Source of the DNA: an uncultured Gemmatimonadota bacterium | GTDB lineage: Bacteria > JAAXHH01 | DNA length: 64,000 nucleotides | Reading direction: 5' to 3' | NCBI GenBank assembly: GCA_951812955.1 | Contig: OX638340.1 | Location: 1,920,001 to 1,984,000, forward strand | Part shown: positions 1-64,000 of the stretch, one piece after another | Layout: each line of letters begins with the position of its first letter | Numbering within the stretch: the stretch's first letter is position 1 | Notes under the pieces: model-generated | Databases searched by the model: none | Told to the model about the DNA's origin: nothing | Seen by the model: the letters and a program-made list of their open reading frames with translations, nothing else | Translations under genes and position numbers: made by a program

Positions 1-2
1 AG

Positions 3-680
3 TTGCACTGCGGCGGCCTGATGGTCCGATTCGCCGACCTGGGATACGTCACCGGTATTGTCGATATGAGCCTGGGAGAGAAAGGCACCCGCGGCACGGT
101 CGACGACCGGAGACTGGAAGCGGCGGCAGCGGCGAAGGTGCTCGGGCTGTCCGAAAGGCTGAATCTCGAACTGCCGGATTCCCGCATCGGGGCCTGCGAG
201 TCGCACCGCGACGCCCTCGTCGACGCCATACGCCGGTTCCAACCGGACTTGCTTCTCGTTCCCCACGAAGTCGCCCGTCATCCGGATCACGGGGCGACCG
301 CCCGCCTGGCCAGGGACGCGGCCTTCCTGGCGGGCCTGGAGAAAATCGAAACGGACCACCCGGCCTTCCGGCCCCGGCAACTGGTCTTCTACCTCACGCA
401 CCACCGCTATCAAGAACCCAGGCCTTCCTTCATCGTCGACATATCCTCCTCCTTCAACCGGAAGATCGAAGCCGTGAAGGCCCACCGGTCGCAGTTCCAT
501 GACCCGGACTCCGGCGAGCCGGAAACCTACATCAGCCGTCCGGAGTTCCTCGATGAGGTTGAGGCCCAGAGCCGTTACTACGGCACGCTGATCGGCGCGC
601 GGTACGGGGAGCCCTTCGTAGTGCGGGAATACCTTTCGATCGACGATCCCCTGGCCCACTTCACGGGGCGCGCGGGATAG
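3..680 (+). CDS. bshB1: LmbE/PIG-L family N-acetylglucosaminyl deacetylase, bacillithiol biosynthesis deacetylase BshB1-like (5' end outside window)
   Basis: Translation matches LmbE-type deacetylases (HPDHxxx motif region, 'AHRSQF'); immediately upstream of a bshA homolog. Confidence 0.75.
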   Translation: MHCGGLMVRFADLGYVTGIVDMSLGEKGTRGTVDDRRLEAAAAAKVLGLSERLNLELPDSRIGACESHRDALVDAIRRFQPDLLLVPHEVARHPDHGATARLARDAAFLAGLEKIETDHPAFRPRQLVFYLTHHRYQEPRPSFIVDISSSFNRKIEAVKAHRSQFHDPDSGEPETYISRPEFLDEVEAQSRYYGTLIGARYGEPFVVREYLSIDDPLAHFTGRAG

Positions 681-723
681 TGGATCGAGCGGGACGGTAC
701 ATACGGAAGTAGAGGCGAATCCC

Positions 724-1845
724 ATGAACATCGGTATCACCTGCTATCCCACCTACGGAGGAAGCGGCGCTATCGCCGCCGAACTGGGACAGGTCCTGGC
801 GCGAAAGGGACATAAGGTCCATTTCGTGAGCTATTCGATTCCATTCCGCCTGCAGGAATACAGCCAGAACATCTACTTCCACAATGTCGAGGTCATGCCC
901 TACCCGCTGTTCAAGTATCCGCCCTACACCCTGGCGCTAGCGGCGAAAATGGCCGACGTGGCACTGGAGGCGGAGCTGGACATCCTGCACGTGCACTACG
1001 CCGTTCCCCACGCCACCTGCGCCTTCCTGGCGCGGCACATGCTGCGGGACCGGGACATCAAGGTCATCACGACCCTTCACGGAACCGATATCACCCTCGT
1101 GGGCAGCGACAAGTCCTTCTACCGGATCACCAGATTCAGCATCGAGGAAAGCCAGGGAGTCACGGCCGTCTCCGAGTCCCTCAAGCGAGATACGCAGTCG
1201 CTCTTCGAGATCGACACGGATATCCGCGTAATTCCCAATTTCGTCGATGTCAACCGGTTCCGCCGGGGGGACGGTCACTGCGACATCAGCAATTTCGTCG
1301 ACGATGACGAGAAAGTCATCGTCCACGTCTCGAATTTCCGGCCCGTCAAGCGCATCGGGGATATCATCCGCATGTACGCGGAGGTGCGGAGCAAGGTCAA
1401 GTGCAAGCTGCTGCTGGTGGGGGAGGGACCGGAACGTATACCGATGCAGGAACTGGCCCGCGACCTGGGACTGCAGGACGGCGTGGTTTTTCTCGGTGAG
1501 CAGGAGGGAGTCGACCGGATCCTGTCCTGTTCCGACCTGTACCTGCTTCCCAGCGAACAGGAGAGTTTCGGCCTGTCGGCCCTGGAGGCCATGAGCTGCG
1601 GCGTACCGGTCATCGGCGCCAATGCGGGCGGTCTTCCGGAACTGGTGCGCCACGGGGAGACGGGATTCATCACCGAGGTAGGGGACATCCACCAGATGGC
1701 CCGCCACGCCACGGAACTGCTGGCCGATGACGACTTCAGGCAAACCATCGGGCGGCAGGCGCGGCAGCGGGTACTGGACAACTTCGCGGAAGAGGCCGTC
1801 GTCCCGCAGTATGAGGCATATTACGAGGAGGTATTGCGCGGATAA
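724..1845 (+). CDS. bshA: N-acetyl-alpha-D-glucosaminyl L-malate synthase BshA (GT4 glycosyltransferase)
   Basis: Near full-length similarity to Bacillus BshA (MxIGITCYP..GGSG.., HVHYAxPHA, EGFGL, GGxPE motifs); gene order bshB1-bshA. Confidence 0.85.
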   Translation: MNIGITCYPTYGGSGAIAAELGQVLARKGHKVHFVSYSIPFRLQEYSQNIYFHNVEVMPYPLFKYPPYTLALAAKMADVALEAELDILHVHYAVPHATCAFLARHMLRDRDIKVITTLHGTDITLVGSDKSFYRITRFSIEESQGVTAVSESLKRDTQSLFEIDTDIRVIPNFVDVNRFRRGDGHCDISNFVDDDEKVIVHVSNFRPVKRIGDIIRMYAEVRSKVKCKLLLVGEGPERIPMQELARDLGLQDGVVFLGEQEGVDRILSCSDLYLLPSEQESFGLSALEAMSCGVPVIGANAGGLPELVRHGETGFITEVGDIHQMARHATELLADDDFRQTIGRQARQRVLDNFAEEAVVPQYEAYYEEVLRG

Positions 1846-1922
1846 CCGCCCGCGGCGGAATCCAGTGGGGCCCTCCGGACCGTTCAGTAGCCAGCGGACC
1901 GTCCAGAATCCGCGGCCGCCCG

Positions 1923-2369
1923 TCAGGAACCCTCCGATTTCTCCGCCAGCGACGCGTAACTCACCCCTTCGCCGCTGTCGTGACTCACCGGCAGGCCCAC
2001 TTCCTCCCATCCCGGATTGACCACTTGTCCGAATGGGGTCATCTCTCCGCTGAACCCGCATCGCATGTTCACGACCGTCTGGTATCCCATCGATTGCAGC
2101 AACTGGGCGGCATGGTCGGACCGCTGGCCGGTCCGGCAGCCCAGCACGAGTTTGGCATCCTCCGGATAGTTCGCTTTAACCACCTGGACGAAATCGGGAT
2201 TGGGCGTCATCTGCCCGGACTGCTCGTCCGCGTGCAGGAGCGGGATGTTCACCGCCGGCGCGGGGTGTCCCTGGTCGAATTCCGGAACGGACCGGACATC
2301 GATGTACACGTAGCCCTCTGATTCGACCAGCCTGGCCGCTTCATCGGGCATGACCTGATCCACGCTCAT
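1923..2369 (-). CDS. rhodanese-like domain protein (sulfurtransferase)
   Basis: Single rhodanese fold with active-site loop 'CRTGQRS'; convergent with bshA. Confidence 0.7.
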   Translation of the reverse strand: MSVDQVMPDEAARLVESEGYVYIDVRSVPEFDQGHPAPAVNIPLLHADEQSGQMTPNPDFVQVVKANYPEDAKLVLGCRTGQRSDHAAQLLQSMGYQTVVNMRCGFSGEMTPFGQVVNPGWEEVGLPVSHDSGEGVSYASLAEKSEGS

Positions 2370-2390
2370 CTAAAGCTCCTTTTCTTTTCG

Positions 2391-4388
2391 TTACCATGTT
2401 TCCACGATGTGGCCCGAATTCGGAAACCAGATTACATCGACGCAGTAGGAAAGCGCCACGCCCAGCACGTAACCCACCAACATGCCGATGAAGAAGGGCT
2501 GCGTCTCCCGGTACAATCTCGTGCCCCCCAGTTTAAGGATAATGGCCTTAACGAGCCAGACCAGGAAGATCGACGTGGCGATCATACCGATTCCCCAGGT
2601 CTTGGCAACAGCCCAGCCGATGGGATGCAGCGGCCACCAGTGGAAATTGTGGTGGGCCAGGATCAGCAGCCAGGCTATGAAGGCGCCGACCCCCAGGCCC
2701 AGGTACTCCCCGCCGGTCAACTGGGTCTGGTTATTGATCCATGTCGTCAGCGTGTTGTAACCCGCCTTCGCGTTTCCGAATGCGTCCCTGAACCCATCCG
2801 CGCCCGTGGTTTCGTAACCCAGGAAGACAGTATATACTACGGAAATGATGGCGGCCATGACCAGCGCCGAGACGATGACGGGGAAGATGCCGCGCCGGGC
2901 GCCGCCAATCTCGTCGCCCATCTTGTTTACGTGGGCCATGGCGCACATGCCCAGCGTACGCCAGTTCCGTGAGAATGTCTGCGACAGGGTCAGGATGGTG
3001 AGATCCGCGCGGTGCAGGTTCGCCGATCCGAAGGAGAACACCGTAAAGTCATGGGCGTTATATGGCAGGTCGAGATTAATCAGGCCCGCTTCCGCGACCA
3101 CGCGGGTGACCCCAAGAAAGAGGAGCATGCAGGTGGCCAGCAGCGTGGCCGCGGCGGCGAAGGACATGCCCATGCTGATCAGGAAGAAGAACATGTACGT
3201 GATGCCGAGTACCACGCCGCACATGGCGGTCCTGTAGGAGAAAAACTCCCCCGAATCGTCGATGTCGTTTCCCCTTCCGATGGCCTTACGCACCACGTCG
3301 TAGAGGTGGCGCCGGGCCATCCAGAGCCCGAACAGGGTGAACATGAAAAACCCGCCCAGGTGCTGGGCCGTGACGATCTCGGTCGTCTTCGGAATGCCGA
3401 ATCGACTCATGATGCCGATCTGGATCGTGGCCAGCAGGAAGAACACCCAGATGCTGAACAGGATGTTGAGATTCGTAAAGAATCCGATGCCGATGAAGGC
3501 GAAATTGATCTTGAACTGGATCGGCGGGAAGGATTCGGCCAGGGTGATCGGTATGCGGTAATCCCCGCCCAGTCTGATGGGCACCACAGCGTCCCAGTAC
3601 GAGACGATGTTCCAGAGAATGATGAAGAGGGGGATGGAGAATCCGTACCAGAAAACCCTGGACCGGGCGATCCGGGGCAGTACGGAGCCGCTTTGGTCAT
3701 CTTCGATGAGCAACAGGGGCACGCGGGCCAGCGGAAAGGTCAGACGTTCCCGCTCGATCCACTGTTTACGCAGGATCACCATGAGCGACGCGCTGGCGAA
3801 GAAAAGGGCCAGAAAGAAGGTGCCCCACCAACTCATGGGGATGATCCAGTCCCGCCAGGGAATGACGCCGGTGGAGGGCAGCCCCTCGTAGAACCAGTGC
3901 ACCGCCCGCCGTTCATCCGGGATGATGAGCCAGGTCGGGAGATACTCGAAAAACAATTCGACATACCTGTTCTCGGAGTTGGCATAGTAGTGCGGAATGG
4001 ATGGAACGGCGACCCAGTAGGTCGTAAATGCCCATCCGGGAATAGCCGAGGCCGTAAACACGATGAAAAAGATTATCATCAGTTCAGGAGCTGTGAATAT
4101 TCGAGTCGGTGCGAATCGCTTCAACAGGCCGTTTACGACGAAGACGACCAGCATGAAGGGGAAGAGCGCCGCCATGGGCATGTGGGTAATGGACAGGTAG
4201 GATGAATGAGCCTCGAAGGCGGAATGCACGACCCACCACGCCATGGCCGCGGACAGGAAGAGTCCCAGACCCACGGCACGAAGGGTCATGCCCGAAGCAA
4301 GCCCACCGGTTCTGCCGGGAGGACCTACATCGGGAGGATAGGAATCCGGCCTGCCTGCAGACGGGGGAGTCCGCTCTTTAACACTCAT
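2391..4388 (-). CDS. large polytopic inner-membrane protein of unknown function (>=12 predicted TM helices)
   Basis: 665-aa ORF with many hydrophobic segments and aromatic-rich loops; no recognisable catalytic motif; coding strand chosen over the antisense ORF 3012..4205. Confidence 0.55.
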   Translation of the reverse strand: MSVKERTPPSAGRPDSYPPDVGPPGRTGGLASGMTLRAVGLGLFLSAAMAWWVVHSAFEAHSSYLSITHMPMAALFPFMLVVFVVNGLLKRFAPTRIFTAPELMIIFFIVFTASAIPGWAFTTYWVAVPSIPHYYANSENRYVELFFEYLPTWLIIPDERRAVHWFYEGLPSTGVIPWRDWIIPMSWWGTFFLALFFASASLMVILRKQWIERERLTFPLARVPLLLIEDDQSGSVLPRIARSRVFWYGFSIPLFIILWNIVSYWDAVVPIRLGGDYRIPITLAESFPPIQFKINFAFIGIGFFTNLNILFSIWVFFLLATIQIGIMSRFGIPKTTEIVTAQHLGGFFMFTLFGLWMARRHLYDVVRKAIGRGNDIDDSGEFFSYRTAMCGVVLGITYMFFFLISMGMSFAAAATLLATCMLLFLGVTRVVAEAGLINLDLPYNAHDFTVFSFGSANLHRADLTILTLSQTFSRNWRTLGMCAMAHVNKMGDEIGGARRGIFPVIVSALVMAAIISVVYTVFLGYETTGADGFRDAFGNAKAGYNTLTTWINNQTQLTGGEYLGLGVGAFIAWLLILAHHNFHWWPLHPIGWAVAKTWGIGMIATSIFLVWLVKAIILKLGGTRLYRETQPFFIGMLVGYVLGVALSYCVDVIWFPNSGHIVETW

Positions 4389-4599
4389 GGGAATGTACTT
4401 CTGAAGGGATTAAAACTACCGGTATTACAGGCTGTTCCGCGGTTTCCCGGGATGCGCACAATTTACCTTCAAAACGGGGGTTCAGCAAGGACTAAAACGG
4501 CTGCCGGCAGGCGGCTGTTTCCCTTGACACCGGCCCTTGCGCGCCGTACAATGCCCGAGGTTTTAAGCCCCCTGGTTTTCCGTTCAAAGGAAGGTCGCC

Positions 4600-5571
4600 A
4601 TGCAATATCTACTCACCGGCGGATATGGCTGTATCGGTTCGTGGATCGTGAAGAACCTGGTCGACGAAGGGCACGATGTCGCGATCTACGACCTGGTGGA
4701 ACATACCGCCCGCATGGCATTGATCATGGACGAGGAAGAGATCGCCCGGGTCCGGTTCATCGAGGGCGACATCGCCGACGGGACCCAATTCACGCGGGTG
4801 GTAGGTGAAACAGGCGCGTCCCGCATCATCCACCTGGCCGGACTGCAGGTGCCCGTGTGCAAGGCCGATCCCATCAAGGGCGCTACGGTCAACGTAATCG
4901 GCACCCTGAACGTCTTCGAAGCGGCCAGAACCCACGACGACATCGTCCGGCGTATCGTCTACGCGAGTTCCGCGGCCGTCTACGGAATGGAAGACGACTA
5001 CGACTCCGGACCGGTCGGGAACGACGCGGTGCTGAGGCCGGTCACCCACTACGGCGTATTCAAGCAGTGCAACGAAGCCAACGCGCGGGTGTACTTTCTC
5101 GATCACGGTATTTCAAGCTTCGGCCTGCGGCCGTGGACCGTGTACGGACCGGGCCGGGACTTCGGATTGACCTCCGATCCCACCAAGGCGGTCAAGGCGG
5201 CCCTGTTGAACCGGCCGTACGTGATTGGATACGGCGGGCGGAACAACATGCAGTACGTGAACGACACCGCCCGGACGTTCATCCGCTGCGCAGAGGCAGC
5301 CACCGAAGGCGCCGGGGCCTATAGCATACGTGGCGACGTCGTGACCATCGACGAGGTGATCGCGTCCATCGAGCGCGTCGTTCCCGATTCGAAGGGACTC
5401 ATCTCCCACCTGGACATGAACCTTCCCATCGCGCCGGACCTCGATGACCGCGCCATCCAGGAAGACGTGGGCGAGATCCCCTACACGCCGCTGGACGACG
5501 GGATCAGGGAGACCTGGGAAGTGTTCAGCCGCCACCAGGAGGCCGGAACGCTGAGCACGGACGACCTGTAG
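4600..5571 (+). CDS. NAD-dependent epimerase/dehydratase (SDR family)
   Basis: N-terminal Rossmann motif 'LLTGGYGCIGSW', 'YASSAAVYG' and YxxxK region. Confidence 0.75.
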   Translation: MQYLLTGGYGCIGSWIVKNLVDEGHDVAIYDLVEHTARMALIMDEEEIARVRFIEGDIADGTQFTRVVGETGASRIIHLAGLQVPVCKADPIKGATVNVIGTLNVFEAARTHDDIVRRIVYASSAAVYGMEDDYDSGPVGNDAVLRPVTHYGVFKQCNEANARVYFLDHGISSFGLRPWTVYGPGRDFGLTSDPTKAVKAALLNRPYVIGYGGRNNMQYVNDTARTFIRCAEAATEGAGAYSIRGDVVTIDEVIASIERVVPDSKGLISHLDMNLPIAPDLDDRAIQEDVGEIPYTPLDDGIRETWEVFSRHQEAGTLSTDDL

Positions 5572-5702
5572 GGCCGGTTATTCCGTACCCTGCCCGGTTG
5601 CGATCGCTAAACAATGGGCCACCAATCCCCGGTCAATCGGATCCTGATCAAGAGAATCCAGGTCCGTCGAACCATAACGAATAACATCAGGGCGAATAGG
5701 TC

Positions 5703-6497
5703 ATGACGCTGGAACAGCAGATTCAGGCCATGCAGCTCGATGGCTGGTGCGTGCTGGACAACATCATTCCCGGGGACCGGCTTGACGAGGTACGCGGCCG
5801 GGTCATCGCTTCGACGAACCGGCACCGGAATCCCGACGCACCCGAAAACATCGGCCACGTGAGCGGTTTCCTGAAATACGACCAGTCGCTGGCGCCCTGG
5901 CTCGCGGACCGGCGGCTCCTCTGCCTGGTCGAGGCGCTGCTCGGACACCATTTCCGCATCTCCTTCACCACGGCCACCATCAACGAGCCGGGGAACGACC
6001 GCGGTGGATGGCACGCGGACTGGCCCTTCAACCAGCGGAACGCCGGCTATGTGCCCGCGCCGTACCCGGACGCGGTCATGCACCTGACGACCATCTGGAT
6101 GCTTTCTTCCTTCACCGGCGATAACGGCGGCACCCTCATCGTCCCGGGCAGTCATCGAGACTCCAACAACCCGACCGGAAATAACGGGGTTCTGCCCGAA
6201 GCACCCCATTCGACCGAGTTGAACGTGACCGGCGAGGCCGGAAGCGTCCTCGTCATGGACAGCCGTTTGTGGCATTCGACTGCCGCGAACACCTCGAAGG
6301 ATCCCCGCGTCGCCGTTGTCGTCCGCTACGCGCCCTGGTGGCTGAACCTGAACGTGCTGAAACCCGGCTCGGAAGACCGCAGGATCCTGGTAGACGAGAC
6401 CGGCGGAACGGAGAACCTGGTTCCCGCCCTTCCCCGCGACGTGTATGACGGACTACCCGGCGAATTGAAGCCCCTCGTAAGTCACTGGGTGGAGTAG
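5703..6497 (+). CDS. phytanoyl-CoA dioxygenase (PhyH) family Fe(II)/2-oxoglutarate dioxygenase
   Basis: HxD...H facial triad context ('WHADWP', 'RLWHST'), typical PhyH length. Confidence 0.7.
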   Translation: MTLEQQIQAMQLDGWCVLDNIIPGDRLDEVRGRVIASTNRHRNPDAPENIGHVSGFLKYDQSLAPWLADRRLLCLVEALLGHHFRISFTTATINEPGNDRGGWHADWPFNQRNAGYVPAPYPDAVMHLTTIWMLSSFTGDNGGTLIVPGSHRDSNNPTGNNGVLPEAPHSTELNVTGEAGSVLVMDSRLWHSTAANTSKDPRVAVVVRYAPWWLNLNVLKPGSEDRRILVDETGGTENLVPALPRDVYDGLPGELKPLVSHWVE

Positions 6498-6745
6498 GCG
6501 GCATTCCTTATACATTAAAATCCTCTGATCTATTTCTGTGGCATGTTCAAGGTTGCATTCCGTCTTCGTAACGGTGTTGACCTGAACCAGATCCGTTAAG
6601 GTCGAGTATACCTGCCTGGAAGATTCCAAGGTCCTGGAATCACACTACGTGGAACCAGGAAACATTTCTTCCGTCGCCACGGTCCAATGTGTTGGTTATT
6701 TGTCGATAACTTTTCCGATTCTGAATACTGCGATTGGAGGAGGTT

Positions 6746-8314
6746 ATGAGCCGGACTGGATTTGTCACGATTTTATGTGCGTGTTTAGGGCTTTCAAGCG
6801 CGTGCAGCATGCAGGAGTTCGGATTCGAGCGAGACGAACGAGAGATCGAATTTGAGCACGACGGGCAAGACTATATCGATAGCACCAGGCAGAAATACGA
6901 GGTGAACTCCGGTGGGACACTGACGGTCGATGCCAAATTTGGGGCAATTCGCATCAGAAGCTCGATCAATGATGAAGTAGATGTCCTGGTGAGAAAGCGA
7001 TTTCGGGCAACCGATGCTGACCAGGTTCGAAAAGCCTTCAGTAATATCGAAGTCGTAATCGAACAGACGTACAACGGGGTACGAATCGAAGTCGATCAGA
7101 TCAGGTACCCCACGTACACGAAATGGTTCTGGCAGGAAGACTGGCCGGATCGGGTCTATGTCGAAATCAATGTTATAGTGCCTGAGGAATACAACCTCGA
7201 CCTCATTACCATAAGCGGTGATATCCAGACGGGGAATATCGCAGGAAATGTGACGGCTGAGACTCTTACCGGGGAAATTTCGACCGGTCCCACCGAAGGT
7301 GACTTGAGCATAAAATCGAACAGCGGGAATATAGAAACCAGCCGCGTGGTAGGCAGGTTGCACACCACTACACTGACAGGTAACATCAAGATCGGCCCAG
7401 TGGATGGTGATGCCACGGTCGATTCAAACTCTGGTAGAATAGAAACAGGTACCGTAGAGGAGGATCTGCAAGCCAAGACCCTAACAGGTAACATCAAGAT
7501 CGGCCCAGTGGATGGTGAGGCCACGGTCGGTTCGAACTCTGGCAGTATAGAAACAGGTACCGTAGTGGGGAATCTGCACGCCAAGACCCTAACAGGTAAC
7601 ATCGAAACCGGCCCAGTGTTTGGTGATGCGACGGTCTCTTCGAACTCTGGCAGAATAGAAACAGGTGCCGTAGCGATGGATCTGCACGCCAAGACCCTAA
7701 CAGGTAACATCGAAACCGGCCCCGTGGATGGTGATGCGACCGTCTCTTCGGCGACTGGCAGAATAAAAACAGGTACCGTAGAGGGGGATCTGCACGCTAG
7801 GACCTCAACAGGTAAAATCGAGATCGGTCCTGTGGATGGTGATGCAAACGTCAGTACGACATCTGGTATGGTCGAGGCCTCAAACGTGTTAGGGGTTTTC
7901 GAAACCAGATCCCTGAGCGGAGATATCAGACTAGGCCCCACAAGTGGCGACATTGTTGCTAGTTCAACCAGTGGTGATATCGAGGGGGAATTGATCGTAA
8001 CCGATCCATCCGTCGAGGCCAGGTACGACATGCAGACTCTGAGCGGAGATATAACCATTCAAATGCCAGTTGACATCCCGTCTGTTATTGATGCGCAGAT
8101 CACTATCGGGGAGATCATTGATCCGTGGTTGCCAAATTGGTGGCATGTCCAAAGGCGAATTAAATCCGATTTCGACCTGAACTTTAGTAGAATAGAATCT
8201 AGCCCAGGGAACTATGCAATTAAAGCTATCGGTGAAACGAATGGCGGTGGAAACAGAATCAAGCTGGTATCTACCGCTGGTAACATACGTATCCGAAGTA
8301 AAGACGATGAGTAG
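6746..8314 (+). CDS. DUF4097-like repeat protein / putative adhesin-type beta-solenoid lipoprotein (paralog 1 of 3)
   Basis: GGAGGAGG RBS before ATG; signal peptide with lipobox-like 'LGLSSAC'; long run of 18/36-aa 'TLTGNIxxGPxxGDxxVxSxSGxIET' repeats. Confidence 0.7.
   Translation: MSRTGFVTILCACLGLSSACSMQEFGFERDEREIEFEHDGQDYIDSTRQKYEVNSGGTLTVDAKFGAIRIRSSINDEVDVLVRKRFRATDADQVRKAFSNIEVVIEQTYNGVRIEVDQIRYPTYTKWFWQEDWPDRVYVEINVIVPEEYNLDLITISGDIQTGNIAGNVTAETLTGEISTGPTEGDLSIKSNSGNIETSRVVGRLHTTTLTGNIKIGPVDGDATVDSNSGRIETGTVEEDLQAKTLTGNIKIGPVDGEATVGSNSGSIETGTVVGNLHAKTLTGNIETGPVFGDATVSSNSGRIETGAVAMDLHAKTLTGNIETGPVDGDATVSSATGRIKTGTVEGDLHARTSTGKIEIGPVDGDANVSTTSGMVEASNVLGVFETRSLSGDIRLGPTSGDIVASSTSGDIEGELIVTDPSVEARYDMQTLSGDITIQMPVDIPSVIDAQITIGEIIDPWLPNWWHVQRRIKSDFDLNFSRIESSPGNYAIKAIGETNGGGNRIKLVSTAGNIRIRSKDDE
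7373..7912 (+). repeat. intragenic tandem array, 5 x 108-bp units (36-aa protein repeats), first four highly similar at nucleotide level
   Basis: Units begin at 7373, 7481, 7589, 7697, 7805 (ctaacaggtaacatc...); directly visible in sequence. Confidence 0.75.
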
Positions 8315-8406
8315 TAGAGCGAAGACACAACCATTGAATCCCTACGGAAGTCTCAATGACAACTCCGGTAGATGTCTTTACTACACAACCGTGGGAGTGG
8401 AATAGT

Positions 8407-9171
8407 ATGAAGACGATATGGATCACAGCGATTACGTGTATAGGTATTTATCCGGTTCTTGATTCCGGCGCGCAGACCACAGAGGTCATTCAAGTTGGGC
8501 AAGGATACGCGGCAACCATTGAAGAAACATTTACTGTGGAACCGGGCGGCGAACTGACCATCGATGCCGACTTCGGATCCGTCCGGATCGAGACTTCGAC
8601 GAGCAACACCGTGGAGGTTCTTGTGGAAAAGCGCCTGAAAGAGGGCACCGAAGACCAGGCACGCCGAGCCTTCGAAGAAGTGGAGGTAACAACAGAACAG
8701 CGGGGCAACGACGTACACATCGACGTTGACAATTCGCGATGGTTCAAGCGCGCCAGGGTTTCCGTAGCTATGACCGTGCAGGTGCCTTATACATACAGTC
8801 TGGATATCAAGACGGCAGGAGGCGGCATCGAAATCGGGAACCTGGACGGCGAGATCACGGCGAAGACTGCAGGCGGAAGCATCAGGACAGGAACCACGAA
8901 AGGGGACGTGACCGCCAAGACCCTGGGCGGAAGCATCCGTATCGGCCCGACTGAGGGAGGCGTGTCTGCCAAGACGATGGGCGGAAATATCGCTATAGGG
9001 GATACGAATGGGGACGTGTCGGCCCACACGCTGGGTGGAAGCATCCGCATCGGCATTGCGGACGGGGATGTACTTGCCAGGACGATGGGCGGAAACATCA
9101 CCGTTGAAGAAGCCTCGGGTAAAGTGTCTGCCAAGACCCTGGGCGGAAAAGTCCGGGTCGGTTCCACGTAA
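8407..9171 (+). CDS. DUF4097-like repeat protein (paralog 2), secreted
   Basis: Signal peptide 'MKTIWITAITCIGIYPVLDSGAQ'; 20-aa 'KTxGGxIxIGxxxGDVxA' repeats; start moved to 8407 (RBS GGGAGTGG) rather than track start 8356. Confidence 0.65.
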   Translation: MKTIWITAITCIGIYPVLDSGAQTTEVIQVGQGYAATIEETFTVEPGGELTIDADFGSVRIETSTSNTVEVLVEKRLKEGTEDQARRAFEEVEVTTEQRGNDVHIDVDNSRWFKRARVSVAMTVQVPYTYSLDIKTAGGGIEIGNLDGEITAKTAGGSIRTGTTKGDVTAKTLGGSIRIGPTEGGVSAKTMGGNIAIGDTNGDVSAHTLGGSIRIGIADGDVLARTMGGNITVEEASGKVSAKTLGGKVRVGST

Positions 9172-9219
9172 CATATCTCTGGCGAAGACAACACCGCCTG
9201 TTTAGACATAAAGGGAGGG

Positions 9220-10506
9220 ATGATGCGTTTGTTATTGGTCGTGGTCAGTGTCAGTCTGCTCGTTGCCTCGGCATATGCATGCAGCGCACAGGAGGTCACG
9301 TTTATGCGCGACGATATGAGTCACGTAGAAAGAACCCACCAGAAATACATGGTGGATGGAACCGGCACGTTGACCGTAGACGCCGACTTCGGTTCGATTC
9401 GGATCGAGAGCTGGCCGAACGATGAAGTGGACGTCGAGGTAGAAAAACGCCGGACTGGAGTCAGCGAAGACAGCGCACGCGACGACTTCAACGACGTTGC
9501 CGTGGATATCTCACAACGGGAGAACGACGTCGACATCCAGATCGACCGGAAAAGCCGTTTCGGGTCGGAGAGGGTATCAGTGGATATACAGGTCCGGGTG
9601 CCGGAATCGTATAGCCTGGACCTCAAGACCTCGGGCGGGGATATCGATATCGGAGACCTGCGGGGCGACGTTTCCGCCCGCACCTCGGGAGGCGACGTCA
9701 ACGTCGGCACAGTGACGGAAGCGCTGCTCCGCGTTCACACGTCAGGAGGCGATGTGACCGTGAAAGGGGGCGGACGGGAAACGAAGGTATCCACCTCCGG
9801 CGGGGATATTGAGATCCGGGACGCCCGGGGCACAGTGGATGCGACCACCTCGGGCGGTGATATCACGATCGGCGGCACGGCCGGCGAAGTGACGGTGAGA
9901 ACATCGGGCGGCGATATCGAAATAGATCGGGCTGCGGGAAACACAGAGGCGACTACCTCGGGCGGCGACATAACGATAGGCCATACCACAGGGGACGTGA
10001 AGGCGAAGACCTCCGGCGGCGATATCACGATCGAGCGCGCAAACGGTGAGGTGGACGTTCATACTTCGGGTGGCGATGTGACCATCGACAGCGCTGAAGG
10101 AACCCTGAGGGCGGGCACTTCGGGTGGTGATATATCGATCAGCAATGCGCCGGGTGCCGGCTTAACGGCGAAAACCTCGGGTGGCGATATCGAAGCCCGT
10201 TTGAGCCCGACAGCAAGTGCATTGGAAGAAGAATGGATACTGAAGTCGTCCGGTGGGGAACTGACCATCCGCATTCCCGAGGATCTGTCCGCTACAGTCG
10301 AGGCGGAGATCCATCATGAGCGTTCCTGGTTCGGAAGCGACCGGGGGGATTATCAAATCGACTCGGATTTCGACCTGGACGAAGAGGTAGATGACGGTCG
10401 GGACCGAAGGACGATCCGGGCCACCGGCGATATCAACGGGGGCGGCAATCGCATCCGGCTCGAAACCAGCGGCGGCGATATTCGGATTCGTAAGGTGACT
10501 TCCTGA
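9220..10506 (+). CDS. DUF4097-like repeat protein (paralog 3), secreted
   Basis: Signal peptide 'MMRLLLVVVSVSLLVASAYACSAQ'; about 13 x 20-aa 'TSGGDIxIxxxxGxVxAx' repeats; RBS AAGGGAGGG. Confidence 0.7.
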   Translation: MMRLLLVVVSVSLLVASAYACSAQEVTFMRDDMSHVERTHQKYMVDGTGTLTVDADFGSIRIESWPNDEVDVEVEKRRTGVSEDSARDDFNDVAVDISQRENDVDIQIDRKSRFGSERVSVDIQVRVPESYSLDLKTSGGDIDIGDLRGDVSARTSGGDVNVGTVTEALLRVHTSGGDVTVKGGGRETKVSTSGGDIEIRDARGTVDATTSGGDITIGGTAGEVTVRTSGGDIEIDRAAGNTEATTSGGDITIGHTTGDVKAKTSGGDITIERANGEVDVHTSGGDVTIDSAEGTLRAGTSGGDISISNAPGAGLTAKTSGGDIEARLSPTASALEEEWILKSSGGELTIRIPEDLSATVEAEIHHERSWFGSDRGDYQIDSDFDLDEEVDDGRDRRTIRATGDINGGGNRIRLETSGGDIRIRKVTS

Positions 10507-10532
10507 GCCCGTGCCGGACGCGGTTTTGCGGA

Positions 10533-11491
10533 TCAGGCCGCGCCCAGATACCCAGCGAGTTGAGCGGGCATGATGTTCCCGCCGCTGAGCAGAACCACGA
10601 CTTTCTTGCCTTCCAGCGAAACGATGCCGTTCAACAACGCTGCTACGCCCACGGCGCCGCCCGGTTCAACCACGAGCTTGGTTGCCCCGATGAGGTACTT
10701 CACCGCGTCGATCGCCTGCGCGTCGGAAACCAGGACCATTTCATCCACGTAGGCCATTACGTGTTCGAAGGTAAGGTTGCCGGGGCGCGGCGCCACGAGC
10801 GAGTCGCACACCGTGTTCGGTTCCTGTACCTCGCAGATCTCTTTCTTCAGAAAAGATTGATAAACCGCTTGTGACCCTTCGGGTTGCACCCCGATCACTT
10901 TCACCGCGGGGTTCAGCGTCTTCACGGCCGTGGCGACACCGCCGATAAGGCCGCCGCTACTCACGGGCACGATGACCGCGTCCAGATCCTGTGCCTGCGC
11001 CATGATCTCGGCGCCGATGCTGCCGTGACCCCGAACGACGTTTTCGTCCTCCCACGTGTTGATCGCGGTGATTCCCCGTTCTCTGCCCAGCCGGCCCAGC
11101 GTGTCCCACCGGGCCTGGTTGTGGTTCTCGCACAGAACCGCTTCGCCCCCGTAGTCCCTGGTGCGCCGGATCTTGTACGGCGAGGTTTTCTCCATCATCA
11201 CTATGGCGGTTGGTATCTCGAGCAAAGTTCCCATGAAGGCGAAGGCCGTGGCGAAGTTGCCGGAGGACGAAATGGCGGCGCCTTTTTCCTTCTGAACATC
11301 TGATAGGCGGTTCAGGATGGTAAATGCTGCTCGCGTCTTATACGATCCGGTCACCTGCAGGTTCTCCGCCTTGAACCAGACGTCCGCGCCCGATAGATCG
11401 GAGACCGATGGAGACCGGAGGAGGGGCGTGTATACGATCTCCGGTGGTAGTTCCCGCCGTGCCTGTTCGATTTCTACCAACGTGACCATCA
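10533..11491 (-). CDS. threonine/serine dehydratase (PLP-dependent, fold type II)
   Basis: 'FKAENLQVTGSYKTRAA' PLP-lysine motif, 'SSGNFA', glycine-rich 'VSSGGLIGGVA'; true start set at MMVTLV (GGAGG RBS) rather than the 444-aa track ORF. Confidence 0.75.
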
Positions 11492-11633
11492 TGATACCTC
11501 CGGTTCGCTCAACGTCCCGGGTTGTGTCCGTGTCCGGTGGCCCACGGCAGACAGTTCGACCGACTGTTCCGCTTCCGGACAATCTGTTCAGCCAACTTGC
11601 GGAGTCAAGCGATTTTAACCTGTAACAAGGCAC

Positions 11634-11693
11634 AGGACATCCGGCGCAACAGCTCAGGACATCCGGCGCAAAGGTGCGGGACATCCGACGCAA
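11634..11693. promoter_or_regulatory. three direct repeats GGACATCCGGCGCAA spaced 22 bp (plus a fourth GGACATCC at 11725), upstream of the 11879 gene
   Basis: Repeats at 11634-11649, 11656-11671, 11678-11693; two-helical-turn spacing typical of response-regulator binding sites. Confidence 0.4.
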
Positions 11694-11878
11694 GGCAGCC
11701 AAAGAAAACACGGAAAGGTCTGTCTGGACATCCCGGTCATGAACGCCTATATTGCGCCCTTCGTTGTCACCTGGCGCTTCAGTTGAAGAAACAGGGGCAC
11801 TGAATTGTAGAATATAAGATCGAACGTTGCTGTCTGTATCTGGGGAACCAAACTCGTTGTTCGACACTGGAGGATTGA

Positions 11879-14443
11879 ATGTTATTTCGCCTGACCGCCC
11901 GAATATCCGGCGGCCTGCTATGTGCTTTTGCCGGTCTCCAATTGAATCATGCCATTGCGTCAGCTCAATCTACAGACGATCAGGCTACGCTGAACAAAGG
12001 CATAGCGGAAACCGTGGCGGCGATATCGGAAGAAACCGAACGGACCTCTGACCCGCGGCCTTTCAGCGTTCCCCTTCCCGTATCCAAAACACTCTTCGAC
12101 TACGGAAATCTAGATTCCGACGACTACATACTTTCGGCCAAGCGGGCTGTTTCGACTATCGAGGTGGACGGACACCTGGATGAAGCCGAATGGCAACAGG
12201 CTGAAGTCGCCGGCGATTTCTTCCAGCTTGAACCCGTCGAAGGCGCCCCGGCAACCTTCCCCACCGAAGTCAGAGTGCTGTACGACGACAATAATCTGTA
12301 CGTGGGATTCGTCTGTTTCGACCCCAATCCGGAGAACATCATGGCCCCGGACATGCAACGGGACACCCGGATGAGTTTCTCCAACGACATGGTTACGGTC
12401 GTTATCGCATCCCTCGACCACTACCGCGAAGCCTTCGAATTCCAGACCAATCCCAACGGCGCCCGGTCCGATTCCTTCGTCAGCGCTGAAGGTAACAACT
12501 CGGACCGTGACTGGAACGGATTGTGGAATGCGGCCAGCCAGGTGTACGATTACGGTTGGTCGGCCGAATACGTGATCCCCTTCCACACGCTGCGGTTTCC
12601 CAAGCGCCAGAACCAGACCTGGGGCATAAACTTCGGACGCCGAATCCAGCGCAGCAGGGAGGAATCCTACTGGGTTCCCCTGAGCCTGAAGGACGGCGAC
12701 CAGGCGCTGTTTCGATTCGGCAAGGGCGGCCGACTGACGGCCCTGTTCGATATCACGCCGGGCGGACGGGTCCAGGCGACCCCGTTTACCGTACTTGGCG
12801 CCCAGTCCTCACGGATTACCGAATCCGCCCCGACACCCGCTCGCCCGATCGCCGCGACGGACCTCGACAATGGTATGCAGCGGAGTTTGGGCGGCGACCT
12901 TAAGGTCAGTGTCACATCGGGTCTTACGTTAAATGCGACCGTCAATCCCGATTTCGCCCAGGTGGAAGCGGACGACGAGGTCGTGAACCTTTCCCGCTTC
13001 GAATTCCAGTTTACCGAAAAGCGCCCCTTCTTCCTGGAGCGCAGCGATATCTTCACCTTGAACCAGCGGCCGCAACGACGCGGACCGCAACGTGGCGGCG
13101 GCGACCTGACGCCCCAGCTGTTCTTCAGCCGGCGCGTCGGACGACAGTTGCCGGACGGTCAGTCCGTCCCCATCGACCTCGGCATGCGCCTGACGGGAAA
13201 AATCGGGCATACGACCATCGGGTTCCTGAACGTTCAAACCCGGGAGACCCAGTACGACGACGACGGGGAACAGAAGATGGAACCGCTGACCAACTGGCAA
13301 GCCCTGCGTGTAATACGGGACTTCGGGTCACGGTCGAGCGTCGGCATGATGGCTACCTTCAAGGAACCGAATCCCCGATTCGATGACCGGGTCGGGATGG
13401 CCATACCCCGTTACGCCGAGACCGACTATAACCGCGTGATGGGATTCGACCTGAACCTGGCCTCGCGGGGGACGAATCACCGGGGGCAGATTACTTTCGC
13501 CAAAAGCTGGACCGATACGCTGAGCACCAGCAACCAGGACTGGACTTTTCGGATTATCGAGCGGTGGCAGAACCGGTGGCTTATGTACGGGATTTCCTAC
13601 CTCGACATCGGCGAGGATTTCATCGCCCAGTCCGGCCTGGTCAGAGACGAAGGCCTGCAGCGGGTAGGGGGCGGCATGACGGCCAATACCTTTCTCCGCC
13701 GGTTTGGCATTCGGCGGATCAACGGGGGGTTCAGGAGCAATTATGTGACCCGCAAGAACACGGGTTTCTCCGATGCCGATTCCTGGTCATTCCAGCCCAA
13801 TGTATTCCTGGAACTGGAACGGGGAATGTGGATCTCCGCGTCATATAACATGAATTTCGATACACTCAGCGAAACGACGCGCATAGCCGGCGTTCATTTC
13901 ACCGAAGGATCCTATTCCTTCAACCAGGGCAGTCTCTTCCTCTTTACCGACAGTGGCCGGAAGATCTCCTATCAAGGCAGCGTCCGGTACGGCAGGTTCT
14001 ACGGCGCCGACCTCCTCAGCCTGTCGAGTGAACTGTCCATCAAGCCGAATCCCCGTTTCGCGCTGGAACCTGGCATTACCCGCAGCCGGGTCGACCGGGG
14101 CAATCGCCTGGGTCTGGAGGACGACGAATACGATCATCGTACGCAACTCATACCCAGTGTCCGAATGAGTTACGCCTTCACGCCGAATCTGTCGTTCTCC
14201 TCCTTCGTCCAGTTGAACGCGGATCGGCAGCGGGAGATCGACGATTACCACATGAATACGGTAACGATGAACCTCCTCCTCGCCTACCGGTCGCCCTTCG
14301 GTCACTCGTTCTTCCTGGCTTTCAACCAGTTCCGCGATGACGACCTCGATACCGACGGTACCTTCGGCGTCTACGAACGAACGCCCCTGCGCCTGAGGGA
14401 CCAGCAGATCGTCGCCAAGGTGTCATACCTGCTGAACCTGTAG
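11879..14443 (+). CDS. CBM9-like/DUF5916 family outer-membrane-associated protein (putative carbohydrate-binding N-domain plus C-terminal beta-barrel)
   Basis: Signal peptide; 'IEVDGHLDEAEWQQAEV..DFFQLEPVEG...VRVLYDDNNLYVGFVCFD' resembles CBM family 9/DOMON-like modules; long beta-rich C-terminus. Confidence 0.55.
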   Translation: MLFRLTARISGGLLCAFAGLQLNHAIASAQSTDDQATLNKGIAETVAAISEETERTSDPRPFSVPLPVSKTLFDYGNLDSDDYILSAKRAVSTIEVDGHLDEAEWQQAEVAGDFFQLEPVEGAPATFPTEVRVLYDDNNLYVGFVCFDPNPENIMAPDMQRDTRMSFSNDMVTVVIASLDHYREAFEFQTNPNGARSDSFVSAEGNNSDRDWNGLWNAASQVYDYGWSAEYVIPFHTLRFPKRQNQTWGINFGRRIQRSREESYWVPLSLKDGDQALFRFGKGGRLTALFDITPGGRVQATPFTVLGAQSSRITESAPTPARPIAATDLDNGMQRSLGGDLKVSVTSGLTLNATVNPDFAQVEADDEVVNLSRFEFQFTEKRPFFLERSDIFTLNQRPQRRGPQRGGGDLTPQLFFSRRVGRQLPDGQSVPIDLGMRLTGKIGHTTIGFLNVQTRETQYDDDGEQKMEPLTNWQALRVIRDFGSRSSVGMMATFKEPNPRFDDRVGMAIPRYAETDYNRVMGFDLNLASRGTNHRGQITFAKSWTDTLSTSNQDWTFRIIERWQNRWLMYGISYLDIGEDFIAQSGLVRDEGLQRVGGGMTANTFLRRFGIRRINGGFRSNYVTRKNTGFSDADSWSFQPNVFLELERGMWISASYNMNFDTLSETTRIAGVHFTEGSYSFNQGSLFLFTDSGRKISYQGSVRYGRFYGADLLSLSSELSIKPNPRFALEPGITRSRVDRGNRLGLEDDEYDHRTQLIPSVRMSYAFTPNLSFSSFVQLNADRQREIDDYHMNTVTMNLLLAYRSPFGHSFFLAFNQFRDDDLDTDGTFGVYERTPLRLRDQQIVAKVSYLLNL

Positions 14444-14468
14444 CCTGTTCGATCCGGGGGGGAACAGG
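14444..14468 (+). terminator. putative terminator hairpin CCTGTTC-(10 nt)-GAACAGG immediately after stop codon
   Basis: 7-bp perfect stem seen directly; no U-tract. Confidence 0.3.
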
Positions 14469-14629
14469 CATTACTCCCGGATTGCTTGCGTTTACAGCCG
14501 GGAACTATACAAGTACCTGTGCGTTAAAATCGGGCAGGGAACCGTATTCTTGCCGTTACATAACGTCTTCCGCACGACGAACAACCGATTAGAGAGAACA
14601 TTTTCTCACTTCAGGTATACCCCGGATAC

Positions 14630-15535
14630 ATGATTATGAACCTGCAAAAATCAATAGCTGTGCCGTTGGCAATGACGATCTGCCTGGTCCTCGTCTCCGT
14701 TACCGAGGTATCGGCCCAGGATCGGAGGACTTCGGGCTGGTATGTTTCCGGTGGACTGGGCGGCAACCTGGTATACGGCCTCGACCAGGCGGGTTCGAAC
14801 ACGGAATCCACGTGCTATCCGACCAGCGCCTGCTTCGATTTGGTTCTACGGGAAATTCCCGGTTACCGGTGGCGTTACGATCCGTCCGTCGACCGGGGTA
14901 TCGGTTTCGAAGCTGCCGTCGGACGGGTGTTCGACCGTACCCGCATCGAGGTCTCATTCGCGCATAGGAGAAACAACGTCGACCAGGGACCGCCGCTTGA
15001 GATAACCTATCTCGATGGCACCACCGCGGGAGTGAGTACCTATCTCGGACAGGGACTGGCGCAGACCATCAGCAGCAGTTTCATTGAGGATCAGGTTACT
15101 CGTTCGGTTTCATTGAACGCCTACTACGATCTGCCCTTCGGTCCGCAAAGAATCACGCCCTACGTGGGGGTGGGGACCGGTGCCGCCTTCGTTGAACTGA
15201 CCAGGATCTTCTTTTCGATAGAATACACCGACCCTTCAGGAGAAGGCACGCACTACGATCCCCCCCTGTCATTCTACAACAGCAAGCAGGATACGAGGTT
15301 ATCCAATACAGTCTTCGCGGGGCACGTGTACGCGGGAGCAGCCTACAGTCTGGGCGACCGTACTGCCATCGACCTGAAGATGGCCTACTCCAGGGTGGAC
15401 GACGTCGAACACACCGGTACCTACGAGTATCATCCTTATTTAGAGACGGACCCTGCCTTCACGAATAAAAACACGTTCAGCGCCATGAACCAGTGGTCCG
15501 TGACGGTGAACGTCCGTTTCCTGTTTGGAAACTGA
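14630..15535 (+). CDS. outer membrane beta-barrel protein (OmpA-like/porin-family barrel)
   Basis: Signal peptide ending 'VSAQ'; alternating amphipathic beta-strands; C-terminal '...VNVRFLFGN'. Confidence 0.55.
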   Translation: MIMNLQKSIAVPLAMTICLVLVSVTEVSAQDRRTSGWYVSGGLGGNLVYGLDQAGSNTESTCYPTSACFDLVLREIPGYRWRYDPSVDRGIGFEAAVGRVFDRTRIEVSFAHRRNNVDQGPPLEITYLDGTTAGVSTYLGQGLAQTISSSFIEDQVTRSVSLNAYYDLPFGPQRITPYVGVGTGAAFVELTRIFFSIEYTDPSGEGTHYDPPLSFYNSKQDTRLSNTVFAGHVYAGAAYSLGDRTAIDLKMAYSRVDDVEHTGTYEYHPYLETDPAFTNKNTFSAMNQWSVTVNVRFLFGN

Positions 15536-15589
15536 CGCGGGATCGGCAGACAGCGTCAAGATCAACCAAACCGAGCAGTATTCCGCCGA

Positions 15590-15605
15590 ACGAACGCGTA
15601 CGCGT
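15590..15605. promoter_or_regulatory. perfect 16-bp palindrome GAACGCGTACGCGTTC upstream of the ureohydrolase gene
   Basis: Seen directly, 33 bp upstream of the 15638 start codon. Confidence 0.3.
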
Positions 15606-15637
15606 TCCACCGACGCTCACTGAACCGAAATAGATAC

Positions 15638-16477
15638 ATGATTCTCGAATCGCTCAAAGCGGCTCTGGAAAAATCGGATCGGCAAAAACTTGCGCTGGTG
15701 GGGATCCCCGACGACGCCAATTCCACTTTCCTCCGTGGCGCGGCCGAAGCGCCTCCGAAGATCCGTGCGCAACTCTTCTCCGATGCCTTCAACATGTGGA
15801 CTGAGACGGGTGTCGATCTCGGCGAGGACGTTTTACTCGACGCGGGCGACCTGGACCTGGGCGAGGTCCCCGATGCCTGGGCCGCGATCCAGCACGCCGT
15901 CGAAGCGGTGCTCGATCATGGGCTCACACCCATCTGCCTCGGCGGTGACCACGCCATAACCTGGCCGATCGTTAAGGGGTTCCGGCGCAAGTACGACACG
16001 CTCAGCATCCTTCACTTCGATGCGCACCCTGATCTCTACGACAATTTCGGGGACAACCCCCGCTCCCATGCGTCTCCCTTCGCTCGGATTATGGAAAACC
16101 ACCTGGCGGACCGGCTCGTCCAGGTGGGTATCCGCACCGCAAATGGCCATCAGCGGAAGCAGGCCAGACGGTTTGGGGTCGAGATGATCGAGATGCGGGA
16201 GTTGACCGGGGATCTAAGTCTGGCATTCGACTCGCCCGTCTATATATCGGTGGACGTCGATGGTCTGGATCCGGCGTACGCGCCAGGCGTCTCTCATCCC
16301 GAGCCCGGCGGCCTTTCCCCGCGGCAGGTGATCGACACGATTCAGCGTTTGGACGGCAGAATCGTCGGGGCGGATATCGTCGAGGTCAATCCGCGGAGGG
16401 ATTTCCACGATCTGACGGCGGTCGTCGCGGCTAAGATCGTGAAGGAAGTCGCCGCAAAGATGCTGGTGCATGCATAG
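15638..16477 (+). CDS. agmatinase/arginase-family ureohydrolase
   Basis: Binuclear Mn motifs 'GGDHAIT', 'FDAHPDL', 'SVDVDGLDPAYAPG'. Confidence 0.8.
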   Translation: MILESLKAALEKSDRQKLALVGIPDDANSTFLRGAAEAPPKIRAQLFSDAFNMWTETGVDLGEDVLLDAGDLDLGEVPDAWAAIQHAVEAVLDHGLTPICLGGDHAITWPIVKGFRRKYDTLSILHFDAHPDLYDNFGDNPRSHASPFARIMENHLADRLVQVGIRTANGHQRKQARRFGVEMIEMRELTGDLSLAFDSPVYISVDVDGLDPAYAPGVSHPEPGGLSPRQVIDTIQRLDGRIVGADIVEVNPRRDFHDLTAVVAAKIVKEVAAKMLVHA

Positions 16478-16720
16478 TCGTGCATAGTCGTCCGCACCGG
16501 AATCAGGTGATCTGCAGCAACTGCGCGCTATAGTTACGCGAATTCGGAACTTACGCGTACCTTCCACTTTTCGCGGCGAATCGGGCGTTCACAAACAAAA
16601 ACACGTCCAGCGCCACGAACCAACCTGTCCGTGACACTGAACGTGCGTTTCTGCAGGTAATTGACACGGGACGGCGTTACCCAGGACGGTTCAATTCAGC
16701 CCGTACGCCTGCCCAGCCCC

Positions 16721-18091
16721 CTATCCCGTCGAATCCACGAAGACGCTGTGCGCGCTGCGGTCCTTGCCCGCGTCCTGCGTGTGCTGGTACGACCGATGCT
16801 CGGAAGGTTTGCCAAGTGAGGTGAGGTCAAGCATCTTCTCCGCGGTTCTCGTCGCCACATAGGGCCGCCGGATGTCGGTCGGATTGGCCTGGATGTGCTG
16901 CTTCCAGGCGCCCAGGTCCGTCTTCGCCTGGATCAGCCCCTTGATCATGCCCATGTCGTTCAGCATGGCCACGTCGTCCGCGGGTCCGAGGATGACTGCT
17001 CCGGTGATCGTGGAGCCGTTCCAGATCAGCTTGCGGTAGACCGGCCGGTTGGCGTTGATCACCTCGGTTACGTCGCCGTCCCCCGACCAGTCGCCGAAGC
17101 TCGCGCATTGGAGCCCGCACACGTCGAGGATATTGATCAGCAGGCTGCCGCCATATTCCACGTCCTGGCCGGCCATGTTGGCCCCGGCGATCCGGCCGTG
17201 ATCGACCGCGGTCGGCTGGATGGCGTGCACTGCCTGCCCGCCCGTGGACAGGTCCGGTCCCTCGGCCACGTCGCCCGCGGCGTACACGTTCGCCGCGCTG
17301 GACTGGCAACGGTTGTTGACCAGGACGCCCTGGTTGGTCTCGATACCCGAGCCTTCGAGAAAGCCGATGTTGGCCCTGATCCCGGTGGCCACGATGACCA
17401 CATCCGCCCGGGTGGACGACCCGTCGGAAAGCTGCAGGGTCTTGACGCCGTCGTGGCCGTGATCGATTCCCTGCACGCTTACGCCGGTGTGGACTTCAAC
17501 GCCCTGCGACTCGAGCCAGGAGTTCACGAGGGACGCGCCCTGGGCGTCCAGCATGCGGGGCAGCACCTGCCCTTCGAGCTCGATCACCTTCAGGCGGGCG
17601 CCGCGTTTGTGCATCGCGTTCAGAATGATGAAACCGATGAACCCGGCCCCGATGAAAGCCACCTCGGCATCGCTACCGAGGGCGCTCACGGTCTTTTCCG
17701 CGTCCGCTACGGTCCAGAGATTGTGGACCCCGTCGCCGTCCGCGCCGGGAATGTTCAACTGCTGGGCGGATGACCCGGTGGCGATCAACAGGTTGTCGAA
17801 AGGTACCATGGAGCCGTCGCTGAGCGAGACCATGTTCGCGTAGGGATTCACCTCGGTGACACTGACCCCGAAGCGGGTCTTCACTCCCAGCCTGCCGAAA
17901 TAGTCGTCGTCTCCGGTATTTACCTGTTCGACCGGGATATTCCCTGAGATGTAGTAAGGCAGGGCCATGCGGGAATAGGCCGGCTCATCGGAGATCAGGG
18001 TAATGGACGCGTCCGCATCGTAACCGCGTATCGTTTCGATAGCGTTCATCCCGCCCGGTCCGCCGCCTATAATCACGTGTTCTGTAGCCAT
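16721..18091 (-). CDS. FAD-dependent pyridine nucleotide-disulfide oxidoreductase (NAD(P)H:acceptor/ferredoxin reductase-like)
   Basis: 'VIIGGGPGG' and second 'IGAGFIG' dinucleotide-binding motifs, 'AAGDVA'; last gene of fdx-AOR-AOR operon. Confidence 0.75.
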   Translation of the reverse strand: MATEHVIIGGGPGGMNAIETIRGYDADASITLISDEPAYSRMALPYYISGNIPVEQVNTGDDDYFGRLGVKTRFGVSVTEVNPYANMVSLSDGSMVPFDNLLIATGSSAQQLNIPGADGDGVHNLWTVADAEKTVSALGSDAEVAFIGAGFIGFIILNAMHKRGARLKVIELEGQVLPRMLDAQGASLVNSWLESQGVEVHTGVSVQGIDHGHDGVKTLQLSDGSSTRADVVIVATGIRANIGFLEGSGIETNQGVLVNNRCQSSAANVYAAGDVAEGPDLSTGGQAVHAIQPTAVDHGRIAGANMAGQDVEYGGSLLINILDVCGLQCASFGDWSGDGDVTEVINANRPVYRKLIWNGSTITGAVILGPADDVAMLNDMGMIKGLIQAKTDLGAWKQHIQANPTDIRRPYVATRTAEKMLDLTSLGKPSEHRSYQHTQDAGKDRSAHSVFVDSTG

Positions 18092-18154
18092 AATCCGCTC
18101 CTTCAGAGAAAGTACCGAAAATCGAAGTACAGGTCATCCGTGGTTTGGGTTCCG

Positions 18155-19984
18155 TTACGCGAGTCCCAGTTCCATCAGTTTCTCCGTGGTGGGCCGTCCG
18201 TCCGCCGACCAGCCCCTTGCCGCGTAGTAGTCCGGCAGCATGGCGTCGAGATCGACGGTCACCCCCGCGGAAGGACCATCCTTGTGGGCTTCTTCCATCA
18301 ATCGTTTAGGCAGCGTGTCATCGGCCGCGGTGAGGCCCGCCCTGAGATTCCACAGCCGTTCGATATTCCAGATGCGCTCGCCGATGTGCACGAAGTCTTC
18401 CATGGTATAGTCTACGCCGGTGGCTGCGGACAATACGGGGATCAGGTCTTCCAGCGGCGCGCCCGCCGTGGTGAACATGCAGATGCCCGTGGCGTCGTGG
18501 GCCGTGGTCCGGTTTTGTTCCTCGGCCACCCAGACCGACTTGCCCTCGGTGCCGTGGGGATCGTGCTCGCCGGTGGTCTCGATGCCGGGTGTCCAGGCCC
18601 TCAGGTGACAGGCGCCGCGGTTGCAGGTGGCATAGGCCACGCCCATGCCCTGGAATCCCCGTGGATCGTAAGCGGGGAATTCCTGTCCCTTGACGCCCAT
18701 GAAATACTCCGGATGCTCGAATTTCTCGGTCATCCGCTTTGACCCTTCGGCCAGTTCGTCGCCGAAACCCTCCCGGAATCCCGTGGCTTCCGTCATGGCG
18801 ACCAGAGCCTTGCCGTCACCGAACCGGAACGCCATGCCCGTCTGCCCATCGCTCAGCAGGCCCCGCTCATACATTTCCATGGCCGCGGCCAGCGTGGCGC
18901 CCATGGAAATGGGATCCATGCCGAGATCGTTGCACAGGTAGTTCGCCATGACGATGGCGTCCATGTCATCCACGCCGCAGTCGGCCCCGAGCGACCAGAG
19001 GTTCTCGTATTCGGGTCCTTCCCCGGCGACCTTCCAGTTGCGGGGATGCATGTTGACCATGTACTGGTCGGCATTGGGGGAAACCTGGGTCACACGGCCG
19101 CAGGCGATGTTGCAGGCGAAGCATGCCTTGTTGGCGACCAGCCAGTTATCCTTGATGCTCTCCCCGTTGATCGCCTCGGTGCCCTCGAACTGTCCGGCCG
19201 TGAAATTGCGCGTCGGCAGCCCGCCGAAAGCGTTGACGAGGTCGATCGTTGGCGCTGTGCCTAATTCCGTAAGGCCTTGCCGGCCAGGGCTTTCGGCCAG
19301 GTGTTCGTGATAAGGCCAGATGGCGGACATGTAGTCCCGGGGCCGGGCAATCCGGACCCCCTGGTTGCCGCGTACGGCGATCGCCTTGAGGTTCTTGGAC
19401 CCCATGACGGCGCCGACGCCGGAACGGCCCGCGGCACGGTGCTTGTCGTTGACGATGCACGCGAACCGCACCAGGTTCTCGCCCGCCGGTCCGATGCCGG
19501 CCACCCGTAGTTCGGGCATGCCGGTCTCGTCGCGGATGGCGTCCTCGGTTTCCGAGACCACCTTGCCCCACACATTGGAGGCGTCGCGGATCTCGACGCG
19601 GTCATCATCGACAAGGAGGTAGCACGGACGGTCCGACCGGCCTTCCACGATCACCATGTCGTAGCCGGCGAACTTGAGTTCCGGACCCCAGTGGCCGCCT
19701 GAATTGGACGTCGTGATGGCGCCCGTCAGCGGTCCCTTGGTCACCACCATGTACCTGGATCCGCAGGAGGCGTTGGTGCCCGTCAGCGGCCCGGTGGCCA
19801 TGATCAGCTTGTTGTCCGGTCCGAGGGCGTCGACAGAGGGGTCCATCTCCTCGTAGAGGTACCGCGCGGCCAGCCCGCGGCCGCCGATGTATTCCTCGGC
19901 CCAGTCGAGCCTCAGAGGCTCTTTGGTCGCCTTGCCCCGCGAAAGATCCACCCGCAGGATATGGCCGGCCCACCCGTGTGTCAT
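18155..19984 (-). CDS. aldehyde:ferredoxin oxidoreductase (tungsten/pterin AOR family), paralog 2
   Basis: AOR N-terminal domain 'ILRVDLS..GGRGL..YLYEE', Cys ligands 'CFACNIACGR'; start set at MTHGWAGHIL. Confidence 0.85.
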   Translation of the reverse strand: MTHGWAGHILRVDLSRGKATKEPLRLDWAEEYIGGRGLAARYLYEEMDPSVDALGPDNKLIMATGPLTGTNASCGSRYMVVTKGPLTGAITTSNSGGHWGPELKFAGYDMVIVEGRSDRPCYLLVDDDRVEIRDASNVWGKVVSETEDAIRDETGMPELRVAGIGPAGENLVRFACIVNDKHRAAGRSGVGAVMGSKNLKAIAVRGNQGVRIARPRDYMSAIWPYHEHLAESPGRQGLTELGTAPTIDLVNAFGGLPTRNFTAGQFEGTEAINGESIKDNWLVANKACFACNIACGRVTQVSPNADQYMVNMHPRNWKVAGEGPEYENLWSLGADCGVDDMDAIVMANYLCNDLGMDPISMGATLAAAMEMYERGLLSDGQTGMAFRFGDGKALVAMTEATGFREGFGDELAEGSKRMTEKFEHPEYFMGVKGQEFPAYDPRGFQGMGVAYATCNRGACHLRAWTPGIETTGEHDPHGTEGKSVWVAEEQNRTTAHDATGICMFTTAGAPLEDLIPVLSAATGVDYTMEDFVHIGERIWNIERLWNLRAGLTAADDTLPKRLMEEAHKDGPSAGVTVDLDAMLPDYYAARGWSADGRPTTEKLMELGLA

Positions 19985-20070
19985 GAAGAAGGCTCCGTTC
20001 CTCGGCGCTAGCCGGGTGATGCAGGGCCGCGCCCTGTGGATCACCCTTCCGGCTCATGCCGGATGAAGCG

Positions 20071-21918
20071 CTAGGTCAATCCCAGCGACGACAGCTTCTC
20101 CTGGGTGGGTTCGCCTTCCGCGTTCCAACCGCGGAGTTCGTAGTATTCCGGCAGCATCTCGCCGAGCCGGTTTACTTCGCCCTTGGTCGGGCCATCGGGG
20201 ATCGGGTCTTCGAGCAGCCGCTTAGGCAGCGTGTCGTCCTTGCCCGAAAAGCCCGCCCGCTGGTTCCACATGCGTTCGATATTCCAGACGCGTTCTCCGA
20301 CTTCCATCAGTTCGGGTACGGAGTAGGAAATCCCGGTCACCGCCTCGAGCTGGGGCTGTATTTCGTCCAGGCCCACGCCGAAGGTCAGGAACAGGCAGAG
20401 TCCAGACGCGTCCACGGTGCAGGTGGCGTCCTGGAAGATCTTCGTGATCTCTGCTTTACCTTCCGTCACGGCCGGATCCATCTTCTCCGGAATCCCCAGG
20501 ATCTCGGGGGCGACCGTGTAGCTTTTCAAATGGCAGGCGCCTCGGTTCGAGGTCGCGTAACCCAGCCCCATACCCTGGATCGCGCGGGCGTCATAGGCTG
20601 GGAATTCCTGGCCGCGCACGCCCATGAAGTACTCCGGATGATTGAACTTGGCGGTCATGCGCTTCGATCCTTCAGCCAGTTCGTCGCCGAAGCCTTCGCG
20701 ATAGGCCGCCTTCTCCACCATGGCGACCAGCGCTTCGCTGTTACCGAAGTTGAGCGCCATGCCGGTTTGCTCGTCGGTGACTGCGCCGTTTTCGTATAAC
20801 TCCATGGCCGCGGCCAGGGTGGCTCCGAAGGAGATCGGATCCATGCCGAGTACGTTGCAAAGGGCATTGGCCTTGATGAGCGCATCCAGATCGTCGATGC
20901 CGCAATCGGCACCCATGGCCCAGGCGTTCTCGTACTCCGGTCCCTCGACCGCGATCTTCCAGTTGTGCGGCCGCGTGGTCACGGTGAACTTGTCCTGCGC
21001 CTCGCCCGGAAGCTGCGACACCCTCCCGCAGGCTATCGTACAGCCAAAACACGCCTTGTTGGCCACCAGTCGCGTATCGGCAAGGGTCTCCCCGCTGATG
21101 TTGTCCGCGCCTTCGAGCTGGGATACCTGGTGGTTGTTTGTCGGCAGTGCGCCGCTCTCATTGATGATATTGACCAGCACCGCGGTGCCGTATGCGGCCA
21201 GACCCTCACCCGTTACCGGATGCTCGACCAGCTTGCTCTTCATCTCCCACATGGCCGACATGAACTTCTGCGGGTCGGCGATGGGTACGCCCCCGGTACC
21301 GCGTACGGCAATGGCTTTGAGGTTCTTGGAACCCATGACCGCGCCGACGCCGGATCGTCCGGCGGCCCGGTGCCGGTCATTGATGATGGCGGCGAAACGC
21401 ACGAGGTTTTCGCCAGCTGGACCAATACAGGTAACGACCGTGTCGTGCTGTCCCGACTCTTCCCGGACGATGTCGTCCGTCTCCCATACCGTCTTGCCCC
21501 ACAGGTGTTCTGCAGAGCAGATGCGGACGTCGTCATCACAAATGGATATGTAGGACGGAACCGGCGCCCGGCCTTCCACGATCAGCATGTCGTAGCCGGC
21601 AAACTTCAGTTCCGGCCCCCAGTGGCCGCCGGAGTTGGACGTGGTAATGGCGTTCGTCAACGCCCCCTTGGTGATCACCATGTAACGGGAACTCGTCGAT
21701 GCGTTCGTGCCGGTCATGGGACCGGTCGCGAAGATCATCTTGTTGTCCGGGCCCAGCGCTTCCGCCGCCGGGTCCATCTCTTCATAGAGGTACTTGGCCC
21801 CGAGACCGCGCCCGCCAACAAAAGACGTGGCCCAATCCATGTTGAGGGGCTCTTTGGAGATCCGACCGGTGGTCAGATCGACGCGCAGAATCGTGCCTGT
21901 CCATCCGCCGTTGCTCAT
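20071..21918 (-). CDS. aldehyde:ferredoxin oxidoreductase (AOR family), paralog 1
   Basis: Same domain organisation as 18155..19984; start at MSNGGWTG with GGGAGGGAA RBS and ATGA overlap with upstream ferredoxin stop. Confidence 0.85.
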   Translation of the reverse strand: MSNGGWTGTILRVDLTTGRISKEPLNMDWATSFVGGRGLGAKYLYEEMDPAAEALGPDNKMIFATGPMTGTNASTSSRYMVITKGALTNAITTSNSGGHWGPELKFAGYDMLIVEGRAPVPSYISICDDDVRICSAEHLWGKTVWETDDIVREESGQHDTVVTCIGPAGENLVRFAAIINDRHRAAGRSGVGAVMGSKNLKAIAVRGTGGVPIADPQKFMSAMWEMKSKLVEHPVTGEGLAAYGTAVLVNIINESGALPTNNHQVSQLEGADNISGETLADTRLVANKACFGCTIACGRVSQLPGEAQDKFTVTTRPHNWKIAVEGPEYENAWAMGADCGIDDLDALIKANALCNVLGMDPISFGATLAAAMELYENGAVTDEQTGMALNFGNSEALVAMVEKAAYREGFGDELAEGSKRMTAKFNHPEYFMGVRGQEFPAYDARAIQGMGLGYATSNRGACHLKSYTVAPEILGIPEKMDPAVTEGKAEITKIFQDATCTVDASGLCLFLTFGVGLDEIQPQLEAVTGISYSVPELMEVGERVWNIERMWNQRAGFSGKDDTLPKRLLEDPIPDGPTKGEVNRLGEMLPEYYELRGWNAEGEPTQEKLSSLGLT

Positions 21919-22406
21919 GCCGCGTTCCCTCCCTCGATGGACTGCAGATAGGAAGCATTGACCTTTTCGGCCCAGCCACCCAGCCAGTCGGCCGATTCGC
22001 TCTCGGTGTATTCGATCGCGCCGGTGGGACAGGCGACCGCGCAGGCGGGATTGCCGTCGCACAGATCGCACTTGAAGGCCTTCTGCGTATCCGGATTGTA
22101 GAACACCGTGCCGAAGGGACAGGCAATGGTGCACAACCCGCATCCGACGCAGTTTGCATCGGCCACGACCTTGGCGCCGGTATCCGCGTCGACACTGATG
22201 GCGTTAACGGGGCAGGCCGTCATGCACCAGGCTTCGTCGCACTGAAAACAGGTGTACGGCGCGTAACTGGCCTGCTCATCGAAAATGTTCACGCGAATCA
22301 GCGACCGGGATGGTTGAAACATGCCGGTCTGCACCCAGGAACATGCCAGTTCGCACTGCATGCACCCGGTGCATTTTTCGGGTATAATGCGTAGAGATTT
22401 AGCCAT
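21915..22406 (-). CDS. 4Fe-4S multi-cluster ferredoxin (AOR electron acceptor)
   Basis: Four CxxCxxCxxxCP-type cysteine clusters; first gene of minus-strand AOR operon. Confidence 0.8.
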   Translation of the reverse strand: MAKSLRIIPEKCTGCMQCELACSWVQTGMFQPSRSLIRVNIFDEQASYAPYTCFQCDEAWCMTACPVNAISVDADTGAKVVADANCVGCGLCTIACPFGTVFYNPDTQKAFKCDLCDGNPACAVACPTGAIEYTESESADWLGGWAEKVNASYLQSIEGGNAA

Positions 22407-22482
22407 ACCGACTCCCTTCTGTAACGATGAGCTGGGTTTGGAGGCGTTTCTTTCTGCAGTCCAAAAAACGATAACGAGAGCC

Positions 22483-22515
22483 TCTTAGACGGGCCTCAAT
22501 TACGGGGTCTTAAGC
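22483..22515 (-). terminator. hairpin GACGGGC-(19 nt)-GCCCGTC between GYD gene and ferredoxin operon
   Basis: 7-bp stem seen directly; T-rich run (GTTTTTTGG) about 20 nt downstream on minus strand. Confidence 0.3.
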
Positions 22516-22665
22516 CCGTCATCACGAGACGACTGCGATGTGATTCTTAAGGTGGTATCCTTAGAGACTACAGGGGTTACCAATCAGTATAATGACCCTG
22601 AAAAGGATTGGCAACAGCAAAACTTGCGACCGTTCGATTTATCCGCGGAGTCCGGCCGGAATCGA

Positions 22666-22986
22666 TCAGGCTCCGGGCAGCCTGTACGGCACGCTCTTGT
22701 TTACCGCGTCGTCGATCGTTTCCGGCGATAAAAGGACCGTGGTGGAGACTTCGAGCGCGCCTGCCGCGGCCACGTTCAGGGCAATCGCGGTCGCGGTCGC
22801 TTCGTCGGGAACCTCGGCGATGAGAATAAGATCGTCGTCGCCCAGGGCGTAGTAGAATCCTTCCAGCGCACCGCCCATCCCCTCGATCGTCTGCGAAAGC
22901 GCCGCACGCCGCCCGGTTCCGCCTTCCTTAAGAAGTCCCTGCAGGCCGGTTTGCGTGTACTTGGTACGGAACATGTACTTCGCCAT
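22666..22986 (-). CDS. GYD domain-containing protein
   Basis: 'EGFYYALGDDDLILIAEVPD' GYD signature; about 100 aa. Confidence 0.7.
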   Translation of the reverse strand: MAKYMFRTKYTQTGLQGLLKEGGTGRRAALSQTIEGMGGALEGFYYALGDDDLILIAEVPDEATATAIALNVAAAGALEVSTTVLLSPETIDDAVNKSVPYRLPGA

Positions 22987-23301
22987 GGCACCTACCTCCC
23001 ACGGTAGCAGTTATTTGAATCGTGTTGCGCATCCGCCGGACGCGGATAACGGTTTAATTCACAATTGCATGTGCATTTAACAAGGCATGGTCGCGCGCCA
23101 CCTGTCAAGCGGATTTTTGGTCCTGCAGGCAGGCCGAAAACCCTGGATTGCACGGGTTCTGATACGTGGTCGTATTCTGAAGCACTTCCCTTGCGGCAAC
23201 GATGCGTCCCAACCTATATTAAATATACCGGAAACAGTTGATTCCTTGCAAACCCCGGGCAAACAAACAGAATAGACAACTCCCAGACCAGGCCGGCTAC
23301 T

Positions 23302-24123
23302 ATGTCCGCCAAGGATCCCGCCCAGACTTACCGCATGCACGACGCCAATCGCCTTCACTGGGACAAGTCCGCCGGTTACTGGGCTGATATGCGCGAGCGG
23401 GACGGAATGTGGCGCCGCTGTCCGCTGGAACCCGAATTGGGATTCGCGGGCGGCGCCTTCGAGTTGATCGGATCCTTCGCCGGCGACCTGGAAGGAAAGG
23501 AAGTATGCGTCGTCGGCAGCGGGGACAATCATGCCGTCTTCGCCCTGGCGGGCATGAAGGCCCAGGTCACTTCCATCGACATATCGGAAAGGCAACTGGA
23601 AACAGCTTCCGAACGCGCGAAGCACCTGGGCCTGGCGATCGACTTCGTCCAGGCAGACGTGATGGACCTTAAGCCGCTTTGTGACAGGAAGTTCGACCTG
23701 GTCTGCTCGACCAACGGTTTCTTCGTCTGGATCGCGGATCTTCGTGCGGTATTCGAGGAGATCTTTCGCATCCTGAAACCGGGCGGACACTACGTTTTCT
23801 ACGATGTACATCCCTTCCAGAGACCCTGGAAAGACGGGAATCGGACGGTCGAAGTGGACAAACCTTACTGGCAAACCGGACCGTTACTAGACGAAAAAGA
23901 GGGCACCTTCGAATTCAACTGGACGCTCGGCGACCTGCTGAATCCGTTGGCGGATTCGGGATTCGTCCTGGGGCGTATCCTGGAACATCCCGCCGGGAAT
24001 TCGAGCTTCTGGGAAGGATCTTCCTACTTGCCCGGGGAGAAAGACAGCTTGCTCGACTGGAAGGAGAATCCCAGGGCCGCCCTGCCGGTCTGGCTTTCGG
24101 CGGCTCTGCAGCGACCGGGATAG
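23302..24123 (+). CDS. class I SAM-dependent methyltransferase
   Basis: Motif I 'VCVVGSGDN'; paralog of 36389..37201. Confidence 0.7.
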   Translation: MSAKDPAQTYRMHDANRLHWDKSAGYWADMRERDGMWRRCPLEPELGFAGGAFELIGSFAGDLEGKEVCVVGSGDNHAVFALAGMKAQVTSIDISERQLETASERAKHLGLAIDFVQADVMDLKPLCDRKFDLVCSTNGFFVWIADLRAVFEEIFRILKPGGHYVFYDVHPFQRPWKDGNRTVEVDKPYWQTGPLLDEKEGTFEFNWTLGDLLNPLADSGFVLGRILEHPAGNSSFWEGSSYLPGEKDSLLDWKENPRAALPVWLSAALQRPG

Positions 24124-24197
24124 CTCCTGGAGGTCCGACCATACAGCATGGCTATTTTAGTTCAGCAATCCTTTGAATCACTATCCCCGGATGGGCC

Positions 24198-24797
24198 ATG
24201 GGCATGAACGGCGTCGCATACTACCGCGGCCTGCCCATTGGCCGCCGGATCCACGTCACCGGAAACAGTTGTTCCGGGAAATCCACCCTGGCGAACCAGT
24301 TGGCGGCCGCGCTCGAGGTCCCCCGGGTAGAGTTGGACGCCCTCAACTGGCAGCCCGGATGGGTCAGCCTGGCTGATACGGAACCGGAGGAACTGGAATG
24401 TCGTATGACGGTAGCCACGCATGGTGAAGCCTGGGTGGTCTCCGGCTCCTACATGGGGTTTTCCCGGAAAGTCTTCTGGCCGCGCGTGGAGACGGTCGTC
24501 TGGCTGGACCTGCCGAGATACCGGCTTATCTGGCGCGTGCTGATTCGGAGTTGGAAACGCTGGCGGTCGAAGGAGTTGCTATGGGGAACGAATTACGAAC
24601 GATTCTGGCCCAACCTCAAGGTATGGAACCGGGAAGACTCGCTGATCTGGTGGATCATTACGCAGCAGCGCAGAAAGCAGCAGCGCATGCATGCCCTGAT
24701 GGGCGATCCGGCCTGGAACCATATCACGTTCATCCGGCTCGGGTCCGCGGCCGAGATCGACGCGTTCGGGAGGGAAGTAGGGCTTTCAAATGACTGA
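24198..24797 (+). CDS. P-loop NTPase, adenylate-kinase-like (FlaR / topology modulation protein family)
   Basis: Walker A 'GNSCSGKST', 'LDALNWQPGWV' matching FlaR-type kinases. Confidence 0.65.
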   Translation: MGMNGVAYYRGLPIGRRIHVTGNSCSGKSTLANQLAAALEVPRVELDALNWQPGWVSLADTEPEELECRMTVATHGEAWVVSGSYMGFSRKVFWPRVETVVWLDLPRYRLIWRVLIRSWKRWRSKELLWGTNYERFWPNLKVWNREDSLIWWIITQQRRKQQRMHALMGDPAWNHITFIRLGSAAEIDAFGREVGLSND

Positions 24798-24996
24798 ATG
24801 GGACCCTTCGATCCTTTTCAAACGCCGATTAGATAGTACGGCTCTATCAGCGTACATATCCATCTGCTCCGCGCCTTACCTTTCAAACACATACGCTTGC
24901 CTAATCAGATTCAGATACGAGTAGAACAGAAGACGTATCAGGCTAATTCAAAATTAAACTTTGATTTGGCCTAATTTGATGTTTAACTTGCAGATT

Positions 24997-26181
24997 ATGA
25001 TTAAACGAGACCTTGCCGAGGAGTTGAAAAAGGCGGCACGGCGGTTCCCTTCAATCACGCTTACCGGACCACGGCAAAGTGGGAAGACCACACTGTGTCG
25101 AGCGCTATTTCCCCGTCTGCCCTACGCGACCCTTGAAGCGACGGACGTACGCTCTTTTGCAAGGGATGATCCCCGGGGGTTCCTGGCTCAGTTCGCCGGA
25201 GGCGCGATCATCGACGAGGTACAGCGCGTCCCCGACTTGCTGTCCTATTTGCAGGGCGTTATCGACGAAGAACCGGCGCCCGGCCGTTGGATTCTGACGG
25301 GTTCGCAGAACCTGTCTTTGCTCGAATCGGTCAGCCAATCGCTGGCCGGAAGGACCGCCATATACCATCTGCTTCCCTTGAGCCGATGTGAGATCCTGCG
25401 CTTTGACCGATATCCAGTCAGTCTCGAAGAGACGCTGTTCGCCGGGACGTACCCACGGGTTTTCGATCGCGGACTTGAACCGGCTGACTGGTTCAGGTCC
25501 TATGTCGCCACGTACGTCGAGCGTGACGTGCGCTCCACTAACAACGTAGGGGACCTGACGACGTTCCAACGATTCGTAGAGCTCTGCGCCGGGAGAACGG
25601 CGCAACTTGTCAACTATTCGTCACTGGCCAACGACTGCGGCATATCACAACCGACAGCCAAGGCGTGGCTCAGCATACTCGAGACCAGTTTTCTCGTTTT
25701 CCGCCTGCCGGCATTTCACTCGAATCTGCGAAAGCGACTTGTGAAGATGCCCAAACTGCACTTCTACGATACGGGTCTCGTCTGCTGGCTGCTGGGAATA
25801 CGCACGCCCGATCAACTGCGAAGCCATCCGTTGCGGGGTTCCGTCTTCGAAACCTGGGTTGTCTCGGAAATCACGAAACACAGACTCAACCGCGGCGAAT
25901 CGCCGAGGCTAAGTTTCTATCGCGATCGCAATGGCGTCGAAGTCGATCTCATCATCGAACAACCTTCTCATCGAACACTGGTCGAGGCAAAGTCGGGCGA
26001 AACGGTATCCGCGAATCTGTTCGCCGGAGCGCAGAGGGTCCAGAAACATATCACCCGGCCAACCCGCCCGGATTCCATAGCCGTGGTCTACGGCGGCGAC
26101 CAGTTCCAACATCGAACGCCGGGGTCTCTGGTACCCTGGAGTGGGCTTCACGAAGCGGATTTCTGGAAAACGGGGTCCTGA
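24997..26181 (+). CDS. AAA ATPase with C-terminal DUF4143 domain (COG1373-type)
   Basis: Walker A 'GPRQSGKTT', Walker B 'IIDEVQ'; C-terminal DUF4143-like region; start taken at MIKRDLAEEL. Confidence 0.7.
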   Translation: MIKRDLAEELKKAARRFPSITLTGPRQSGKTTLCRALFPRLPYATLEATDVRSFARDDPRGFLAQFAGGAIIDEVQRVPDLLSYLQGVIDEEPAPGRWILTGSQNLSLLESVSQSLAGRTAIYHLLPLSRCEILRFDRYPVSLEETLFAGTYPRVFDRGLEPADWFRSYVATYVERDVRSTNNVGDLTTFQRFVELCAGRTAQLVNYSSLANDCGISQPTAKAWLSILETSFLVFRLPAFHSNLRKRLVKMPKLHFYDTGLVCWLLGIRTPDQLRSHPLRGSVFETWVVSEITKHRLNRGESPRLSFYRDRNGVEVDLIIEQPSHRTLVEAKSGETVSANLFAGAQRVQKHITRPTRPDSIAVVYGGDQFQHRTPGSLVPWSGLHEADFWKTGS

Positions 26182-26228
26182 TGAGTCGGCTCGGTTTGCC
26201 GGATCCCAAACCGGTGCTTTACCGCATC

Positions 26229-26762
26229 ATGCACCTGGCGGTCTGCGTCGCCATAGTGGTATCCTTACCTGCCGCCGCCCAGGAAACAGCGGAGAATAAC
26301 ACCATGTTCTGGTCGACGACGCTGAAGATGATCCGTGCGAAGTTCCCCGGGGTCGCCCAGCTTTCCACCGACAGCCTGCAGGTTTGGCTCGAAGCGGCGC
26401 CGGACCGGCCGGGCCGGGAAAGCCCGTTGCTTCTCGACGTGCGGGAAAAGGAAGAATACGAGGTCAGCCACCTGGAAGGCGCCCTGCTCGCCACCTCGGA
26501 AAAAGAAGCACTGCAGGCGCTGGAAGACGTTCCCCCGGACCAGCCCGTCGTGCTGTACTGTTCCGTGGGCTACCGCTCATCGGAAATGGCCGGCTATCTG
26601 GAGAAGAAGGGGTTCAGGAAAGTCTTCAACCTGGAGGGGTCGATCTTCGCCTGGGCGAACGAGGGACGGCCCGTATACCGGGGCGACGATCGCGCGCATG
26701 TCGTCCATCCCTACGACCGCGTATGGGGCAAGCTGCTGAAGAAGGCGCTTCGGGCTAGGTAA
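26229..26762 (+). CDS. secreted rhodanese-like domain protein
   Basis: Signal peptide 'MHLAVCVAIVVSLPAAAQE'; rhodanese active-site loop 'CSVGYRSS'; an alternative start at 26181 overlaps upstream stop (TGATG). Confidence 0.65.
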   Translation: MHLAVCVAIVVSLPAAAQETAENNTMFWSTTLKMIRAKFPGVAQLSTDSLQVWLEAAPDRPGRESPLLLDVREKEEYEVSHLEGALLATSEKEALQALEDVPPDQPVVLYCSVGYRSSEMAGYLEKKGFRKVFNLEGSIFAWANEGRPVYRGDDRAHVVHPYDRVWGKLLKKALRAR

Positions 26763-26814
26763 GCCGAGGCTATTCGATTTTGGCTGTTGCATTGCTCCCT
26801 TTGGCCTAGTCACG

Positions 26815-26898
26815 AGAAAGGTGGATTGTTGACACGGAAAGGATGGTTCGTTGAAGAGTGGTACATTGTTGAAGCGTAACAGACGAACCGGGGCGGTT
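26815..26898. repeat. copy A of an ~85-bp imperfect direct repeat (partner at 33894..33976)
   Basis: ggtggattgttgacacggaaaggatggttcgttgaagagtggtacattgttgaagcgtaacagacgaaccggggcgg versus copy B; roughly 85% identity by eye. Confidence 0.5.
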
Positions 26899-27150
26899 TC
26901 CCTAATCGATCGGCTCGGGTTCCCTGAACTGCGCTGACGTGACGAGCCAAGTCGCTAATTCAAAGGGTGATCCGTCTAAACGCGTTGACAGGATGGTTCT
27001 CAAATGCTTATAGTCCGGTAGAGAACCACTCAGTTGTATCTCGGCCTCATGCGGTCACGTATTGCGCAGTCCAAAACCAGTAAAATGGCCGTGCGAACTG
27101 CCGATCATGGTATGTTACAGCACACATGCGATGACAAGCGAACGATTAAC

Positions 27151-28098
27151 ATGAACCATTCGCCAACCGATACGTCCGCGCCGACAGGTACGCTCGCGCC
27201 AACCAGGCACGACCCTATCGAAGTTTCTCCGATACGGGCGGTGAACGTGGCTTTGGTCCCTCAACGAAGTCCGCTGCGGTACCCCGGTGGAAAGACGTGG
27301 CTGATTCCGCATATCCGGTTCTGGCTCGGCAAGATCGACCCTTCGCCTCGACTTCTGATCGAACCCTTCGCCGGCGGCGGGATCGTCTCCCTGACAGCGG
27401 TCATGGAAGGACTGGCCGAGCGGTGCATCATGGCGGAACTGGACCCCGACGTGGCTGCTTTCTGGCAGGCGGCGCTCAGGTCCGGACCTGAGCTCTGCGA
27501 CAAGGTGCTGCGCTTCCGACCAACGCGGGAAGCCGTCGAAGCCGTGGCGAGTATCAGACCGAGCGACCCGGTAGACCATGGTTTCCGCACGCTCGTGCTC
27601 AACCGAACGCGAAGGGGTGGCATTCTGGCTCCCGGCGCGGCGCTCAGTCGGGCGGGAGAAAACGGGAAGGGCGTCGCGTCCCGCTGGTATCCCGAAACCA
27701 TCGTAGGCCGTTTACGAGAGATCGCGGAACACGCCGACCGCATCGGCTTTCGCGAAACCGACGGCATCGGGTTGTTGGAGGAGTTGCTGGAAGCACGCGC
27801 GGGATCGGCGCTGGAGAACCCTTCCGACCCGGTGGTCTTCGCCGACCCTCCGTACACGGCCGGCGGCAAGCGCGCGGGAAGGCGGCTGTACACCCACAAC
27901 GAGATCGACCATCACCGGTTGTTCGAACTGCTTGCGGACAGCGGTGCGCGTTTCCTGATGACCTACGACAGGTCGTCCGAGATCGTGGCTCTCAGCCGGA
28001 AGCATGGATTCCACGCGGTACAGGTGACCATGAAGAACACCCATCACGCACGGATACCGGAACTGATCATCACCCCCGAACCGGTGTTCGTCAGTTGA
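27151..28098 (+). CDS. D12-class (Dam-like) N6-adenine DNA methyltransferase
   Basis: 'RYPGGK' motif I region and 'FADPPY' catalytic motif IV; start taken at MNHSPTDT (track ORF begins 27034). Confidence 0.8.
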   Translation: MNHSPTDTSAPTGTLAPTRHDPIEVSPIRAVNVALVPQRSPLRYPGGKTWLIPHIRFWLGKIDPSPRLLIEPFAGGGIVSLTAVMEGLAERCIMAELDPDVAAFWQAALRSGPELCDKVLRFRPTREAVEAVASIRPSDPVDHGFRTLVLNRTRRGGILAPGAALSRAGENGKGVASRWYPETIVGRLREIAEHADRIGFRETDGIGLLEELLEARAGSALENPSDPVVFADPPYTAGGKRAGRRLYTHNEIDHHRLFELLADSGARFLMTYDRSSEIVALSRKHGFHAVQVTMKNTHHARIPELIITPEPVFVS

Positions 28099-28973
28099 GT
28101 TCCCGTTACGGCATCGCGGAATGGTACGGGTTGCCATTCCCCTATCTCCCACCTGCTGCCCGCCATCATCTTGCAAAAAAAGCGTTACGGGAAGACCCCA
28201 ATGCTCCCGCGTGTCCGTTTCAAAACGGCCGGCCTCCATGCCGAAAGCGTGGCGGAATATGTTCCCTTGTTCGCTATGAACGGGATTCGGACGGAAGGCT
28301 TGGCTTGCCAAAAGGAAATCCGGTCATCGTTTGTCCGTCCCGATTCGAGGAAGAGCAACTGCTCGTTACCTGGTTGGCCGAGATCGTTGGCTTTGGACCG
28401 GACGAGGCGATGATCGCTCGCGAAGTAGCCTTCATGGAAGGAACCAGCACGGAGAGACCGGCTGGAAAAATCGATCTAGTCGTCGCCAGGGCCTCCAATG
28501 ACGATCTGAAATGGTTTGGACTGGAAATACAAGCCGTCTATTTCTCAGGTCAAGGCATGCCGTCCGAGTTCGCCAACCTACGGGACGACGATCATCGAAG
28601 ACCACCGTTTCCAAACGCGGTCCGTAGACCGGACTGGCGCTCTTCGAGCGCAAAGCGCCTCATGCCGCAGTTGCAAATCAAAGTGCCGACGCTACGCCGA
28701 TGGGGTTCGAAACTCGCCGTGTCGGTAGACCGGCCGTTTTTCGATTCGATTGGTGGTCCCAGTGCGCATCCCAGCCAGGACCTCAACGATGGGGACATCA
28801 TCTGGTTGATCCCGGAGTTGAAGCGGGAAGCCGGTGGTAACTTCAGGCTCACTCGGGGACATTGGGAAGTGCTCACGTTGGAGGATACGACCCGGAAACT
28901 CCTTGCGGCGGAAACGATCCGGCGGGAAGCGTTTGAGCAGGAGCTCCGCAGCAAACTCGAAGCGCTTCGGTGA
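28095..28973 (+). CDS. NotI-family type II restriction endonuclease
   Basis: N-terminal alignment to R.NotI ('IAEWYG' vs 'IAEFFG', 'CPF', 'GICSL' vs 'GVCVV', 'VCPSRF' vs 'VCPNRA', Cys4 metal site); TTG start overlapping MTase stop (TTGA). Confidence 0.6.
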   Translation: MSSRYGIAEWYGLPFPYLPPAARHHLAKKALREDPNAPACPFQNGRPPCRKRGGICSLVRYERDSDGRLGLPKGNPVIVCPSRFEEEQLLVTWLAEIVGFGPDEAMIAREVAFMEGTSTERPAGKIDLVVARASNDDLKWFGLEIQAVYFSGQGMPSEFANLRDDDHRRPPFPNAVRRPDWRSSSAKRLMPQLQIKVPTLRRWGSKLAVSVDRPFFDSIGGPSAHPSQDLNDGDIIWLIPELKREAGGNFRLTRGHWEVLTLEDTTRKLLAAETIRREAFEQELRSKLEALR

Positions 28974-29073
28974 GGCAGCGGACGACACCCGGGATACTGG
29001 GGTTCAAGATCGACGACTCGGTGTTAACCTTATGTCATCGGATGTGTAGTGCACCCCAAAATGGGACAAGTAG

Positions 29074-29950
29074 TTAAGCTACAGTTTTAACACGTGTCAT
29101 CCTCTGCTCGAACTCGACCGGCGGTCTGTAGTCCAGGGCCGAGTGCAAGCGCTTGCGATTGTATAGTTTGTCGATGAAGTAGCCGATGCGTGATCGGGCT
29201 TCTTCCAGGGATTCGTACTCGTAGAGATAGACCTCCTCGTATTTGAGCGTCCTGATGAAGCGCTCTGCCCTGGCGTTGTCATAGGGGTTGCCTTGCCGGC
29301 TCATGCTGATCCGTATGCCAGCGTTCTTGAGCGTGTCTACATAGGCTTTCGAGGCATACTGCACGCTCCGGTCGGAGTGATGCACAAGCCCTTTCTGCGC
29401 TGGTCTGGCGGCCAGGGCGCTGTCGAGGGCGTTCAGGGCCAAGGTGGCATCGAGGGTTCGATCCAAGGCCCAGCCGATGCATCTTCTGCTGCAGGCGTCA
29501 AGGATCACCGCCAGATAGACCCATTCGCGAGCCAGCCTTATGTAGGTGATGTCGGATACCCAGAGCTGGTTGACATTGGTTACGTTCAGTTCCGGGACCA
29601 GGTTGGCGTAAACGGCGCGGTCGTGATTCGAGTCGGTGGTCGCTACGAAGGCTCGGCGCCGCAGGGCAAGCAGGTTGTCCTCGCGCATGAGACGCAGAAC
29701 GCGCTTGTGGTTCACATGGTATCCCATACGCTTTAGCGCGCGGGTCATGGGACGGTAACCGTAGGCGGGTCAGGAAAGGGCGAGCCTGTGGATCTGATCC
29801 CGCAGTGCAAGGTCCGGATCCGTACGACCACGACGACCGCGGTAGTAGCTGGATCGACCGATCGAGAGCGTCCTGCACAGACGCTTGACCACGGCGCGGT
29901 CGGTGGACGCCTTTGATTGAGCGACCAGGCAGATCATGAGCTTCCTCCAT
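29074..29950 (-). pseudogene. IS3 transposase orfB (integrase core) interrupted by an in-frame TGA
   Basis: 'LCRTLSIGRSSYYRGRR...IHRLALS*PAYGYRPMTRALKRMGYHVNHKRVLRLMRE...DITYI...DRSVQYAS...YNRKRLHSALDYRPP' DDE/rve motifs. Confidence 0.7.
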
Positions 29951-30259
29951 TGCCTCGGGCTGAGCGTGGGATCTCCTCGAGCCGACTCAAGACTTTTTTT
30001 AACACATCGTTCTCCATGGTCAGTTGACCGACCTTGCGCTCAAGGGCCTAGGGTCCGGGCCTCGTCACTTACCGCCTTGCCATCCATTACCGGGGAAAGC
30101 GCGGTCGCCCTGGCGGCGAAGCTGCTGACGCCACCTGTGGATCAGCGTAGGATGGACCTGGTGTTCTCGGGCCAACTGGCTGATGGATTTGCCCGAATCG
30201 GCTTCCTGGAGAACCTGGAGCTTGAACTCGCGGGTGAACTGACGGCGTTTCAGGGACAT
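29951..30259 (-). pseudogene. IS3 transposase orfA (HTH), frameshifted
   Basis: 'MSLKRRQFTREFKLQVLQEADSGKSISQLAREHQVHPTLIHRWRQQL' then stop; leucine-zipper part 'ALERKVGQLTMENDVLKKVLSRLEE' continues in another frame. Confidence 0.65.
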
Positions 30260-30328
30260 GGGGTACCTCCTCGTTCAGAAGGAAGCTTAACTCACTGTCC
30301 CGGACAAGGGTGCAGTACACAGAACACG

Positions 30329-31252
30329 TTACAGAGGAAGTTTGTTGTAGCTGATTCCGAATCCAAACCGCACATCGTAAGAGCTCTGAGTCGGGACGGT
30401 GCTAAGCTCTTCGATATTCGAAGTATCGATCTTAGAGCCGCCCTGCATCGTCGGACCTTGACTTATATGAGCACCAAAGGTGAGCCAAGTAGACTTTCCG
30501 ATCTCCAAACTTGGACCGAAGATATATTCTAGAACCGTTCCCGGTTCGCCTCCGATTTCTGCGAGCGTTCCTAAACTCAAGTTTACATCCCAACCATTAC
30601 CAATCCGCAAAACGTGCGAATTAACAACGGTTCCTGGCATCACTTGGAAATCCGACCAACTTGTGAAGAAACCGACGCTAATAGAGAACGGGGACTCGCA
30701 AACGAACGTGACCAAAGGATACTCATTCTTCTTGGCGGCTTCGTTTTTCTCCCCGTCCTCATTATCTTGCGGGAACAAGTCGAAAACCACCAAGGTCCAC
30801 TCTTCTTTTCGAGATTTGAAGTCGCACTCGATCGACTGTGAGATTTCAGACTTGGTGCCCTTGTGCATCTCAATAGATGATTGAAGGTATCTTTTTAATG
30901 CCGTAATCTGATCGTTCGCTTGACTCCACTTACTTTCTGCTAATTCAATCTCTACAAGAGCACTGCCAGTCTGCGTCAACGCACTGTCAATCTGTGCCAA
31001 CAAAACACTGTCAGGTAATTGCAATGCACCGCCAAGTGCCTCCCTGTTGTTCCTATTTGCCAAGTTCATCAAACGATCCTGAAGGGAAACTTGGCGATCC
31101 TGAAGGGAAGATATCTGCGGCCAGTTTCCCTTCTCAATTTCACCTATGAGTTGACCGCTTCTGTATATCAGTGTGTCGCTTGGAAAATACATATTACTAA
31201 TATCAATGAAATCGCGCAGTTTCTTAATCTGATTAGAGGTTACTTGACGCAA
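30329..31252 (-). CDS. hypothetical protein (AT-rich foreign gene; coiled-coil N-terminus, beta-rich C-terminus)
   Basis: 307-aa ORF with markedly lower GC than surroundings; no recognisable motifs. Confidence 0.45.
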   Translation of the reverse strand: MRQVTSNQIKKLRDFIDISNMYFPSDTLIYRSGQLIGEIEKGNWPQISSLQDRQVSLQDRLMNLANRNNREALGGALQLPDSVLLAQIDSALTQTGSALVEIELAESKWSQANDQITALKRYLQSSIEMHKGTKSEISQSIECDFKSRKEEWTLVVFDLFPQDNEDGEKNEAAKKNEYPLVTFVCESPFSISVGFFTSWSDFQVMPGTVVNSHVLRIGNGWDVNLSLGTLAEIGGEPGTVLEYIFGPSLEIGKSTWLTFGAHISQGPTMQGGSKIDTSNIEELSTVPTQSSYDVRFGFGISYNKLPL

Positions 31253-31767
31253 GCTGTTAGCCTGGTTTTGTGCAACGTCGGTTTCTTAAGCAAAGAGGCG
31301 GTTTCTCTAAATAAAGAATCGATGCCTTCAGGCGGTGTGCCAACGTTGCTTATATTAAACGAGGAATTGACGTTTTGAAACACACTATCAGCCTGGATTT
31401 CATTCGTCATCTCCCATTGGCATAGCTGGCGCAGGTAGTTGAGCGTATTGGGGGCGTCAAGCGCCTCAACCTGACGGCGGATTTCGTATCTATAGCGAAC
31501 TAAGTTAAGATCCACTACTGTGATGGATGCTTTGTAATGAACTTGCACTTCACCATAGGAACCTTGGGGCCTTTGAAGGGAGTAAGTCAAATCTTGTCCG
31601 GCAGCTACCGGCATATCTGATCCGACAAACAACAGCACACCGGCGATGTGGAAAAGAGCATTTAATAGACGATACTTCGTCCGAGATCCCCGTGGTGGTC
31701 CTAAGGAAACGAGCGGTATTCCTGAAATGACGGTTCTCACGTTTCGGTTCTCCGACATCCCTTTCAT
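31240..31767 (-). CDS. hypothetical protein with N-terminal signal-anchor
   Basis: 175-aa ORF overlapping downstream gene by 13 nt (operon); hydrophobic segment 'LLNALFHIAGVLLFVGS'. Confidence 0.4.
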   Translation of the reverse strand: MKGMSENRNVRTVISGIPLVSLGPPRGSRTKYRLLNALFHIAGVLLFVGSDMPVAAGQDLTYSLQRPQGSYGEVQVHYKASITVVDLNLVRYRYEIRRQVEALDAPNTLNYLRQLCQWEMTNEIQADSVFQNVNSSFNISNVGTPPEGIDSLFRETASLLKKPTLHKTRLTACVK

Positions 31768-31849
31768 AAACGACCTCCTGTAATTGGCCTCAAAAACTGG
31801 ATCTCGTCAAAGGTGGATGTACCATAGCAGACAACCCGGCACGCGGAAG

Positions 31850-32245
31850 GCCGATGGTATGTTGAAAAGACGCAGACGGGCCCAGCGTCCGGTGCAAGTT
31901 TCAGGTGGCTCTCGAAGCGCTCATGGGACTGAAGGCCATCAGCCAGTTGGCCGCGGAGCATCAAGGCCAACACAATCAGATCACCAAATGGAAACGCCGG
32001 TTACTCGATGAGGGCGATCAAGTTTTTAACCACAGGCGACCGGTCCCGATGGCGTTCAAGATGCCATAGTGGACCAGCTCTACGAGCAGATCGGACGCTT
32101 GAAGATGGAACTGAAGTGGCTAAAAAAGTTGCCCTTTCAACGCGTCACAGACGCCTGATGATCGATGTCGATACGCCTCGGCTTTCCATACGCTGTCATT
32201 GCGAACTGATGGATCTTTCAAGGTCCAGCTTCTACCAAGAATAGG
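31850..32245 (+). mobile_element. fragment of a second IS3-family element (orfA remnant plus first ~20 codons of orfB), frameshifted and truncated
   Basis: Frames give 'KFQVALEALMGLKAISQLAAEHQGQHNQITKWKRRLLDEGDQVF', 'VDQLYEQIGRLKMELKWLKKL', 'LSIRCHCELMDLSRSSFYQE*'. Confidence 0.55.
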
Positions 32246-32273
32246 ACTTGCATAACATTAGCATGTCGGGCAG

Positions 32274-33062
32274 TTACAATGTATTACGGATCCTGTTCGC
32301 TATACACTTGAATACCCATTCATTAGGATGGAGTTCATCATCCCAGAAATTCTTGTAATGACCTGGACTGTTACTAAGAAGATCACGAACATCTACGTAA
32401 CGTACATAGTCATAGTTTACTGCCAACAACTGAAGCATTTCGTTGAACTTGTCTATCAGTACCTCCATCACCCTGGTAGCAAACCAAAGGTCATCGTGAC
32501 TTTTTTTAATATTGTATCCCTTTTTCCTGAATACCGGATAGAGCCAAGGCCCCTTTACCTTTATCCAAAACTTGAACTTGCGTCCATCGGGAACTGGGTG
32601 GCCATATCCATGGACGATTATCGGAATATCACTTTGGGGCCAATACACTAAACAAGCTCCCCTTATAACTTCGATAAGTTGCGAGTAGTAAGTACGAAGA
32701 TAGCAGAATATCATTTTCTGGACTTCATTCGTGTCTAACGCACTATTTACATCTGATGCTGATGTACGATCGTTAAGCATTTTCTTCAGCTTCTTTGTCA
32801 GATCATTGCCGCCACCGGAGAGGAGGACTGCTTTGGGTTTGCTATTGAGTTTGTGTAGTTTTTGTAGTTTTTTAAGAAGGGCTTTGTGTTGTTCTTGTGC
32901 ATAGGCCATATCCTTGAGCGTGTCACCGTGTTTAGCTACACTTCTCACTTTGTATCCCATGCCCCTTAACCCCTCTAATACATCATCAGCTTGATTTGTA
33001 GAGTTTGGCAAATCGAACCATGAATCACCCTCCGCTACCAAGATTGGTTTTTGATTTGGCAT
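32274..33062 (-). CDS. SGNH/GDSL-family hydrolase (AT-rich foreign gene)
   Basis: Block I 'VAEGDSWFD', block III 'GGGND', block V 'DELHPN'; low GC. Confidence 0.55.
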   Translation of the reverse strand: MPNQKPILVAEGDSWFDLPNSTNQADDVLEGLRGMGYKVRSVAKHGDTLKDMAYAQEQHKALLKKLQKLHKLNSKPKAVLLSGGGNDLTKKLKKMLNDRTSASDVNSALDTNEVQKMIFCYLRTYYSQLIEVIRGACLVYWPQSDIPIIVHGYGHPVPDGRKFKFWIKVKGPWLYPVFRKKGYNIKKSHDDLWFATRVMEVLIDKFNEMLQLLAVNYDYVRYVDVRDLLSNSPGHYKNFWDDELHPNEWVFKCIANRIRNTL

Positions 33063-33184
33063 GTTAGTTCTCCTCTATAGGTGGATTACTATAGGAACCT
33101 CTGATCAAGTCTACCCGCCCCGGGGAAGCTGATGTCACTCATCTTTCGCGGACGGTTTACGGTTAGATATTCAGATTGATTCCT

Positions 33185-33532
33185 TTAGTACAGATCGACC
33201 CGGAAGGCGCCTCGCGTCAAGGCCTCCTGCAGTCTCGTCTGGTGGCTGCGATGACGCGGATGTCCGATGATACTGCCCGGACGCTTCCCAAGGGACGATA
33301 GGTCTTCTCGGAGAGGACCCGCAGCGTGGATCGCCTTGGCGATCAGTTCCTTGCCGGCCCCCGTTTCGCCCGTGATCAATACGGGCATATCCTTTGATGC
33401 GTAACGGTAGGCTCTCGCCGGGATCCATTTCATCTCGTGGCTCCTGTGCTTGATCGCATCGAAGGCGCCGTGCGCTTCATGCCCTTGCGCTGGTTCCGGC
33501 GGATTCTGGCTCGTCATCAGGGAGTACGCCAT
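33185..33532 (-). pseudogene. fragment of a sigma-54-dependent transcriptional activator (start of AAA+ domain only)
   Basis: 'VLITGETGAGKELIAKAIH' Walker A of the sigma-54 interaction domain, then divergence and stop after about 115 aa. Confidence 0.5.
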
Positions 33533-33893
33533 GGTTGCTCCGGATTAAGGCAGGTAAACCTAGCAAAAATCGGACCCGGTATTTTCGTGTTTTTCATGTA
33601 AAGTGGTATGAATTACAATATGATGGAAAAAGAGTGACTTGTGTGTGAATTATCCGCTCAGCAAGAAGAATATTGCGCGAATTTTACGCATAGTGTATCA
33701 TATCGCCATCACGGCCAGCTCTCGATCGGCCTCCGGCGGGCATTCCAGCGCGTCCGCCCAACCTGAGCGTTTCACCCTCAGAAGGCGATCTATCCGGCCG
33801 GCCTCCGACGGGCGTTCCGGCGAGTCGACCTCCGGCCGCAGGAGCGCCGCATGCCGCAGGGATCACGGGCAAGGGTCACGGGCAAGGGTCACG

Positions 33894-33976
33894 GGAAGGA
33901 TGGATCTGTGACACGGAAAGGATGGACCGGTGAAGCGTGATACATCGGTGAAGCGTAAAGACGGACCGGGGCGGGA
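33894..33976. repeat. copy B of the ~85-bp imperfect direct repeat; overlaps the 5' end of the hybrid kinase gene
   Basis: ggatggatctgtgacacggaaaggatggaccggtgaagcgtgatacatcggtgaagcgtaaagacggaccggggcgg. Confidence 0.5.
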
Positions 33977-36305
33977 GATCGAGGCGCTGCGCGAACGCAT
34001 CTCGATGCTGAGCGCGGCAAGCCTGCGCATCAGCGCGAGCCTGGACCTGGAGACCGTCCTGCACGAGGTCATCAACAGCGCCCGCGCGCTGATCGAGGCT
34101 CGTTACGGCGGCATCGTCACCATCGACGAGTCCGGGCAGCCCCGGGACTTCATCACCTCCGGTTTCACCGACGCGGAGCACCGCCAAATGGCCGACTGGC
34201 CCGACGGGCCCAGGCTCTTCGAGCACTTCCGCGACCTCAAGGGCGTGCTGAGACTGCCGGATGCGCGCGCCTACGTGCGCTCGCTCGGCTTCGCCTCGGA
34301 CCGGCTGTCGTCCGGCACCTTCCTGGGCACCCCGATGCGCCATCGCGGCCTGCACGTCGGCAACTTCTATCTCGTCGAGAAGGAAGGCGGAGCGGAGTTC
34401 ACCAGCGAGGACGAGGAGATCCTGGTGCTGTTCGCCTCCCAGGCTGCGACGGCCATCGCCAATGCCCGCACGTACCAGGCCGAGCAGCGCGCCCGGGCCG
34501 ACCTGGAGGCCCTGGTCGAGACCTCGCCGGTGGGCGTCCTGGTCTTCGATGCCGGGACCGGCCGGCTCATGTCGTCCAATCAGGAGGCGAAGCGGATCGT
34601 GGAGGGCCTGCGCATGCCGGGCCGTCCCATGGAGGCGCTGCAGGAGGTGATCACCTGCCGGCGCGCCGACGGGCGCGAGATCGCACTGGAGAAGTTGCCC
34701 CTGTCGCAGGTGCTGAACCGCACCGAGACGGTCCGGGCCGAGGAGATGGTGCTCTCGGTCCCCGACGGACGAAGCGTCACGGCGCTGATCAATTCCACGC
34801 CGATCCACTCGGAGCAAGGCGCTGTCGTGTCCGTTGTGGTCACCATGCAGGACCTGGCGCCGCTACAGGAACTGGAGCGATTACGGGCGGAGTTCCTTGG
34901 CCTGGTGAGTCATGAGTTGCGCACCCCGCTCACGTCGATCAAGGGCTCGGCGGCCACGCTGCTGGATGCCGCCCCGAAACTCGACCCGGCGGAGATGCGC
35001 GAGTTCTGCCGCATCATCCTCTCGCAGGCCGATCACATGCGCGTCCTGATCAGCGACCTGCTGGACGCGGGCCGCATCGACACGGGCACGCTGTCGGTGA
35101 CGCCCGAGCCCTCCGAGGTCGCCGCCCTGGTGGACCGGGCGCGGACCACGTTCCAGAGCGGCGGCGGCAGGCACCCCGTACTGATCGACCTGCCGCCCGA
35201 TCTGCCACGGGTCATGGCCGACCGGCAGCGCATCGAACAAGTGCTGAACAACCTGTTCGCCAATGCCGCGCGGCACGCTCCCGAGTCCTCTCCCATCAGG
35301 GTCTCCGGGGCGCGCGACGGGGTGCATGTCGCGGTCACGGTACGCGACGAAGGCGCGGGAGTAGCGCCCGACCGGCTCCCGCATCTCTTTCGGAAATATG
35401 CCGGGCTCGAGGGCGGCGACCGCGAGTCCGGGGCTGCCGGCTCGGGGCTCGGTCTGGCCATCTGCAAAGGGCTGGTCGAAACTCACGGAGGGCGTATCCG
35501 GGCCGAAAGTCCGGGCATGGGCCAGGGCACGCGCATCACCTTCACGATCCCGGTAGCCGCCGAGGCCGCCGAGGCCGCCCGAGAGCCGGTTCGTACCGAC
35601 CCGCAAGACACCGGAGAAACTGGCGAGCCGACGCGCATCCTCGTGGTCGACGACGACCCGCAGACGCTACGCTACGTGCGCGAAGCGCTCACGGCGGCCG
35701 GCTACTCCGCGCTCGTGACCAGCAACCATGACGAACTGGCGAGCATTATACACGCCGAGCGACCCGAACTGGTCCTGCTGGACCTGCTGCTGCCCGGCAC
35801 GGACGGTATAGCGTTGATGGAACGCCTGCCCGAACTGGCCGAACTTCCGGTCATCTTCATCTCCGCCTACGGACGGGACGAGACCATCGCGCGGGCGCTC
35901 GATACCGGCGCCGCCGACTACCTCGTCAAGCCCTTCTCGACGACCGAGCTCGTGGCGCGGATCCGGGCGGCGCTGCACAGACGGGCCGATCCCGACCCCT
36001 TCGTGCTGGGCGAACTCGCCATCCACTACGATCGGCGAAGGGTGAGCACAGGCGGTGTACGGGTCGACCTCACCGCCACCGAGTATGAGCTGCTGCGCGT
36101 CCTCTCGCTCAACGCGGGACGGGTTTTGACCTTCGCCACCCTGATGCGCCAGGTCTGGGGTACGCGCGCCTACGCCAATCCGAAGCTCGTGCGCGCCTTC
36201 GTCAAGAAGCTCCGCCACAAGCTCGGCGACAATGCAGACAAGCCTATCTACATCTTCAACGAGCGCGGGGTCGGCTACCGAATGGCCCAGCCGGCCGAAT
36301 CGTAG
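33930..36305 (+). CDS. single-polypeptide two-component system: GAF-PAS-HisKA-HATPase_c-REC-OmpR/PhoB-type winged-helix DNA-binding domain
   Basis: H-box 'LVSHELRTPLTSI', G-boxes 'GSGLGLAICKGLVETHGG', REC 'ILVVDDDP...DLLLPGTDG...KPF', trans_reg_C 'VDLTATEYELLRVL...RGVGYRM'; very GC-rich. Confidence 0.8.
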   Translation: MKRDTSVKRKDGPGREIEALRERISMLSAASLRISASLDLETVLHEVINSARALIEARYGGIVTIDESGQPRDFITSGFTDAEHRQMADWPDGPRLFEHFRDLKGVLRLPDARAYVRSLGFASDRLSSGTFLGTPMRHRGLHVGNFYLVEKEGGAEFTSEDEEILVLFASQAATAIANARTYQAEQRARADLEALVETSPVGVLVFDAGTGRLMSSNQEAKRIVEGLRMPGRPMEALQEVITCRRADGREIALEKLPLSQVLNRTETVRAEEMVLSVPDGRSVTALINSTPIHSEQGAVVSVVVTMQDLAPLQELERLRAEFLGLVSHELRTPLTSIKGSAATLLDAAPKLDPAEMREFCRIILSQADHMRVLISDLLDAGRIDTGTLSVTPEPSEVAALVDRARTTFQSGGGRHPVLIDLPPDLPRVMADRQRIEQVLNNLFANAARHAPESSPIRVSGARDGVHVAVTVRDEGAGVAPDRLPHLFRKYAGLEGGDRESGAAGSGLGLAICKGLVETHGGRIRAESPGMGQGTRITFTIPVAAEAAEAAREPVRTDPQDTGETGEPTRILVVDDDPQTLRYVREALTAAGYSALVTSNHDELASIIHAERPELVLLDLLLPGTDGIALMERLPELAELPVIFISAYGRDETIARALDTGAADYLVKPFSTTELVARIRAALHRRADPDPFVLGELAIHYDRRRVSTGGVRVDLTATEYELLRVLSLNAGRVLTFATLMRQVWGTRAYANPKLVRAFVKKLRHKLGDNADKPIYIFNERGVGYRMAQPAES

Positions 36306-36388
36306 ACACCTTCTGTTTCCCGGCAAGGCGAGCAGGACGCGAAGAGCGGAGATCAGAGTCCCTCAGGGAAGGCAAAAGTCCGCAGCCT

Positions 36389-37201
36389 TTAAACCCGCTT
36401 CTTCCGACCCACCAGGACCAGGTTCGCCGGCATTTTCTCAAGCGGCGCGCCGCCCTCCCAGTCCTGGTTCCCGTCACCGTACTCCTCCACGGCCAGGAGT
36501 TCGCATCCACTCTCGATCAGCGCGCGGATCATGTCCGAAACGGTCCAGTGGAATTCATAACTGGGGAGCGGACTGGGCGGTCCTTGGCGTCCTTGCGTAC
36601 CGGACGGCCCCGCACCCTCGGGCAGTTCCTCTGACCGGTCATAGGTAAAGGGACCGTGGTCGAAGTAATGATATTCCTGTTTCAGCGGCCCGGCGTCGAG
36701 TTTCCATAGCCTGCGGAACGGATGGTACTCGTTGACCATGAAGAGTCCGCCGTGTTTGAGAATCCGGATTCCCTCGCCGTAGTAGCGCTGCAGGTCGGAC
36801 ACCCAGACAGCAACGTGGCCTCCCGTGTAAACGATGTCGAAATGATCGTCCGGCAGTTCGTGCAGATCAGTCACGTCAGCCTGGAGAAACCGGATCGAGA
36901 GTCCAAGCTCACCCGCTCTTCCGGCGGCGATATCCAGCTGGGTCTGCGATATATCCACGGAGGTGACCCGCGCCCCGGCACCGGCCAGGGCAAAGGCCGC
37001 CAGGTTGTCTCCGCTGCCGAGCACGCAGACGGACCTTCCGGATACCTCGCCGAGGTATTTCAATTCGACGGCGTCCAGCACAAGATGGATGTTGTCCGGG
37101 ATGCTCCGCCAGTCCACCCTGGCGTCGATCTCCGCCTGCCATCCGGCGGAAACGGCGTCCCAGCCCCTGCGATTCGCCTCGTGCATGGGATGCTGGCTCA
37201 T
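36389..37201 (-). CDS. class I SAM-dependent methyltransferase (paralog of 23302..24123)
   Basis: 'VCVLGSGDNLAAFALAGAGARVTSVDIS...FLQADV...ILKHGG' colinear with 23302 protein. Confidence 0.7.
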   Translation of the reverse strand: MSQHPMHEANRRGWDAVSAGWQAEIDARVDWRSIPDNIHLVLDAVELKYLGEVSGRSVCVLGSGDNLAAFALAGAGARVTSVDISQTQLDIAAGRAGELGLSIRFLQADVTDLHELPDDHFDIVYTGGHVAVWVSDLQRYYGEGIRILKHGGLFMVNEYHPFRRLWKLDAGPLKQEYHYFDHGPFTYDRSEELPEGAGPSGTQGRQGPPSPLPSYEFHWTVSDMIRALIESGCELLAVEEYGDGNQDWEGGAPLEKMPANLVLVGRKKRV

Positions 37202-37204
37202 TTA

Positions 37205-37375
37205 CTTAAATCCTCCCAGCGACATCGATCCGCCCAGAGCTCTCCCGATTCAGGCACGCTGGTTCAGGGCCCTCCCGGTTCAGGCTCTCCCGCTCAGGGC
37301 CCGCTCGAGTCAGGGTCCGCCTGGCTTGACCCAGGTACTCCCGACTCAGGCACGCAGCCTCAGGTCCGCGCGGCT
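37205..37375. repeat. degenerate tandem array of about 17-18-bp units (consensus CTCCCGNTTCAGGCNCG, about 9 copies) between two methyltransferase genes
   Basis: Seen directly: ctcccgattcaggcacg ctggttcagggcc ctcccggttcaggctct cccgctcagggcccg ctcgagtcagggtccg ... ctcccgactcaggcacg. Confidence 0.45.
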
Positions 37376-38157
37376 CAGACTCTCCTGGCTACCCACACTT
37401 GCTCATGTCCATGCCGGAACGGTCCGCGTCGGAAGTCGCCGTATAGTGCCTCGACTTCGTAGCCACATACTTCGAGGAGGTACTGCATTTCGAAACGGTG
37501 CACGTAGCGCAGGTGTAGCGGGGTGGCAGTCTTCGAAAGTACACGGCCCTCGTCGTCCACTTCCTCGAAGAACCGGTGTTCCTCCAGCGTCTGCTCCAAC
37601 GGATCGTACCGGCGCGTATCCGATACCATGACGCGGCGTCCCGTTTCAGGATGCACGATCGATTCCATGTAATTGATGGTACCGGAAGGTCTCGACATGT
37701 ACGCCGCGATGATCTCGATGCTCGGATCGAAGATGTTGAACACCAGGCGCCCTTGCTCCGTCAGGTGTTCTCGGATGCGGGTCAAGGCCCGCCGCTGGTC
37801 GTCGGGGGTCATCATGTGAAGGAACGCGCGGTACGGTATGATGGCCAGCGGGAAACGCCGTTCCAGGCTGAATGTCCGCATATCGCCTTCGACGATCTGA
37901 ATGCGCCGCTGTGTATCGTCCGGCAGCGCGTCGATCTTCCGACGCGCCACATCCAGCATCGCCGGCGCCCGATCCAGTCCGACGATGGACGTACCCGACT
38001 CGGCGATCGGGATCGTGATCCGGCCGGTTCCGCAACCGATTTCCAGCACGGGGCCGTCCGCCCTGGCGGCTTCTTCCACGTAGAATGCCTCGTCGCCTTC
38101 GAGCCCCGTCGAGTAGCTGTCGTATATCCCGGCGTCCGTCCTGTCGTATTCTGACAT
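37375..38157 (-). CDS. class I SAM-dependent methyltransferase
   Basis: Motif I 'VLEIGCGTGR', 'LTEQGRLVFNIF'. Confidence 0.7.
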   Translation of the reverse strand: MSEYDRTDAGIYDSYSTGLEGDEAFYVEEAARADGPVLEIGCGTGRITIPIAESGTSIVGLDRAPAMLDVARRKIDALPDDTQRRIQIVEGDMRTFSLERRFPLAIIPYRAFLHMMTPDDQRRALTRIREHLTEQGRLVFNIFDPSIEIIAAYMSRPSGTINYMESIVHPETGRRVMVSDTRRYDPLEQTLEEHRFFEEVDDEGRVLSKTATPLHLRYVHRFEMQYLLEVCGYEVEALYGDFRRGPFRHGHEQVWVARRV

Positions 38158-38383
38158 GTCCTGCCCTCCCGGAAAACTGGCTTTATCTTTGCCAAATCAC
38201 TTGTATGCGCAACGTCATTGCTACAGCACACCATGCTGGATGCAGGATACCCGCGATCCACTTCCAGCGTACCGAACTCGTTATACCAAATTATACCGGT
38301 TGATTTCGCTATTGTCCCGGTTTTACTTCAGTTGAAGTCTGCCCAATTGCCTACATCAGTCACGCCACGGCCAAGGATCATTT

Positions 38384-39346
38384 ATGCCAGACCGACAACG
38401 CATTGTAATACCCGGTGACGATCCGCCCCAGATGCAGGGATCACCCCACCTGGAACGCCTTGAGGCTTACGGAGAAGTCGTCCTGTACACCGATCGTCCC
38501 GAGACTTCTGATGAGAAAATCGAGCGGGTCAAGGGCGCCGGGGTGATGATCAATTCCCGGGGACTCGTCAAATGGCCCGGTGACGTCCTGCGTTCGCTGC
38601 CGGATCTCCGCATGATCGCGACTTGTTCGATCGGCGTCGACAGTTTCGATCTTGTCGCGGCGCGGGAATGCGGCATCGCCATATCCAACCAACCGGGACG
38701 GACGGCGCCGGTCGTGGCGGAACATACCTTCGGCCTGATGTTCGCCCTCGCGAAGAGAGCGGCGTACTTCACGGGCGCCATGAAAGCCGGCCAATGGCCG
38801 CGACTGGACGCCTACTACCTAAAGGGGAAGACGCTCGGGGTCATCGGAACGGGTCCAATCGGATCGGAGTTGGCGAAGCTGGCGGGCAGCGTGGGGATGG
38901 ACGTGATCGCCTGGACGTACAACCCGTCGGACGAAAGGGCCAGGGAGATCGGGGCGGCCTACGTGGAACTCGACGAACTATTGAGCAGGTCGGACGTGGT
39001 GTCGCTGCATGTCAGGCTTACGGAGGATAGCAGGCACATGATCGACAGTGCATCGCTGGGAAGCATGAAACCGGGCGCGCTGCTGATCAACTGCGGCCGG
39101 GGAGGCCTGGTGGATACGGACGCGCTGGTGGAAGCGCTGAGCTCGGGGCATCTGGGCGGCGCAGCCCTGGACGTCTTCGAGGAAGAGCCCCTGCCCGCGG
39201 ATCATCCCCTGCTCGGCATGGAGCAGGTCGTGCTCACCCCGCACTGCGCGGACATGACGCCCGAAGGGGTCGAACTGCTCAACGAAGGCGCGGTGGACAA
39301 CGTCATCGCATTTCTCGAAGGTCGTCCCCGGAACCTGGTGGTCTGA
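38384..39346 (+). CDS. D-isomer-specific 2-hydroxyacid dehydrogenase (NAD-binding)
   Basis: 'GVIGTGPIGSELA' Rossmann motif, catalytic 'NCGRGGLVD', 'TPHCAD' His. Confidence 0.8.
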   Translation: MPDRQRIVIPGDDPPQMQGSPHLERLEAYGEVVLYTDRPETSDEKIERVKGAGVMINSRGLVKWPGDVLRSLPDLRMIATCSIGVDSFDLVAARECGIAISNQPGRTAPVVAEHTFGLMFALAKRAAYFTGAMKAGQWPRLDAYYLKGKTLGVIGTGPIGSELAKLAGSVGMDVIAWTYNPSDERAREIGAAYVELDELLSRSDVVSLHVRLTEDSRHMIDSASLGSMKPGALLINCGRGGLVDTDALVEALSSGHLGGAALDVFEEEPLPADHPLLGMEQVVLTPHCADMTPEGVELLNEGAVDNVIAFLEGRPRNLVV

Positions 39347-39403
39347 GTGGTCTGCGTGGTCTGAGCAATCCGCGGTACGCAGTGGTCCGAAAACCGGTAC
39401 CGG

Positions 39404-39805
39404 TCACTCCGGCGCCCGGTGCCGCAACTCCCGGCCCTTGTCCGGGGTGGGGTCCTCGACCATACCATACATCTGCCGGCCCTCGTGGTCCTCGGGAAGA
39501 TACTCCGTGATCGGCAGTCCCTCGGGTGTCACGAATAGCAGGCAGTGACAGTACTTCCAGATCTTCATCTCGTCGCAGGCGCAGACCCATTCGCGGCTGC
39601 GTTCCAGTTCGGCCTTCTTGTCGGGATAGAAATTGCACGGGCACAGGGGCCGTCCCAGTTCGTCCACGTGGGCGGCGAGCCCCTTGACCACGGAATCCTT
39701 CACTTCCGCGTTCGGATGGGGCGAGGTGCCGGTTTTCTCCCAATACTTCTCGCAGTATTTCTCCATGCGCCGCATGCTTTTCTCGGAAGGTTGCTGTTCG
39801 TTCAT
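39404..39805 (-). CDS. ferredoxin:thioredoxin reductase catalytic subunit-like protein
   Basis: 'CPCNFYPD...WVCACDEMKIWKYCHCLLF' CPC/CHC cluster-ligand motifs. Confidence 0.7.
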   Translation of the reverse strand: MNEQQPSEKSMRRMEKYCEKYWEKTGTSPHPNAEVKDSVVKGLAAHVDELGRPLCPCNFYPDKKAELERSREWVCACDEMKIWKYCHCLLFVTPEGLPITEYLPEDHEGRQMYGMVEDPTPDKGRELRHRAPE

Positions 39806-40062
39806 TTACCGCTCCTTGTATGGGTAACGCTTCCCGGTACTCCTACAGATCGTCGGCCCTTTCAATCTGAATATAATCTATTCTTACCTCCCCTTCATGT
39901 CAATCGGTCCGTGCCAGGATCCGTGGAATGACAGCGCCCTGAAAAACCGCGCCGGGAATTGCGAATCCGCAGAACGATTTGCAGTCCGCGAAGCCGACGA
40001 GTCGTCGAAAATCCCCGCCGACAGACTCGTCGTCAAAAAACCAATTTTTTGTGGATTTGTAT

Positions 40063-40091
40063 TGACTTTGTTAGCGACGCGGCATATCGTG
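40063..40091 (+). promoter_or_regulatory. candidate sigma70-type promoter for act operon (TTGACT-17 bp-TATCGT)
   Basis: Seen directly about 70 bp upstream of actA start. Confidence 0.3.
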
Positions 40092-40158
40092 TACAACTGT
40101 TTGTCGAATACCGTTCATTTGTCGAGAAACGTAACAGAAAGAGATAGAACGAGTTCTT

Positions 40159-40827
40159 ATGCCGCAGATTTTCTCCCCCGCCGCTAATACGTGGCTCAAG
40201 GCGAGTATTGTTGGCGGGGCGTTGCTTCTGGCAACCACATTAGGTGTGATTTTATACCTCGGTTCGACTTCCTATGTTACCCGGCAGCACCAGGTAAGAC
40301 CCCAACCCGTTCCCTTCAGCCATCGGCACCACGTCAATCAACTCGGCATCGACTGCCGTTATTGCCACACGTCGGTCGAAACGAGCGCTTTCGCCGGCCT
40401 GCCGCCGACCAAGACGTGCATGAGCTGCCACTCGCAGGTCTGGACCGACGCGCCCATGCTCGAACCGGTGCGTACGAGCTACGCCACTGGAGAATCCCTG
40501 GAATGGACCCGGGTGCACGACCTTCCGGACTACGTGTATTTCGATCATAGTATTCATATAAACAAGGGTATCGGCTGCGAGTCCTGTCACGGCGCCGTCA
40601 ACGAGATGGCCCTGATGTGGCAGGAAGAGTCGCTGCAGATGATGTGGTGTCTCGAGTGTCACCGCAACACCGATGCCTTCATACGGGAACGGGCGGACGT
40701 CTACAAATTCGAATCCCAGCCCGATTACTCGGCGCCGACCGACCAGATGGCACTCGGCGCGCAACTGACCCGGGGCTACCGGGTCAACAAGGAACAGTTG
40801 GAAGACTGTTCCATCTGCCATAGATAG
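40159..40827 (+). CDS. actA: alternative complex III subunit ActA (pentahaem cytochrome c)
   Basis: N-terminal TM anchor; five CxxCH motifs (CRYCH, CMSCH, CESCH, CLECH, CSICH). Confidence 0.8.
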   Translation: MPQIFSPAANTWLKASIVGGALLLATTLGVILYLGSTSYVTRQHQVRPQPVPFSHRHHVNQLGIDCRYCHTSVETSAFAGLPPTKTCMSCHSQVWTDAPMLEPVRTSYATGESLEWTRVHDLPDYVYFDHSIHINKGIGCESCHGAVNEMALMWQEESLQMMWCLECHRNTDAFIRERADVYKFESQPDYSAPTDQMALGAQLTRGYRVNKEQLEDCSICHR

Positions 40828-40895
40828 CAGGGACGAGGCCACGGTAACGGACCATGAATAACACTTCTGAACGGCAGATCACGGAAAAGGAAGCA

Positions 40896-43868
<2,973 letters not shown>

Positions 43869-43913
43869 GGCCGGACGTGGGTTAACAGGAAGACACGGCT
43901 GCAGACACCGTGA

Positions 43914-45314
43914 ATGAGGAGTGGCTCCTTGTCGCAACAGGGTGTTGACATAGAAAAGGCCAAAACGTACACCGGCGACGGTTTCGTAGCGCCCGAGTAC
44001 ACCAATACCACCGTCACGGAGAAGATCTCCAACATTGTCCTCCGGTCGCACACGCCATTGGGGTGGTTCCTGGCCGTGGCGGTCCTGCTGCCGGTCGTCG
44101 GCATGCTGGGCATCTCCATTACCTGGCTGGTGTTGATCGGGACCGGGATCTGGGGGCTGAACGTGCCGGTCGGCTGGGGATTCGCCATCATCAACTTCGT
44201 CTGGTGGATCGGGATCGGCCACGCCGGGACGCTCATCTCCGCCATTTTACACCTGATGCGGCAGGACTGGCGCAACTCGATCAACCGGTTCGCGGAAGCC
44301 ATGACGATCTTTGCCGTGATGTGCGCCGGCATGTTCCCACTGCTTCACGTGGGGCGTCCCTGGCTCGCCTACTGGCTGCTTCCGCTGCCCAACACCATGT
44401 CGCTCTGGCCCCAGTGGCGTTCGCCGCTGGTCTGGGACGTCTTCGCCGTATCCACTTACTTCACCGTTTCCCTGATTTTCTGGTACATGGGCATGATCCC
44501 CGATCTCGGCACGTTGCGGGACCGGGCGAAGCACCCCATTACAGCGCGGATCTTCGGCGTTCTGTCCATGGGCTGGCGCGGCGCGTCCTCCCACTGGGCG
44601 AGGTACGAGAAGGCCTACCTGATCCTGGCCGGCCTGTCCACGCCCCTGGTCCTGTCCGTGCACTCCATCGTTTCGCTGGACTTCGCCGTCTCGCTGATCC
44701 CCGGCTGGCATACCACCGTGTTCCCGCCCTACTTCGTGGCCGGCGCTATCTACGCCGGATTCGCCATGGTGCTGACGCTGACGATCCCGGTGCGCAAGTG
44801 GTTCAAGCTGGAGGGACTCATCACGACGCGGCACCTGGAGAACATGGGCAAGGTGACCCTGGCGACAGGTTTCATCGTCGTGTACGGATACGCCATGGAA
44901 ATGTTTATCTCGTGGTACAGCGCGAGTCCCTACGAAGGGTTCATGATGTGGAACCGTATGTCGGGGCAGTACGCGCCGGTCTACTGGGCGCTGATCTTCT
45001 GCAACGCCGTCAGCATCCAGATACTCTGGTGGAAGCGGGCCCGGCGCAGCCCGGTCGTGCTGTTCATCGTCTCCCTGATCGTCGGTGTCGGCATGTGGCT
45101 CGAACGGTTCGTCATCGTCGTGACCAGCCTGGCCAACGACTATATGCCTTCGTCGTGGGACTACTACGCCGGGACGATCTGGGACTGGAGCCTGTATATC
45201 GGCACCATCGGTTTCTTCCTGTTCATGATGTGCCTGTTCATCCGGTTCCTGCCCATGATTCCGATGTCCGAGATGAAGATGGTCATTCCGAAACACCGGA
45301 AGAAGGACGCCTGA
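43914..45314 (+). CDS. actC: alternative complex III subunit ActC (NrfD/PsrC-like quinol-interacting membrane subunit)
   Basis: Ten-TM NrfD-like protein following actB. Confidence 0.8.
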   Translation: MRSGSLSQQGVDIEKAKTYTGDGFVAPEYTNTTVTEKISNIVLRSHTPLGWFLAVAVLLPVVGMLGISITWLVLIGTGIWGLNVPVGWGFAIINFVWWIGIGHAGTLISAILHLMRQDWRNSINRFAEAMTIFAVMCAGMFPLLHVGRPWLAYWLLPLPNTMSLWPQWRSPLVWDVFAVSTYFTVSLIFWYMGMIPDLGTLRDRAKHPITARIFGVLSMGWRGASSHWARYEKAYLILAGLSTPLVLSVHSIVSLDFAVSLIPGWHTTVFPPYFVAGAIYAGFAMVLTLTIPVRKWFKLEGLITTRHLENMGKVTLATGFIVVYGYAMEMFISWYSASPYEGFMMWNRMSGQYAPVYWALIFCNAVSIQILWWKRARRSPVVLFIVSLIVGVGMWLERFVIVVTSLANDYMPSSWDYYAGTIWDWSLYIGTIGFFLFMMCLFIRFLPMIPMSEMKMVIPKHRKKDA

Positions 45315-45315
45315 T

Positions 45316-45864
45316 ATGAATCACGGACCCGCACAACCTGAATTGCGCGGCCTCATAGCCGAATTCGAGAACGAGGCGGCCATCGTGGAAGCCACGCAGA
45401 AGACCGTGGACGCGGGGTATCATCATATAGAGACGTACACGCCCTACCCGCTCGACGAGTTGCTTGACATCCAGCATCTCCACAAGAACAAGGTGGCGCT
45501 GGTGATCCTGATCGGCGGGTTGACGGGCTGTGCCGTAGGCTTCTTCATGCAGTATTTCGCCTCCGTGATCCACTACCCGATCAACGTGGGCGGCCGGCCC
45601 TTCAACAGCTGGCCGGCTTTCATTCCGGTCATGTTCGAGTGTACGGTCCTGTTCGCTTCCTTTGCCGCGCTGGTCGGAATGATGGTCATGAACAAGCTGC
45701 CGCGGCCGAATCATCCGCTTTTCGATATCGAGCGATTCCGGTACGCGACCCAGGATCGGTTCTTCCTGTGCATCGAGGCCGAAGACCCATACTTCGAGAA
45801 GGACGCGACACGTCAGTTTCTCGAAGAGATGAATCCGCACGAGGTGAACGAAGTTGAAGCGTAA
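45316..45864 (+). CDS. actD: alternative complex III subunit ActD (DUF3341 membrane protein)
   Basis: Position and size in act operon; two TM helices. Confidence 0.7.
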   Translation: MNHGPAQPELRGLIAEFENEAAIVEATQKTVDAGYHHIETYTPYPLDELLDIQHLHKNKVALVILIGGLTGCAVGFFMQYFASVIHYPINVGGRPFNSWPAFIPVMFECTVLFASFAALVGMMVMNKLPRPNHPLFDIERFRYATQDRFFLCIEAEDPYFEKDATRQFLEEMNPHEVNEVEA

Positions 45865-46456
45865 CCCCTTGGCTCTCTTATACGCCGGTATCCTGTGCGT
45901 CCTTTGCCTTGCCGCCACGGCGGCCTGCCGGCAGGACATGCACGATCAGCCGCGCGCCGAGCCCTTCGAGGAGAGCGACTTCTTCGGCGACCGGCGTTCG
46001 GTGCGTCCAGCGGTGGCCGGGACCATACCCCGGGGCCACCTGCGGCTGGACGAGCATTTCTACACGGGCAAAATCGACGGCGCGCTTGCCACGGATTTCC
46101 CGTCTCCGGTGACGATCGAAATGCTGAAGCGGGGGCAGGAACGGTACGATATCTTCTGCGCGCCGTGCCACAGCAAGACCGGGGACGGCCTCGGCATGAT
46201 CGTGCAGCGGGGCATGAAACAGCCGGAGTCCTTCCACAGCCAGCGGCTTCTCGATGTGGAGGTGGGCCATTATTTCGACGTGGTAACCAATGGTTTCGGC
46301 AACATGTACAGTTACGAGGATCGCATCGACCCGGCTGACCGGTGGGCCATCGCCGCCTATGTCCGTGCGCTGCAGATGAGTCAGGGCGCCAACCTGCCCG
46401 AACTCCCGGAATCGGATCAGCAACGCATCCGGCAAATCGTGGAAGTGGAAGAATGA
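45854..46456 (+). CDS. actE: alternative complex III subunit ActE (monohaem cytochrome c lipoprotein)
   Basis: Lipobox 'LAATAAC'; single 'CAPCH' haem site. Confidence 0.75.
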   Translation: MKRNPLALLYAGILCVLCLAATAACRQDMHDQPRAEPFEESDFFGDRRSVRPAVAGTIPRGHLRLDEHFYTGKIDGALATDFPSPVTIEMLKRGQERYDIFCAPCHSKTGDGLGMIVQRGMKQPESFHSQRLLDVEVGHYFDVVTNGFGNMYSYEDRIDPADRWAIAAYVRALQMSQGANLPELPESDQQRIRQIVEVEE

Positions 46457-47655
46457 CCGCAATCTCCAATCATCTTCTGGCGCAGATCAACGGCGTACAG
46501 ACCCGTGCGTTGACGGCCGGCGTCCTGCTGCTTCTGGGCGGGCTGCTATACGCCTTCGCCATGGGCGAGATGTCCGGTTTCTACCAGGCCTACCTGGTGG
46601 GCTACATGATCTGTGTAGGCATCACCCTGGTGTGCATGGCCTTCATCATGCTGCACCACCTCATCGGCGGCCGCTGGGGATTCGTCATCCAGCGACTGCT
46701 CGAAGCCGCCATGAGCACGCTGCCCGTGCTGCTCGTCCTCTTCATACCCATCGTGCTGGGCATGCACGACCTGTACCACTGGACGCACGCGGAAGTTGTG
46801 GCCGTCGATCCGATCCTGCAGCACAAGGAATCCTATCTCAACGTGCCCTTCTTCCTGGCGCGGACCATATTCTATTTTGCCATCTGGATCACCGCCGCCT
46901 TTCTGCTGATCAGATGGTCCAGGTCCCAGGACACGTCGGGAGACCCGAGGCTGACGGACAAGATGCGGAACGTCTGCGGACCCGGCGTCGTGGTGTTCGC
47001 CCTGACGATGACTTTCGCGTCCTTCGACTGGATCATGTCCACCGACCCGCACTGGTTCTCGACCCTATACGGGGTCATGATGATCGTGAACAGCGGAGGC
47101 GCCGCCCTTTCGTTCATCGTGATCATGATGACCTGGCTCAGGAAACACGAACCCCTGTCGGAACTCGCCGACGCGGACCGGTTCCACGACTGGGGCAAGC
47201 TGCTGCTGGCCTTCACGCTCCTCTGGTTCTACATGATGCTGTCCCAGTTCCTCATCATCTGGGCGGCGAACCTGCCGGAAGAAAACCCCTGGTACGTGCA
47301 CCGCGTCAATGGCGGCTGGGAAATCGTATCCGTCGTCCTGGTGCTCTGCCGGTTCGTGATTGCCTTCTTCCTGCTCCTGTCCATACCTCGGAAGCGGGAC
47401 CCGCGCCGACTGGTGCGCGTGGCCTGGTTCATCCTGGTCATGCACCTGGTCGACATCTTCTGGCACGTGGCGCCCAACTTCCGTCTGGATGGATTCGAAG
47501 CCAGCGTGTTGGACGTGATCGTTCCGGTCGGGCTGTTTGGCATCTGGTTTTACTTTGTGCTCAATCGGCTGAAGAGCAATCCATTGATTCCGCAGAAGGA
47601 TCCGCGATTCGAGGAGATCGTCGCATCGGTCTCGAAGGCAAAGGTACAAGGCTAA
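46453..47655 (+). CDS. actF: alternative complex III subunit ActF (NrfD-like membrane subunit)
   Basis: Start MTAISNHLL with ATGA overlap on actE stop; polytopic NrfD-like. Confidence 0.75.
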   Translation: MTAISNHLLAQINGVQTRALTAGVLLLLGGLLYAFAMGEMSGFYQAYLVGYMICVGITLVCMAFIMLHHLIGGRWGFVIQRLLEAAMSTLPVLLVLFIPIVLGMHDLYHWTHAEVVAVDPILQHKESYLNVPFFLARTIFYFAIWITAAFLLIRWSRSQDTSGDPRLTDKMRNVCGPGVVVFALTMTFASFDWIMSTDPHWFSTLYGVMMIVNSGGAALSFIVIMMTWLRKHEPLSELADADRFHDWGKLLLAFTLLWFYMMLSQFLIIWAANLPEENPWYVHRVNGGWEIVSVVLVLCRFVIAFFLLLSIPRKRDPRRLVRVAWFILVMHLVDIFWHVAPNFRLDGFEASVLDVIVPVGLFGIWFYFVLNRLKSNPLIPQKDPRFEEIVASVSKAKVQG

Positions 47656-47656
47656 A

Positions 47657-48082
47657 ATGAATCTCGGCAAGAACCATCACATCGTCGACGAGGCGTCAAT
47701 TGAACGGGGCCACGAAGTATTCGAAACCAACGTGCCCCTGGTCATCAAGTTCGGCATCGGCCTGACTGCGCTCGCCATCATTTCCATGGTTTTGATGTGG
47801 TTGATGTTCGTGGTGATCGAAGATTACAACGCGACGACCTTCGACACGCCTTCACCTATGCTCGAAGAGAACGCCATTCCGCCCGAACCGCGGCTGCAGG
47901 TCATCCCCGAAGAGGACCTGATCGCCCTCCAGGAAGCGGAAAATAAGAAACTGAATACTTACGGGTGGGTGATCCGGACGGCGGAAATCGTCCAGATCCC
48001 GATCGACCGGGCCATGCACCTGATCGCGACCGACGACCGGTACAAACTGCCCTCGGCGGCGGGAACCGGGGAAGGACAGTAA
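47657..48082 (+). CDS. small single-TM membrane protein (possible ActG-like accessory subunit)
   Basis: 141 aa, one hydrophobic helix, tightly linked after actF. Confidence 0.45.
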   Translation: MNLGKNHHIVDEASIERGHEVFETNVPLVIKFGIGLTALAIISMVLMWLMFVVIEDYNATTFDTPSPMLEENAIPPEPRLQVIPEEDLIALQEAENKKLNTYGWVIRTAEIVQIPIDRAMHLIATDDRYKLPSAAGTGEGQ

Positions 48083-48086
48083 GACT

Positions 48087-49010
48087 GTGGTCACATACCG
48101 ATTCAAATACGCTGCCTATTCCGCATACACCGCATTTGCCGCGGTCCTGGTTTCGACCCTGCTGGCGCTGCCCTCGGGGAGCTATGGGCAGGAAGGCGAA
48201 AGCGGCCCGGCGATCATGAAAGACATTGGCTCCGGACCCGGGCTGGACGCGAGCGCTACGCCCGAGATCCTGAAGCACGTCGGCATTGACCAGAAGATCG
48301 GGGCCTCGCTGCCGCTGGACCTGAAATTCCAGGATGAAACGGGTACGCCGGTCGAGCTGGGCAGCTACTTCGGGGAGAAACCCGTCATCCTCACGCTGGT
48401 CTACTACGACTGTCCCATGCTGTGTACGGAAGTCCTTAACGGGCTCAACCGGAGCCTGGCCCCGCTGAATTACAGTATAGGCGAAGAATTCAAGGTCGTG
48501 ACCGTCAGCTTCGACCCGAGGGAAACCCCACAGCTCGCATCGCAGAAGAAGGCGGTTTACACGCAGCGGTACGGACGGCCCGGCACTAAAGCAGGCTGGC
48601 ACTTCCTGACAGGTGACGCATCGGCTATCGACGCGCTGACTGAGACCGTCGGCTTCAACTACGTCTACGATGAAACAGAAGGGCAGTTCGTGCATGGCAG
48701 CGCCATCATGATCGTCAGCCCCCGGGGCACGGTTTCCCATTACTTCTTCGGGATCGAGTATCCTTCGGAGGACGTCCGGCTGGCTCTCGTCGAGTCATCG
48801 GAAAACAAGCTGGGCACCGTGTTCGACCAGGTGATGCTGTACTGTTTCAACTACGATCCTGAACAGGGAAAGTACGGGGTCGCCATCATGAACTCGATGC
48901 GCGTCGCCGGGCTGATTACGCTGCTGGCCATGGGTTCCTTCATGGTCGTCATGTTCAAGCGTGACAGACGCAGAAAGCGGGCGAGGCGCGAAAGCGGGAA
49001 AAACGCGTAA
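48087..49010 (+). CDS. SCO1/SenC copper chaperone for cytochrome oxidase assembly
   Basis: Thioredoxin-like 'DCPMLC' CxxxC copper motif and conserved His; N- and C-terminal anchors. Confidence 0.8.
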   Translation: MVTYRFKYAAYSAYTAFAAVLVSTLLALPSGSYGQEGESGPAIMKDIGSGPGLDASATPEILKHVGIDQKIGASLPLDLKFQDETGTPVELGSYFGEKPVILTLVYYDCPMLCTEVLNGLNRSLAPLNYSIGEEFKVVTVSFDPRETPQLASQKKAVYTQRYGRPGTKAGWHFLTGDASAIDALTETVGFNYVYDETEGQFVHGSAIMIVSPRGTVSHYFFGIEYPSEDVRLALVESSENKLGTVFDQVMLYCFNYDPEQGKYGVAIMNSMRVAGLITLLAMGSFMVVMFKRDRRRKRARRESGKNA

Positions 49011-49102
49011 CGGACGAAAGAGGCCCGGACAGACCGGGCCGGAACGGCGCACCTGCCATGCGCCATGGCGGAAAAGATCCGACATAACCGTAAAGTGAGC
49101 GT

Positions 49103-50046
49103 ATGAACAACCAATTCCAACTCCATCCCGAGATCGCATCTACCTTTGCCTTCGACGTCGATCTGCTGTATTTTTTCGTAGTGGCCATAAGCATATTCTT
49201 CATGGCCCTGATCTGTGTCCTGATCTTCGTCTTCGCCATGAAGTACCGGCGCCGCACCGAGGACCAGCAGGCGGAAACCCAGACGCACGGCCACCTCGGG
49301 CTCGAAATTACGTGGTCCGCCATACCGCTCGTCCTCATGCTGATCATGTTCGCATGGGGCGTCTGGCTCTTCTTCAGAGTGTACCAGATCCCGGACGGCG
49401 CCATGGAGTATTACGTGGTCGGCAAGCAGTGGATGTGGCATGTGCAGCATCCCACGGGGCAGCGGGAAATCAACGAAATGCACGTGCCGATCAACACGCC
49501 GGTGAAGCTGACCATGGCGTCCGAGGACGTCATACACAGTTTCTTCATCCCGGCGTTCCGGGTGAAGAACGACGTGATTCCCGGGCGGTACACCTCGCTG
49601 ACCTTCGAGGCGACGAAACCCGGCAAGTACCACCTGTTCTGCGCAGAATACTGCGGTACCGAACACTCGCAAATGATCGGAAGCGTTTACGCCATGGAAC
49701 CGGAAGACTACCAGAACTGGCTGGGCGGCGGCGTGGCCGACGAGACGCCTGAGGAGGCCGGGGCCCGGCTCTTCTCGCAGCTCAACTGCGATACGTGTCA
49801 CAGCGACCAGGCAGCGTCCCGGGGGCCGTCCCTGAACGGGAAATTCGGCACGGAGGAAGTCCTCGCCAGCGGAGAACGCATTCTGATCGACGAAGCCTAT
49901 ATCCGGGAGTCCATCGTGAATCCCCGGATCCGGCTGGTAGCCGGCTATCCGTCGATCATGCCAACCTACCAGGGTCAGATCACGGAGACCAATATCTTCA
50001 ATCTGATTTCCTACATTAAGACACTGCCGAGTACGGAGGGCGCCCA

Positions 50047-50050
<4 letters not shown>
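49103..50050 (+). CDS. coxB: cytochrome c oxidase subunit II with C-terminal cytochrome c domain (caa3-type)
   Basis: CuA site 'HSFFIP...[12 protein letters not shown]'; C-terminal 'CDTCH' haem c site. Confidence 0.85.
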
Positions 50051-51714
<1,664 letters not shown>

Positions 51715-51782
51715 GCTGCGGGCATACGCATAGCCTGCGGGCGTGCCAGATGCGCGCAGGCATCCTGTGAAGGAGCAAGATC

Positions 51783-52478
51783 GTGTCAGTCAGTACGGAA
51801 GCGGCCGCACACGGCCACGATGTACACGAAGATCATCCTCAATACATGCGTCACCAGTTCGACGACATGGATCAGCAGAACGATGCCGCGAGCCTGGGGA
51901 TGTGGCTGTTCCTGTTGACGGAGGTCATGTTCTTCGGCGGGTTCTTCCTGGGGTATTCGATCTATCGCAGCGAGTACTACGATTCTTTCGTCATCGGCAG
52001 CCAGAATCTGGACGTCTTTCTCGGCGGCCTGAACACCGTCGCCCTGATCACCAGCAGCGTCACCATGGCATTCGCCGTCCGGGCAGCCCAACTCGGCAAG
52101 AAGAACCACATCATCGCCTTCCTGGTGATGACCCTCGTACTCGGATTCGTGTTCATGGTGAACAAGTACATCGAGTACTCCCACAAGCTGCACGACGGCC
52201 TGATCCCAGGTTACAATTTCCTGTGGACCGGCGCGGGTGACGGGCAGACCATACAGCTGTTCTACGGGTTCTACTTCTGCATGACCGGGACCCACGGCCT
52301 CCATGTCCTCATCGGGCTCGTCCTTATCATCTGGCTGCTGGTCCGCGTCTGCCAGAACAAGTTTACCACCGAATACTACGCACCGATCGAGAATTTCGGC
52401 CTGTACTGGCACTTTGTCGATCTGGTCTGGATCTTCCTGTTCCCGCTGCTGTACCTCATCGGCGGATTGGTCGTATAG
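51783..52478 (+). CDS. coxC: cytochrome c oxidase subunit III
   Basis: Seven-TM CoxC-like, '[14 protein letters not shown]'. Confidence 0.8.
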
Positions 52479-52488
52479 GAAACATGCA

Positions 52489-52845
52489 ATGACGGAACAC
52501 GCTCAACACAGCCCGCACACTGAAAGCGGCCACGGGGAACACCACGGACCCCATATCGCGAGTGTGGCCAACTATCTGACCATCTTTGCGGCGTTGCTGG
52601 TCCTCACGGCAGTGACCGTGTGGGTCGCCACCGTGGACCTCGGTCTCTTCAACACGGTCGTGGCCATGGCCATCGCCTCCGTCAAGGCCATCCTGGTCAT
52701 ACTGTACTTCATGCATCTGAAGTTCAGCCCCGGCCAGACCAAGCTCGCCGCAGCAGCCGCTATCTTCTGGCTGCTGATCCTCCTCATCATTACCTTCTTC
52801 GATTACATCGGACGTACCTGGCAGGACAATCCGCCCGGTTGGTAG
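52489..52845 (+). CDS. cytochrome c oxidase subunit IV (prokaryotic caa3-type small subunit)
   Basis: 118 aa, three TM helices, directly after coxC; start set at ATGACGGAACAC. Confidence 0.6.
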   Translation: MTEHAQHSPHTESGHGEHHGPHIASVANYLTIFAALLVLTAVTVWVATVDLGLFNTVVAMAIASVKAILVILYFMHLKFSPGQTKLAAAAAIFWLLILLIITFFDYIGRTWQDNPPGW

Positions 52846-53518
52846 GGGCGGCGACTTCAATGACGAAACCCCTTACGATATTTGACCCCGCCCTGTTGTT
52901 CCAAGCCCGATTGGAAAACAGTTAAGGAGCCCGCTATCTACCTTGATGTCCGGTCAAGAGGTATGATGTACTTCGTTCTGACGATAATCACGTAGAACGC
53001 CGGGACCGCGGGGACGCTGCCTACCCCTTTGGGCCTGGGAAACACCGTCCGGGATAGGATCACGGGAAATTCACCAATAATGTGCTATTCACTTACAACT
53101 TACTTCATATCATGTATATTTGATAGCGAAGACTGATCAAAGTATCATATAATCTTGTTCATTCAAGCCACGCCAGGACTTGAGATGAGCCTTGAAGTTG
53201 TACCGCTTGAACAATTCTCCTTCGTCTGATTTACTTGCCTATACCAAGCAGTGTGATCTAAGGAAACTCATTACAGTTCACCTCCTCGCGGCACACTTAG
53301 GCTTACCCCCCAATACACCATACGACCGGTACGGCTTAGTACGAACTTATCCGCGTTCACCGCCCAACTGTTCAAGTGTAAAAATCGCTTTTGGACGAAC
53401 GTGCCTGCTCGGTGTTAATAAAGGTCCGTTCTGTTCGGACGATGTGACATGAAGTTCCACTCGATCGACGTATCAATCCCCTATTTATTGTTGTCGAAAC
53501 GGAAGGATAGAAAATACC

Positions 53519-54586
53519 ATGATAATTCGCTTTAGCATACTGCTTCTGTTTATTGCGCTTCTCGCTTGCGAAGGAAAACCGGGTCCAACCGGCTCCTCAG
53601 GATCTAGAGGTCCCGCTGGACCACAGGGATCTGTGGGATCAATTGGGCCAATTGGACCCCAGGGTGAAACTGGACAGACCGGCGCCCAGGGCCCGGCGGG
53701 ACCGCAGGGGTCGGCAGGCGAACCCCTGAACTGGGCGGACGTGATCGAGGAAGGGAATATTGACGAGGCCGTTTATGCGATCGGTGTTCGAGTACGTGGA
53801 CAAAACTACGTGCTGGGATCAGGATTCGTTGCTCACTTTACGAACGCGATTTGGACCAATGCCCACGTTGTTGAAGCAGTAATCTCCGAGATCAGATCTA
53901 TTGCATATCTCGATCCGAGACCATTTGCCGTAAAATCGGGAACGGTGGTCGGCGGATCGGATACGTATTGGTTGAACACATACCGCCTTCATCCTAATTA
54001 CGATGGCACGACAGTATCGCCAGATGTGGCGTTGTTGATAATCGATGCGAGCCTGACGGGCCTTCCTTCTTTCTTGCCAAGAGACCACATCCATGGACTG
54101 CGCGTGGGACAACCGATAGCTACAATGGGGTTCCCCGGTGAGCTTTCGGAAACTCCAAAAGAGGTTCCGATAGCTACCTTCAAAGAGGGTACCATCAGCG
54201 CGATGCGTCCCTTCGCGGATGTAATCGCCACCCCAGAAAACAGTCGAGTCATCCAACATAACCTGGACTTGACTGGGGGTACGAGCGGCAGCCTCATCTT
54301 TGACCATGAGGGATTCATCATAGGGATAAACCACGCTGGGTATGAAAGGATTGTATACGACGTAAATGGAAATCCTCAACGTGTACCTACGGGTAATATC
54401 GGACTTGGTATCCGGGTAGATGAGATGTGGAGTCTTTTCGATCAGACTAGAGTGCGCCGGACGGCACCAAAAGTCGCGGGAAGGACCGCAAGCACCGTGT
54501 TGGAACTCCTCCCTTCAAGAGACTATCCGCATTCTACCTATCAACCTTTCCCCGTAAACTGGAACGGAGAGACTGTTGTGCCTTAG
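53519..54586 (+). CDS. lipoprotein with collagen-like (GXY)17 repeat fused to trypsin-like serine protease domain (Trypsin_2/S1)
   Basis: Lipobox 'LLAC'; 'GKPGPTGSSGSRGPAGPQGSVGSIGPIGPQGETGQTGAQGPAGPQGSAGEP'; catalytic-triad motifs 'WTNAHVV', 'DVALLII', 'GGTSGSLIF'; AT-rich. Confidence 0.7.
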   Translation: MIIRFSILLLFIALLACEGKPGPTGSSGSRGPAGPQGSVGSIGPIGPQGETGQTGAQGPAGPQGSAGEPLNWADVIEEGNIDEAVYAIGVRVRGQNYVLGSGFVAHFTNAIWTNAHVVEAVISEIRSIAYLDPRPFAVKSGTVVGGSDTYWLNTYRLHPNYDGTTVSPDVALLIIDASLTGLPSFLPRDHIHGLRVGQPIATMGFPGELSETPKEVPIATFKEGTISAMRPFADVIATPENSRVIQHNLDLTGGTSGSLIFDHEGFIIGINHAGYERIVYDVNGNPQRVPTGNIGLGIRVDEMWSLFDQTRVRRTAPKVAGRTASTVLELLPSRDYPHSTYQPFPVNWNGETVVP

Positions 54587-55153
54587 TACTTCAGCAGAAT
54601 CGTAGATGTTTCGAACCCCGCAGGCGTCCAACGGTTTTAAATTTAAAGTACCAGTCGCCAGCGGGGTTTTCTATTGGACGTGGTCGGTATCAGACCGTCA
54701 TACCGCTCAAGGTTTTCATTTTCTGTCGGTGATAATTCAAACCCAAAAAAGATACGATTAAATCCTAACAAAACAGACTATGCCTAAAAGATATCAGCTC
54801 TGCTGCGTGTAATTCGTATCATGGCAGGTACCCGATCGTATATGCCATAGATCGATCATCTTAATGAGGCAGGAAAAGGGACGGTTTCAGTGGATGGTAT
54901 CCCGAATGTAAACTCGGAAGAACGGATTTCGCCTTCTAATGACGTTCTTGCAGTGGATATTGACGCTCCCTGAGAAAATGGTGGACCAACACGGTATCGG
55001 CGTCATCCGCACGGCGTCCTTCTTGCTGGCCAACGGAGAGCGAAGCGAGATGCCGGTAGCCGGCCCTCGCACTAGCCTGGGGTGGTGTCGAGCCACTCCC
55101 TGACGGCACCCACTGCTTCAACCCTACACGCAGATCAAGGCCGAGGCCCGGCG

Positions 55154-56524
55154 CTATTCCGGCTGACCGACCTCGCTTCTCGACAACCGATAGGTCGCGT
55201 ACATCAACCCGGATAGCAACACCAGCACCAGGCCGGTGCCGACGAGCAATGCGTATTCGTCTACGAGCAAGAGCAGATACAGGACCGTGTAGAGCGTCGC
55301 AAGCACGACGGACACGTATGCCGTGCCCCGGCCGGACCTGGAGGCGGCAGCGACGTATATTCCGTTCATCGACGTGATAAGCGCGGCCGCGATCAGGTAG
55401 CCCCATCCGAAACCGATGTGCTCGGCCAGCGACAGCAGCGCGAGAAAGAACACGACGAGGCCAATGCCCACCACGCCGAATTGCACGATGTGAAAGCGGA
55501 TGCCGGTAATCAGTTCTATGCATACCACGCTGATCATGGTGAAGACGATAAACAGAATACCGTATTGCAGGCTGCGGGTCACGGAACGATAGATGTCATC
55601 GGCCTTGAATACGCTGAATCCGACCCCTTCCCGGTATTCAGATGGAGCAGTCGCGTTCCGGCGGCCCGGTTCCGTGAAGGATTCGCCGCGGGTCGTGAAA
55701 GGCAGCATTTCGGCGGCACCGCGACCGTACGCGTCCAGAACGCGTGAATAACCTCTGGCGAGCCTTCCCGTGGTCCACTCGGCCGTGAAACCGCTGTCGT
55801 CCACGGTGTGTTCATCCGGCAGTATGCGACCGTCGAAGCTTGGATGGGGCCACGTCGACGTCATCGTGATACGCGTCTCGTCTCCCACGGGTTCAATGCC
55901 GAACCGCTCGGTCCCACGAAACGTGAGAGCGAGCTGAAACGTACGGTCCCACGTCATTCCGGCAAGACGCACCGGAGCCTGCACCCCTTCGCCAATCGTG
56001 TCGAAACCGGTACCGGACTCCAGATCGACCGGGATGTCGCCGAGTCTCAACGTTCCTTGCTGAATGCCCCGGGTGTCCGACACGCCCACTAGAACCGTCA
56101 TACGGTCCAGGATGATTTCACCGTACTGGTTCTGCAATTCCGAAACGTCGAGATCGGGGAATTCGCCGGTGGCGTCCAGGGACGCGGTGAAGACTGGTAC
56201 GTCGAAGATCCCTCTGGAACGGATTTCGTACGTACTGTTCAGTTCCGCGCTCAGTTTGTCGGGCATGACGAAGATATGCGGTTCGCCATCGGGGTAGCCC
56301 TCTCTGTCGTCGTCCTGGGGAGGGTTGTAGGGTATAGCCAGGATCGGTCCGACGATGGTCTGCGGCCCCGACCATGAATGACTGACGTTCGTAAGCGCCT
56401 CGTCCTGGTATCCGCTGCGGTCCATCACCACGACATTAAGCAATGCCCACGGGATCATCAGGCCGACGATCAGGATGATCGCGATCAGGAATCGAATGGT
56501 TGTCGACGAAGTATTGATTTGCAT
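55154..56524 (-). CDS. creD: cell-envelope integrity inner-membrane protein CreD family
   Basis: N-terminal TM, large periplasmic domain, C-terminal 5-TM bundle typical of CreD. Confidence 0.7.
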   Translation of the reverse strand: MQINTSSTTIRFLIAIILIVGLMIPWALLNVVVMDRSGYQDEALTNVSHSWSGPQTIVGPILAIPYNPPQDDDREGYPDGEPHIFVMPDKLSAELNSTYEIRSRGIFDVPVFTASLDATGEFPDLDVSELQNQYGEIILDRMTVLVGVSDTRGIQQGTLRLGDIPVDLESGTGFDTIGEGVQAPVRLAGMTWDRTFQLALTFRGTERFGIEPVGDETRITMTSTWPHPSFDGRILPDEHTVDDSGFTAEWTTGRLARGYSRVLDAYGRGAAEMLPFTTRGESFTEPGRRNATAPSEYREGVGFSVFKADDIYRSVTRSLQYGILFIVFTMISVVCIELITGIRFHIVQFGVVGIGLVVFFLALLSLAEHIGFGWGYLIAAALITSMNGIYVAAASRSGRGTAYVSVVLATLYTVLYLLLLVDEYALLVGTGLVLVLLSGLMYATYRLSRSEVGQPE

Positions 56525-56688
56525 CGTAGTGCATTTCCCTTCATGGCGGCGACGTTCCTGCTATGACAATGGCGTCTGTATCAGTGAATTAGACGAAGGA
56601 CCCGGGAGATCGTTCCTTCTCCGCGACAAAGCCGGTCCGGTTGTTCAATTCGTCGCAGTTGATCCGTGTGGTTGGTTTTCAGGGCGGG

Positions 56689-58011
56689 CTAGATGTATCG
56701 TACCCAACTGCTGGGCCGGCGGGATTTGAAACGGCGGAACCAGAGGCACACGGGATAGAGCAGGACCAGCACGGCCAGGGCGGCCAGGTAGGCGGCGCCT
56801 ACACCTTGATTCATGAACATGCCCATGGCCAGCGCACTGAATATCAAAATGTGCATATGAATCAAGTAGAAGAAAAAGGCGGTCTGACCGAACACAAGCA
56901 GCGGATTCCAGGCTCTTGCCGGTCTTTTCATCGTCCGCTGGTATCTGAAGAAACCCCACAGGAACAGGGCCATCAGTCCCAACTCGAGCAACGCAAACGT
57001 CAGGCTGGGCGGGTACTTGTTGACATGCAGCCATTGCACCAGCGAGAAGTCTTCACGCAACAGCAGCATATTCCCATAGCCATTCCAGGCGCGAAACAGC
57101 ACAAACAGACCCAATGCCAGCATGCCCGCGATGAGCAGCAGGCGTTCGACAGACATCGGCGACCGGGCGTTCGGACGTTGCGGCGTTGCGGCGGTAGGCA
57201 CCGGTTCGACGGGTACTGCGGCGGTCAGGCGTTGCAGCAGGAACCGGCCAAATAGCCAGCCCAGTATCATCATCCCCAGCCAAGGCACAAAAGGATACTG
57301 TACCCACAAGGGTATGGGGCCGATCTTGACCAGCAGTCCCGGATGGAAAAAGGGGTTGAAGATGCTCATCCAGCCCAGGTTTCGGACCTGGGCGGCCGCG
57401 TCGTTCATCGCATCCTGATCGAATTCCCCATCCGGAACCGGCATATTCGTCACCTCGCGAATCATGTCGGCTGTAACACCCCCCAGATGCATGATGCCCC
57501 AGAACAGGGCCTCGTACAAAAACAGGATCGCCAGCGCGGTGATCAACAGGGTGCGGGTGGACAGGCGCCGCAAGGGGATCATGCAGATGAGACCCATGCC
57601 GATGGCGAAGAGGACCTGCAGCGAAAACGGTGCCCACCACAGCAGTTCAAAAGCCAGGATGACGAGCGCTCGTTTGAAAAGGTGCCAGTCCAGGTCGCGG
57701 TCGCGAGCTCCCACCAGGCGGCGCCGTTCGAAACTCAGCGCCACCGCGGTTCCGGCCAGAAAGACGAAGGTAGGCGCGCACAGGTGGGTGATCCAGCGGG
57801 TAAAGAACTGGGCGGCGGGCAGTTCGGATCCCGCCTCGTGCGCGAACCACGAATCGTCCCCGAGCCGGCCGCCGTTAAATGCAAGGCTGGCGTGGTCGAT
57901 GGCCATCAGGACCATGACGAGGCCGCGCATCCAGTCGATGGCTGCCAGGCGGTTCGCGTCCGTGGTTAACGGCCTCCCGGGATCAACGGCGTTCTTGACA
58001 CCAGTAGCCAT
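56689..58011 (-). CDS. DUF1624/acyltransferase-3-like polytopic membrane protein
   Basis: 'IDWMRGLVMVLMAIDH' N-terminal motif of DUF1624/HGSNAT-like proteins. Confidence 0.5.
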   Translation of the reverse strand: MATGVKNAVDPGRPLTTDANRLAAIDWMRGLVMVLMAIDHASLAFNGGRLGDDSWFAHEAGSELPAAQFFTRWITHLCAPTFVFLAGTAVALSFERRRLVGARDRDLDWHLFKRALVILAFELLWWAPFSLQVLFAIGMGLICMIPLRRLSTRTLLITALAILFLYEALFWGIMHLGGVTADMIREVTNMPVPDGEFDQDAMNDAAAQVRNLGWMSIFNPFFHPGLLVKIGPIPLWVQYPFVPWLGMMILGWLFGRFLLQRLTAAVPVEPVPTAATPQRPNARSPMSVERLLLIAGMLALGLFVLFRAWNGYGNMLLLREDFSLVQWLHVNKYPPSLTFALLELGLMALFLWGFFRYQRTMKRPARAWNPLLVFGQTAFFFYLIHMHILIFSALAMGMFMNQGVGAAYLAALAVLVLLYPVCLWFRRFKSRRPSSWVRYI

Positions 58012-58079
58012 TCGGATTGCTCTCTATCGTTGAAATTGGATTTCATCTCTGATTCGATCGGAGTTGCCATCCAATTGGC

Positions 58080-59429
58080 CTACAACAGGGACATGTAGGT
58101 TTTCAGTTCGTAGTCGGTGACCTGCGACCGGTAGCGTTCCCACTCTTCCTGCTTGTTCTCGATCAGTTTGTCGAAGACCTCTTTGCCAAGACATTCCACC
58201 AGCAGCTCGCTTCCTTCCGCCAGTTTGATCGCCTCGTTCAGGTCCTTGGGCAGGGACTTGATGCCCAGTTGCCGCCGTTCTTCGTGGGACATGCTGTACA
58301 AGTCGGTTTCAGCGGGCGGACCGAGTTCGTATCCGTTTTCGATGCCCGCAAGGCCCGCCGAAAGGATGACGGCGAAGGCCAGGTAGGGATTGCAGGAAGG
58401 ATCGGGAGCGCGGTACTCCACGCGCATGGCTTCGTGTTTCGCGGGGTTGTAGGTGGGCAGCCGGATCATGTCCGCGCGGTTGTGCAGTGCCCAGGAGACG
58501 AAGAGGGGAGCTTCGTATCCCGCGATCAGGCGCTTGTACGAGTTCACCCACTGGTTCGTGACCAGCATGGTCTCGGGGGCGTGGCGCATCAGCCCGGCGA
58601 TGAAGGCCCGACCCGTGTCCGACAGGTGGTGTTCTTTGTCTTCGTCGAAAAAGGCGTTCGTATCGCCACGGAACAGCGAAAGGTGTATATGCATCCCGCT
58701 CCCGTTGTGGCCGGCGTGGGGTTTGGGCATGAAGGTGGCGTACACGTTGTGCCGGAGGGCTACTTCCTTCACCACCAGGCGGTAGGTCATGGTGTAGTCC
58801 GCCATGGTCATGGCGTCGGTATATCGCAGGGAGATCTCGCTCTGGCTGGGGCCGCCCTCGTGGTGGCTGAACTCGACGCCGATACCGACCTCCTCCAAGG
58901 CCATCACGGTGTCGCGTCGCAGGTCGGTCGCCCAGTCCAGGGGGGTCAGGTCGAAGTAGCCGCCCCGGTCGAGGGGCTGGGGCGGACCTTCGCTGGACTT
59001 GAGGTAGTAGTATTCCAGTTCTGGCTGGACGTAGAAGGTAAACCCGTGCTCCGCCGCGCGCTGTAGGCTTCTTTTCAGGATCTGGCGTGGATCGCCTTCG
59101 TAGGGCCCGGCGCCATCCGGATCCAGGATATCGCAGAACATGCTGCCCACGGCGCTCTTCCTCGCATCCGGGCGCCAGGGGAGGACCTGGAACGTGCTGG
59201 GATCCGGCATGGCGATCATGTCCTGCTCGCTGTGCCGGATGAATCCCTCGATAGACGAACCGTCGAAGACCTCGCCGTCCTTCAAAGCGTCTTCCAGTTC
59301 CTCCACCGTAATGGAGAAACTCTTCAGAAAACCCAGTATATCCGTAAACCACAACTGGATGATCTTAACGTTGTGTTCCTGGGCCGTATGGAGTACGTAG
59401 TCCTTCGCCGCATCCGATGTGTCGCTCAT
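58080..59429 (-). CDS. glnA: glutamine synthetase (type I-like)
   Basis: Beta-grasp 'HNVKIIQLWFTDILG', 'NGSGMHIHLSL' ammonium/ATP site motifs. Confidence 0.8.
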   Translation of the reverse strand: MSDTSDAAKDYVLHTAQEHNVKIIQLWFTDILGFLKSFSITVEELEDALKDGEVFDGSSIEGFIRHSEQDMIAMPDPSTFQVLPWRPDARKSAVGSMFCDILDPDGAGPYEGDPRQILKRSLQRAAEHGFTFYVQPELEYYYLKSSEGPPQPLDRGGYFDLTPLDWATDLRRDTVMALEEVGIGVEFSHHEGGPSQSEISLRYTDAMTMADYTMTYRLVVKEVALRHNVYATFMPKPHAGHNGSGMHIHLSLFRGDTNAFFDEDKEHHLSDTGRAFIAGLMRHAPETMLVTNQWVNSYKRLIAGYEAPLFVSWALHNRADMIRLPTYNPAKHEAMRVEYRAPDPSCNPYLAFAVILSAGLAGIENGYELGPPAETDLYSMSHEERRQLGIKSLPKDLNEAIKLAEGSELLVECLGKEVFDKLIENKQEEWERYRSQVTDYELKTYMSLL

Positions 59430-59799
59430 GCCTCACCTGTCAGAGTTTCCAGACTGGCTACTTGGACGGCTTTACCTTTCTTTTTCTCTTCATCTGGCGG
59501 ACCGCGGCCTTGCGCCTCTGTTCCTTGCGAAACCGCTGTCTCCGTAGTTCCTTCTGGCGTTCACGCATATCCACTCCCTGGTACATGTCCCGGCTCTACG
59601 GCCCGGACGGTATAATGGGCTCCCGACGATCCTGATCACGGGGATCCTCGCGGAGGTTCTACGGCTGTTTTTTTTATCAGTTTGTCATTGATTGCAGCTT
59701 CAAGGACGATTATACAATCTAAACCGGACCAACAGTCCGGGCAATCAGTTTCTCGCTCGCTTAACACACCATGAGTCCTTCTTCCGATCGGAGCCTTTC

Positions 59800-60786
59800 G
59801 TGAACCAGGTACGCCTTCTATCCAGGTCGGATATGGCTTCCGTCCTCGCCATGCCGGATGTGATCGAGGCCGTGGAAGAAGGATTTCGCTCCGTCGGCGA
59901 GAAAGATCACGTCCCCGTCCGCCTGCCCGTCCGGGTGGCGGACCGGCCCGCGGTCGCGCTCTTCATGCCGGCCTACCTGCATGGTTCGCATACGCTGGGC
60001 GCCAAGGTCGTTTCCGCGTTTCACGACAATCCATCCAGGGGCCTTCCCATGATCACAGGGTTTTACGTCCTGTGCGACGCGGAGACCGGCCGGCTCATCG
60101 CCCTCATGGACGCCACTTTCCTCACCGGTATTCGGACGGCGGCCGCGTCCGCGGTGGCCACGAAGTACCTGGCCCGCGAGGATGCGAAGGTACTGGGCAT
60201 AATCGGAACGGGCGTTCAGGGCCGGTTCCACGTAGACGCGATCGCGGCGGTCCGCCCTATTGAACGGGTCGTCGCGTACAACAGGACGGCCGAGCGGGGA
60301 CGCGCATTCGTGGAAGGCCTTCAATCCCGGGGGATATCCTGCAGGCTGGCGGACACCGCCGCCGAATGCGCGGCCGAAGCGGACGTGCTGGCGGTCTGCA
60401 CTTCCGGCAAGACCCCCCTCTTCGACGGCGAACTGGTCCGTCCCGGTACGCACGTGAACGCCGTGGGCGTCTTCACCGCCGACTCGCAGGAACTGGACGT
60501 CACGTTGATACAGCGGGCCCGCGTCTTCGTAGATACGTTCGAAGGCGCGTTCGAGGAAGCGGGCGACATCATCGTTCCCCTGCGGGCGGGCGACATCGAT
60601 AGGGATCACATCCTCGCGGAATTGACCGAACTCGTTACCGGCCGGAAGGCCGGACGGACAAACCGTGAAGAGATCACGGTGTTCAAGTCCGTGGGATACG
60701 CCATGGAGGACGCGGTCACTGCAAAGCTGGCCTATGAGCGGGCATCGGCCGCCGGGACCGGGTCCGTCTTCGACCTGGAAGCATGA
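59800..60786 (+). CDS. ornithine cyclodeaminase/mu-crystallin family protein
   Basis: 'GIIGTGVQGRFH' NAD motif; GTG start chosen at VNQVRLLSRSDM. Confidence 0.7.
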   Translation: MNQVRLLSRSDMASVLAMPDVIEAVEEGFRSVGEKDHVPVRLPVRVADRPAVALFMPAYLHGSHTLGAKVVSAFHDNPSRGLPMITGFYVLCDAETGRLIALMDATFLTGIRTAAASAVATKYLAREDAKVLGIIGTGVQGRFHVDAIAAVRPIERVVAYNRTAERGRAFVEGLQSRGISCRLADTAAECAAEADVLAVCTSGKTPLFDGELVRPGTHVNAVGVFTADSQELDVTLIQRARVFVDTFEGAFEEAGDIIVPLRAGDIDRDHILAELTELVTGRKAGRTNREEITVFKSVGYAMEDAVTAKLAYERASAAGTGSVFDLEA

Positions 60787-61769
60787 AGCGCGTTCTGATC
60801 ATCCGGTCCGGCGCGGTCGGCGACCTGATCCTTACCCTGCCCGTGCTCTCCGCGCTGAAGAAGCACTACGAAGGCCTGTCCATCGACATGATGGGCGATC
60901 CGGTCCGCCTGGCCCTGCTTAAGCATTGCGGCTGCGTGGACAACGTGCTTTCAATTGACGACCGCGTATTCACCCCGTTGTTCGCGCCGAGTGGTGCACC
61001 CTCGGGCCCCGGGTTGCACAGCCTGCAGTCTTACGAAGCGATCATTTCCTACCTTCCTGATGCAGACGGAGTGTTTGAGGATAACCTTCGAAAATTCGTG
61101 GGCGGTCCAGTGCTGACAGGGCTGTCCCGTCCCCCCGAAGGCCGTAGAATCCACATGACCCATGTGCTGATGGACGCCCTGGAGCCCCTGGGAGTGGACG
61201 CCATCGCCGATCCACCCGAGATCGACCTTCCTTTGGGCGCGGCAGCGGAGGATGTCTCACACCTGGCTTCGGACAGAACGCCCATCGCCATCCATCCAGG
61301 CAGCGGCGGACCCGCGAAATGCTGGCCGGCAGAGCGGTTCGTGGCGCTGATCGAATGCCTTGTCGGCTTGGGCTACATGCCAGTCGTCACCTTCGGTCCC
61401 GCCGACGACGCGGTACGCCGTCGCATACTCCCGCGCATCTCGGATAGCGACGTGCTTATCGTGGAGAACCGCCCGCTCGTCGACATGGCCGTCCTCTATG
61501 GCCGATGCCGGGCGATGATCGGCAACGATTCCGGCATGACCCACCTGGCCGCGGCGACGGGCACGCAGGTCATCGGCCTTTTCGGACCGACCGATCCGGC
61601 CGTTTGGGGTCCCAGGGGGAAAAGTGTGAGGATTTTGTGGGGGAAGGAAGTGATTGAGGAAGACGTGGGAGCGGCGAGGTGTACGGATGTGTTTTATGTC
61701 AGAAGGTTGAAGGATATAGCCGTGGGGTCAGTCCTGAACAAACTGGCGGTTCTGCAAACTCCAACCTGA
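60783..61769 (+). CDS. glycosyltransferase family 9 (LPS heptosyltransferase-like)
   Basis: 'IHPGSGGPAKCWP', 'GNDSGMTHLAAATGTQVIGLFGPTDP'; ATGA overlap with upstream stop. Confidence 0.75.
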   Translation: MKRVLIIRSGAVGDLILTLPVLSALKKHYEGLSIDMMGDPVRLALLKHCGCVDNVLSIDDRVFTPLFAPSGAPSGPGLHSLQSYEAIISYLPDADGVFEDNLRKFVGGPVLTGLSRPPEGRRIHMTHVLMDALEPLGVDAIADPPEIDLPLGAAAEDVSHLASDRTPIAIHPGSGGPAKCWPAERFVALIECLVGLGYMPVVTFGPADDAVRRRILPRISDSDVLIVENRPLVDMAVLYGRCRAMIGNDSGMTHLAAATGTQVIGLFGPTDPAVWGPRGKSVRILWGKEVIEEDVGAARCTDVFYVRRLKDIAVGSVLNKLAVLQTPT

Positions 61770-61805
61770 GGGATAGTTAGCGTTACCGATTTGGTTTGAG
61801 CAGAC

Positions 61806-62798
61806 CTAGGGCCTGAAGGACCACGTGGCCTTACCCGTCCTCTCCACGGTAAGGCGGCACGCGGGACCAAAGGTATGGGTCGTGGTTACGGAAACAGACT
61901 GCGTTTCCATGGTAAAGGCGCTGATGCCTCCGACGCTTCCGGTTCCTCCGCCCACTCCATTTTGCCCTGTTCCATCGCGGTCTTCTTCCTGCAGCATCCG
62001 TTCCACTACGATTTCGAGATCGGGACCGCGGAACTTATTCCGATCAGGGGAAGTTTTTGGCTCGTCCCCGGTTTCTCCATTCTTCCCAAGGTCCCGGTCG
62101 ACTCTATTCACACGCTCTAAACCATCCCGTCCCACCGGCGCTTCGTGTCCAGCCTCTTCCCGGGCATATCCGAATATATCGAGCTCCGCTTCGAGCAAAT
62201 CGGCCTCATCGGGGGGCAGGGTCACGGTCACCGACGTGATATCCCGGAAGAGCCGGTCAGGCAGGTCGTCACCGATGGCGGAACGGTAGCGGGTCAGGAA
62301 CCTGCTTCGGGCGATGCCGGGGGTACCCGCGCCTGGCATCCCGGGGGGAAGATCGGGCGCCCAGTGGGCCAGGAACCCCGGGTTGTACTCCATTACCCAG
62401 GAAATCAACCGGGCATCGTCCGCGCGCGGAACCTCGACGGACCAGAACCAGGGGATGTCCTGGTCCCTGTACCTTCTGTTGCGCCTGTAACGCCTCACTT
62501 CGACTTCCGTGGCCTGTTTCAGCCGGCGCGCTAACTCTTCCGACCCGCCTTCCGACTCAATGCCGAATGCCAGGCCGTCGCGGGGTGCCCAGGAAGTCTT
62601 CTCCGGATTCATGAACTCGAAATAGGTCTGGCGGCCGTAGTAGTAGCGGCCGGTCCACGACATGCCCGTGGCCTGATCGTGGGTCGTACGTTCTTCCGAA
62701 CAGGCGAAGTGTTCGTTCAAGAACCCGGACGCGGACAGGGCGCGGTAGGTGTCCCGGTCGACGAATACGAGCAGGTGGTTCAGATAGACGGAATGCAT
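61806..62798 (-). CDS. hypothetical protein
   Basis: 330-aa ORF, no recognisable motifs; coding strand inferred from length and operon context with sulfatase. Confidence 0.45.
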   Translation of the reverse strand: MHSVYLNHLLVFVDRDTYRALSASGFLNEHFACSEERTTHDQATGMSWTGRYYYGRQTYFEFMNPEKTSWAPRDGLAFGIESEGGSEELARRLKQATEVEVRRYRRNRRYRDQDIPWFWSVEVPRADDARLISWVMEYNPGFLAHWAPDLPPGMPGAGTPGIARSRFLTRYRSAIGDDLPDRLFRDITSVTVTLPPDEADLLEAELDIFGYAREEAGHEAPVGRDGLERVNRVDRDLGKNGETGDEPKTSPDRNKFRGPDLEIVVERMLQEEDRDGTGQNGVGGGTGSVGGISAFTMETQSVSVTTTHTFGPACRLTVERTGKATWSFRP

Positions 62799-62801
62799 GG
62801 C

Positions 62802-64000
62802 TCAGACCGGGTACTGCGGATCGTCGGCCGCCGAGAGGTCGCCAGGACGGTTCAGCACGCCCCCGGGATCCGGAGGCACGACCTCGTGATCGACCAGGGG
62901 ATCGCCCGTTGAAGCCATCCAGCGGTCGAGCCGGGCACGCATGTCGCGCAGCGTATCGGCCGCTTTGGGACAGTCTGCCAGGTTGTTGGTCTCCGACGGG
63001 TCGAACAGGGTGTCGTAGAGCCGTTCGCGCGGCACGGGTCTTTCACGCCAGCCCGAATCGATCAGAGTCGACTTCGTGATCGATGCATCGCAGTTGGTCA
63101 TGACGGGCAGGTCGCGGCAGCCGTACCGCCGGATATACTTCCATCGGCGGGTCCGCACGGCCCGCTGGGGTTCATAGGCCGCGTGGAAATTCACCTCGGC
63201 GAAGACTTCATCGCGCACCTCTTCGGTTTCGCCCTGTACCAGGGGATCGAATGAAACGCCCTGCAGCCAGTCCGGACGTTCGATCCCGGCCAGATCGCAC
63301 ACGGTAGGGAATACGTCGATGTGGCTCACCATGCCATCGACGACCTTGCCGCCGCGGTATCCCGCGGGACCGCGCAGTATGAGCATGACGCCCATGCCGT
63401 GGTCGGTGAGGTGGCACTTCATCATGGGAAAGGCGATGCCGTGGTCGGTGGTACATATGACCAGGGTGTCGTCCCCCCACCCGTTCCGGTCAATCGCCTC
63501 GAGCACGCGTCCCATCTTCTGGTCGAGCGTCCGCGCGGCATCGATGAAGAGGCCCATGTCGCGGCGAAAATCGTCGGAATCCGGAAAAGGCGCCGGCGGG
63601 CGCACAAAACGGGGATCGGTCGACACTTCCCCATCGGGCTGCGCTGAGAATCCAGCACCCCTGCGATGGGTTTCGCCGAATCCCACGTCGAGGAAGAAGG
63701 GCCGGTCATGGGATTCCGCCAGGAACGATGCGGCCAGTTCCTCGGCAGGCGCCTTTTCGTTGCCGGCCTCTTGCGGCATGACGCGGGACCACCCGGCTTC
63801 GTCCAGGTCTTTGACGACGTGCTGGAATCCGGCCATCACCGTGTCGTACCCCGCCCTTCGCAGCGTGTGCATGATAAGTCGTTCCGGATGATGGATCGAC
63901 CAGCCCCGGTTGACCAGGCCGAACATGCCGCAACTGTGCGCCCACTGACCGGTAAGCAGGGCCCCGCGGCTCGGTGAGCAGGACGGGTTCGCACAGAAGG
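62802..64000 (-). CDS. Cys-type (formylglycine-dependent) sulfatase, N-terminus beyond window
   Basis: In-frame upstream 'CSPSRGALLTGQ' FGly signature at 63930-63965; sulfatase core 'ICTTDHG'. Confidence 0.8.
   Translation of the reverse strand, partial: FCANPSCSPSRGALLTGQWAHSCGMFGLVNRGWSIHHPERLIMHTLRRAGYDTVMAGFQHVVKDLDEAGWSRVMPQEAGNEKAPAEELAASFLAESHDRPFFLDVGFGETHRRGAGFSAQPDGEVSTDPRFVRPPAPFPDSDDFRRDMGLFIDAARTLDQKMGRVLEAIDRNGWGDDTLVICTTDHGIAFPMMKCHLTDHGMGVMLILRGPAGYRGGKVVDGMVSHIDVFPTVCDLAGIERPDWLQGVSFDPLVQGETEEVRDEVFAEVNFHAAYEPQRAVRTRRWKYIRRYGCRDLPVMTNCDASITKSTLIDSGWRERPVPRERLYDTLFDPSETNNLADCPKAADTLRDMRARLDRWMASTGDPLVDHEVVPPDPGGVLNRPGDLSAADDPQYPV

What the first reader, a model, noticed from the sequence alone, without database searches (positions are those of the whole stretch)
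27151..28973. NotI-fold restriction endonuclease paired with a Dam-like m6A methylase
The REase N-terminus aligns to R.NotI, including the Cys4 metal site, but it is about 90 aa shorter. Its partner is a D12-class N6-adenine MTase (DPPY). NotI's GCGGCCGC site contains no adenine, so this pair must recognise a different, adenine-containing site. The genes are translationally coupled (TTG start inside TTGA stop). The arrangement is MTase first, then nuclease, with no C-protein.
Basis: partly seen in the sequence, partly recalled or inferred. Interest (0 to 1): 0.6.

Follow-up and report, generated by a model that had tools for sequence, protein, structure and literature searches.

The report
NotI-fold restriction–modification gene cassette
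This is an ordinary-looking, widely transferred two-gene bacterial restriction–modification cassette whose nuclease has the fold of the enzyme NotI; the claim that it must target an adenine-containing DNA site is not safe, because the closest studied relatives of its methylase modify cytosine.

Summary
Two overlapping + strand genes, a 315-aa methyltransferase (27151-28098) and a 292-aa nuclease (28095-28973), share a TTGA stop/start.

**Nuclease.**
- It scores 143 bits on Pfam PF12183.
- Four invariant cysteines and D127/E144-x-Q146 align with NotI's Cys4 site and D160/E182-x-Q184.

**Methylase.** It is an alpha-class PF02086 enzyme with DPPY.

**Conservation.** The pair is conserved. All 80 related genome loci examined have the methylase directly upstream, and homology stops at the cassette edges.

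The "Dam-like m6A, so an adenine-containing site" step is not supported.
- The closest characterised methylase is M.CbeI (profile E = 4e-15, against 4e-4 for Dam). M.CbeI is a DPPY, D12-annotated enzyme that makes N4-methylcytosine in GGCC.
- Plasmid nucleases of this family that are 82-85% identical to each other pair with either this methylase type or a C5-cytosine methylase plus Vsr.

**Verdict.** This is a classical Type IIP restriction–modification cassette and a new member of a pairing RefSeq already annotates. The modified base and the recognition site remain unresolved. Interest is modest.

The parts
26985..27014 (+). Sigma-70-like promoter (TTGACA, 18-nt spacer, TATAGT) upstream of the methylase gene. 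An AACGCGTT palindrome (26979-26986) overlaps the -35 hexamer.
   Evidence: It is the only promoter-like site in 26700-29150, matching 11 of 12 positions. The block 26978-27017 is nearly identical in the closest relative L001, while the sequence between it and the ATG carries indels. Function is inferred.
27151..28098 (+). Methyltransferase gene (315 aa). Alpha-class amino-methyltransferase of the PF02086 family, M.CbeI / PD-lambda-5_B subfamily.
   Evidence: PF02086, E = 8.6e-11. PADLOC PD-Lambda-5_B, E = 9e-42, and MTase_II, E = 1e-27. Best PDB relative is 7M6B. Homologues lie directly upstream of the nuclease in 80/80 loci. The ATG start is preferred over TTG 27034 because conservation with L001 shows indels upstream of the ATG.
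27361..27381 (+). Motif I (SAM binding), EPFAGGG, residues 71-77.
   Evidence: E71, P72, F73, G75 and G76 are invariant in 35-36 homologues. The motif aligns to the FxGxG motif of M.CbeI and Dam.
27844..27855 (+). Motif IV (catalytic), DPPY, residues 232-235.
   Evidence: Invariant. Aligns to DPPY (Asp179-Tyr182) of M.CbeI.
28095..28098 (+). TTGA: the nuclease start codon (TTG) overlaps the methylase stop codon (TGA).
   Evidence: An ATGA/TTGA/GTGA overlap at the same junction occurs in most of the 80 related loci.
28095..28973 (+). Restriction endonuclease gene (292 aa), NotI fold.
28212..28334 (+). Cys4 metal-site region (C40, C49, C56, C80).
   Evidence: All four cysteines are invariant. 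They align with NotI C42/C55/C65/C81. Metal binding itself was not tested.
28473..28532 (+). PD-(D/E)XK-variant active site: D127 ... E144-I-Q146.
   Evidence: Invariant. Aligns with NotI D160 ... E182-I-Q184, which is invariant in 33 NotI homologues.
28629..28682 (+). Conserved helix motif: P179-D180 ... K187-R188 ... Q192 ... K196.
   Evidence: Invariant in the family. MAFFT aligns it with NotI P229-N230 ... K236-R237 ... Q241 ... K245, also invariant. It lies in predicted helix 184-202. Whether it serves catalysis or DNA contact is inferred.

Best explanation
A self-contained, horizontally mobile Type IIP restriction–modification cassette of about 2 kb.

**How it works.**
- One promoter drives the methylase gene.
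- The nuclease is translated by ribosomes that terminate at the overlapping TTGA. This keeps nuclease output tied to, and probably below, methylase output, and so replaces a C-protein (inferred).
- The methylase is an alpha-class, SAM-dependent amino-methyltransferase (motif I EPFAGGG, then a recognition domain, then DPPY). It methylates an exocyclic amino group in both strands of a short palindromic site.
- The nuclease is predicted, by analogy with NotI, to act as a homodimer. It has a structural Cys4 metal site and a PD-(D/E)XK-variant active site (D127, E144, Q146). It cuts unmethylated sites, probably leaving 5' overhangs as NotI does (inferred).

**Shown here.** Gene structure, family and fold membership, conservation of the catalytic and metal-ligand residues, strict co-occurrence of the two genes, and the cassette boundaries.

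**Not resolved.** The modified base and the recognition sequence. My estimates are about 0.45 for N6-adenine in an A-containing site and about 0.4 for N4-cytosine in a G+C-only, possibly GGCC-core, site.
For: - ORFs and overlap.
- Pfam hits and PADLOC MTase_II / PD-Lambda-5_B hits.
- Invariance of those residues in 39 homologues at 61-87% identity argues for purifying selection on an active enzyme.
- 80/80 related loci from at least eight phyla carry methylase plus nuclease adjacent in the same order, mostly with an NTGA overlap.
- DNA homology is confined to window 27210-28975, or 26978-28976 for the closest relative.
- RefSeq plasmids carry the same two families as neighbours in nuclease-then-methylase order.
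- True NotI is also paired with an amino-methyltransferase in methylase-then-nuclease order.
Against: - No biochemical or methylome data exist for any member I could find.
- The nuclease has no hit in PADLOC or NCBIfam.
- In three related loci (L020, L033, L071) the methylase frame is interrupted while the nuclease ORF is intact. This is either assembly error or a sign that the nuclease is not always lethal without its partner.
- The word-frequency test gave no site.
- Homodimer, palindromic site and overhang type rest on analogy with NotI at 17% structural-alignment identity.
Confidence: 0.85

Rival explanations
1. The methylase is a Dam-like N6-adenine enzyme, and the pair recognises an adenine-containing palindrome unrelated to GCGGCCGC.
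For: - PF02086 membership, alpha-class motif order and DPPY.
- By general knowledge, most characterised PF02086 enzymes are m6A methylases.
- Dam, DpnM and T4 Dam are clear structural neighbours (Foldseek E = 2e-10 to 1e-6).
- Identity to the m4C enzymes is only 25-27%, so base specificity could differ.
- The conserved nuclease helix motif differs from NotI at several positions.
- GATC-core hexamers are among the more depleted words in host DNA, which is weak evidence.
Against: - The closest characterised relatives, M.CbeI and DmtB, carry the same DPPY and make m4C.
- The Dam family model is missed by a wide margin (32 bits against 114.85).
- Near-identical family nucleases are protected by a C5-cytosine methylase.
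- NotI-type nucleases are naturally partnered with an amino-methylase that must act on cytosine.
- Nothing in the sequence requires adenine.
Confidence: 0.45
2. The methylase is an alpha-class N4-cytosine enzyme like M.CbeI/DmtB. The pair recognises a G+C-only site built on a GGCC core, such as CGGCCG, GGGCCC or GCGGCCGC. That would make it a compact functional relative of NotI/EagI-type systems.
For: - Both genes point independently towards GGCC.
- The methylase's closest characterised relatives methylate GGCC at N4.
- A clade member overlaps a HaeIII-family nuclease gene.
- The nuclease's only solved relative cuts GC^GGCCGC.
- The authentic NotI system uses an amino-methylase on an A-free site.
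- Family nucleases 82-85% identical to each other accept a C5-cytosine methylase + Vsr as partner.
- GGCC and the four NGGCCN palindromes are among the more depleted words in 1.04 Mb of host DNA. For CGGCCG, z = -10 and 76 of 81 loci fall below expectation.
Against: - 25-27% identity to M.CbeI/DmtB is too low to transfer base or site specificity.
- Nearly all 6-bp palindromes are depleted in these hosts, and there is no control set, so the word statistics do not discriminate.
- GCGGCCGC itself is not depleted (O/E 0.94).
- The nuclease is 17% identical to NotI and lacks NotI's C-terminal 90 aa.
- The plasmid nucleases with the C5 partner are only 38-40% identical to the window nuclease and may differ in specificity.
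Confidence: 0.4
3. It is not a working classical restriction–modification system. It would instead be a decaying remnant beside an IS element, or a restriction-plus-abortive-infection module of the PD-lambda-5 type, where the methylase partner has a different effector role.
For: - The best PADLOC hit of the methylase is PD-Lambda-5_B (E = 9e-42). PD-lambda-5 is described as a compacted prophage RM+Abi system (PMC9519451).
- An IS3-family transposase lies 100 bp downstream.
- Three related loci have a broken methylase frame with an intact nuclease.
Against: - Both ORFs are intact, and every catalytic and metal-ligand residue is conserved.
- The nuclease does not match PD-Lambda-5_A or any PADLOC model.
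- The two-gene unit is conserved as a unit in 80/80 loci.
- The nuclease has a canonical Type II fold.
Confidence: 0.06

Closest known systems
R.NotI / M.NotI of Nocardia otitidiscaviarum (PDB 3BVQ, 3C25)
   Same: - N-terminal IAE(W/F)(Y/F)G motif.
- Four cysteines in the same order, and D...E-I-Q active-site residues.
- A KR...Q...K helix motif.
- Methylase-then-nuclease order on one strand with an amino-methyltransferase partner.
   Different: - 17% identity in the structural alignment.
- No phmmer or profile hit.
- 91 aa shorter: it lacks an insertion of about 30 aa before the catalytic Asp and NotI's C-terminal region.
- The partner methylase family is PF01555 (beta class) in NotI and PF02086 (alpha class) here.
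- Specificity is unknown here.
RefSeq-annotated 'NotI family restriction endonuclease' + 'DNA adenine methylase' pairs on plasmids (pEST4011, B. cepacia NC_019378, Variovorax plasmids, Aeromonas 4-kb and 8.5-kb plasmids, Thermus brockianus pTbrSNM4-1c)
   Same: The same two protein families sit side by side. The nuclease is 36-38% identical and the methylase 42-45% identical to the window genes.
   Different: - Gene order is nuclease then methylase.
- They are plasmid-borne in Proteobacteria and Thermus rather than chromosomal in uncultured lineages.
- The divergence is large enough that specificity may differ.
- I found none that has been characterised.
M.CbeI (C. bescii, PDB 7M6B) and DmtB (Anabaena): alpha-class N4-cytosine methyltransferases for GGCC
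   Same: - Closest characterised relatives of the methylase by sequence, profile and structure.
- Same RYPGGK N-terminal motif, FxGxG and DPPY.
- Also annotated as D12 N6-adenine methylases.
   Different: - Only 25-27% identity.
- Their nuclease partners are HaeIII-like rather than NotI-fold.
- N4-cytosine activity is not shown for the window enzyme.
PD-lambda-5 defence system of E. coli (Vassallo et al. 2022)
   Same: The methylase matches the PD-Lambda-5_B model over its full length (E = 9e-42).
   Different: The nuclease does not match component A. PD-lambda-5 is a prophage RM+Abi-type system.

Membership tests
NotI-fold restriction endonucleases (structural family of R.NotI, 3BVQ) | Overall fold superposes on R.NotI better than on any other PD-(D/E)XK enzyme | tested here: met
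   [not shown]
NotI-fold restriction endonucleases (structural family of R.NotI, 3BVQ) | N-terminal Cys4 metal-binding motif | tested here: met
   C40/C49/C56/C80 are invariant and align to NotI C42/C55/C65/C81. Actual metal binding cannot be tested here.
NotI-fold restriction endonucleases (structural family of R.NotI, 3BVQ) | Active site D...E-x-Q variant of PD-(D/E)XK | tested here: met
   D127, E144 and Q146 align to D160, E182 and Q184. They are invariant in both families.
NotI-fold restriction endonucleases (structural family of R.NotI, 3BVQ) | Detectable sequence homology to R.NotI | tested here: inconclusive
   phmmer and profile search found no hit at E <= 10. BLASTP gave E = 0.02. 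hhalign family-against-family gave probability 80%, E = 1.4e-5.
NotI-fold restriction endonucleases (structural family of R.NotI, 3BVQ) | Full NotI architecture (383 aa with the C-terminal region) and GCGGCCGC specificity | tested here: not met
   The protein is 292 aa, and the alignment ends near NotI residue 291. Specificity cannot be tested with these tools.
Pfam PF12183 ('NotI') | Score above the gathering threshold | tested here: met
   143 bits against 22. Note that R.NotI itself and its 120 closest homologues do not hit this model.
D12-class DNA methyltransferases (Pfam PF02086) | Score above the gathering threshold; alpha-class order motif I, then TRD, then motif IV (DPPY) | tested here: met
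   42.5 bits against 22. EPFAGGG at residues 71-77 and DPPY at 232-235, both invariant. The fold is nearest M.CbeI, Dam and DpnM.
Dam family site-specific N6-adenine methyltransferases (TIGR00571 / GATC) | Score above the curated cutoff | tested here: not met
   32 bits against a cutoff of 114.85; PRK10904 gives 15.6 bits against 441.
Dam family site-specific N6-adenine methyltransferases (TIGR00571 / GATC) | Methylates N6 of adenine | not testable with these tools
   DPPY does not discriminate, because M.CbeI has DPPY and makes m4C.
M.CbeI/DmtB-type alpha-class N4-cytosine methyltransferases | Closer to M.CbeI than to any m6A enzyme of known structure | tested here: met
   Profile E = 4.2e-15 over the full length, against 4e-4 for Dam over the N-terminus only. 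Foldseek 2.7e-13 against 2e-10. Identity is only 24.7%.
M.CbeI/DmtB-type alpha-class N4-cytosine methyltransferases | Produces N4-methylcytosine in GGCC | not testable with these tools
   Needs a methylome or protection assays.
PD-lambda-5 defence system | Both components A and B present | tested here: not met
   Component B matches (E = 9e-42). The nuclease matches no PADLOC model.
C-protein-controlled Type II R-M systems | Small HTH controller gene within the cassette | tested here: not met
   No ORF lies in the 26763-27150 gap on the + strand. The cassette homology boundaries leave no room for one.

The most novel reading that the evidence does not exclude
The methylases partnered with short NotI-fold nucleases would be a second, large and phylogenetically widespread clade of alpha-class, DPPY-bearing N4-cytosine methyltransferases. 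Today these enzymes are uniformly annotated 'DNA adenine methylase'. The cassette would then be a compact GGCC-core (EagI/NotI-like) restriction system that has spread across many phyla of uncultured, apparently host-associated bacteria. If so, hundreds of database annotations and m6A-based inferences would be wrong. The 292-aa nuclease would also be a minimal NotI-type scaffold of possible use for engineering.
Probability: 0.35. Interest if true: 0.5.

Novelty: new member of a known kind. Interest (0 to 1): 0.3.

Why it matters
On its own this is one more predicted Type II restriction–modification system. It has three practical lessons.

- **Annotation of the base.** 'D12 class + DPPY' does not identify the methylated base. 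The nearest studied relatives of this enzyme are cytosine-N4 methylases, so a site cannot be deduced from the methylase family.
- **Meaning of the Pfam name.** The Pfam model called NotI no longer recognises NotI itself. It describes this shorter clade, so a PF12183 hit means 'NotI fold', not 'NotI-like specificity'.
- **Spread.** The 2-kb cassette occurs in 546 species-level genomes. It is 60-75% identical across at least eight phyla of uncultured bacteria, which marks it as a successful mobile defence unit.

Its methylation motif, once known, could serve as a marker in long-read metagenomes. Determining the site could also yield a new or more compact rare-cutter.

Tried and rejected
1. **Site avoidance.** I computed observed/expected counts (maximal-order Markov) for all 4-, 5- and 6-mers and for palindromic 8-mers in 1.04 Mb of host DNA (80 loci plus the window).
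   - Nearly every 6-bp palindrome is depleted (O/E 0.42-0.98) and there is no single outlier.
   - CGATCG (z = -10.4) and CGGCCG (z = -10.0) are the most consistent. GCGGCCGC is not depleted (0.94).
   - Without cassette-free control genomes this is uninterpretable.
2. **Shared operator or recognition site in the promoter.** The TTGACA...TATAGT promoter and its AACGCGTT palindrome are shared only by the window and L001, not by the other 79 loci.
3. **Specificity from the C5 methylases partnered with family nucleases.** They resemble the DNMT1 catalytic domain more than M.HaeIII or M.HhaI, so nothing transfers.
4. **Named nuclease partners of more distant methylase homologues on plasmids.**
   - Besides the NotI-family and HaeIII-family partners, the rest are orphans or sit next to hypothetical proteins.
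   - The Bdellovibrio and Deinococcus clade members are orphans in phage-like context.
5. **Literature.** I found no paper on 'NotI family restriction endonuclease', 'NotI-like' plus methyltransferase, or a characterised PF12183 member. The NotI structure paper (PMC2390919) is not held.
6. **Other collections.** No homologue turned up in the phage collection or in E. coli genomes.
8. **Source genome.** Exact-sequence look-up of the window proteins to find the source genome returned nothing.
Full report
**What is there.**
- On the + strand, a 315-aa ORF (ATG 27151 to TGA 28098) is followed by a 292-aa ORF (TTG 28095 to TGA 28973). The second start codon lies inside the TTGA that ends the first ORF.
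- An in-frame TTG at 27034 could extend the first ORF to 354 aa, and that is the public gene call (P0257).
- I prefer ATG 27151. In the closest relative (L001, 88% DNA identity) the stretch between a conserved promoter block and the ATG carries indels of 3 and 1 nt, while the ATG and everything after it align in frame.
- The only sigma-70-like promoter in 26700-29150 is TTGACA-18-TATAGT at 26985-27014.
- No ORF that could encode a controller protein lies between the upstream gene and the methylase.

**The nuclease.**
- It scores 143 bits (E = 1.3e-41) on Pfam PF12183 'NotI'. It has no hit in NCBIfam or PADLOC.
- Direct sequence searches of the PDB found nothing, even with a 39-sequence family profile.
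- I wrote down the R.NotI sequence from memory and checked it against the PDB. It matched 3BVQ over 383/383 residues with one correction.
- With that sequence, pairwise BLASTP gives only 24% identity over 88 residues (E = 0.02).
- Profile-profile comparison with 33 genuine NotI homologues gives probability 80%, E = 1.4e-5 over 220 columns.
- The alignment is biologically coherent:
  - IAEWYG aligns with IAEFFG.
  - The four cysteines C40/C49/C56/C80 align with C42/C55/C65/C81.
  - D127 aligns with D160, and E144-I-Q146 with E182-I-Q184.
- A MAFFT alignment adds a second shared motif on a predicted helix: P179-D180...K187-R188...Q192...K196 against P229-N230...K236-R237...Q241...K245.
- All these positions are invariant in each family.
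- So the 'NotI fold with Cys4 site, 91 aa shorter' observation is correct. The missing parts are an insertion of about 30 aa before the catalytic Asp and the C-terminal region beyond about residue 290 of NotI.

**A caveat about the family name.**
- R.NotI itself gives no Pfam hit at E <= 1.
- None of its 120 closest homologues carries a precomputed PF12183 annotation.
- The present Pfam 'NotI' model therefore describes the short clade of about 290 aa, not NotI. A PF12183 hit is evidence of fold, not of NotI-like specificity.

**The methylase.**
- It passes PF02086 (42.5 bits against 22). It has the alpha-class layout, with EPFAGGG at residues 71-77 and DPPY at 232-235, both invariant in 35-36 homologues.
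- It fails the Dam family model by a wide margin (32 bits against 114.85).
- Its best relative of known structure is 7M6B: phmmer E = 7e-8, family profile E = 4.2e-15 over the full length, and top Foldseek hit at 2.7e-13.
- For E. coli Dam the same three tests give E about 0.4, E = 4e-4 over the N-terminal third only, and E = 2e-10.
- 7M6B is M.CbeI, an alpha-class N4-cytosine methyltransferase with a DPPY motif (PMC8616854).
- The original paper states that M.CbeI was annotated as a D12 N6-adenine methylase but makes m4C in GGCC. Its 57%-identical relative DmtB of Anabaena does the same (PMC3425538).
- Independently of the literature, a Nostoc plasmid encodes a 'DNA adenine methylase' that is 55% identical to M.CbeI and 27% identical to the window enzyme. 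Its gene overlaps that of a HaeIII-family (GGCC) nuclease. That site has no adenine.
- The best PADLOC model is PD-Lambda-5_B (E = 9e-42). That is the methylase of an E. coli prophage system described as a compacted RM+Abi (PMC9519451). The nuclease does not match its partner.

**Conservation of the pair.**
- The nuclease has 2320 homologue clusters in the large protein collection. Relatives are found in 546 species-representative genomes.
- The 80 best loci are 59-94% identical at protein level. By their record titles they come from Latescibacterota, Chloroflexota (Dehalococcoidia, Anaerolineae, Caldilineaceae), Acidimicrobiia, Acidobacteriota, Alpha- and Gammaproteobacteria, Thermodesulfobacteriota, Binatia and Rhodothermales.
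- Many are uncultured genomes whose names suggest sponge or other marine-host symbionts. I did not verify that.
- All 80 have a homologue of the methylase (57-87% identity) ending at or within a few bases of the nuclease start. Most have an ATGA/TTGA/GTGA overlap.
- DNA homology to the window is confined to 27210-28975 in 79 loci and to 26978-28976 in L001. The mobile unit is therefore just promoter plus two genes.
- In the window it sits between a DUF4143/AAA ATPase gene and an IS3-family transposase.

**Annotated relatives.**
- RefSeq plasmids already carry 'NotI family restriction endonuclease' next to 'DNA adenine methylase'. Examples are pEST4011, a B. cepacia plasmid, three Variovorax plasmids, two small Aeromonas plasmids and Thermus brockianus pTbrSNM4-1c.
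- Those nucleases are 36-38% identical and the methylases 42-45% identical to the window genes, in nuclease-then-methylase order. The pairing as such is therefore not new.
- Two other family nucleases are partnered with C5-cytosine methylases: Paraburkholderia pBN5 (with a Vsr gene) and Sedimenticola.
- The pBN5 nuclease is 84.7% identical to the Aeromonas nuclease and 81.7% identical to the pEST4011 nuclease. At that identity they almost certainly share a recognition site.
- So the same site can be protected either by cytosine-C5 methylation or by this D12-type methylase.
- The authentic NotI gene is preceded by a PF01555 (beta-class N6/N4) methylase. Since GCGGCCGC has no adenine, that enzyme must act on cytosine.

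**What this means for the interpretation.**
- The system is, with high confidence, a classical Type IIP restriction–modification cassette.
- The step 'D12/DPPY, so m6A, so an adenine-containing site' does not follow.
- Two independent leads point towards a GGCC-type, cytosine-methylated target: the methylase's nearest characterised relatives act on GGCC at N4, and the nuclease's only solved relative cuts GC^GGCCGC.
- Both similarities are remote, at 25-27% and 17% identity, and most characterised PF02086 enzymes are adenine methylases.
- I put N6-adenine at about 0.45 and N4-cytosine at about 0.4.

**Attempts to find the site failed.**
- Word statistics over 1.04 Mb of host DNA show general palindrome avoidance with no single outlier.
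- No regulatory palindrome is shared across loci.
- The partner C5 methylases resemble DNMT1 rather than an enzyme of transferable specificity.
- I found no paper on a characterised member.

**Mechanism (shown and inferred).**
- Shown:
  - the gene layout;
  - the family and fold of both proteins;
  - conservation of the SAM-binding, catalytic, metal-ligand and nuclease active-site residues;
  - obligatory linkage of the two genes;
  - the minimal cassette boundaries.
- Inferred:
  - transcription from the single promoter;
  - translational coupling through TTGA as a substitute for a C protein;
  - a homodimeric nuclease acting on a palindromic site with 5' overhangs, as in NotI;
  - a structural role for the Cys4 metal site. 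From memory of Lambert et al. 2008, the metal in NotI is iron.

**Verdict.** This is a new member of a pairing that is already annotated but, as far as I could find, uncharacterised. Interest is modest. The main value is the correction about the methylated base and the testable possibility of a large, mis-annotated clade of alpha-class m4C methylases.

Noticed in passing
R.NotI sequence (PDB 3BVQ) and proteins P0137-P0256: The Pfam model PF12183, named 'NotI', does not hit R.NotI itself at E <= 1. None of NotI's 120 closest homologues carries a PF12183 annotation. The model now describes only the short clade of about 290 aa.
   Followed up: yes
L094 2968-5326 (Paraburkholderia pBN5), compared with L085 1746-3885 (Aeromonas) and L096 2980-5128 (pEST4011): Nucleases that are 82-85% identical are partnered with a C5-cytosine methylase plus Vsr in one plasmid and with the D12-type methylase in the others. 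This is a natural swap of methylase type around one nuclease.
   Followed up: partly
L020 about 5071-6001, L033 about 5126-6001, L071 about 5094-5998: The methylase reading frame is interrupted (split tblastn hits or an early stop) while the adjacent nuclease ORF is full length. This is either long-read assembly indels or real loss of the methylase with a retained nuclease.
   Followed up: partly
window 29074-30259 (- strand): An IS3-family transposase lies 100 bp downstream of the cassette: orfB with rve/HTH_21 domains at 29074-29748 and orfA HTH_Tnp_1 at 30065-30259. The gap of about 300 bp between orfA and orfB suggests a disrupted or unusual copy.
   Followed up: no
window 30329-33000: A stretch of 42-47% G+C sits in a window of about 59% G+C. 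It includes two overlapping - strand ORFs (307 aa at 30329-31252 and 175 aa at 31240-31767) with no Pfam hit. It is probably foreign DNA next to the IS element.
   Followed up: no
window 24961-26181 (+): A DUF4143 / AAA_14 ATPase gene lies upstream of the cassette. It is not conserved next to the cassette in other loci.
   Followed up: partly
window 26979-26986; L001 about 4886-4893: An 8-bp palindrome, AACGCGTT, overlaps the -35 hexamer of the cassette promoter. It is conserved in the closest relative only. It could be an operator or a chance feature.
   Followed up: partly
window 27034-27150: The public gene call for the methylase (P0257, 354 aa) starts at TTG 27034. Comparison with L001 and with 35 homologues indicates that ATG 27151 is the real start.
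   Followed up: yes
L001-L080 (record titles): The cassette is found in 546 species-level genomes. The 80 closest are almost all uncultured genomes from at least eight phyla. Several have names that point to sponge or marine-invertebrate symbionts (Poriferisocius, Porisulfidus, Latescibacterota). This suggests intense exchange within one kind of community. The habitat was not verified.
   Followed up: partly
L087 4052-4936 (Bdellovibrio pBdHM1); L088 3974-4915 (Deinococcus plasmid): Methylases of the same clade (42-45% identical to the window enzyme) occur without a NotI-family nuclease. They sit in phage-like surroundings, next to a PHP/PolIII-alpha-like gene and a Lar-like gene, and are probably orphan or anti-restriction methylases.
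   Followed up: partly

Follow-up and report, generated by a model that had tools for sequence, protein, structure and literature searches.

We have analysed a window of 64,000 nucleotides, and positions 30320-33184 of this window very probably form a low-GC patchwork that consists of a frameshifted gene for an exported protein, IS debris and an intact SGNH hydrolase gene. The open reading frames (ORFs) of 175 and 307 amino acids (aa), which an earlier sequence-only reading had taken for a two-gene operon, are, as the comparison with homologues shows, the two halves of one gene of about 479 aa. The segment and its borders contain the following features.

29045..30319, minus strand: IS-A, a full-length IS3-family element of 1275 bp (Pfam domains, terminal inverted repeats).
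30329..31767, minus strand: single gene of about 479 codons, interrupted by a 1-nt deletion, whose product is an uncharacterised exported protein (alignment with the homologue P0002, HMM match of the repaired ORF).
30329-31252, minus strand: 307-aa ORF, the second half of the split gene (ORF list).
31074..31109, minus strand: perfect 15-nt direct repeat with 21 nt spacing, LQDRQVSLQDR (direct-repeat listing).
31240..31290, minus strand: frameshift zone of the split gene (three-frame translation, homologue alignment).
31240-31767, minus strand: 175-aa ORF, the first half of the split gene, overlapping the 307-aa ORF by 13 nt.
About 31779-32245, plus strand: IS-B, a 5' fragment of about 470 bp from a different IS3-family element, frameshifted and 3'-truncated (HTH_Tnp_1, three-frame translation).
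32274-33062, minus strand: SGNH/GDSL hydrolase gene, 262 aa, intact (Pfam PF13472).
33075..33184, minus strand: non-coding 5' edge of the low-GC segment (blastn of the relative L030 against the window).
33185..33532, minus strand: degraded sigma-54 activator gene at the right-hand border of the island (Pfam Sigma54_activat).

The three minus-strand ORFs described in the sequence-only reading are all present, and they are strong outliers in base composition. Positions 30329-33062 have a GC content of 46.2%, compared with a mean of 59.4% (sd 2.8, minimum 51.6) in windows of the same size elsewhere (z = -4.8). The low-GC ORFs have a GC3 of 0.43-0.51, compared with 0.72-0.87 for 12 genes from the rest of the window, and the SGNH gene shows the lowest GC among the genes here (41.6%). 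The background from which they depart is about 59-60%, not the 63% given before. The split gene and the SGNH gene are compositionally foreign, and the earlier view of foreign cargo associated with IS3 elements is borne out by these outliers and by the variable piece found in the comparison with L030. Searches of the region with Rfam (E <= 0.1) and ARAGORN returned no RNA match and no tRNA; accordingly, there is neither an RNA gene nor a tRNA that could have served as integration site. A promoter and terminator scan gave sites no more numerous than in shuffled sequence, and the island DNA matched nothing in plasmid and phage collections except for a weak similarity to IS3 transposase genes.

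IS-A has the organisation of the IS3 family, with an orfA carrying an HTH, an orfB carrying a DDE rve domain, TG-initiated repeats and a length of about 1.3 kb. Its Pfam matches are rve (2.4e-26), rve_3 and HTH_21 on 29074-29748 and HTH_Tnp_1 (4.8e-13) on 30065-30259. The imperfect inverted repeats are TGTACTGCACCC...GTTAAGC and TGTAGTGCACCCC...GTTAAGC, and both begin with TG (TGTACTGCACCCTTGTCCGGGACAGTGAGTTAAGC vs TGTAGTGCACCCCAAAATGGGACAAGTAGTTAAGC). IS-A differs from the family in its broken frames: a 4-nt insertion that is absent from the L016 copy (orfA 106 aa, orfB 261 aa) has shortened orfA to 64 aa. It also differs in its target site: no duplication of 3-4 bp is present, the flanks being ...GGATG on the one side and CAGAAC on the other, which fits a later rearrangement at the IS end. 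As in IS3 elements with adjacent cargo, variable DNA abuts one end of IS-A. IS-B, whose putative left end was set at a TG start, is merely a 5' stub. It gave a weak HTH_Tnp_1 match (0.0036) on 31905-32069, and in the three-frame reading the orfA HTH, a leucine zipper (LYEQIGRLKMELKWLKK) and the start of the orfB protein (PRLSIRCHCELMDLSRSSFYQE) each lie in a frame of their own. It has no nucleotide similarity to IS-A and no second copy in the window; since the two elements are unrelated in DNA, they do not make up a composite transposon. The earlier picture of genes lying between two IS3 fragments holds for the 175/307 pair, but the SGNH gene lies beyond the second element, and only the right element is a fragment, the left one being full-length with both terminal inverted repeats.

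The variability of the segment can be seen in L030, a distant syntenic relative with flanks 93% identical to those of the window. By blastn and by reading of the junction, homology to L030 ends exactly at 33186. In L030, an SGNH allele of its own abuts the same inverted repeat of the IS3 element, whereas the 175/307 gene and IS-B are both missing, and therefore this 1.95-kb piece is variable cargo. The sigma-54 activator remnant at the right border is host-like in GC (60.9%), has an internal deletion of about 196 nt, is missing about 930 nt at its 3' end and covers only positions 3-47 of the 168 in the Sigma54_activat profile; in L030 this activator is retained as a 306-aa version that includes the AAA lid and HTH_8. 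The idea that sigma-54 controls the split gene was considered and rejected, as no -24/-12 promoter is present upstream of the split gene or the SGNH gene. For this reason, and because L030 keeps the activator without the family gene, we treat the remnant in the window as coincidental. As a separate observation, a divergent FHA-GAF sigma-54 activator occurs at three distant loci of the split-gene family.

The single-gene reading is based on P0002, a homologue of 480 aa in a single ORF. In tblastn, its alignment is divided between two frames, with residues 29-113 in that of the 175-aa ORF and residues 151-476 in that of the 307-aa ORF. When one A is inserted, a 479-aa ORF is obtained, which matches the family HMM, built with the window sequences left out, over positions 9-489 of 499 and continuously across the junction. 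The switch of frame must fall between a TAA (in cttAAgaaa) that is in frame with the downstream part and the stop codon of the 175-aa frame, and three-frame reading narrows it to about 45 nt around AAGAAACCGAC. The best-fitting lesion is probably the loss of one A near 31281, which would change AAGAAAACCGAC into AAGAAACCGAC (A4 to A3). Accordingly, the 13-nt overlap is a frameshift junction within one gene, and the hydrophobic segment for which the first ORF had been called a signal-anchored protein corresponds to the signal peptide of the full-length protein. The statement that the pair has no recognisable domains still stands, as neither half matches Pfam, NCBIfam, PADLOC or PHROGs. The perfect 15-nt repeat belongs to the part of the split gene that encodes the helical region, and the segment around it is absent from P0002 (an alignment gap).

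The frameshift site is identical in L002, L016 and L017. The same frameshift is found in the assemblies ERZ23495265 and ERZ15614337, which differ from the window by SNPs and indels elsewhere, so that it spans two lineages and three assemblies. The split-gene copies of the two lineages are 5 substitutions apart (2 synonymous, 3 nonsynonymous), and a selection test is unfeasible because of this small number. We consider the split gene probably a pseudogene that has lost its function, given the frameshift, the IS3 fragment between the gene and its promoter, and a downstream half with neither a signal peptide nor a convincing ribosome-binding site. The two fragments may conceivably retain some residual function, and the conservation of the frameshift in two lineages could reflect tolerance or use rather than recent decay.

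Three other explanations of the split were weighed. In a genuine operon, the two ORFs would encode distinct functional partners, a signal-anchored one of 175 aa and one of 307 aa, whose translation is coupled; the overlap of the ORFs, the same arrangement in two lineages and a GGAGG ribosome-binding site ahead of the 175-aa ORF agree with this. However, every full-length relative is one ORF, the one-base repair yields a continuous profile match, and the AF2 model places the junction within one of the helices of the bundle. Also, the 307-aa part lacks the signal peptide typical of the examined family members, and on reading of the sequence neither the TTG at 31252 nor the ATG at 31192 has a good ribosome-binding site upstream. 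The operon is thus largely refuted already, and we regard it as very improbable. Programmed -1 ribosomal frameshifting or transcriptional slippage, by which the full-length protein would still be made, is if anything slightly less credible than the operon. It is true that the upstream frame passes into the downstream one by a -1 shift, and that the shift zone has short A runs, namely AAGAAA and CACAAAACC, but no X XXY YYZ slippery heptamer was read in the 45-nt zone or in 31240-31290, no homologue requires a frameshift, and Rfam is empty in the region. The A runs are just 3-4 nt long, and known transcriptional slippage tracts are far longer.

It could also be supposed that the gene is truly intact and the frameshift an assembly or sequencing error, considering that the window and its relatives look like metagenome assemblies, in which single-base indels occur. 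Against this, the window shares the identical frameshift with two other assemblies, which come from different samples and belong to a lineage differing by SNPs and indels, and the site is an A3 run only, not an error-prone homopolymer. An error of this kind is hardly to be expected, about as little as the operon, and one gene, probably broken by a single-base deletion, is the reading that we retain.

The second cargo gene is intact, and its identification as an SGNH hydrolase was confirmed. The ORF matches Pfam Lipase_GDSL_2 with 39.5 bits (cut-off 32.9; E = 1.1e-9), and the previously listed motifs GDSW, GGGND and DELHPN were all found, as AEGDSWFD (residues 11-18), LSGGGNDL and DDELHPN, and are conserved in homologues. 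In terms of the SGNH/GDSL superfamily PF13472 ('lysophospholipase L1-like esterase'), the 262-aa ORF keeps blocks I (GDS), III (GGGND) and V (DxxH), and in its subclade the catalytic Ser is at residue 14. By family membership, the product is predicted to be an esterase/lipase. There are more than 2000 homologues at about 40% identity with a conserved LVAEGDSWFD N-terminus. The protein is probably cytoplasmic, because it has no signal peptide, as is the case for its subclade; it is also without the basic helical N-terminal extension present in most homologues. On plasmids, members of the subclade are fused to trypsin or caspase domains, with peptidoglycan hydrolases coming after them.

Sequence comparison indicates an unusually fast divergence of the SGNH gene among strains, much exceeding that of its flanks. 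At the same position, the alleles of the window and L030 share 57% protein and 67% DNA identity between flanks of 93%, and compared with L002/L016 the window allele has about 15 substitutions, only one of them synonymous, and 3 in-frame indels. A DGR-type cause of this variability was rejected, as the substitution list has no adenine-specific pattern, and no reverse transcriptase was seen among those neighbouring genes that were checked. A conserved pairing of the SGNH gene with the split-gene family was likewise rejected, since the two co-occur in no other locus examined.

The split gene had been called an orphan, but a profile search recovered about 399 family clusters at 50% identity, nearly all of them single ORFs of 430-660 aa. 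By eye, the N-termini of most of about 80 members show a charged n-region, a hydrophobic core and an AxA-like site. The family match reaches the extreme C-terminus, where the last strand is aromatic-rich (TFTYKIR, ITFTKP, ISYRF) and the terminal residue is usually K, R or P, rarely the canonical Phe. An AF2 model from merely 4 sequences was uninformative (pLDDT 36), and a model from 61 sequences reached a pLDDT of 82.3 and a pTM of 0.69. In this model, the signal peptide is followed by a small beta unit, then by a helical bundle and finally by long strands that form a C-terminal meander; 4 N-terminal and 11 C-terminal strands of 6-16 residues each are predicted. In Foldseek against the PDB, the top matches are all outer-membrane barrels, beginning with OmpA-short (E 2.2e-3, probability 0.96) and followed by AlkL, FadL, OmpW, Pla and autotransporter barrels, with FapF and DcaP also listed. 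The fold search suggested earlier has thus given a confident family model with outer-membrane barrels on top, but the resemblance is weak (TM 0.14-0.34, high rmsd).

Judging from this model, the ancestral protein may have been an outer-membrane-type beta-barrel carrying a helical bundle. On the one hand, the family shares with such barrels (FapF, DcaP; OmpA, OmpW, AlkL) the N-terminal signal peptide, a helical domain followed by predicted C-terminal antiparallel strands of 10-16 residues, and homology that runs to the last residues, with an aromatic-rich final strand (GFxxTFTYKIR, GFGFAITFTKP). On the other hand, it differs from them by four extra strands before the helical bundle, a conserved Cys pair (C279/C321), the rarity of a terminal Phe and low TM-scores, and also in sequence: none of the 61 family members matched a Pfam OMP family even at E <= 5. 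A profile search of PDB sequences with the family gave coiled-coil noise only, P0002 had no match in the plasmid collection, and PADLOC had none for P0012.

The gene neighbourhoods of relatives, whose inspection had been proposed earlier, include one genome locus (a Latescibacterota MAG; close alignment) and 12 loci from a metagenome scan with the Acidobacteria-type subfamily; an earlier metagenome scan gave none. In 10 of 16 other loci the relative lies within 1-4 genes of a trypsin, S8 or CHAT-TPR protease, about one third have no protease, and proteins with an FGE-sulfatase domain are occasionally nearby. In L004, for instance, a trypsin-like gene of 405 aa lies 4 nt downstream of the intact member P0007. 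No protease gene is present in the island or among the window neighbours, so that the search found such partners for relatives and none for the window copy. From these neighbourhoods, we infer a functional link of the family to the neighbouring serine/cysteine proteases.

Protease-effector modules in prokaryotic immunity include Pepco/Trypco, EACC1, bacterial gasdermin, MBL and alpha/beta-hydrolase zymogens (PMC12642450). The family relatives adjoin the same three protease classes, namely trypsin-like, subtilisin S8 and caspase-like CHAT with TPR, and their beta-rich, non-enzymatic protein might plausibly be membrane-acting. They differ in that the family protein is about 480 aa long and exported; Pepco and EACC1 are of small size, and for Pepco, EACC1 and gasdermin the descriptions mention no signal peptide. 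Furthermore, the window copy is broken and without a protease partner. It is possible, though we regard it as doubtful, that the intact relatives constitute an undescribed family of about 400 clusters (50% identity) of signal-peptide proteins with a helical bundle and a beta-barrel, which would work with adjacent trypsin, subtilisin or CHAT proteases, the window copy then being a dead relic. As an example, the protein could be a protease-activated or protease-anchoring envelope pore, the exported counterpart of the cytoplasmic protease-effector modules. In some Acidobacteriota-type loci, a divergent pair of Ser/Thr-kinase and FHA-GAF sigma-54 activator may control the family gene, and a second class of protease-linked effectors may include the hypervariable SGNH hydrolase.

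That the island itself functions, or once functioned, as a protease-linked module of conflict or defence, with the SGNH hydrolase and the exported protein as effectors, is unlikely, and more so than such a role of the intact relatives. The proximity of relatives to proteases, the fusion of the same SGNH subfamily to trypsin-like or caspase domains on plasmids, the hypervariable SGNH slot, the restriction-modification pair adjoining the island and the established defence logic of protease-effector modules (PMC12642450) point in this direction. However, no protease gene is present in the island or at its sides, PADLOC matched none of the window ORFs, and the two families are never together elsewhere. 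The exported-protein gene is also broken and promoterless, and its family has signal peptides, unlike the cytoplasmic effectors Pepco, EACC1 and bGSDM. These points speak against the defence reading of the pair, and we return to the view that the locus is mostly ordinary mobile-element debris.

In summary, we propose that horizontally acquired low-GC DNA (30320-33184) became lodged against an IS3 end, in a variable region that also holds a NotI-like restriction-modification pair. It carries two unrelated cargo genes, the broken exported-protein gene and the intact SGNH gene. A one-base deletion would have inactivated the former, giving rise to the apparent 175/307 operon, and the IS-B fragment, 11 nt upstream of its start codon, would cut it off from its former promoter. 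The SGNH gene, which encodes a hydrolase of ordinary fold, fills a slot that is sharply different between related strains. For this genome, a false lead is removed, as there appears to be no cryptic two-gene operon; through a single-base deletion, one gene can take on the look of an overlapping operon whose first gene is 'signal-anchored'. In a wider view, the exported protein family is a modest lead, being an unannotated family of some size with a confident structure model that recurs beside trypsin, S8 and CHAT proteases. The SGNH subclade is a similarly modest lead, with its protease fusions on plasmids and a local allele divergence above that of the flanks. If either of them is a protease-linked envelope effector, the protease-effector logic of bacterial immunity would widen.

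Three minus-strand ORFs proposed by the sequence-only reading were recovered at exactly the coordinates claimed, and the region is laid out as follows.

29045-30319: complete left IS3 element of 1275 bp (IS-A)
30329-31252, minus: 307-aa ORF with a TTG start
31240-31767, minus: 175-aa ORF
~31779-32245, plus: 5' stub of a different IS3-family element (IS-B)
32274-33062, minus: 262-aa ORF (SGNH hydrolase)
33185-33532, minus: sigma-54 activator pseudogene with host-like GC

The segment 30329-33062 has a GC content of 46.2% (z = -4.8) relative to same-size windows across the rest of the 64 kb (mean 59.4%, sd 2.8, minimum 51.6). At the codon level, the GC3 values of the 307-aa, 175-aa and 262-aa ORFs are 0.51, 0.50 and 0.43, compared with 0.72-0.87 in twelve other genes. 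The strong compositional departure that had been claimed therefore stands, but the background is about 59-60% rather than 63%. An opposite outlier, with GC 68% and GC3 0.86 against about 59% for the window, is the gene at 33930-36305 (plus strand) for a 791-aa GAF-PAS-HisKA-HATPase-receiver-Trans_reg_C hybrid kinase/regulator.

The 175-aa and 307-aa ORFs had been described as a two-gene operon with no recognisable domains. The latter description agrees with our searches, as neither ORF had a match in Pfam, NCBIfam, PADLOC or PHROGs. The operon was not confirmed, and the two ORFs are the halves of one frameshifted gene (30329-31767, minus strand; hereafter the split gene). When the 307-aa ORF was used as query in an initial protein search, just three relatives came up, among them P0002, a single-ORF protein whose length of 480 aa is close to 175 plus 307. 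When P0002 was aligned to the window by tblastn, residues 29-113 fell in the frame of the 175-aa ORF (58% identity) and residues 151-476 in that of the 307-aa ORF (36% identity). Three-frame translation showed that the open part of the downstream frame begins no earlier than the TAA in cttAAgaaa and that the upstream frame stops 45 nt past this TAA, and alignment with homologues located the frame switch at ...LLKK / TDVAQNQANSLRQVT.... The frameshift would be the loss of one A, changing AAG AAA ACC GAC to AAGAAACCGAC. When the A was put back, the resulting 479-aa ORF matched positions 9-489 of 499 in an HMM of the family (the relatives of the full-length protein), built with the window sequences excluded, and a single alignment stretch spanned the junction uninterrupted.

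Programmed recoding of the split gene is very unlikely, because an X XXY YYZ slippery heptamer is absent from the shift zone and the A runs there are merely 3-4 nt. It is also unlikely that the frameshift is an assembly error, since it recurs in the metagenome assemblies ERZ23495265 and ERZ15614337, which represent one common second lineage separated from the window by SNPs and indels elsewhere. Besides the frameshift, the split gene lacks one beta-hairpin found in P0002 (residues 335-372) and carries a perfect 15-nt direct repeat with a spacing of 21 nt. The predicted left end of an IS3-family fragment lies about 11 nt upstream of the gene's ATG, leaving a GGAGG ribosome-binding site as the sole remnant of the original 5' region, and the 307-aa part has neither a signal peptide nor a convincing ribosome-binding site. 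We infer that the split gene is probably a pseudogene.

The low-GC genes had been placed between two IS3 fragments. There are indeed two different IS3 elements, but the left one is complete, and the pair does not enclose the SGNH gene, which is located between IS-B and the sigma-54 activator remnant. IS-A has both of its imperfect inverted repeats (about 35 bp) and HTH_Tnp_1, HTH_21 and rve domains (Pfam), and a 4-nt insertion that is absent from the second-lineage copy (L016) shortens its orfA. In IS-B, the orfA HTH, the leucine zipper and the orfB N-terminus lie in three separate frames. A composite transposon was ruled out, as IS-A and IS-B share no nucleotide similarity.

L030, a distant syntenic relative with flanks of about 93% DNA identity to the window, shows the order sigma-54 activator (fuller than the window remnant, 306 aa), SGNH allele and, directly, the IS-A inverted repeat, followed by a NotI-like restriction enzyme, a D12 methyltransferase, a rhodanese and an AAA_14 ATPase. 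Therefore, the split gene and IS-B together add 1.95 kb to the window lineage, and the low-GC slot beside the IS end is exchangeable; immediately beyond the inverted repeat, the two genomes differ in their DNA. No target-site duplication was found at the IS-A ends (29045, 30319), and beyond the right end of IS-A the window and L030 carry different DNA, which suggests an IS-end-mediated rearrangement or an adjacent deletion. The comparison also places the decay of the activator gene in the window lineage. Relative to the 306-aa gene (L030:5597-6517), the remnant has lost some 196 nt internally and about 930 nt from its 3' end, so that all that is left is the Walker A portion of the AAA+ domain and an 'FRVDLY' segment. 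The island starts exactly at the truncation point of this pseudogene. Immediately left of IS-A (27034-28973, plus strand) is a restriction-modification pair, in which a 354-aa D12-class N6-adenine methyltransferase overlaps a 292-aa NotI-family endonuclease (Pfam NotI 1.3e-41); an AAA_14/DUF4143 ATPase lies farther left (24961-26181), and this gene order is kept in L016 and L030.

The 262-aa ORF is an SGNH hydrolase, as had been proposed, matching Pfam Lipase_GDSL_2 with 39.5 bits (cut-off 32.9) and containing the GDSW, GGGND and DELHPN motifs. The gene is intact and belongs to a large subfamily with more than 2000 matches, chiefly named 'lysophospholipase L1-like esterase' or 'hypothetical protein', which share an invariant LVAEGDSWFD motif. 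A signal-peptide-like N-terminus occurred in two of the 60 homologues examined, and most have a basic helical N-terminal extension that the window copy lacks. Compared with the second lineage, the gene shows three indels within 789 bp, all in frame (-9, +6 and -12 nt), and about 15 substitutions, one of them synonymous, although several adjoin an indel and are perhaps alignment effects. The adjoining 1954 bp of pseudogene and IS debris differ by 9 substitutions and one 1-nt indel (99.5% identical). The L030 allele has 57% protein identity, against 93% DNA identity in the flanks. The reading frame is clearly being maintained. This and the excess of amino-acid changes suggest that selection is diversifying the gene or that its allele has been replaced repeatedly, as seen from very few alleles. 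The differences from L002, L016 and L017, all of the second lineage, are concentrated at 32495-32896, a cluster that may have arisen by diversifying selection or as a recombination patch; the lineage differences show no adenine-specific (DGR-like) pattern.

Among 1.84 billion cluster representatives, a search with the family profile retrieved 399 proteins related to the split gene at E <= 1e-3, 134 of them at <= 1e-10. Almost every one is a single ORF, 430-660 aa long; conservation is highest in the final 130-160 residues, and names, where given, are almost always 'hypothetical protein'. The named ones belong to Acidobacteriota (Blastocatellia, Pyrinomonadaceae) and to one Latescibacterota MAG. 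Pfam scans of 61 members gave no domain consistently, even with the threshold at E <= 5, coiled-coil noise alone being matched. With pLDDT 82.3 and pTM 0.69, the AlphaFold2 model that was obtained for P0002 from 61 family sequences is confident. It shows an N-terminal hydrophobic helix, which we read as a putative signal peptide, four short strands bearing the conserved LNxxRYxY motif (residues 59-99), a helical bundle (122-269) and eleven long strands (273-476). The nearly invariant cysteines C279 and C321 would occupy adjacent turns on one side of the sheet. Members have classical signal peptides, many strands with alternating hydrophobic and polar residues and an aromatic-rich final strand at the extreme C-terminus; these features and the cysteine pair fit an exported, possibly outer-membrane, barrel-type protein. 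Our best guess from the model is an exported outer-membrane-type beta-barrel bearing a helical bundle.

In ten of 16 independent family loci, a protease of the trypsin-like, subtilisin S8 or TPR-CHAT type is encoded no more than one to four genes away; these loci include L003, L004, L005, L012, L019, L020, L022, L025 and L029. These proteases are a mixture of exported and cytoplasmic forms; in L004, a trypsin-like gene with its own signal peptide lies 4 nt downstream of the family member. Several loci have Amidase_2, DUF2272, YkuD or M23 proteins (peptidoglycan hydrolases or related) nearby, and two have FGE-sulfatase domain proteins. In L005 (116-10996), L022 (1219-8368) and L029 (1589-8350), a TPR-CHAT protein, one to four small unannotated ORFs and the family member follow one another. 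The small ORFs had no Pfam or PADLOC match, and in L022 and L029 the CHAT N-terminus or adjoining ORFs look anti-sigma/ECF-sigma-like by eye. L012, L015 and L025 carry a divergent gene pair, in which a TPR-repeat Ser/Thr kinase accompanies an FHA-GAF sigma-54 activator. The intergenic regions between this activator and the family gene (L012:5608-6000, L015:5665-6000) contain CTATCA-N6-TGATAG-type palindromes and GG[CT]AC-N5-TTGA motifs, resembling activator binding sites and an atypical -24/-12 promoter.

The protease association resembles that of recently characterised protease-effector modules, namely Pepco, EACC1, bacterial gasdermin and MBL and alpha/beta-hydrolase zymogens (PMC12642450). 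However, family members are much larger than Pepco and EACC1 and have a signal peptide, about a third of the family loci lack a protease, and the family has no PADLOC match. Accordingly, we consider the association a lead rather than a classification.

On plasmids, the SGNH subclade to which the window gene belongs occurs as a fusion to a trypsin-like peptidase (Geminocystis, Mesorhizobium), as a fusion to a caspase (Rhizobium) and in solo form. In the two fusion genes with readable downstream genes, those of Geminocystis (L031) and Rhizobium (L032), peptidoglycan-active enzymes follow; the downstream set comprises GH19, amidase, murein endopeptidase, chitosanase and an L,D-transpeptidase-like protein, and also DUF3616. 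In Pararhizobium, a similar set lies upstream of a solo SGNH gene, with an IS630 transposase in between. The cassettes (L031-L034) look conserved, and we found no description of them.

In summary, the observation of the sequence-only reading was real, but its interpretation changes. The locus is low-GC DNA of horizontal origin, associated with IS3 elements, and the variable region around it includes a restriction-modification pair. It holds one probably dead gene that had been taken for a two-gene operon, and an SGNH hydrolase gene that is live and diverging fast. We treat these two as unrelated passengers, because the window has no protease gene and the SGNH gene and the family occur together in no other locus examined. 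Nothing suggests a working new system here, and the locus itself is of little interest; modest leads come from the family of uncharacterised exported proteins and from the SGNH subclade linked to proteases.

Follow-up and report, generated by a model that had tools for sequence, protein, structure and literature searches.

The response regulators MtrA, KdpE and PhoB are partnered by separate HisKA kinases of the KdpD or PnpS/PhoR type, which usually sit in the membrane. To our knowledge, research on two-component systems that include a DNA-binding output within one polypeptide has been essentially confined to Bacteroides. The Bacteroides HTCS proteins, such as BT4124 and BT3172, are transmembrane proteins that sense glycans in the periplasm, act through an AraC/XylS-type output and control polysaccharide utilisation loci (PMC11253607). 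The window described here, the whole 64,000-nucleotide stretch of DNA that was analysed, encodes a protein in which a GAF-PAS sensor, a kinase, a receiver and an OmpR/PhoB-type winged helix are joined. We assign a probability of about 0.7 to the joint reading that this is a soluble one-polypeptide system that would signal from His328 to Asp618 and regulate its own gene through upstream GAATW boxes, that the GC-rich repeats of its leader are polymorphic, and that its family has moved horizontally.

The 791-aa protein is soluble and combines sensor, kinase, receiver and DNA-binding domain, laid out as follows.

33930..36305, plus strand: coding sequence of the one-polypeptide two-component regulator; GTG start, 791 aa, uninterrupted ORF
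34041..34460, plus strand: GAF domain, residues 38-177 (Pfam, above gathering score)
34500..34853, plus strand: PAS domain, residues 191-308 (Pfam and AF2 secondary structure)
34884..35558, plus strand: kinase core, HisKA/DHp (residues 319-386) and HATPase_c (residues 431-543) (Pfam, above gathering score; PDB matches to HK853-type kinases)
35637..35966, plus strand: receiver domain (Response_reg), residues 570-679 (Pfam, above gathering score)
36060..36284, plus strand: OmpR/PhoB-type winged helix (Trans_reg_C), residues 711-785 (Pfam; alignment with MtrA and KdpE)

All six domains that an earlier note on this DNA had placed on one 791-aa polypeptide (GAF, PAS, HisKA, HATPase, REC and an OmpR-type winged helix) are matched by Pfam above the gathering score. 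That note had also named two outcomes that would speak against the fusion, a C-terminus other than trans_reg_C and a frameshift revealing two separate genes; the C-terminus matches Trans_reg_C (PF00486) with an E-value of 2e-19 (69.8 bits; cut-off 26.2), and the fusion occupies a single ORF in >80 loci. Its gene span was drawn too long: what begins at position 33639 is a spurious 90-aa ORF in a different frame. A 785-aa form is possible from an alternative GTG at 33948, a length known in relatives, and orthologues of 785 or 791 aa are 98% identical to the window protein. Pfam detected no AraC-type output (HTH_18) in the 791-aa protein, the output being Trans_reg_C; the protein has no transmembrane helix (maximum Kyte-Doolittle value 1.28 over a 19-aa window), and no NCBIfam model reaches its cut-off on it. 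The AF2 monomer has the order coil-GAF-helix-PAS-DHp-CA-linker-REC-wHTH, with a mean pLDDT of 75, confident individual domains and an unreliable inter-domain geometry (pTM 0.34).

Catalytic residues are intact throughout. The features of class I (HisKA) histidine kinases (H-box histidine and N, G1, F and G2 boxes) and of OmpR/PhoB regulators (acidic pocket, phospho-acceptor Asp, Ser/Thr, Tyr, Lys and a C-terminal winged helix) are all present, as judged by Pfam matches and by column counts in 83 aligned homologous sequences. His328, in the SHELRTP motif of the DHp H-box, occurs in 83/83 sequences, as do the ATP-binding box residues N445, G475/G477, F487 and G506; D473 and G508 occur in 82/83. 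In the receiver, D575, the phospho-acceptor D618, S645 and K667 are found in 83/83 sequences and D574 in 82/83. The best solved-structure matches of the GAF domain are the GAF-A domains of DevS/DosS and DosT (2w3d, 2y79 and 2vzw; E-value 7e-20 over 147 residues), and the position equivalent to Tyr171 is Tyr or Phe. The DevS haem ligand His149 aligns with Arg125, a position that is Arg in 45/83 and Leu in 13/83 sequences, so the haem gas-sensing mechanism is not transferable and haem sensing as in DevS was rejected.

Complete fusions of this kind, described in the earlier note as uncommon, form a large family: >120 clusters (90% identity clustering) share the same architecture at ≥70% identity. 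The sensor module alone retrieves 600 clusters (50% identity) at E ≤ 1e-30, and all six scanned full-length members with 41-45% sensor identity keep the full architecture. The fusion is carried by 80 genome loci, whose labels name at least eight phyla or classes, with up to four copies in some genomes; counting all members, there are 172 genome hits besides the metagenome clusters. Pairwise identity across the family ranges from 57 to 99% (mean 67%), and includes 90% between a Xanthomonadales and a Terriglobia copy and 88% between a Binatia and an Alphaproteobacteria copy. As the earlier note observed, the window gene is richer in GC than its neighbours (0.681, with a GC3 of 0.864, compared with 0.588 elsewhere in the window); the same holds relative to the flanks in 74/78 loci, which suggests horizontal spread. 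This GC-rich family has apparently been passed horizontally between bacteria that bear different phylum labels, and many of these appear to be symbionts of sponges or corals. The search for a vehicle, phage or plasmid, was unsuccessful: no viral contig encodes a relative of the fusion, and PLSDB plasmids encode only separate kinase and regulator pairs, the best of which is KdpD/KdpE at <40% identity. A sponge origin is confirmed for the six MAGs that were checked (Robbins 2021, supplementary file 9); most of the 80 MAGs are assigned to sponge or coral by name. One record title suggests a coral source. The GlnA, CoxA and CreD clusters carry the name Gemmatimonadetes, and the organism of the window falls with MAGs labelled Gemmatimonadota. 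Literature searches returned no description of an OmpR-type fused system or of a sponge-specific two-component system; the sponge-metagenome papers searched mention enriched adhesins and restriction systems and not the present family.

Upstream of the gene, a short conserved block precedes a repeat-rich leader.

33630..33705, plus strand: conserved promoter block (blastn and footprint alignment)
33647-33651, 33668-33672 and 33679-33683, plus strand: three phased GAATW boxes, spacings 21 and 11
33697..33702, plus strand: putative -10-like hexamer TATCAT, 13 nt past the last GAATW box
33727..33826 (33727-33754 and 33799-33826), plus strand: 28-nt direct repeats with a 44-nt spacer, 86% identical, 72-nt spacing
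33856..33899, plus strand: 13-nt tandem AGGGTCACGGGCA, 3.2 copies (TRF)
33890..33933, plus strand: 22-nt tandem, two copies (TRF), in which the Shine-Dalgarno sequence and start codon are duplicated

The promoter block is the sole upstream DNA that can be aligned between lineages (55 nt at 89% identity with locus L084). It is also kept in L003-L005, loci whose synteny with the window is confined to the gene itself and some 90 nt of promoter. Position 33639 roughly coincides with the beginning of the block. The GAATW-N6-GAATW arrangement occurs once in the 64-kb window. Among 81 loci, the spacing of upstream GAATW boxes is almost exclusively 11, 21-22 or 31-32, and their density is 40-fold above background and 11-fold above low-GC controls; with one mismatch permitted, just 27/81 loci have such pairs, and because these loci are phylogenetically related, they do not count as independent cases of enrichment. 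The -10-like hexamer reads GTAT(C/T)AT in the window, L001-L003 and L084, and GTACCAT in L004 and L005. A consensus sigma-70 promoter scan does not call it, and calls instead a plus-strand promoter-like site at 33591-33619, upstream of the boxes. Conservation is our one reason for keeping TATCAT as a putative activator-dependent promoter; if the site at 33591-33619 is used, the boxes would serve as an operator and not for activation. We infer that the winged helix of the protein itself would bind the boxes at 33647-33683 for autoregulation, although they could belong to another regulator.

The end of the leader is also part of a larger duplication that involves the neighbouring island.

33888..33975, plus strand: repeat copy B, spanning the end of the leader and codons 1-15
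26809..26896, plus strand: repeat copy A, 88 nt, about 82% identical to copy B
33185..33532, minus strand: eroded sigma-54 activator remnant (Pfam Sigma54_activat, residues 29-73 only)

The start codon lies inside copy B, as had been noted, and the 3' limit of copy B is the exact start of family-wide nucleotide conservation in the coding sequence. Copy A lies at the left edge of a NotI-type restriction-modification island and is a relic of the regulator's leader and 5' end; it has no promoter, is present in L086 and absent in L001, and travels with the island. An integrase-mediated att-site model for the two copies is not supported: no integrase was found in the NotI-type island, and the promoter and leader to the left of copy B are native, because L001 has both beside a different island. 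Copy A remains an unexplained relic. The sigma-54 activator remnant, which is divergent from the regulator gene and has a 306-aa version in L086, is context and stands outside the regulator system.

The earlier note had proposed the 28-nt repeats and the 13-nt tandem as operators through which the protein's own OmpR-type domain regulates its gene. The repeats themselves are real and non-random: the 24-nt consensus that it gave has two exact matches in 64 kb with none expected by chance, although its coordinates for the 28-nt pair lay 10 nt too far to the right, and the tandem, counted as two copies at 33869-33894, is longer, its array making six G3 tracts. OmpR-family proteins bind direct repeats, which counts in favour of the proposal, as do a GG(A/G)TCAC tandem that is also found in L003 and a single GCCT(C/T)(C/G)GGCGGGC-like motif that recurs in the long leaders of L003-L005. 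Against this, two copies of the 28-nt repeat are present in the window only; the 98%-identical orthologues L001 and L086 have one, and L002 and the 87%-identical L084 lack the segment altogether. The pair is a strain-specific 72-nt insertion in the leader. The copy number of the 13-nt tandem varies from two to three among strains (two in L001 and L002), and L001 lacks an 18-nt unit of the 22-nt tandem, which yields the 785-aa allele. More distant loci have none of the GC-rich repeats, the 72-nt spacing contrasts with the 10-11-bp phasing typical of OmpR/PhoB sites, and the sole conserved promoter block is upstream of all three kinds of repeat. With copies missing in near-identical relatives, a variable tandem number and an indel-ridden leader, the GC-rich repeats are best read as polymorphic duplications and not as conserved operators, and their proposed operator role is improbable. 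A riboswitch or attenuator was likewise rejected (no Rfam match in 33300-34100; leader RNA fold z = +1.22, that is, no unusual structure). Autoregulation through direct repeats is plausible as a general idea, and the GAATW boxes are better candidates for it. The conspicuous repeats of this window are polymorphic noise, and the likely control element is the short AT-rich block upstream.

The output of the receiver also has to be weighed. C-terminal receivers of hybrid kinases are usually intermediates, which favours a phosphorelay in which this receiver is an intermediate or sink, output passes through a separate Hpt and regulator, and the winged helix is constitutive or vestigial. The beta4 motif F643-I-S645-(G/A)-Y647 points the same way, resembling the FxSGY motif of CckA-Rec, a phosphorelay intermediate (PMC9981736). 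However, Pfam detected no Hpt domain in the protein and none is encoded among the called neighbour genes (a distant Hpt gene being possible), and receiver and winged helix together match full-length PhoB, as well as MtrA and KdpE, from end to end. The beta5-alpha5 segment (DY..KPF..EL.ARIRA..RR) is conserved, including the switch residue Tyr664, which is invariant in a 36-sequence alignment, and the mean column identity of the winged helix (0.74) is like that of the kinase (0.76-0.79), which argues against decay. We regard the phosphorelay as very unlikely, although phosphate could also flow elsewhere given the CckA-Rec-like motif. Still further from the evidence is a fusion created by a frameshift or lost stop, or a decaying pseudogene on the adjacent island. 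The gene does adjoin a variable restriction-modification island and an eroded sigma-54 activator, and the homologue in L004 has an internal stop, but the uninterrupted architecture of about 785 aa recurs across the protein clusters and genome loci counted above, including complete long-read chromosomes, all catalytic residues are kept (82-83/83 sequences), and the gene keeps its position in strain-level relatives with both flanks while the adjacent island changes. Comparative data have in effect already refuted it, and we give it next to no weight.

On the preferred reading, the protein would be a homodimer, by analogy with class I histidine kinases. A cytoplasmic cue acting on the N-terminal GAF-PAS module would set autophosphorylation of His328, and the phosphoryl group would pass to Asp618 of the PhoB-like receiver without leaving the protein or its dimer. 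Head-to-tail binding of the two tethered winged helices, of OmpR type, to direct repeats would follow; the putative sites are the GAATW boxes at 33647, 33668 and 33679, which would take the place of a -35 element before the putative TATCAT -10, and the predicted result is positive autoregulation. In 15 loci the regulator is divergent to giant cadherin/FN3 adhesin-like genes, and in these 15 other genomes its boxes would be shared with the divergent gene. A wider 'holobiont switch', in which one signalling gene shared over at least eight sponge and coral phyla responds to a common intracellular cue of host life and activates itself and, in many genomes, also giant divergent cadherin/FN3/Ig adhesin-like genes with a supposed role in attachment to host tissue, is speculative and in our judgement rather unlikely. 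If the link to symbionts and adhesins holds, the gene would provide a concrete regulator for testing how unrelated symbionts sense their hosts.

The domains compare individually with well-described proteins. Residues 303-543 align with HK853-type kinases, and the stretch 568-789 matches MtrA and KdpE from end to end (E-value about 1e-35); unlike stand-alone OmpR/PhoB regulators, which a separate kinase phosphorylates, this regulator follows its own kinase within a single ORF. The inferred promoter layout, 11-bp-phased direct repeats just upstream of the -10, is like that of a pho box. The GAF domain resembles the GAF-A domains of DevS/DosS and DosT of Mycobacterium tuberculosis but lacks an equivalent of the proximal His149. 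The closest known analogue of the whole is the Bacteroides HTCS, of which this large, uncharacterised family is a soluble OmpR-type variant. Both hold kinase, receiver and DNA-binding output in one polypeptide, so that signalling is presumably intramolecular, and in both the tethered DNA-binding domains must stay inactive until phosphorylation. A single gene with no partner to match can be transferred easily between unrelated hosts, which may explain identities of 57-99% across phyla. Unlike HTCS, the window protein is soluble, senses in the cytoplasm through GAF-PAS, uses an OmpR/PhoB winged helix and is not encoded next to polysaccharide utilisation genes; the family would have arrived at the one-polypeptide design independently, as a second solution.

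The fusion gene is a single open reading frame in the ORF listing, running on the plus strand from a GTG at 33930 to a stop at 36305 and encoding 791 amino acids. Six Pfam domains exceed their gathering scores, in the sensor-to-DNA-binding order that an earlier note had read from the sequence:

Residues 38-177, GAF
Residues 191-308, PAS
Residues 319-386, HisKA
Residues 431-543, HATPase_c
Residues 570-679, Response_reg
Residues 711-785, Trans_reg_C

No NCBIfam model matched the protein at cut-off, and its top partial matches were PnpS/PhoR-type kinases and MtrA/PhoB/KdpE-type regulators. Comparison with solved structures gave an end-to-end alignment of residues 568-789 to MtrA and KdpE (E ~1e-35) and matched residues 303-543 to HK853-type kinase cores. 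The phosphorelay residues are all invariant or nearly so in an alignment of the window protein with 82 homologues (83 sequences):

H-box, His328
ATP-binding domain, N445, D473/G475/G477, F487 and G506/G508
Receiver, D574/D575, phospho-acceptor D618, S645 and K667

The receiver switch residue Y664 is invariant in a 36-sequence alignment. The maximum hydrophobicity of any 19-residue window is only 1.28, so the protein is predicted to be soluble. An AlphaFold2 model (mean pLDDT 75, pTM 0.34) contains, in order, an N-terminal helix, GAF, a long helix, PAS, two DHp helices, the catalytic domain, a disordered linker (residues 545-565), the receiver and the winged helix; at this pTM the inter-domain arrangement is unusable. 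The gene is more GC-rich than its surroundings, as had also been noticed, at 68.1% (GC3 86%) versus 58.8% in the rest of the window.

Such complete fusions had been called uncommon, a description that does not hold within the protein's own family. A word-indexed search retrieved >120 clusters at 90% identity, 70-98% identical to the query, all of ~780-830 aa with the query's Pfam set and with no source giving any name other than 'response regulator'. The sensor module alone (residues 16-310) retrieved 600 clusters at 50% identity (E ≤ 1e-30); all six scanned full-length members with 41-45% sensor identity keep the six-domain architecture, a two-GAF variant retains GAF, kinase, receiver and winged helix, and GAF-kinase forms lacking receiver or output were also found. 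In a set of one genome per GTDB species, 172 genome stretches code for relatives. Identity to the window protein is 60-86% for the best 80 of these 172, whose record titles name Latescibacterota, Gemmatimonadetes, Alpha-, Gamma- and Deltaproteobacteria, Spirochaetia, Nitrospinota, Nitrospirales, Binatia, Chloroflexi and Acidobacteriota (Terriglobia, Vicinamibacterales and Thermoanaerobaculia); taxonomy was checked for three Candidatus genera, the other labels being record titles.

Any two of the 83 proteins share 57-99% identity (mean 67%), and the closest pairs frequently cross phyla (for example, a Xanthomonadales and a Terriglobia copy are 90% identical, and a Binatia and an Alphaproteobacteria copy 88%). 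In 74 of 78 loci the gene exceeds its flanks in GC content (0.707 ± 0.028 versus 0.648 ± 0.040; correlation 0.35), and some chromosomes hold up to four copies. Binning error is excluded as the cause of the cross-phylum pattern because many records are complete long-read chromosomes. Taken together, the cross-phylum identity, GC excess, multiple copies and complete chromosomes point to repeated horizontal transfer, as judged from sequence comparison. Blastn similarity to the window starts at 33946-34098 in every locus, mostly at 33960-33990, and continues through to the stop codon. No viral contig encoding a relative and no plasmid copy was found, and transposases adjoin only a few loci. One Acidobacteriota chromosome, OZ253547.1, carries four family members (L012, L017, L023 and L026); the copy at L004 has an internal stop codon, and IS66 and DDE_Tnp_1 transposases border the divergent member L087.

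Six MAGs with a family member (IRC1_bin_16, IRC3_bin_8, COS1_bin_16, RHO1_bin_74, RHO3_bin_65 and RHO3_bin_80) are sponge MAGs from Ircinia, Coscinoderma and Rhopaloeides (Robbins et al. 2021, supplementary file 9, PMC8163846). Other record titles bear sponge-symbiont Candidatus names or prefixes resembling those of coral or sponge bin sets, an assignment read from names. The window lies on a 3.81-Mb contig, and the GlnA, CoxA and CreD encoded in the window belong to 90%-identity clusters named after Gemmatimonadetes/Gemmatimonadota MAGs. This phylum assignment is soft, since GTDB places at least one sponge MAG bearing that NCBI label in Latescibacterota.

The GC-rich direct repeats of the leader had been proposed as autoregulatory sites for the output domain. 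The 28-nt repeats exist, 10 nt to the left of where they had been placed, at 33727-33754 and 33799-33826 (86% identical, 72 nt apart), and the earlier consensus has two exact matches in 64 kb versus 0 expected. The 13-nt tandem is likewise real and comprises 3.2 copies across 33856-33899 rather than two. A 22-nt tandem (33890-33933) doubles the Shine-Dalgarno sequence and start codon, and the start codon does lie inside copy B (33888-33975) of an 88-nt repeat; copy A (26809-26896), 7 kb upstream, is ~82% identical with one 1-nt indel. The leader was compared with those of four orthologues. Three are 98% identical: L001 and L086, which occupy the corresponding place in the chromosome, and L002, whose short contig covers the downstream flank only. 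The fourth, L084, is 87% identical and lies among unrelated genes. The 28-nt element is single-copy in L001 and L086, the second copy in the window being the product of a 72-nt insertion, and the whole segment is absent from L002 and L084. L001 and L002 each carry two units of the 13-nt tandem, and an 18-nt start duplication is missing from L001, giving 785-aa and 791-aa alleles. Given these copy-number differences, the leader is, on the alignments, a mosaic of strain-specific indels. Its RNA is no more stably folded than shuffled controls (z = +1.22) and has no Rfam match; the strain-variable copies, ordinary RNA folding and lack of an Rfam match argue against the repeats as operator sites.

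Two further features overlap the leader. In the 13-nt tandem, at 33859-33895 (+), six GGG tracts separated by loops of 3-5 nt make up a sense-strand motif of G-quadruplex type; it is not conserved, since tract number drops to four in L002 and only two in L001. Every tandem copy of AAGGATGGAnCnGTGA at 33896-33950 (+) includes a Shine-Dalgarno sequence and an ATG, with a TGA three codons on; the last TGA overlaps the GTG start at 33930, a layout that could reflect translational coupling or mere duplication of the start region.

The sole non-coding DNA that aligns between lineages is a block at about 33630-33705, which is 89% identical over 55 nt in L084, is also kept in L003-L005 (other lineages) and reads GTGTGAATTA ... 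AAGAATATTGCGCGAATTT ... GTATCAT. It holds GAATW pentamers at 33647, 33668 and 33679 (spacings of 21 and 11 nt), followed by a -10-like TATCAT at 33697-33702; GAATW-N6-GAATW occurs once in the entire window, here. Among the 81 loci with enough upstream DNA, GAATW pairs within 40 nt are spaced almost only at 11 (17 pairs, 16 loci), 21-22 or 31-32 nt, with four pairs at other spacings (23, 30, 35 and 37), and several loci have three or four phased boxes. Allowing one mismatch, 25.1 kb of upstream DNA contains 38 paired motifs, spread over 27 loci, a density of 1.51 per kb versus 0.037 elsewhere in the loci and 0.135 in low-GC control windows; the loci are related by descent, so these counts are not independent. 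OmpR/PhoB-type sites classically consist of direct repeats one helical turn apart, placed immediately before a -10. Because the boxes show this layout and the recognition-helix region is strongly conserved across the family, we infer that they are candidate binding sites of the fusion protein itself and would mediate positive autoregulation. The paired motif is missing from more than half of the loci, and a consensus promoter scan favours another site, 33591-33619, that is conserved within the species only.

Upstream of the gene lies a variable defence island (26763-33180) that extends from a rhodanese gene (ending at 26762) to a sigma-54 activator remnant. The island and other nearby genes comprise:

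23302-24123 (+), class-I SAM methyltransferase
27034-28098, D12 N6-adenine methyltransferase, in the island of the window and L086
28095-28973, NotI-family endonuclease, in the island of the window and L086
29074-29748, IS3 integrase-core fragment, in the island of the window and L086
30329-31767, low-GC ORFs without a Pfam match, absent from L086
32274-33062, GDSL lipase, in the island
33185-33532 (-), eroded sigma-54 activator, divergent neighbour of the fusion gene
36389-37201 (-), class-I SAM methyltransferase, directly downstream and convergent
37375-38157 (-), class-I SAM methyltransferase, downstream and convergent

The window has an extra low-GC insert (30320-32287), and the L001 island at the same site instead encodes an MmeI-type enzyme and two DUF1353 proteins. 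This variation does not reach the fusion gene or its promoter, whose position is kept in L001 and L086, the relatives with both flanks. Copy A sits at the left edge of the NotI island (present in L086, absent in L001) and consists of the leader end and first 15 codons of the fusion gene, ending exactly where family-wide coding conservation starts; because neither an integrase nor a promoter adjoins it, we read it as a possible relic of the 5' end of another fusion-gene copy. The sigma-54 activator retains only the Walker-A end of its AAA+ domain in the window, is 306 aa with AAA+, lid and HTH_8 domains in L086, and survives as different fragments in L001. The three class-I methyltransferase genes are syntenic in same-species relatives and not in other lineages. 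Further downstream (40159-47660 and 50047-51714) are respiratory genes for a multihaem cytochrome c, an ActB/NrfD/ActD-type alternative complex III and cytochrome c oxidase subunit I.

None of the neighbouring genes recurs across all 82 loci. In 25 of the 82, a very large repeat protein is encoded within 6 kb of the fusion gene, and in 15 loci, labelled Gemmatimonadetes, Alpha- and Gammaproteobacteria, Acidobacteriota and Nitrospirales, it is divergent and within 1.3 kb upstream. Three of these giant neighbours were scanned and contain He_PIG, fibronectin-III, cadherin, Calx-beta and Ig-like domains. Such adhesin-like genes are enriched and laterally transferred in sponge symbionts according to Robbins et al. 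(PMC8163846), who do not mention a two-component system. As the phased boxes occupy the shared intergenic region at the divergent loci, the adhesin-like gene is a plausible second regulatory target. A collagen-repeat and trypsin-like protease gene at 53519-54586 (+) lies in a low-GC patch (GC ~0.50) of the window, and its homologues lie ~1.5 kb or less from the fusion gene in L003, L084 and a further family locus, L085.

The closest solved match of the GAF domain is the haem-binding GAF-A of DevS/DosS (E 7e-20). DevS/DosS-type haem sensing is not supported, because the haem-ligating His149 corresponds to Arg125, and to Arg or Leu across the family. Conservation differs little between domains, the sensor included (mean column identity 0.74-0.82), which suggests that one and the same cue is sensed in all hosts.

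The main interest is at the family level: an uncharacterised, self-contained signalling gene found across phyla of sponge and coral symbionts, an origin mostly read from names, with a predicted conserved phased-repeat promoter. No description of a soluble, OmpR-type fused family was found in the literature. The C-terminal receivers of kinases are not normally retrieved by OmpR-class receiver profiles (PMC9981736), so the arrangement is unusual in kind though the family is large. The receiver beta4 sequence F-I-S-(G/A)-Y (residues 643-647, window 35856-35870), kept in 81-83 of 83 members, matches the FxSGY motif described for CckA-Rec, a phosphorelay intermediate (PMC9981736), whereas beta5-alpha5 is PhoB-like. 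Of the concepts described so far, the Bacteroides hybrid two-component system comes closest, and it too combines a kinase, a receiver and a DNA-binding domain in a single polypeptide (PMC11253607); it is transmembrane and AraC-type, whereas the fusion family is soluble, OmpR-type and without a link to polysaccharide utilisation loci.

Follow-up and report, generated by a model that had tools for sequence, protein, structure and literature searches.

A gene for a predicted lipoprotein joining a collagen-like segment to a trypsin-fold protease domain in a hypervariable slot of Gemmatimonadota genomes

In the 64-kb window analysed here (the whole stretch of 64,000 nucleotides from an uncultured Gemmatimonadota bacterium), a region of relatively low GC content next to the cox operon contains a gene whose product combines a predicted lipid anchor, collagen-like triplets and a serine protease domain. 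What sort of protein is this, where in the cell would it act, and by what route did its gene come to occupy this locus?

The gene and the modules of its product

The collagen-protease gene is real and intact. Its open reading frame begins at the first start codon past an upstream stop and is organized as follows:

53519..54586, + strand: coding sequence of the lipoprotein / collagen-like / Trypsin_2 protein, 355 aa, stop codon counted in
53519..53569, + strand: signal peptide with lipobox LLAC, read from the sequence; Cys17 is the predicted lipidation site
53573..53725, + strand: 17 G-X-Y triplets (residues 19-69), a predicted triple-helical stalk, with Pfam Collagen above cut-off
53726..53761, + strand: conserved junction LNWADVIEEGN, a short helix with near-invariant Trp72
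53762..54448, + strand: chymotrypsin-fold serine protease domain (about residues 82-310)
53864-53866, 54023-54025 and 54284-54286, + strand: catalytic codons for His116, Asp169 and Ser256
54509..54583, + strand: conserved C-terminal tail LPSRDYPHSTYQPFPVNWNGETVVP, with a recombination breakpoint in it or just 5' of it

The original prediction described an AT-rich islet with one gene. The deviation is marked at third codon positions, GC3 being 0.51 in the gene against 0.74-0.87 in four neighbour genes, but the islet is AT-rich only in a relative sense, at about 50% GC (5' spacer 0.47, gene 0.53, 3' stretch 0.51; window mean 0.59). Compared with intact orthologues over 276-284 codons, dN/dS is 0.10-0.23, though with dS near or above 1, and the gene is under purifying selection overall. 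These values, which are averages and not site-wise, rule out positive selection as a gene-wide average. The 64-kb window contains no paralogue of the gene.

The N-terminus, MIIRFSILLLFIALLAC, displays R4, a hydrophobic core of 11 residues and the lipobox L-L-A-C ending at Cys17; by pattern matching alone, it has all the traits of a lipoprotein (positive n-region, hydrophobic core, [LVI][ASTVI][GAS]C). A lipobox Cys near position 17 recurs in 101 of the 120 best homologues, in agreement with the lipoprotein signal claimed initially, and Cys17 is probably lipidated. The residues from Cys17 onwards read C-E-G-K-P, with one acidic residue; in 93 of 101 family members, the four residues that follow the Cys include one or more D/E.

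From G19 to P69, a regular-expression count gives exactly the 17 unbroken G-X-Y triplets announced by the original prediction, and Pfam Collagen (PF01391) matches residues 19-68 with 35.5 bits (cut-off 27.2). The fear that this run might be a low-complexity artefact proved unfounded: it lies in frame within a conserved ORF, and almost all of the 120 best homologues have such a run, of varying length. The segment shows pLDDT below 50 in a monomer structure model, as expected if it would fold only as a trimer. With 51 residues and a rise of 0.286 nm per residue, the stalk would be about 15 nm long.

For the protease domain, profile searches, family alignment and structure model all agree with the Trypsin_2 assignment and its His/Asp/Ser triad. 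Trypsin_2 (PF13365, clan PA) matches residues 100-270 with 55.1 bits (cut-off 27.6). His116 lies in TNAHV, Asp169 in PDVAL and Ser256 in GTSGS; they align with catalytic residues of Deg1 and of glutamyl endopeptidases, in His-Asp-Ser order on a double beta-barrel fold. Asp169 and Ser256 are invariant in 120 sequences, His116 is replaced once in a 24-sequence alignment, and the triad and oxyanion motif are essentially invariant family-wide. The head is predicted to be proteolytically active. In fold it comes nearest to HtrA/Deg and V8 proteases, Deg5, Deg1, DegP, DegS and PepD being the best matches. While the HtrA/Deg family (S1C: DegS, DegP, Deg5, HtrA1) is near in fold, the likeness to HtrA, DegP, DegQ and DegS appears limited to it: a Pfam profile search of the 355-aa protein found no PDZ domain, and the Do/HtrA model TIGR02037 scores 27.9, below membership (cut-off 416.2). 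A retron RT-protease assignment (PADLOC) was rejected, as its matches were weak and of generic trypsin type and the protein is a secreted lipoprotein.

The C-terminal tail retains conserved residues Y336, P337, Y341, F344, P345 and W348, and residues 331-350 are modelled with block-mean pLDDT of 86 and 77. LPXTG is absent from the C-terminus (...NWNGETVVP), and the Scl-type model scores 39.4 against a cut-off of 400.

Relatives and comparable designs

The succession of lipobox, GXY run and Trypsin_2 domain is common to the 120 best database matches. The protein is one member of a large unnamed family that occurs in Gemmatimonadota and Latescibacterota as well as in certain other bacteria, a number of these organisms being symbionts of sponges; other homologues come from sediment or unlabelled samples. 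Public annotations of family members read just ‘serine protease’ or ‘hypothetical protein’, and our literature search found no description of a collagen-like/trypsin or HtrA fusion behind a lipobox. Several genomes have paralogues. Neighbours in other genomes include adhesin-type surface proteins (Big_2/LRR/CARDB and Calx-beta/LapA-type), and the three non-syntenic neighbourhoods examined have no recurrent partner gene (inhibitor, prolyl hydroxylase, substrate).

The GXY run comprises 12-31 triplets in most of the 120 best homologues, a spread of about 2.5-fold. Four distant members (P0195, P0197, P0215 and P0216) have a coiled-coil-like segment of about 95 residues between lipobox and protease, and some further distant members have other modules there. 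Since a coiled coil takes the place of collagen in these distant members, the most likely role of the collagen segment is that of a stalk for oligomerisation. In one relative (L026), the adjacent gene encodes MYGC-EGK-(GXY)n followed by Big_2 domains, that is, the same anchor-stalk module with another head. This neighbour and the coiled-coil swap both lend support to a stalk-presented, surface-anchored protease, which, as first suggested, is the best available reading.

Hydroxyproline-free G-X-Y stalks carrying a globular domain, forming a ‘lollipop’, are displayed by streptococcal Scl1/Scl2, BclA of Bacillus and Lcl of Legionella, whose triplet number differs between strains, as the stalk varies here. 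NCBIfam matches to SclA, SclB and Lcl are weak and concern only the repeat (39 against a family cut-off of 400). Scl1/Scl2, BclA and Lcl are anchored via LPXTG or exosporium and have non-enzymatic heads, whereas in the present protein an N-terminal lipobox abuts the helix and the head is a putative catalytic protease. The Bcc-CLPs of the Burkholderia cepacia complex, predicted outer-membrane-anchored collagen-like lipoproteins proposed to be surface adhesins (PMC10224339), are also diderm lipoproteins carrying a collagen-like domain; they have a Collagen-middle-region signature, lack a protease domain and belong to another phylum; they are likened here by design and not by sequence relationship. 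Mycoplasma MIP/DUF31 lipoprotein proteases and the trypsin-like domain of Gemella IgA1 protease match at the Ser motif only (E 0.005-0.04) and have no collagen stalk. Eukaryotic collagen-stalk assemblies include ColQ acetylcholinesterase, MBL-MASP, C1q-C1r/C1s, membrane collagens and scavenger receptors. These too place an enzyme or recognition head on a triple helix, some being paired with trypsin-fold proteases, by analogy and not homology; there the enzyme is a separate chain on the stalk, whereas here stalk and protease form one polypeptide, predicted to be lipid-anchored.

Comparison with the characterised bacterial collagen-like proteins, most of which are adhesins trimerised by a globular domain (Scl1/2, BclA, Lcl), raises another function, that of a collagen-mimic adhesin or camouflage in which the stalk would address host collagen receptors or matrix and the head would mainly serve for trimerisation. 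The Burkholderia collagen-like lipoproteins, induced by host contact and proposed as adhesins (PMC10224339), and the collagen-rich matrix of the host sponge (PMC8163846) are in line with this idea. We nevertheless hold it to be improbable in view of the near-invariance of triad and oxyanion motif, and of the distant members in which a coiled coil stands in for collagen while the protease stays. As collagen is replaceable and the protease is kept, the conserved element is the protease, not the collagen, and a stalk-presented protease remains our preferred reading.

The slot between the cox operon and creD

The gene is preceded by a spacer and followed by several further elements:

52846..53518, no strand: AT-rich orphan spacer (GC 0.47) that runs from the coxIV stop to the gene and makes up the variable slot's 5' part
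54613..54675, + strand: intrinsic-terminator-like hairpin AACCCCGCaGGCGTC ... GtCGCCAGCGGGGTT then a T-run (RNA fold -34.1 kcal/mol, z = -2.25)
54676..54889, + strand: conserved non-coding stretch upstream of the start of the small downstream gene
54890..54973, + strand: truncated start of a small gene, 27 codons, VDGIPNVNSEERISPSNDVL..., whose version in relative L021 has 134 aa and is coiled-coil-repeat-like
54956..55085, + strand: remnant of a retropepsin-like gene (…LPEKMVDQHGIGVIRTASFLLANGERSEMPVAGP…), its 5' part missing, labelled by reading the sequence

Related Gemmatimonadota genomes, at least nine (about ten) of them, carry the gene in this slot too, with the cox operon on one side and creD on the other; the set was gathered via the gene itself, so that empty slots would escape it. 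These orthologues are monophyletic and syntenic. Between related genomes the flanks are 80-98% identical, whereas identity is 65-83%, and mosaic, in the part that encodes the protease. The slot copies measured have a GC3 of 0.46-0.55 and the flanks one of about 0.8, and dS is 0.74-2.2 for the gene against 0.06-0.69 for the flanks; a codon bias weaker than that of the flanks may partly account for the higher dS. The gene tree is at odds with flank similarity and identity is also mosaic inside the gene, where identity to L002 and L015 rises from about 60-70% to 83-95% between 54419 and 54519. Further 3', identity over 54588-54951 (87.5% with L002, 82.6% with L015 and 69% with L021) tracks the flanks and not the CDS. 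On the 5' side, identity to all related genomes stops at 52846-52852, and the spacer matched none of the related loci by blastn or tblastx, nor any phage record by blastn. The cargo of relatives at the spacer position consists of an HNH-like gene, IS110, IS200 and a PEGA-like lipoprotein, and their slot also houses toxin-antitoxin genes along with IS elements.

The collagen-protease gene is the constant resident of a hypervariable slot common to a clade of Gemmatimonadota, of which at least a part are sponge symbionts, and alleles are exchanged within this clade. The horizontal origin suggested at first has to be recast accordingly: the gene did not enter this genome as a recent insertion. A crude tree hints at possible transfer between phyla.

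Could the gene have come from a phage, be it a gene for a tail-fibre-like protein or what is left of a prophage, that inserted beside the cox operon? Its GXY part matches phage tail-fibre PHROGs (E about 1e-11 to 1e-12), the composition is AT-rich, and the slot of relatives houses IS elements and toxin-antitoxin genes. Yet the PHROG matches cover residues 18-77 alone, which is the GXY repeat, and a scan of IMG/VR with the family alignment found no relative of the protease, nor did tblastn searches of GenBank phages and PLSDB plasmids with the protease part as query. Likewise, a tRNA scan of the 64-kb window found none, direct, inverted and tandem repeat searches around the islet returned just short chance-level pairs, and none of the islet ORFs looked like an integrase or a phage structural gene. 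Nor is a lipoprotein signal a virion feature, and phage derivation sits badly with monophyletic, syntenic orthologues in the slot. A phage source, raised in the original prediction, is already largely refuted and we consider it highly improbable. The check for an integration site or tRNA remnant at the flanks came to nothing, and an island arising from site-specific integration was rejected for want of tRNA, integrase or flanking direct repeats.

Decay is visible in relatives. Three orthologues among those retrieved are pseudogenes (L001, L006 and L015), and in two of them a stop has replaced the Trp72 codon. The retropepsin-like gene is intact in L015 as a 141-aa ORF. These disrupted orthologues, the two gene remnants and orphan spacer of the present islet, and the low GC3 could indicate a functionless accessory gene decaying in a degenerating island and intact here by chance. 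This account has little to recommend it, as the ORF is full-length and keeps every family-invariant residue, dN/dS is low over the codons compared at the dS given above, and the terminator is conserved: both arms of the hairpin are kept in four genomes, with a perfect 15-bp stem in L021. Taken together, dN/dS, the presence of all conserved residues and the gene's own conserved terminator argue for a functional gene. Rfam gave no match in the whole window at gathering threshold, and a single one at E <= 1 on 52800-55200, HBV_epsilon, with E 0.43, that is, at chance level. Low GC3, high dS, tree conflict and mosaicism, pseudogenes, and surface-protein neighbours elsewhere point to accessory, surface-type behaviour.

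Location in the envelope and possible roles

On balance, we lean towards an envelope lipoprotein composed of anchor, stalk and head, probably a surface-exposed trimeric ‘lollipop’ protease encoded at a hypervariable accessory locus. Signal peptidase II would cleave the precursor, the mature chain beginning with lipidated Cys17. One residue further, the 17 G-X-Y triplets would join those of two further chains in a rigid triple helix ~15 nm long, held at its base in the membrane by three lipidated cysteines and bearing at its tip three chymotrypsin-fold (HtrA/V8-like) heads, each with the conserved C-terminal wrap. HtrA proteases are trimers, which fits a three-chain stalk. The outward-facing side of the outer membrane would be the most likely site of the assembly; from there the heads may cleave proteins outside the cell and at some distance from it, those of host matrix, of receptors, of competitors or of food. 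Recombination exchanges the protease-coding body of the gene among lineages, and at times it is lost.

Certain observations go against this model. The collagen part has low pLDDT in the monomer prediction, and the folds nearest to the head, HtrA/Deg, belong for the most part to quality-control enzymes of the periplasm. Diderm lipoproteins are periplasmic by default. The Bacteroidota surface-export (LES) signal, K-(D/E)2 or Q-A-(D/E)2 just past the lipidated Cys (PMC5080379), has no match after Cys17, although this rule may not hold in Gemmatimonadota.

The fold matches, the default location and the unmatched export signal would suit an HtrA-like enzyme of envelope maintenance, lipid-tethered to the inner or outer membrane, with the collagen stalk as a periplasmic spacer. 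The trimeric Lpp coiled coil spans the E. coli periplasm, and the coiled-coil variants of the family look like Lpp-type lipoproteins. Such a role is conceivable, but we think it rather unlikely. The locus, hypervariable, mosaic, low in GC3 and with three pseudogene orthologues, does not resemble that of a housekeeping gene; the slot carries IS and toxin-antitoxin cargo, and paralogues occur in several genomes. The 2.5-fold variation of the stalk ill suits a fixed periplasm width, the protein has no PDZ domain and falls far short of the Do/HtrA cut-off, and its neighbours in other genomes are adhesin-type surface proteins. We thus retain the surface-exposed protease as the preferred reading.

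Sponge association is documented only for the APA MAG series, from Aplysina aerophoba (PMC11706023), and we infer it for IRC1 and COS4 from the host species list in PMC8163846. A large sponge MAG survey reported no collagenases (PMC8163846). Tentatively, and with considerable doubt, the proteins described here might represent an undescribed class of lipid-anchored, collagen-stalked trimeric surface proteases in Gemmatimonadota, Latescibacterota, Zixibacteria and some Spirochaetia, sponge symbionts included, whose heads would be swapped between lineages, occasionally phyla, under frequency-dependent pressure from host or phage, and would have matrix or recognition proteins of the host as their targets in the collagen-rich mesohyl. 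If true, this would provide a single-polypeptide bacterial counterpart of collagen-tailed enzymes and of collagen-stalk/protease complexes.

Bacteria are well known to have collagen-like stalks and, separately, trypsin-fold proteases. Should the trimeric lollipop hold, their union would offer a compact natural scaffold showing an enzyme at a set distance from the membrane, as well as candidate proteases in sponge symbiont-host interaction. It would also give a clear case, in uncultured Gemmatimonadota, of a hypervariable protein-coding locus whose deep alleles recombine while the flanks on either side stay conserved.

Domain architecture and family of the collagen-protease

GC content is 47% in the spacer upstream of the gene, 53% in the gene and 51% in the stretch downstream, for a window mean of 59%, and GC3 reaches 0.51 in the gene but 0.74-0.87 in four genes nearby. 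The islet between the cox operon (coxIV) and creD is AT-rich only in relative terms, but the composition anomaly is real. The remaining ORFs across 53519-54586 are short and either antisense or off-frame. The original observation of an AT-rich stretch with one gene is upheld. The islet contains:

52846-53518, upstream spacer, 673 bp
53519-54586, forward strand, collagen-protease gene, 355 aa, the single convincing gene of the region
54613-54675, conserved terminator hairpin downstream of the gene
54890-54973, 27-codon stub of a small gene whose full form (134 aa, coiled-coil-repeat-like) is at L021:3537-3941
54956-55085, 5'-truncated retropepsin-like remnant (by reading translation), intact in L015:9549-9974

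L021 and L015, like the other L-numbered loci, come from genomes that carry a homologue of the gene. The spacer gave no match in any of the related loci or in phage records. It holds a sigma-70-like promoter match (10/12) at 53120-53148 and an 86-aa ORF at 53192-53452, probably spurious.

The protein starts with MIIRFSILLLFIALLAC, a short signal containing a single basic residue and an 11-residue hydrophobic core, and carries a lipobox L-L-A-C with Cys17 as the predicted lipidated residue. Exactly 17 G-X-Y triplets run without interruption from Gly19 to Pro69 (Pfam Collagen, 35.5 bits, threshold 27.2), and residues 100-270 match Trypsin_2 (55.1 bits, threshold 27.6). In alignments, TNAHV, PDVAL and GTSGS fall on the catalytic His/Asp/Ser motifs of Deg1 and of staphylococcal/Bacillus glutamyl endopeptidases. 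The lipoprotein signal, the triplet count and the Trypsin_2 domain proposed earlier all stand, and the predicted product falls within the definitions of Pfam Trypsin_2, Pfam Collagen and the lipobox pattern.

Searching 5.8 billion proteins gave 1374 matches. The best 120 (E below 1e-110, 51-83% identity) are nearly all 340-380 aa long with Collagen and Trypsin_2 domains and, where named at all, are only called 'hypothetical', 'serine protease' or 'trypsin-like peptidase'. In 101 of these 120 the lipobox Cys lies at about position 17 and the G-X-Y run, 12-31 triplets in most of the 120, begins 1-2 residues further on. D169 and S256 (GTSGS) are never replaced in the 120 sequences, and H116 once, in a 24-sequence alignment; the junction LNWADVIE (W72) and the C-terminal tail DYPHxxYxPFPxNWNGETxLP are conserved in the family alignment. 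This lipobox/collagen/Trypsin_2 architecture thus belongs to a large unnamed family, and literature searches for it found no description. A second paralogue (40-44% identical) is present elsewhere in the L001/L003/L015 genomes, at L016, L018 and L019; Latescibacterota copies (47-58%) resemble the window's protein more than this divergent paralogue of its own clade does.

An AlphaFold2 model built from a 120-sequence alignment has a mean pLDDT of 76.5, with the protease core mostly at 82-95 and two blocks spanning residues 331-350 of the tail at 86 and 77. The collagen segment stays below 50, which would be normal for a chain that folds only in trimeric form. The family profile has a weak sequence-level link to Deg5 (E 1.4e-4), profile search finds no PDZ domain in the 355-aa protein, and the Do/HtrA model scores 27.9 for a cut-off of 416. 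The weak link and the missing PDZ domain place the head, as a predicted chymotrypsin-fold protease, between the S1C and S1B groups. It would work like S1C/S1B proteases while falling outside the HtrA/Do family as defined; the gene likewise falls outside the definition of LPXTG collagen adhesins.

A hypervariable slot between coxIV and creD

Related genomes are 90-97% identical to the window in nucleotides through the cox operon; this identity ends at 52846-52852 (coxIV stop) and resumes at about 55054-55167. A homologue occupies the same slot in L001, L002, L003, L006, L009, L010, L015, L021 and L022/L023, flanked by coxIV on one side and by creD or an HGSNAT-like gene on the other, all these loci having been retrieved via the gene, so that genomes with an empty slot would have escaped. 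L002 bears the label of a Gemmatimonadetes MAG from the APA series, for which PMC11706023 documents Aplysina aerophoba as the source. L009 is labelled IRC1 and is assigned to an Ircinia sponge on the basis of the hosts that PMC8163846 lists. The content between coxIV and the gene varies between genomes: some have nothing there (about 115-130 bp), others an HNH-like gene, a 570-aa gene, a transposase of IS110 or IS200, or a PEGA-like lipoprotein. Downstream there are HigB/HigA-like pairs. All these cargo labels were read from ORF translations.

The islet is a hypervariable slot common to relatives and no private insertion. No tRNA is present in the window and no integrase or flanking repeat in the islet, and the gene falls outside the definition of a site-specific island. 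A phage origin, also raised at first, is rejected: PHROG matches (E about 1e-11 to 1e-12) cover only the repeat (residues 18-77), an IMG/VR scan with the family alignment found no relatives, and the protease part has no match in GenBank phages or PLSDB plasmids. The gene falls outside the definition of phage fibres, and PADLOC gives weak generic trypsin matches only.

Two other low-GC stretches occur in the window. In one, at 29074-33062, 2-kb GC goes down to 0.46, and an ORF of 292 aa with a Cys-rich N-terminus adjoins it, whose product by eye resembles a restriction-endonuclease-like or defence-type protein. The other, at about 6250-9000, lies inside three tandem paralogous genes encoding signal-peptide proteins built from 'TxGGxIxIG' beta-type repeats; GC is far lower in the first copy than in the third.

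6734-8314, 8356-9171 and 9220-10506, forward strand, tandem paralogues
28095-28973, 292-aa ORF
29074-29748, reverse strand, IS3-type transposase fragment (by reading translation)
30329-31252 and 31240-31767, reverse strand, two ORFs without assigned label in the 29074-33062 islet
32274-33062, reverse strand, SGNH/GDSL-like ORF (by reading translation)
33185-33532, reverse strand, fragment resembling a sigma-54 activator (by reading translation)

Mosaic evolution and loss

Flanking proteins are 75-99% identical to those of the window (CoxI 97-99%, CreD 81-96%), and the collagen-protease only 58-86%. For its protease part dN/dS is 0.10-0.23 (flanking genes 0.02-0.27), therefore selection on the gene is purifying overall; dS is 0.74-2.2 (flanking genes 0.06-0.69) and may be inflated by weaker codon bias.

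Genomes rank differently by their flanks and by the protease-coding part. Nucleotide identity to the window is 98% for coxIII, 95% for creD and 65% for the protease-coding part in L015; 96% for creD and 72% for the protease-coding part in L002; and 93%, 80.5% and 83%, respectively, in L021. The downstream non-coding stretch tracks the flanks (L002 87.5%, L015 82.6%, L021 69%). In 100-nt sliding comparisons, identity to L002/L015 leaps from about 60-70% to 83-95% at 54419-54519, within the 3' end of the coding sequence, while identity to L021 peaks at 86-93% inside 53719-54418 and then drops. A recombination breakpoint at 54419-54519 separates the gene body from the tail and downstream region, with different histories. 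Incongruent ranking and identity jumps together show a mosaic gene, whose body recombination has exchanged among lineages of the clade.

In a crude neighbour-joining tree the slot copies are all monophyletic and one Gemmatimonadaceae copy falls inside the Latescibacterota group. GC3 is host-like in Latescibacterota copies (0.74-0.88) and not host-like in slot copies (0.46-0.55) or in a Spirochaetia copy (0.51, in a locus otherwise of 67% GC).

The window's copy is intact and three slot orthologues are pseudogenes: L001 (Trp72 codon TGG to TAG, 8150-8160), L015 (the same codon TGG to TGA, 8100-8115, plus a truncated 5' end and frameshifts) and L006 (frameshift just past the junction). In two independent pseudogenes the near-invariant Trp72 codon (window 53732-53734) of the LNWADV junction has thus become a stop, separating stalk from protease exactly at the domain boundary. 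This may be due to chance, since a single transition turns a Trp codon into a stop.

Set between conserved flanks, the collagen-protease locus has deep, mosaic alleles of low GC that are occasionally lost. By analogy, this resembles the pattern at surface-antigen loci, O-antigen clusters among them.

Exchange of heads and stalks, and cellular location

A full HMMER scan over 1.84 billion 50%-identity representatives, with protease and tail only as query, gave 901 relatives, 335 with E below 1e-10 and 76 below 1e-30. Many retain the lipobox, and the piece between Cys and protease is variable: 4-33 G-X-Y triplets, other domains or a heptad-like helix. P0195, P0197, P0215 and P0216 are distant lipoproteins of the same protease subfamily in which about 95 residues of heptad-like helix (e.g. 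CSSENPLAERVANLEQRLDEVEAAQEEDRLSLLGRLD) take the place of the collagen run; P0197 has an additional insert of roughly 200 residues within the protease region. Thus one head sits on different fibrous, oligomerising stalks. Conversely, the gene directly upstream of the family member in L026 (L026:5295-6656) encodes MHYFIVVLMAFALSMYGC-EGK-(GXY)n followed by Big_2 domains, with a lipobox MYGC, a C-E-G-K junction identical to that of the window's protein and an adhesin-type head, so that one anchor-plus-stalk module bears different heads. These swapped heads and stalks are the main argument for regarding the G-X-Y run as a predicted trimerising spacer. HtrA proteases are trimers, which fits this reading.

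A surface location is predicted for the protein, with only a small lead over the periplasm. A periplasmic lipoprotein protease would agree with the usual location of lipoproteins in diderms and with the HtrA-like fold, and C-E-G-K-P does not fit K-(D/E)2, the surface-export signal of Bacteroidota (PMC5080379); yet in 93 of 101 family members at least one of the four positions after Cys is acidic. Display at the surface is favoured by stalk lengths differing 2.5-fold between close relatives, by the behaviour of the locus as a hypervariable accessory locus and by adhesin-type neighbours in other genomes (Big_2, LRR, CARDB, Calx-beta/LapA). In Burkholderia, collagen-like lipoproteins are likewise predicted to be outer-membrane adhesins (PMC10224339). 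The gene belongs to a sizeable uncharacterised family, and its product would work like an S1 protease carried on a bacterial collagen-like stalk, either displayed at the surface or anchored in the envelope.
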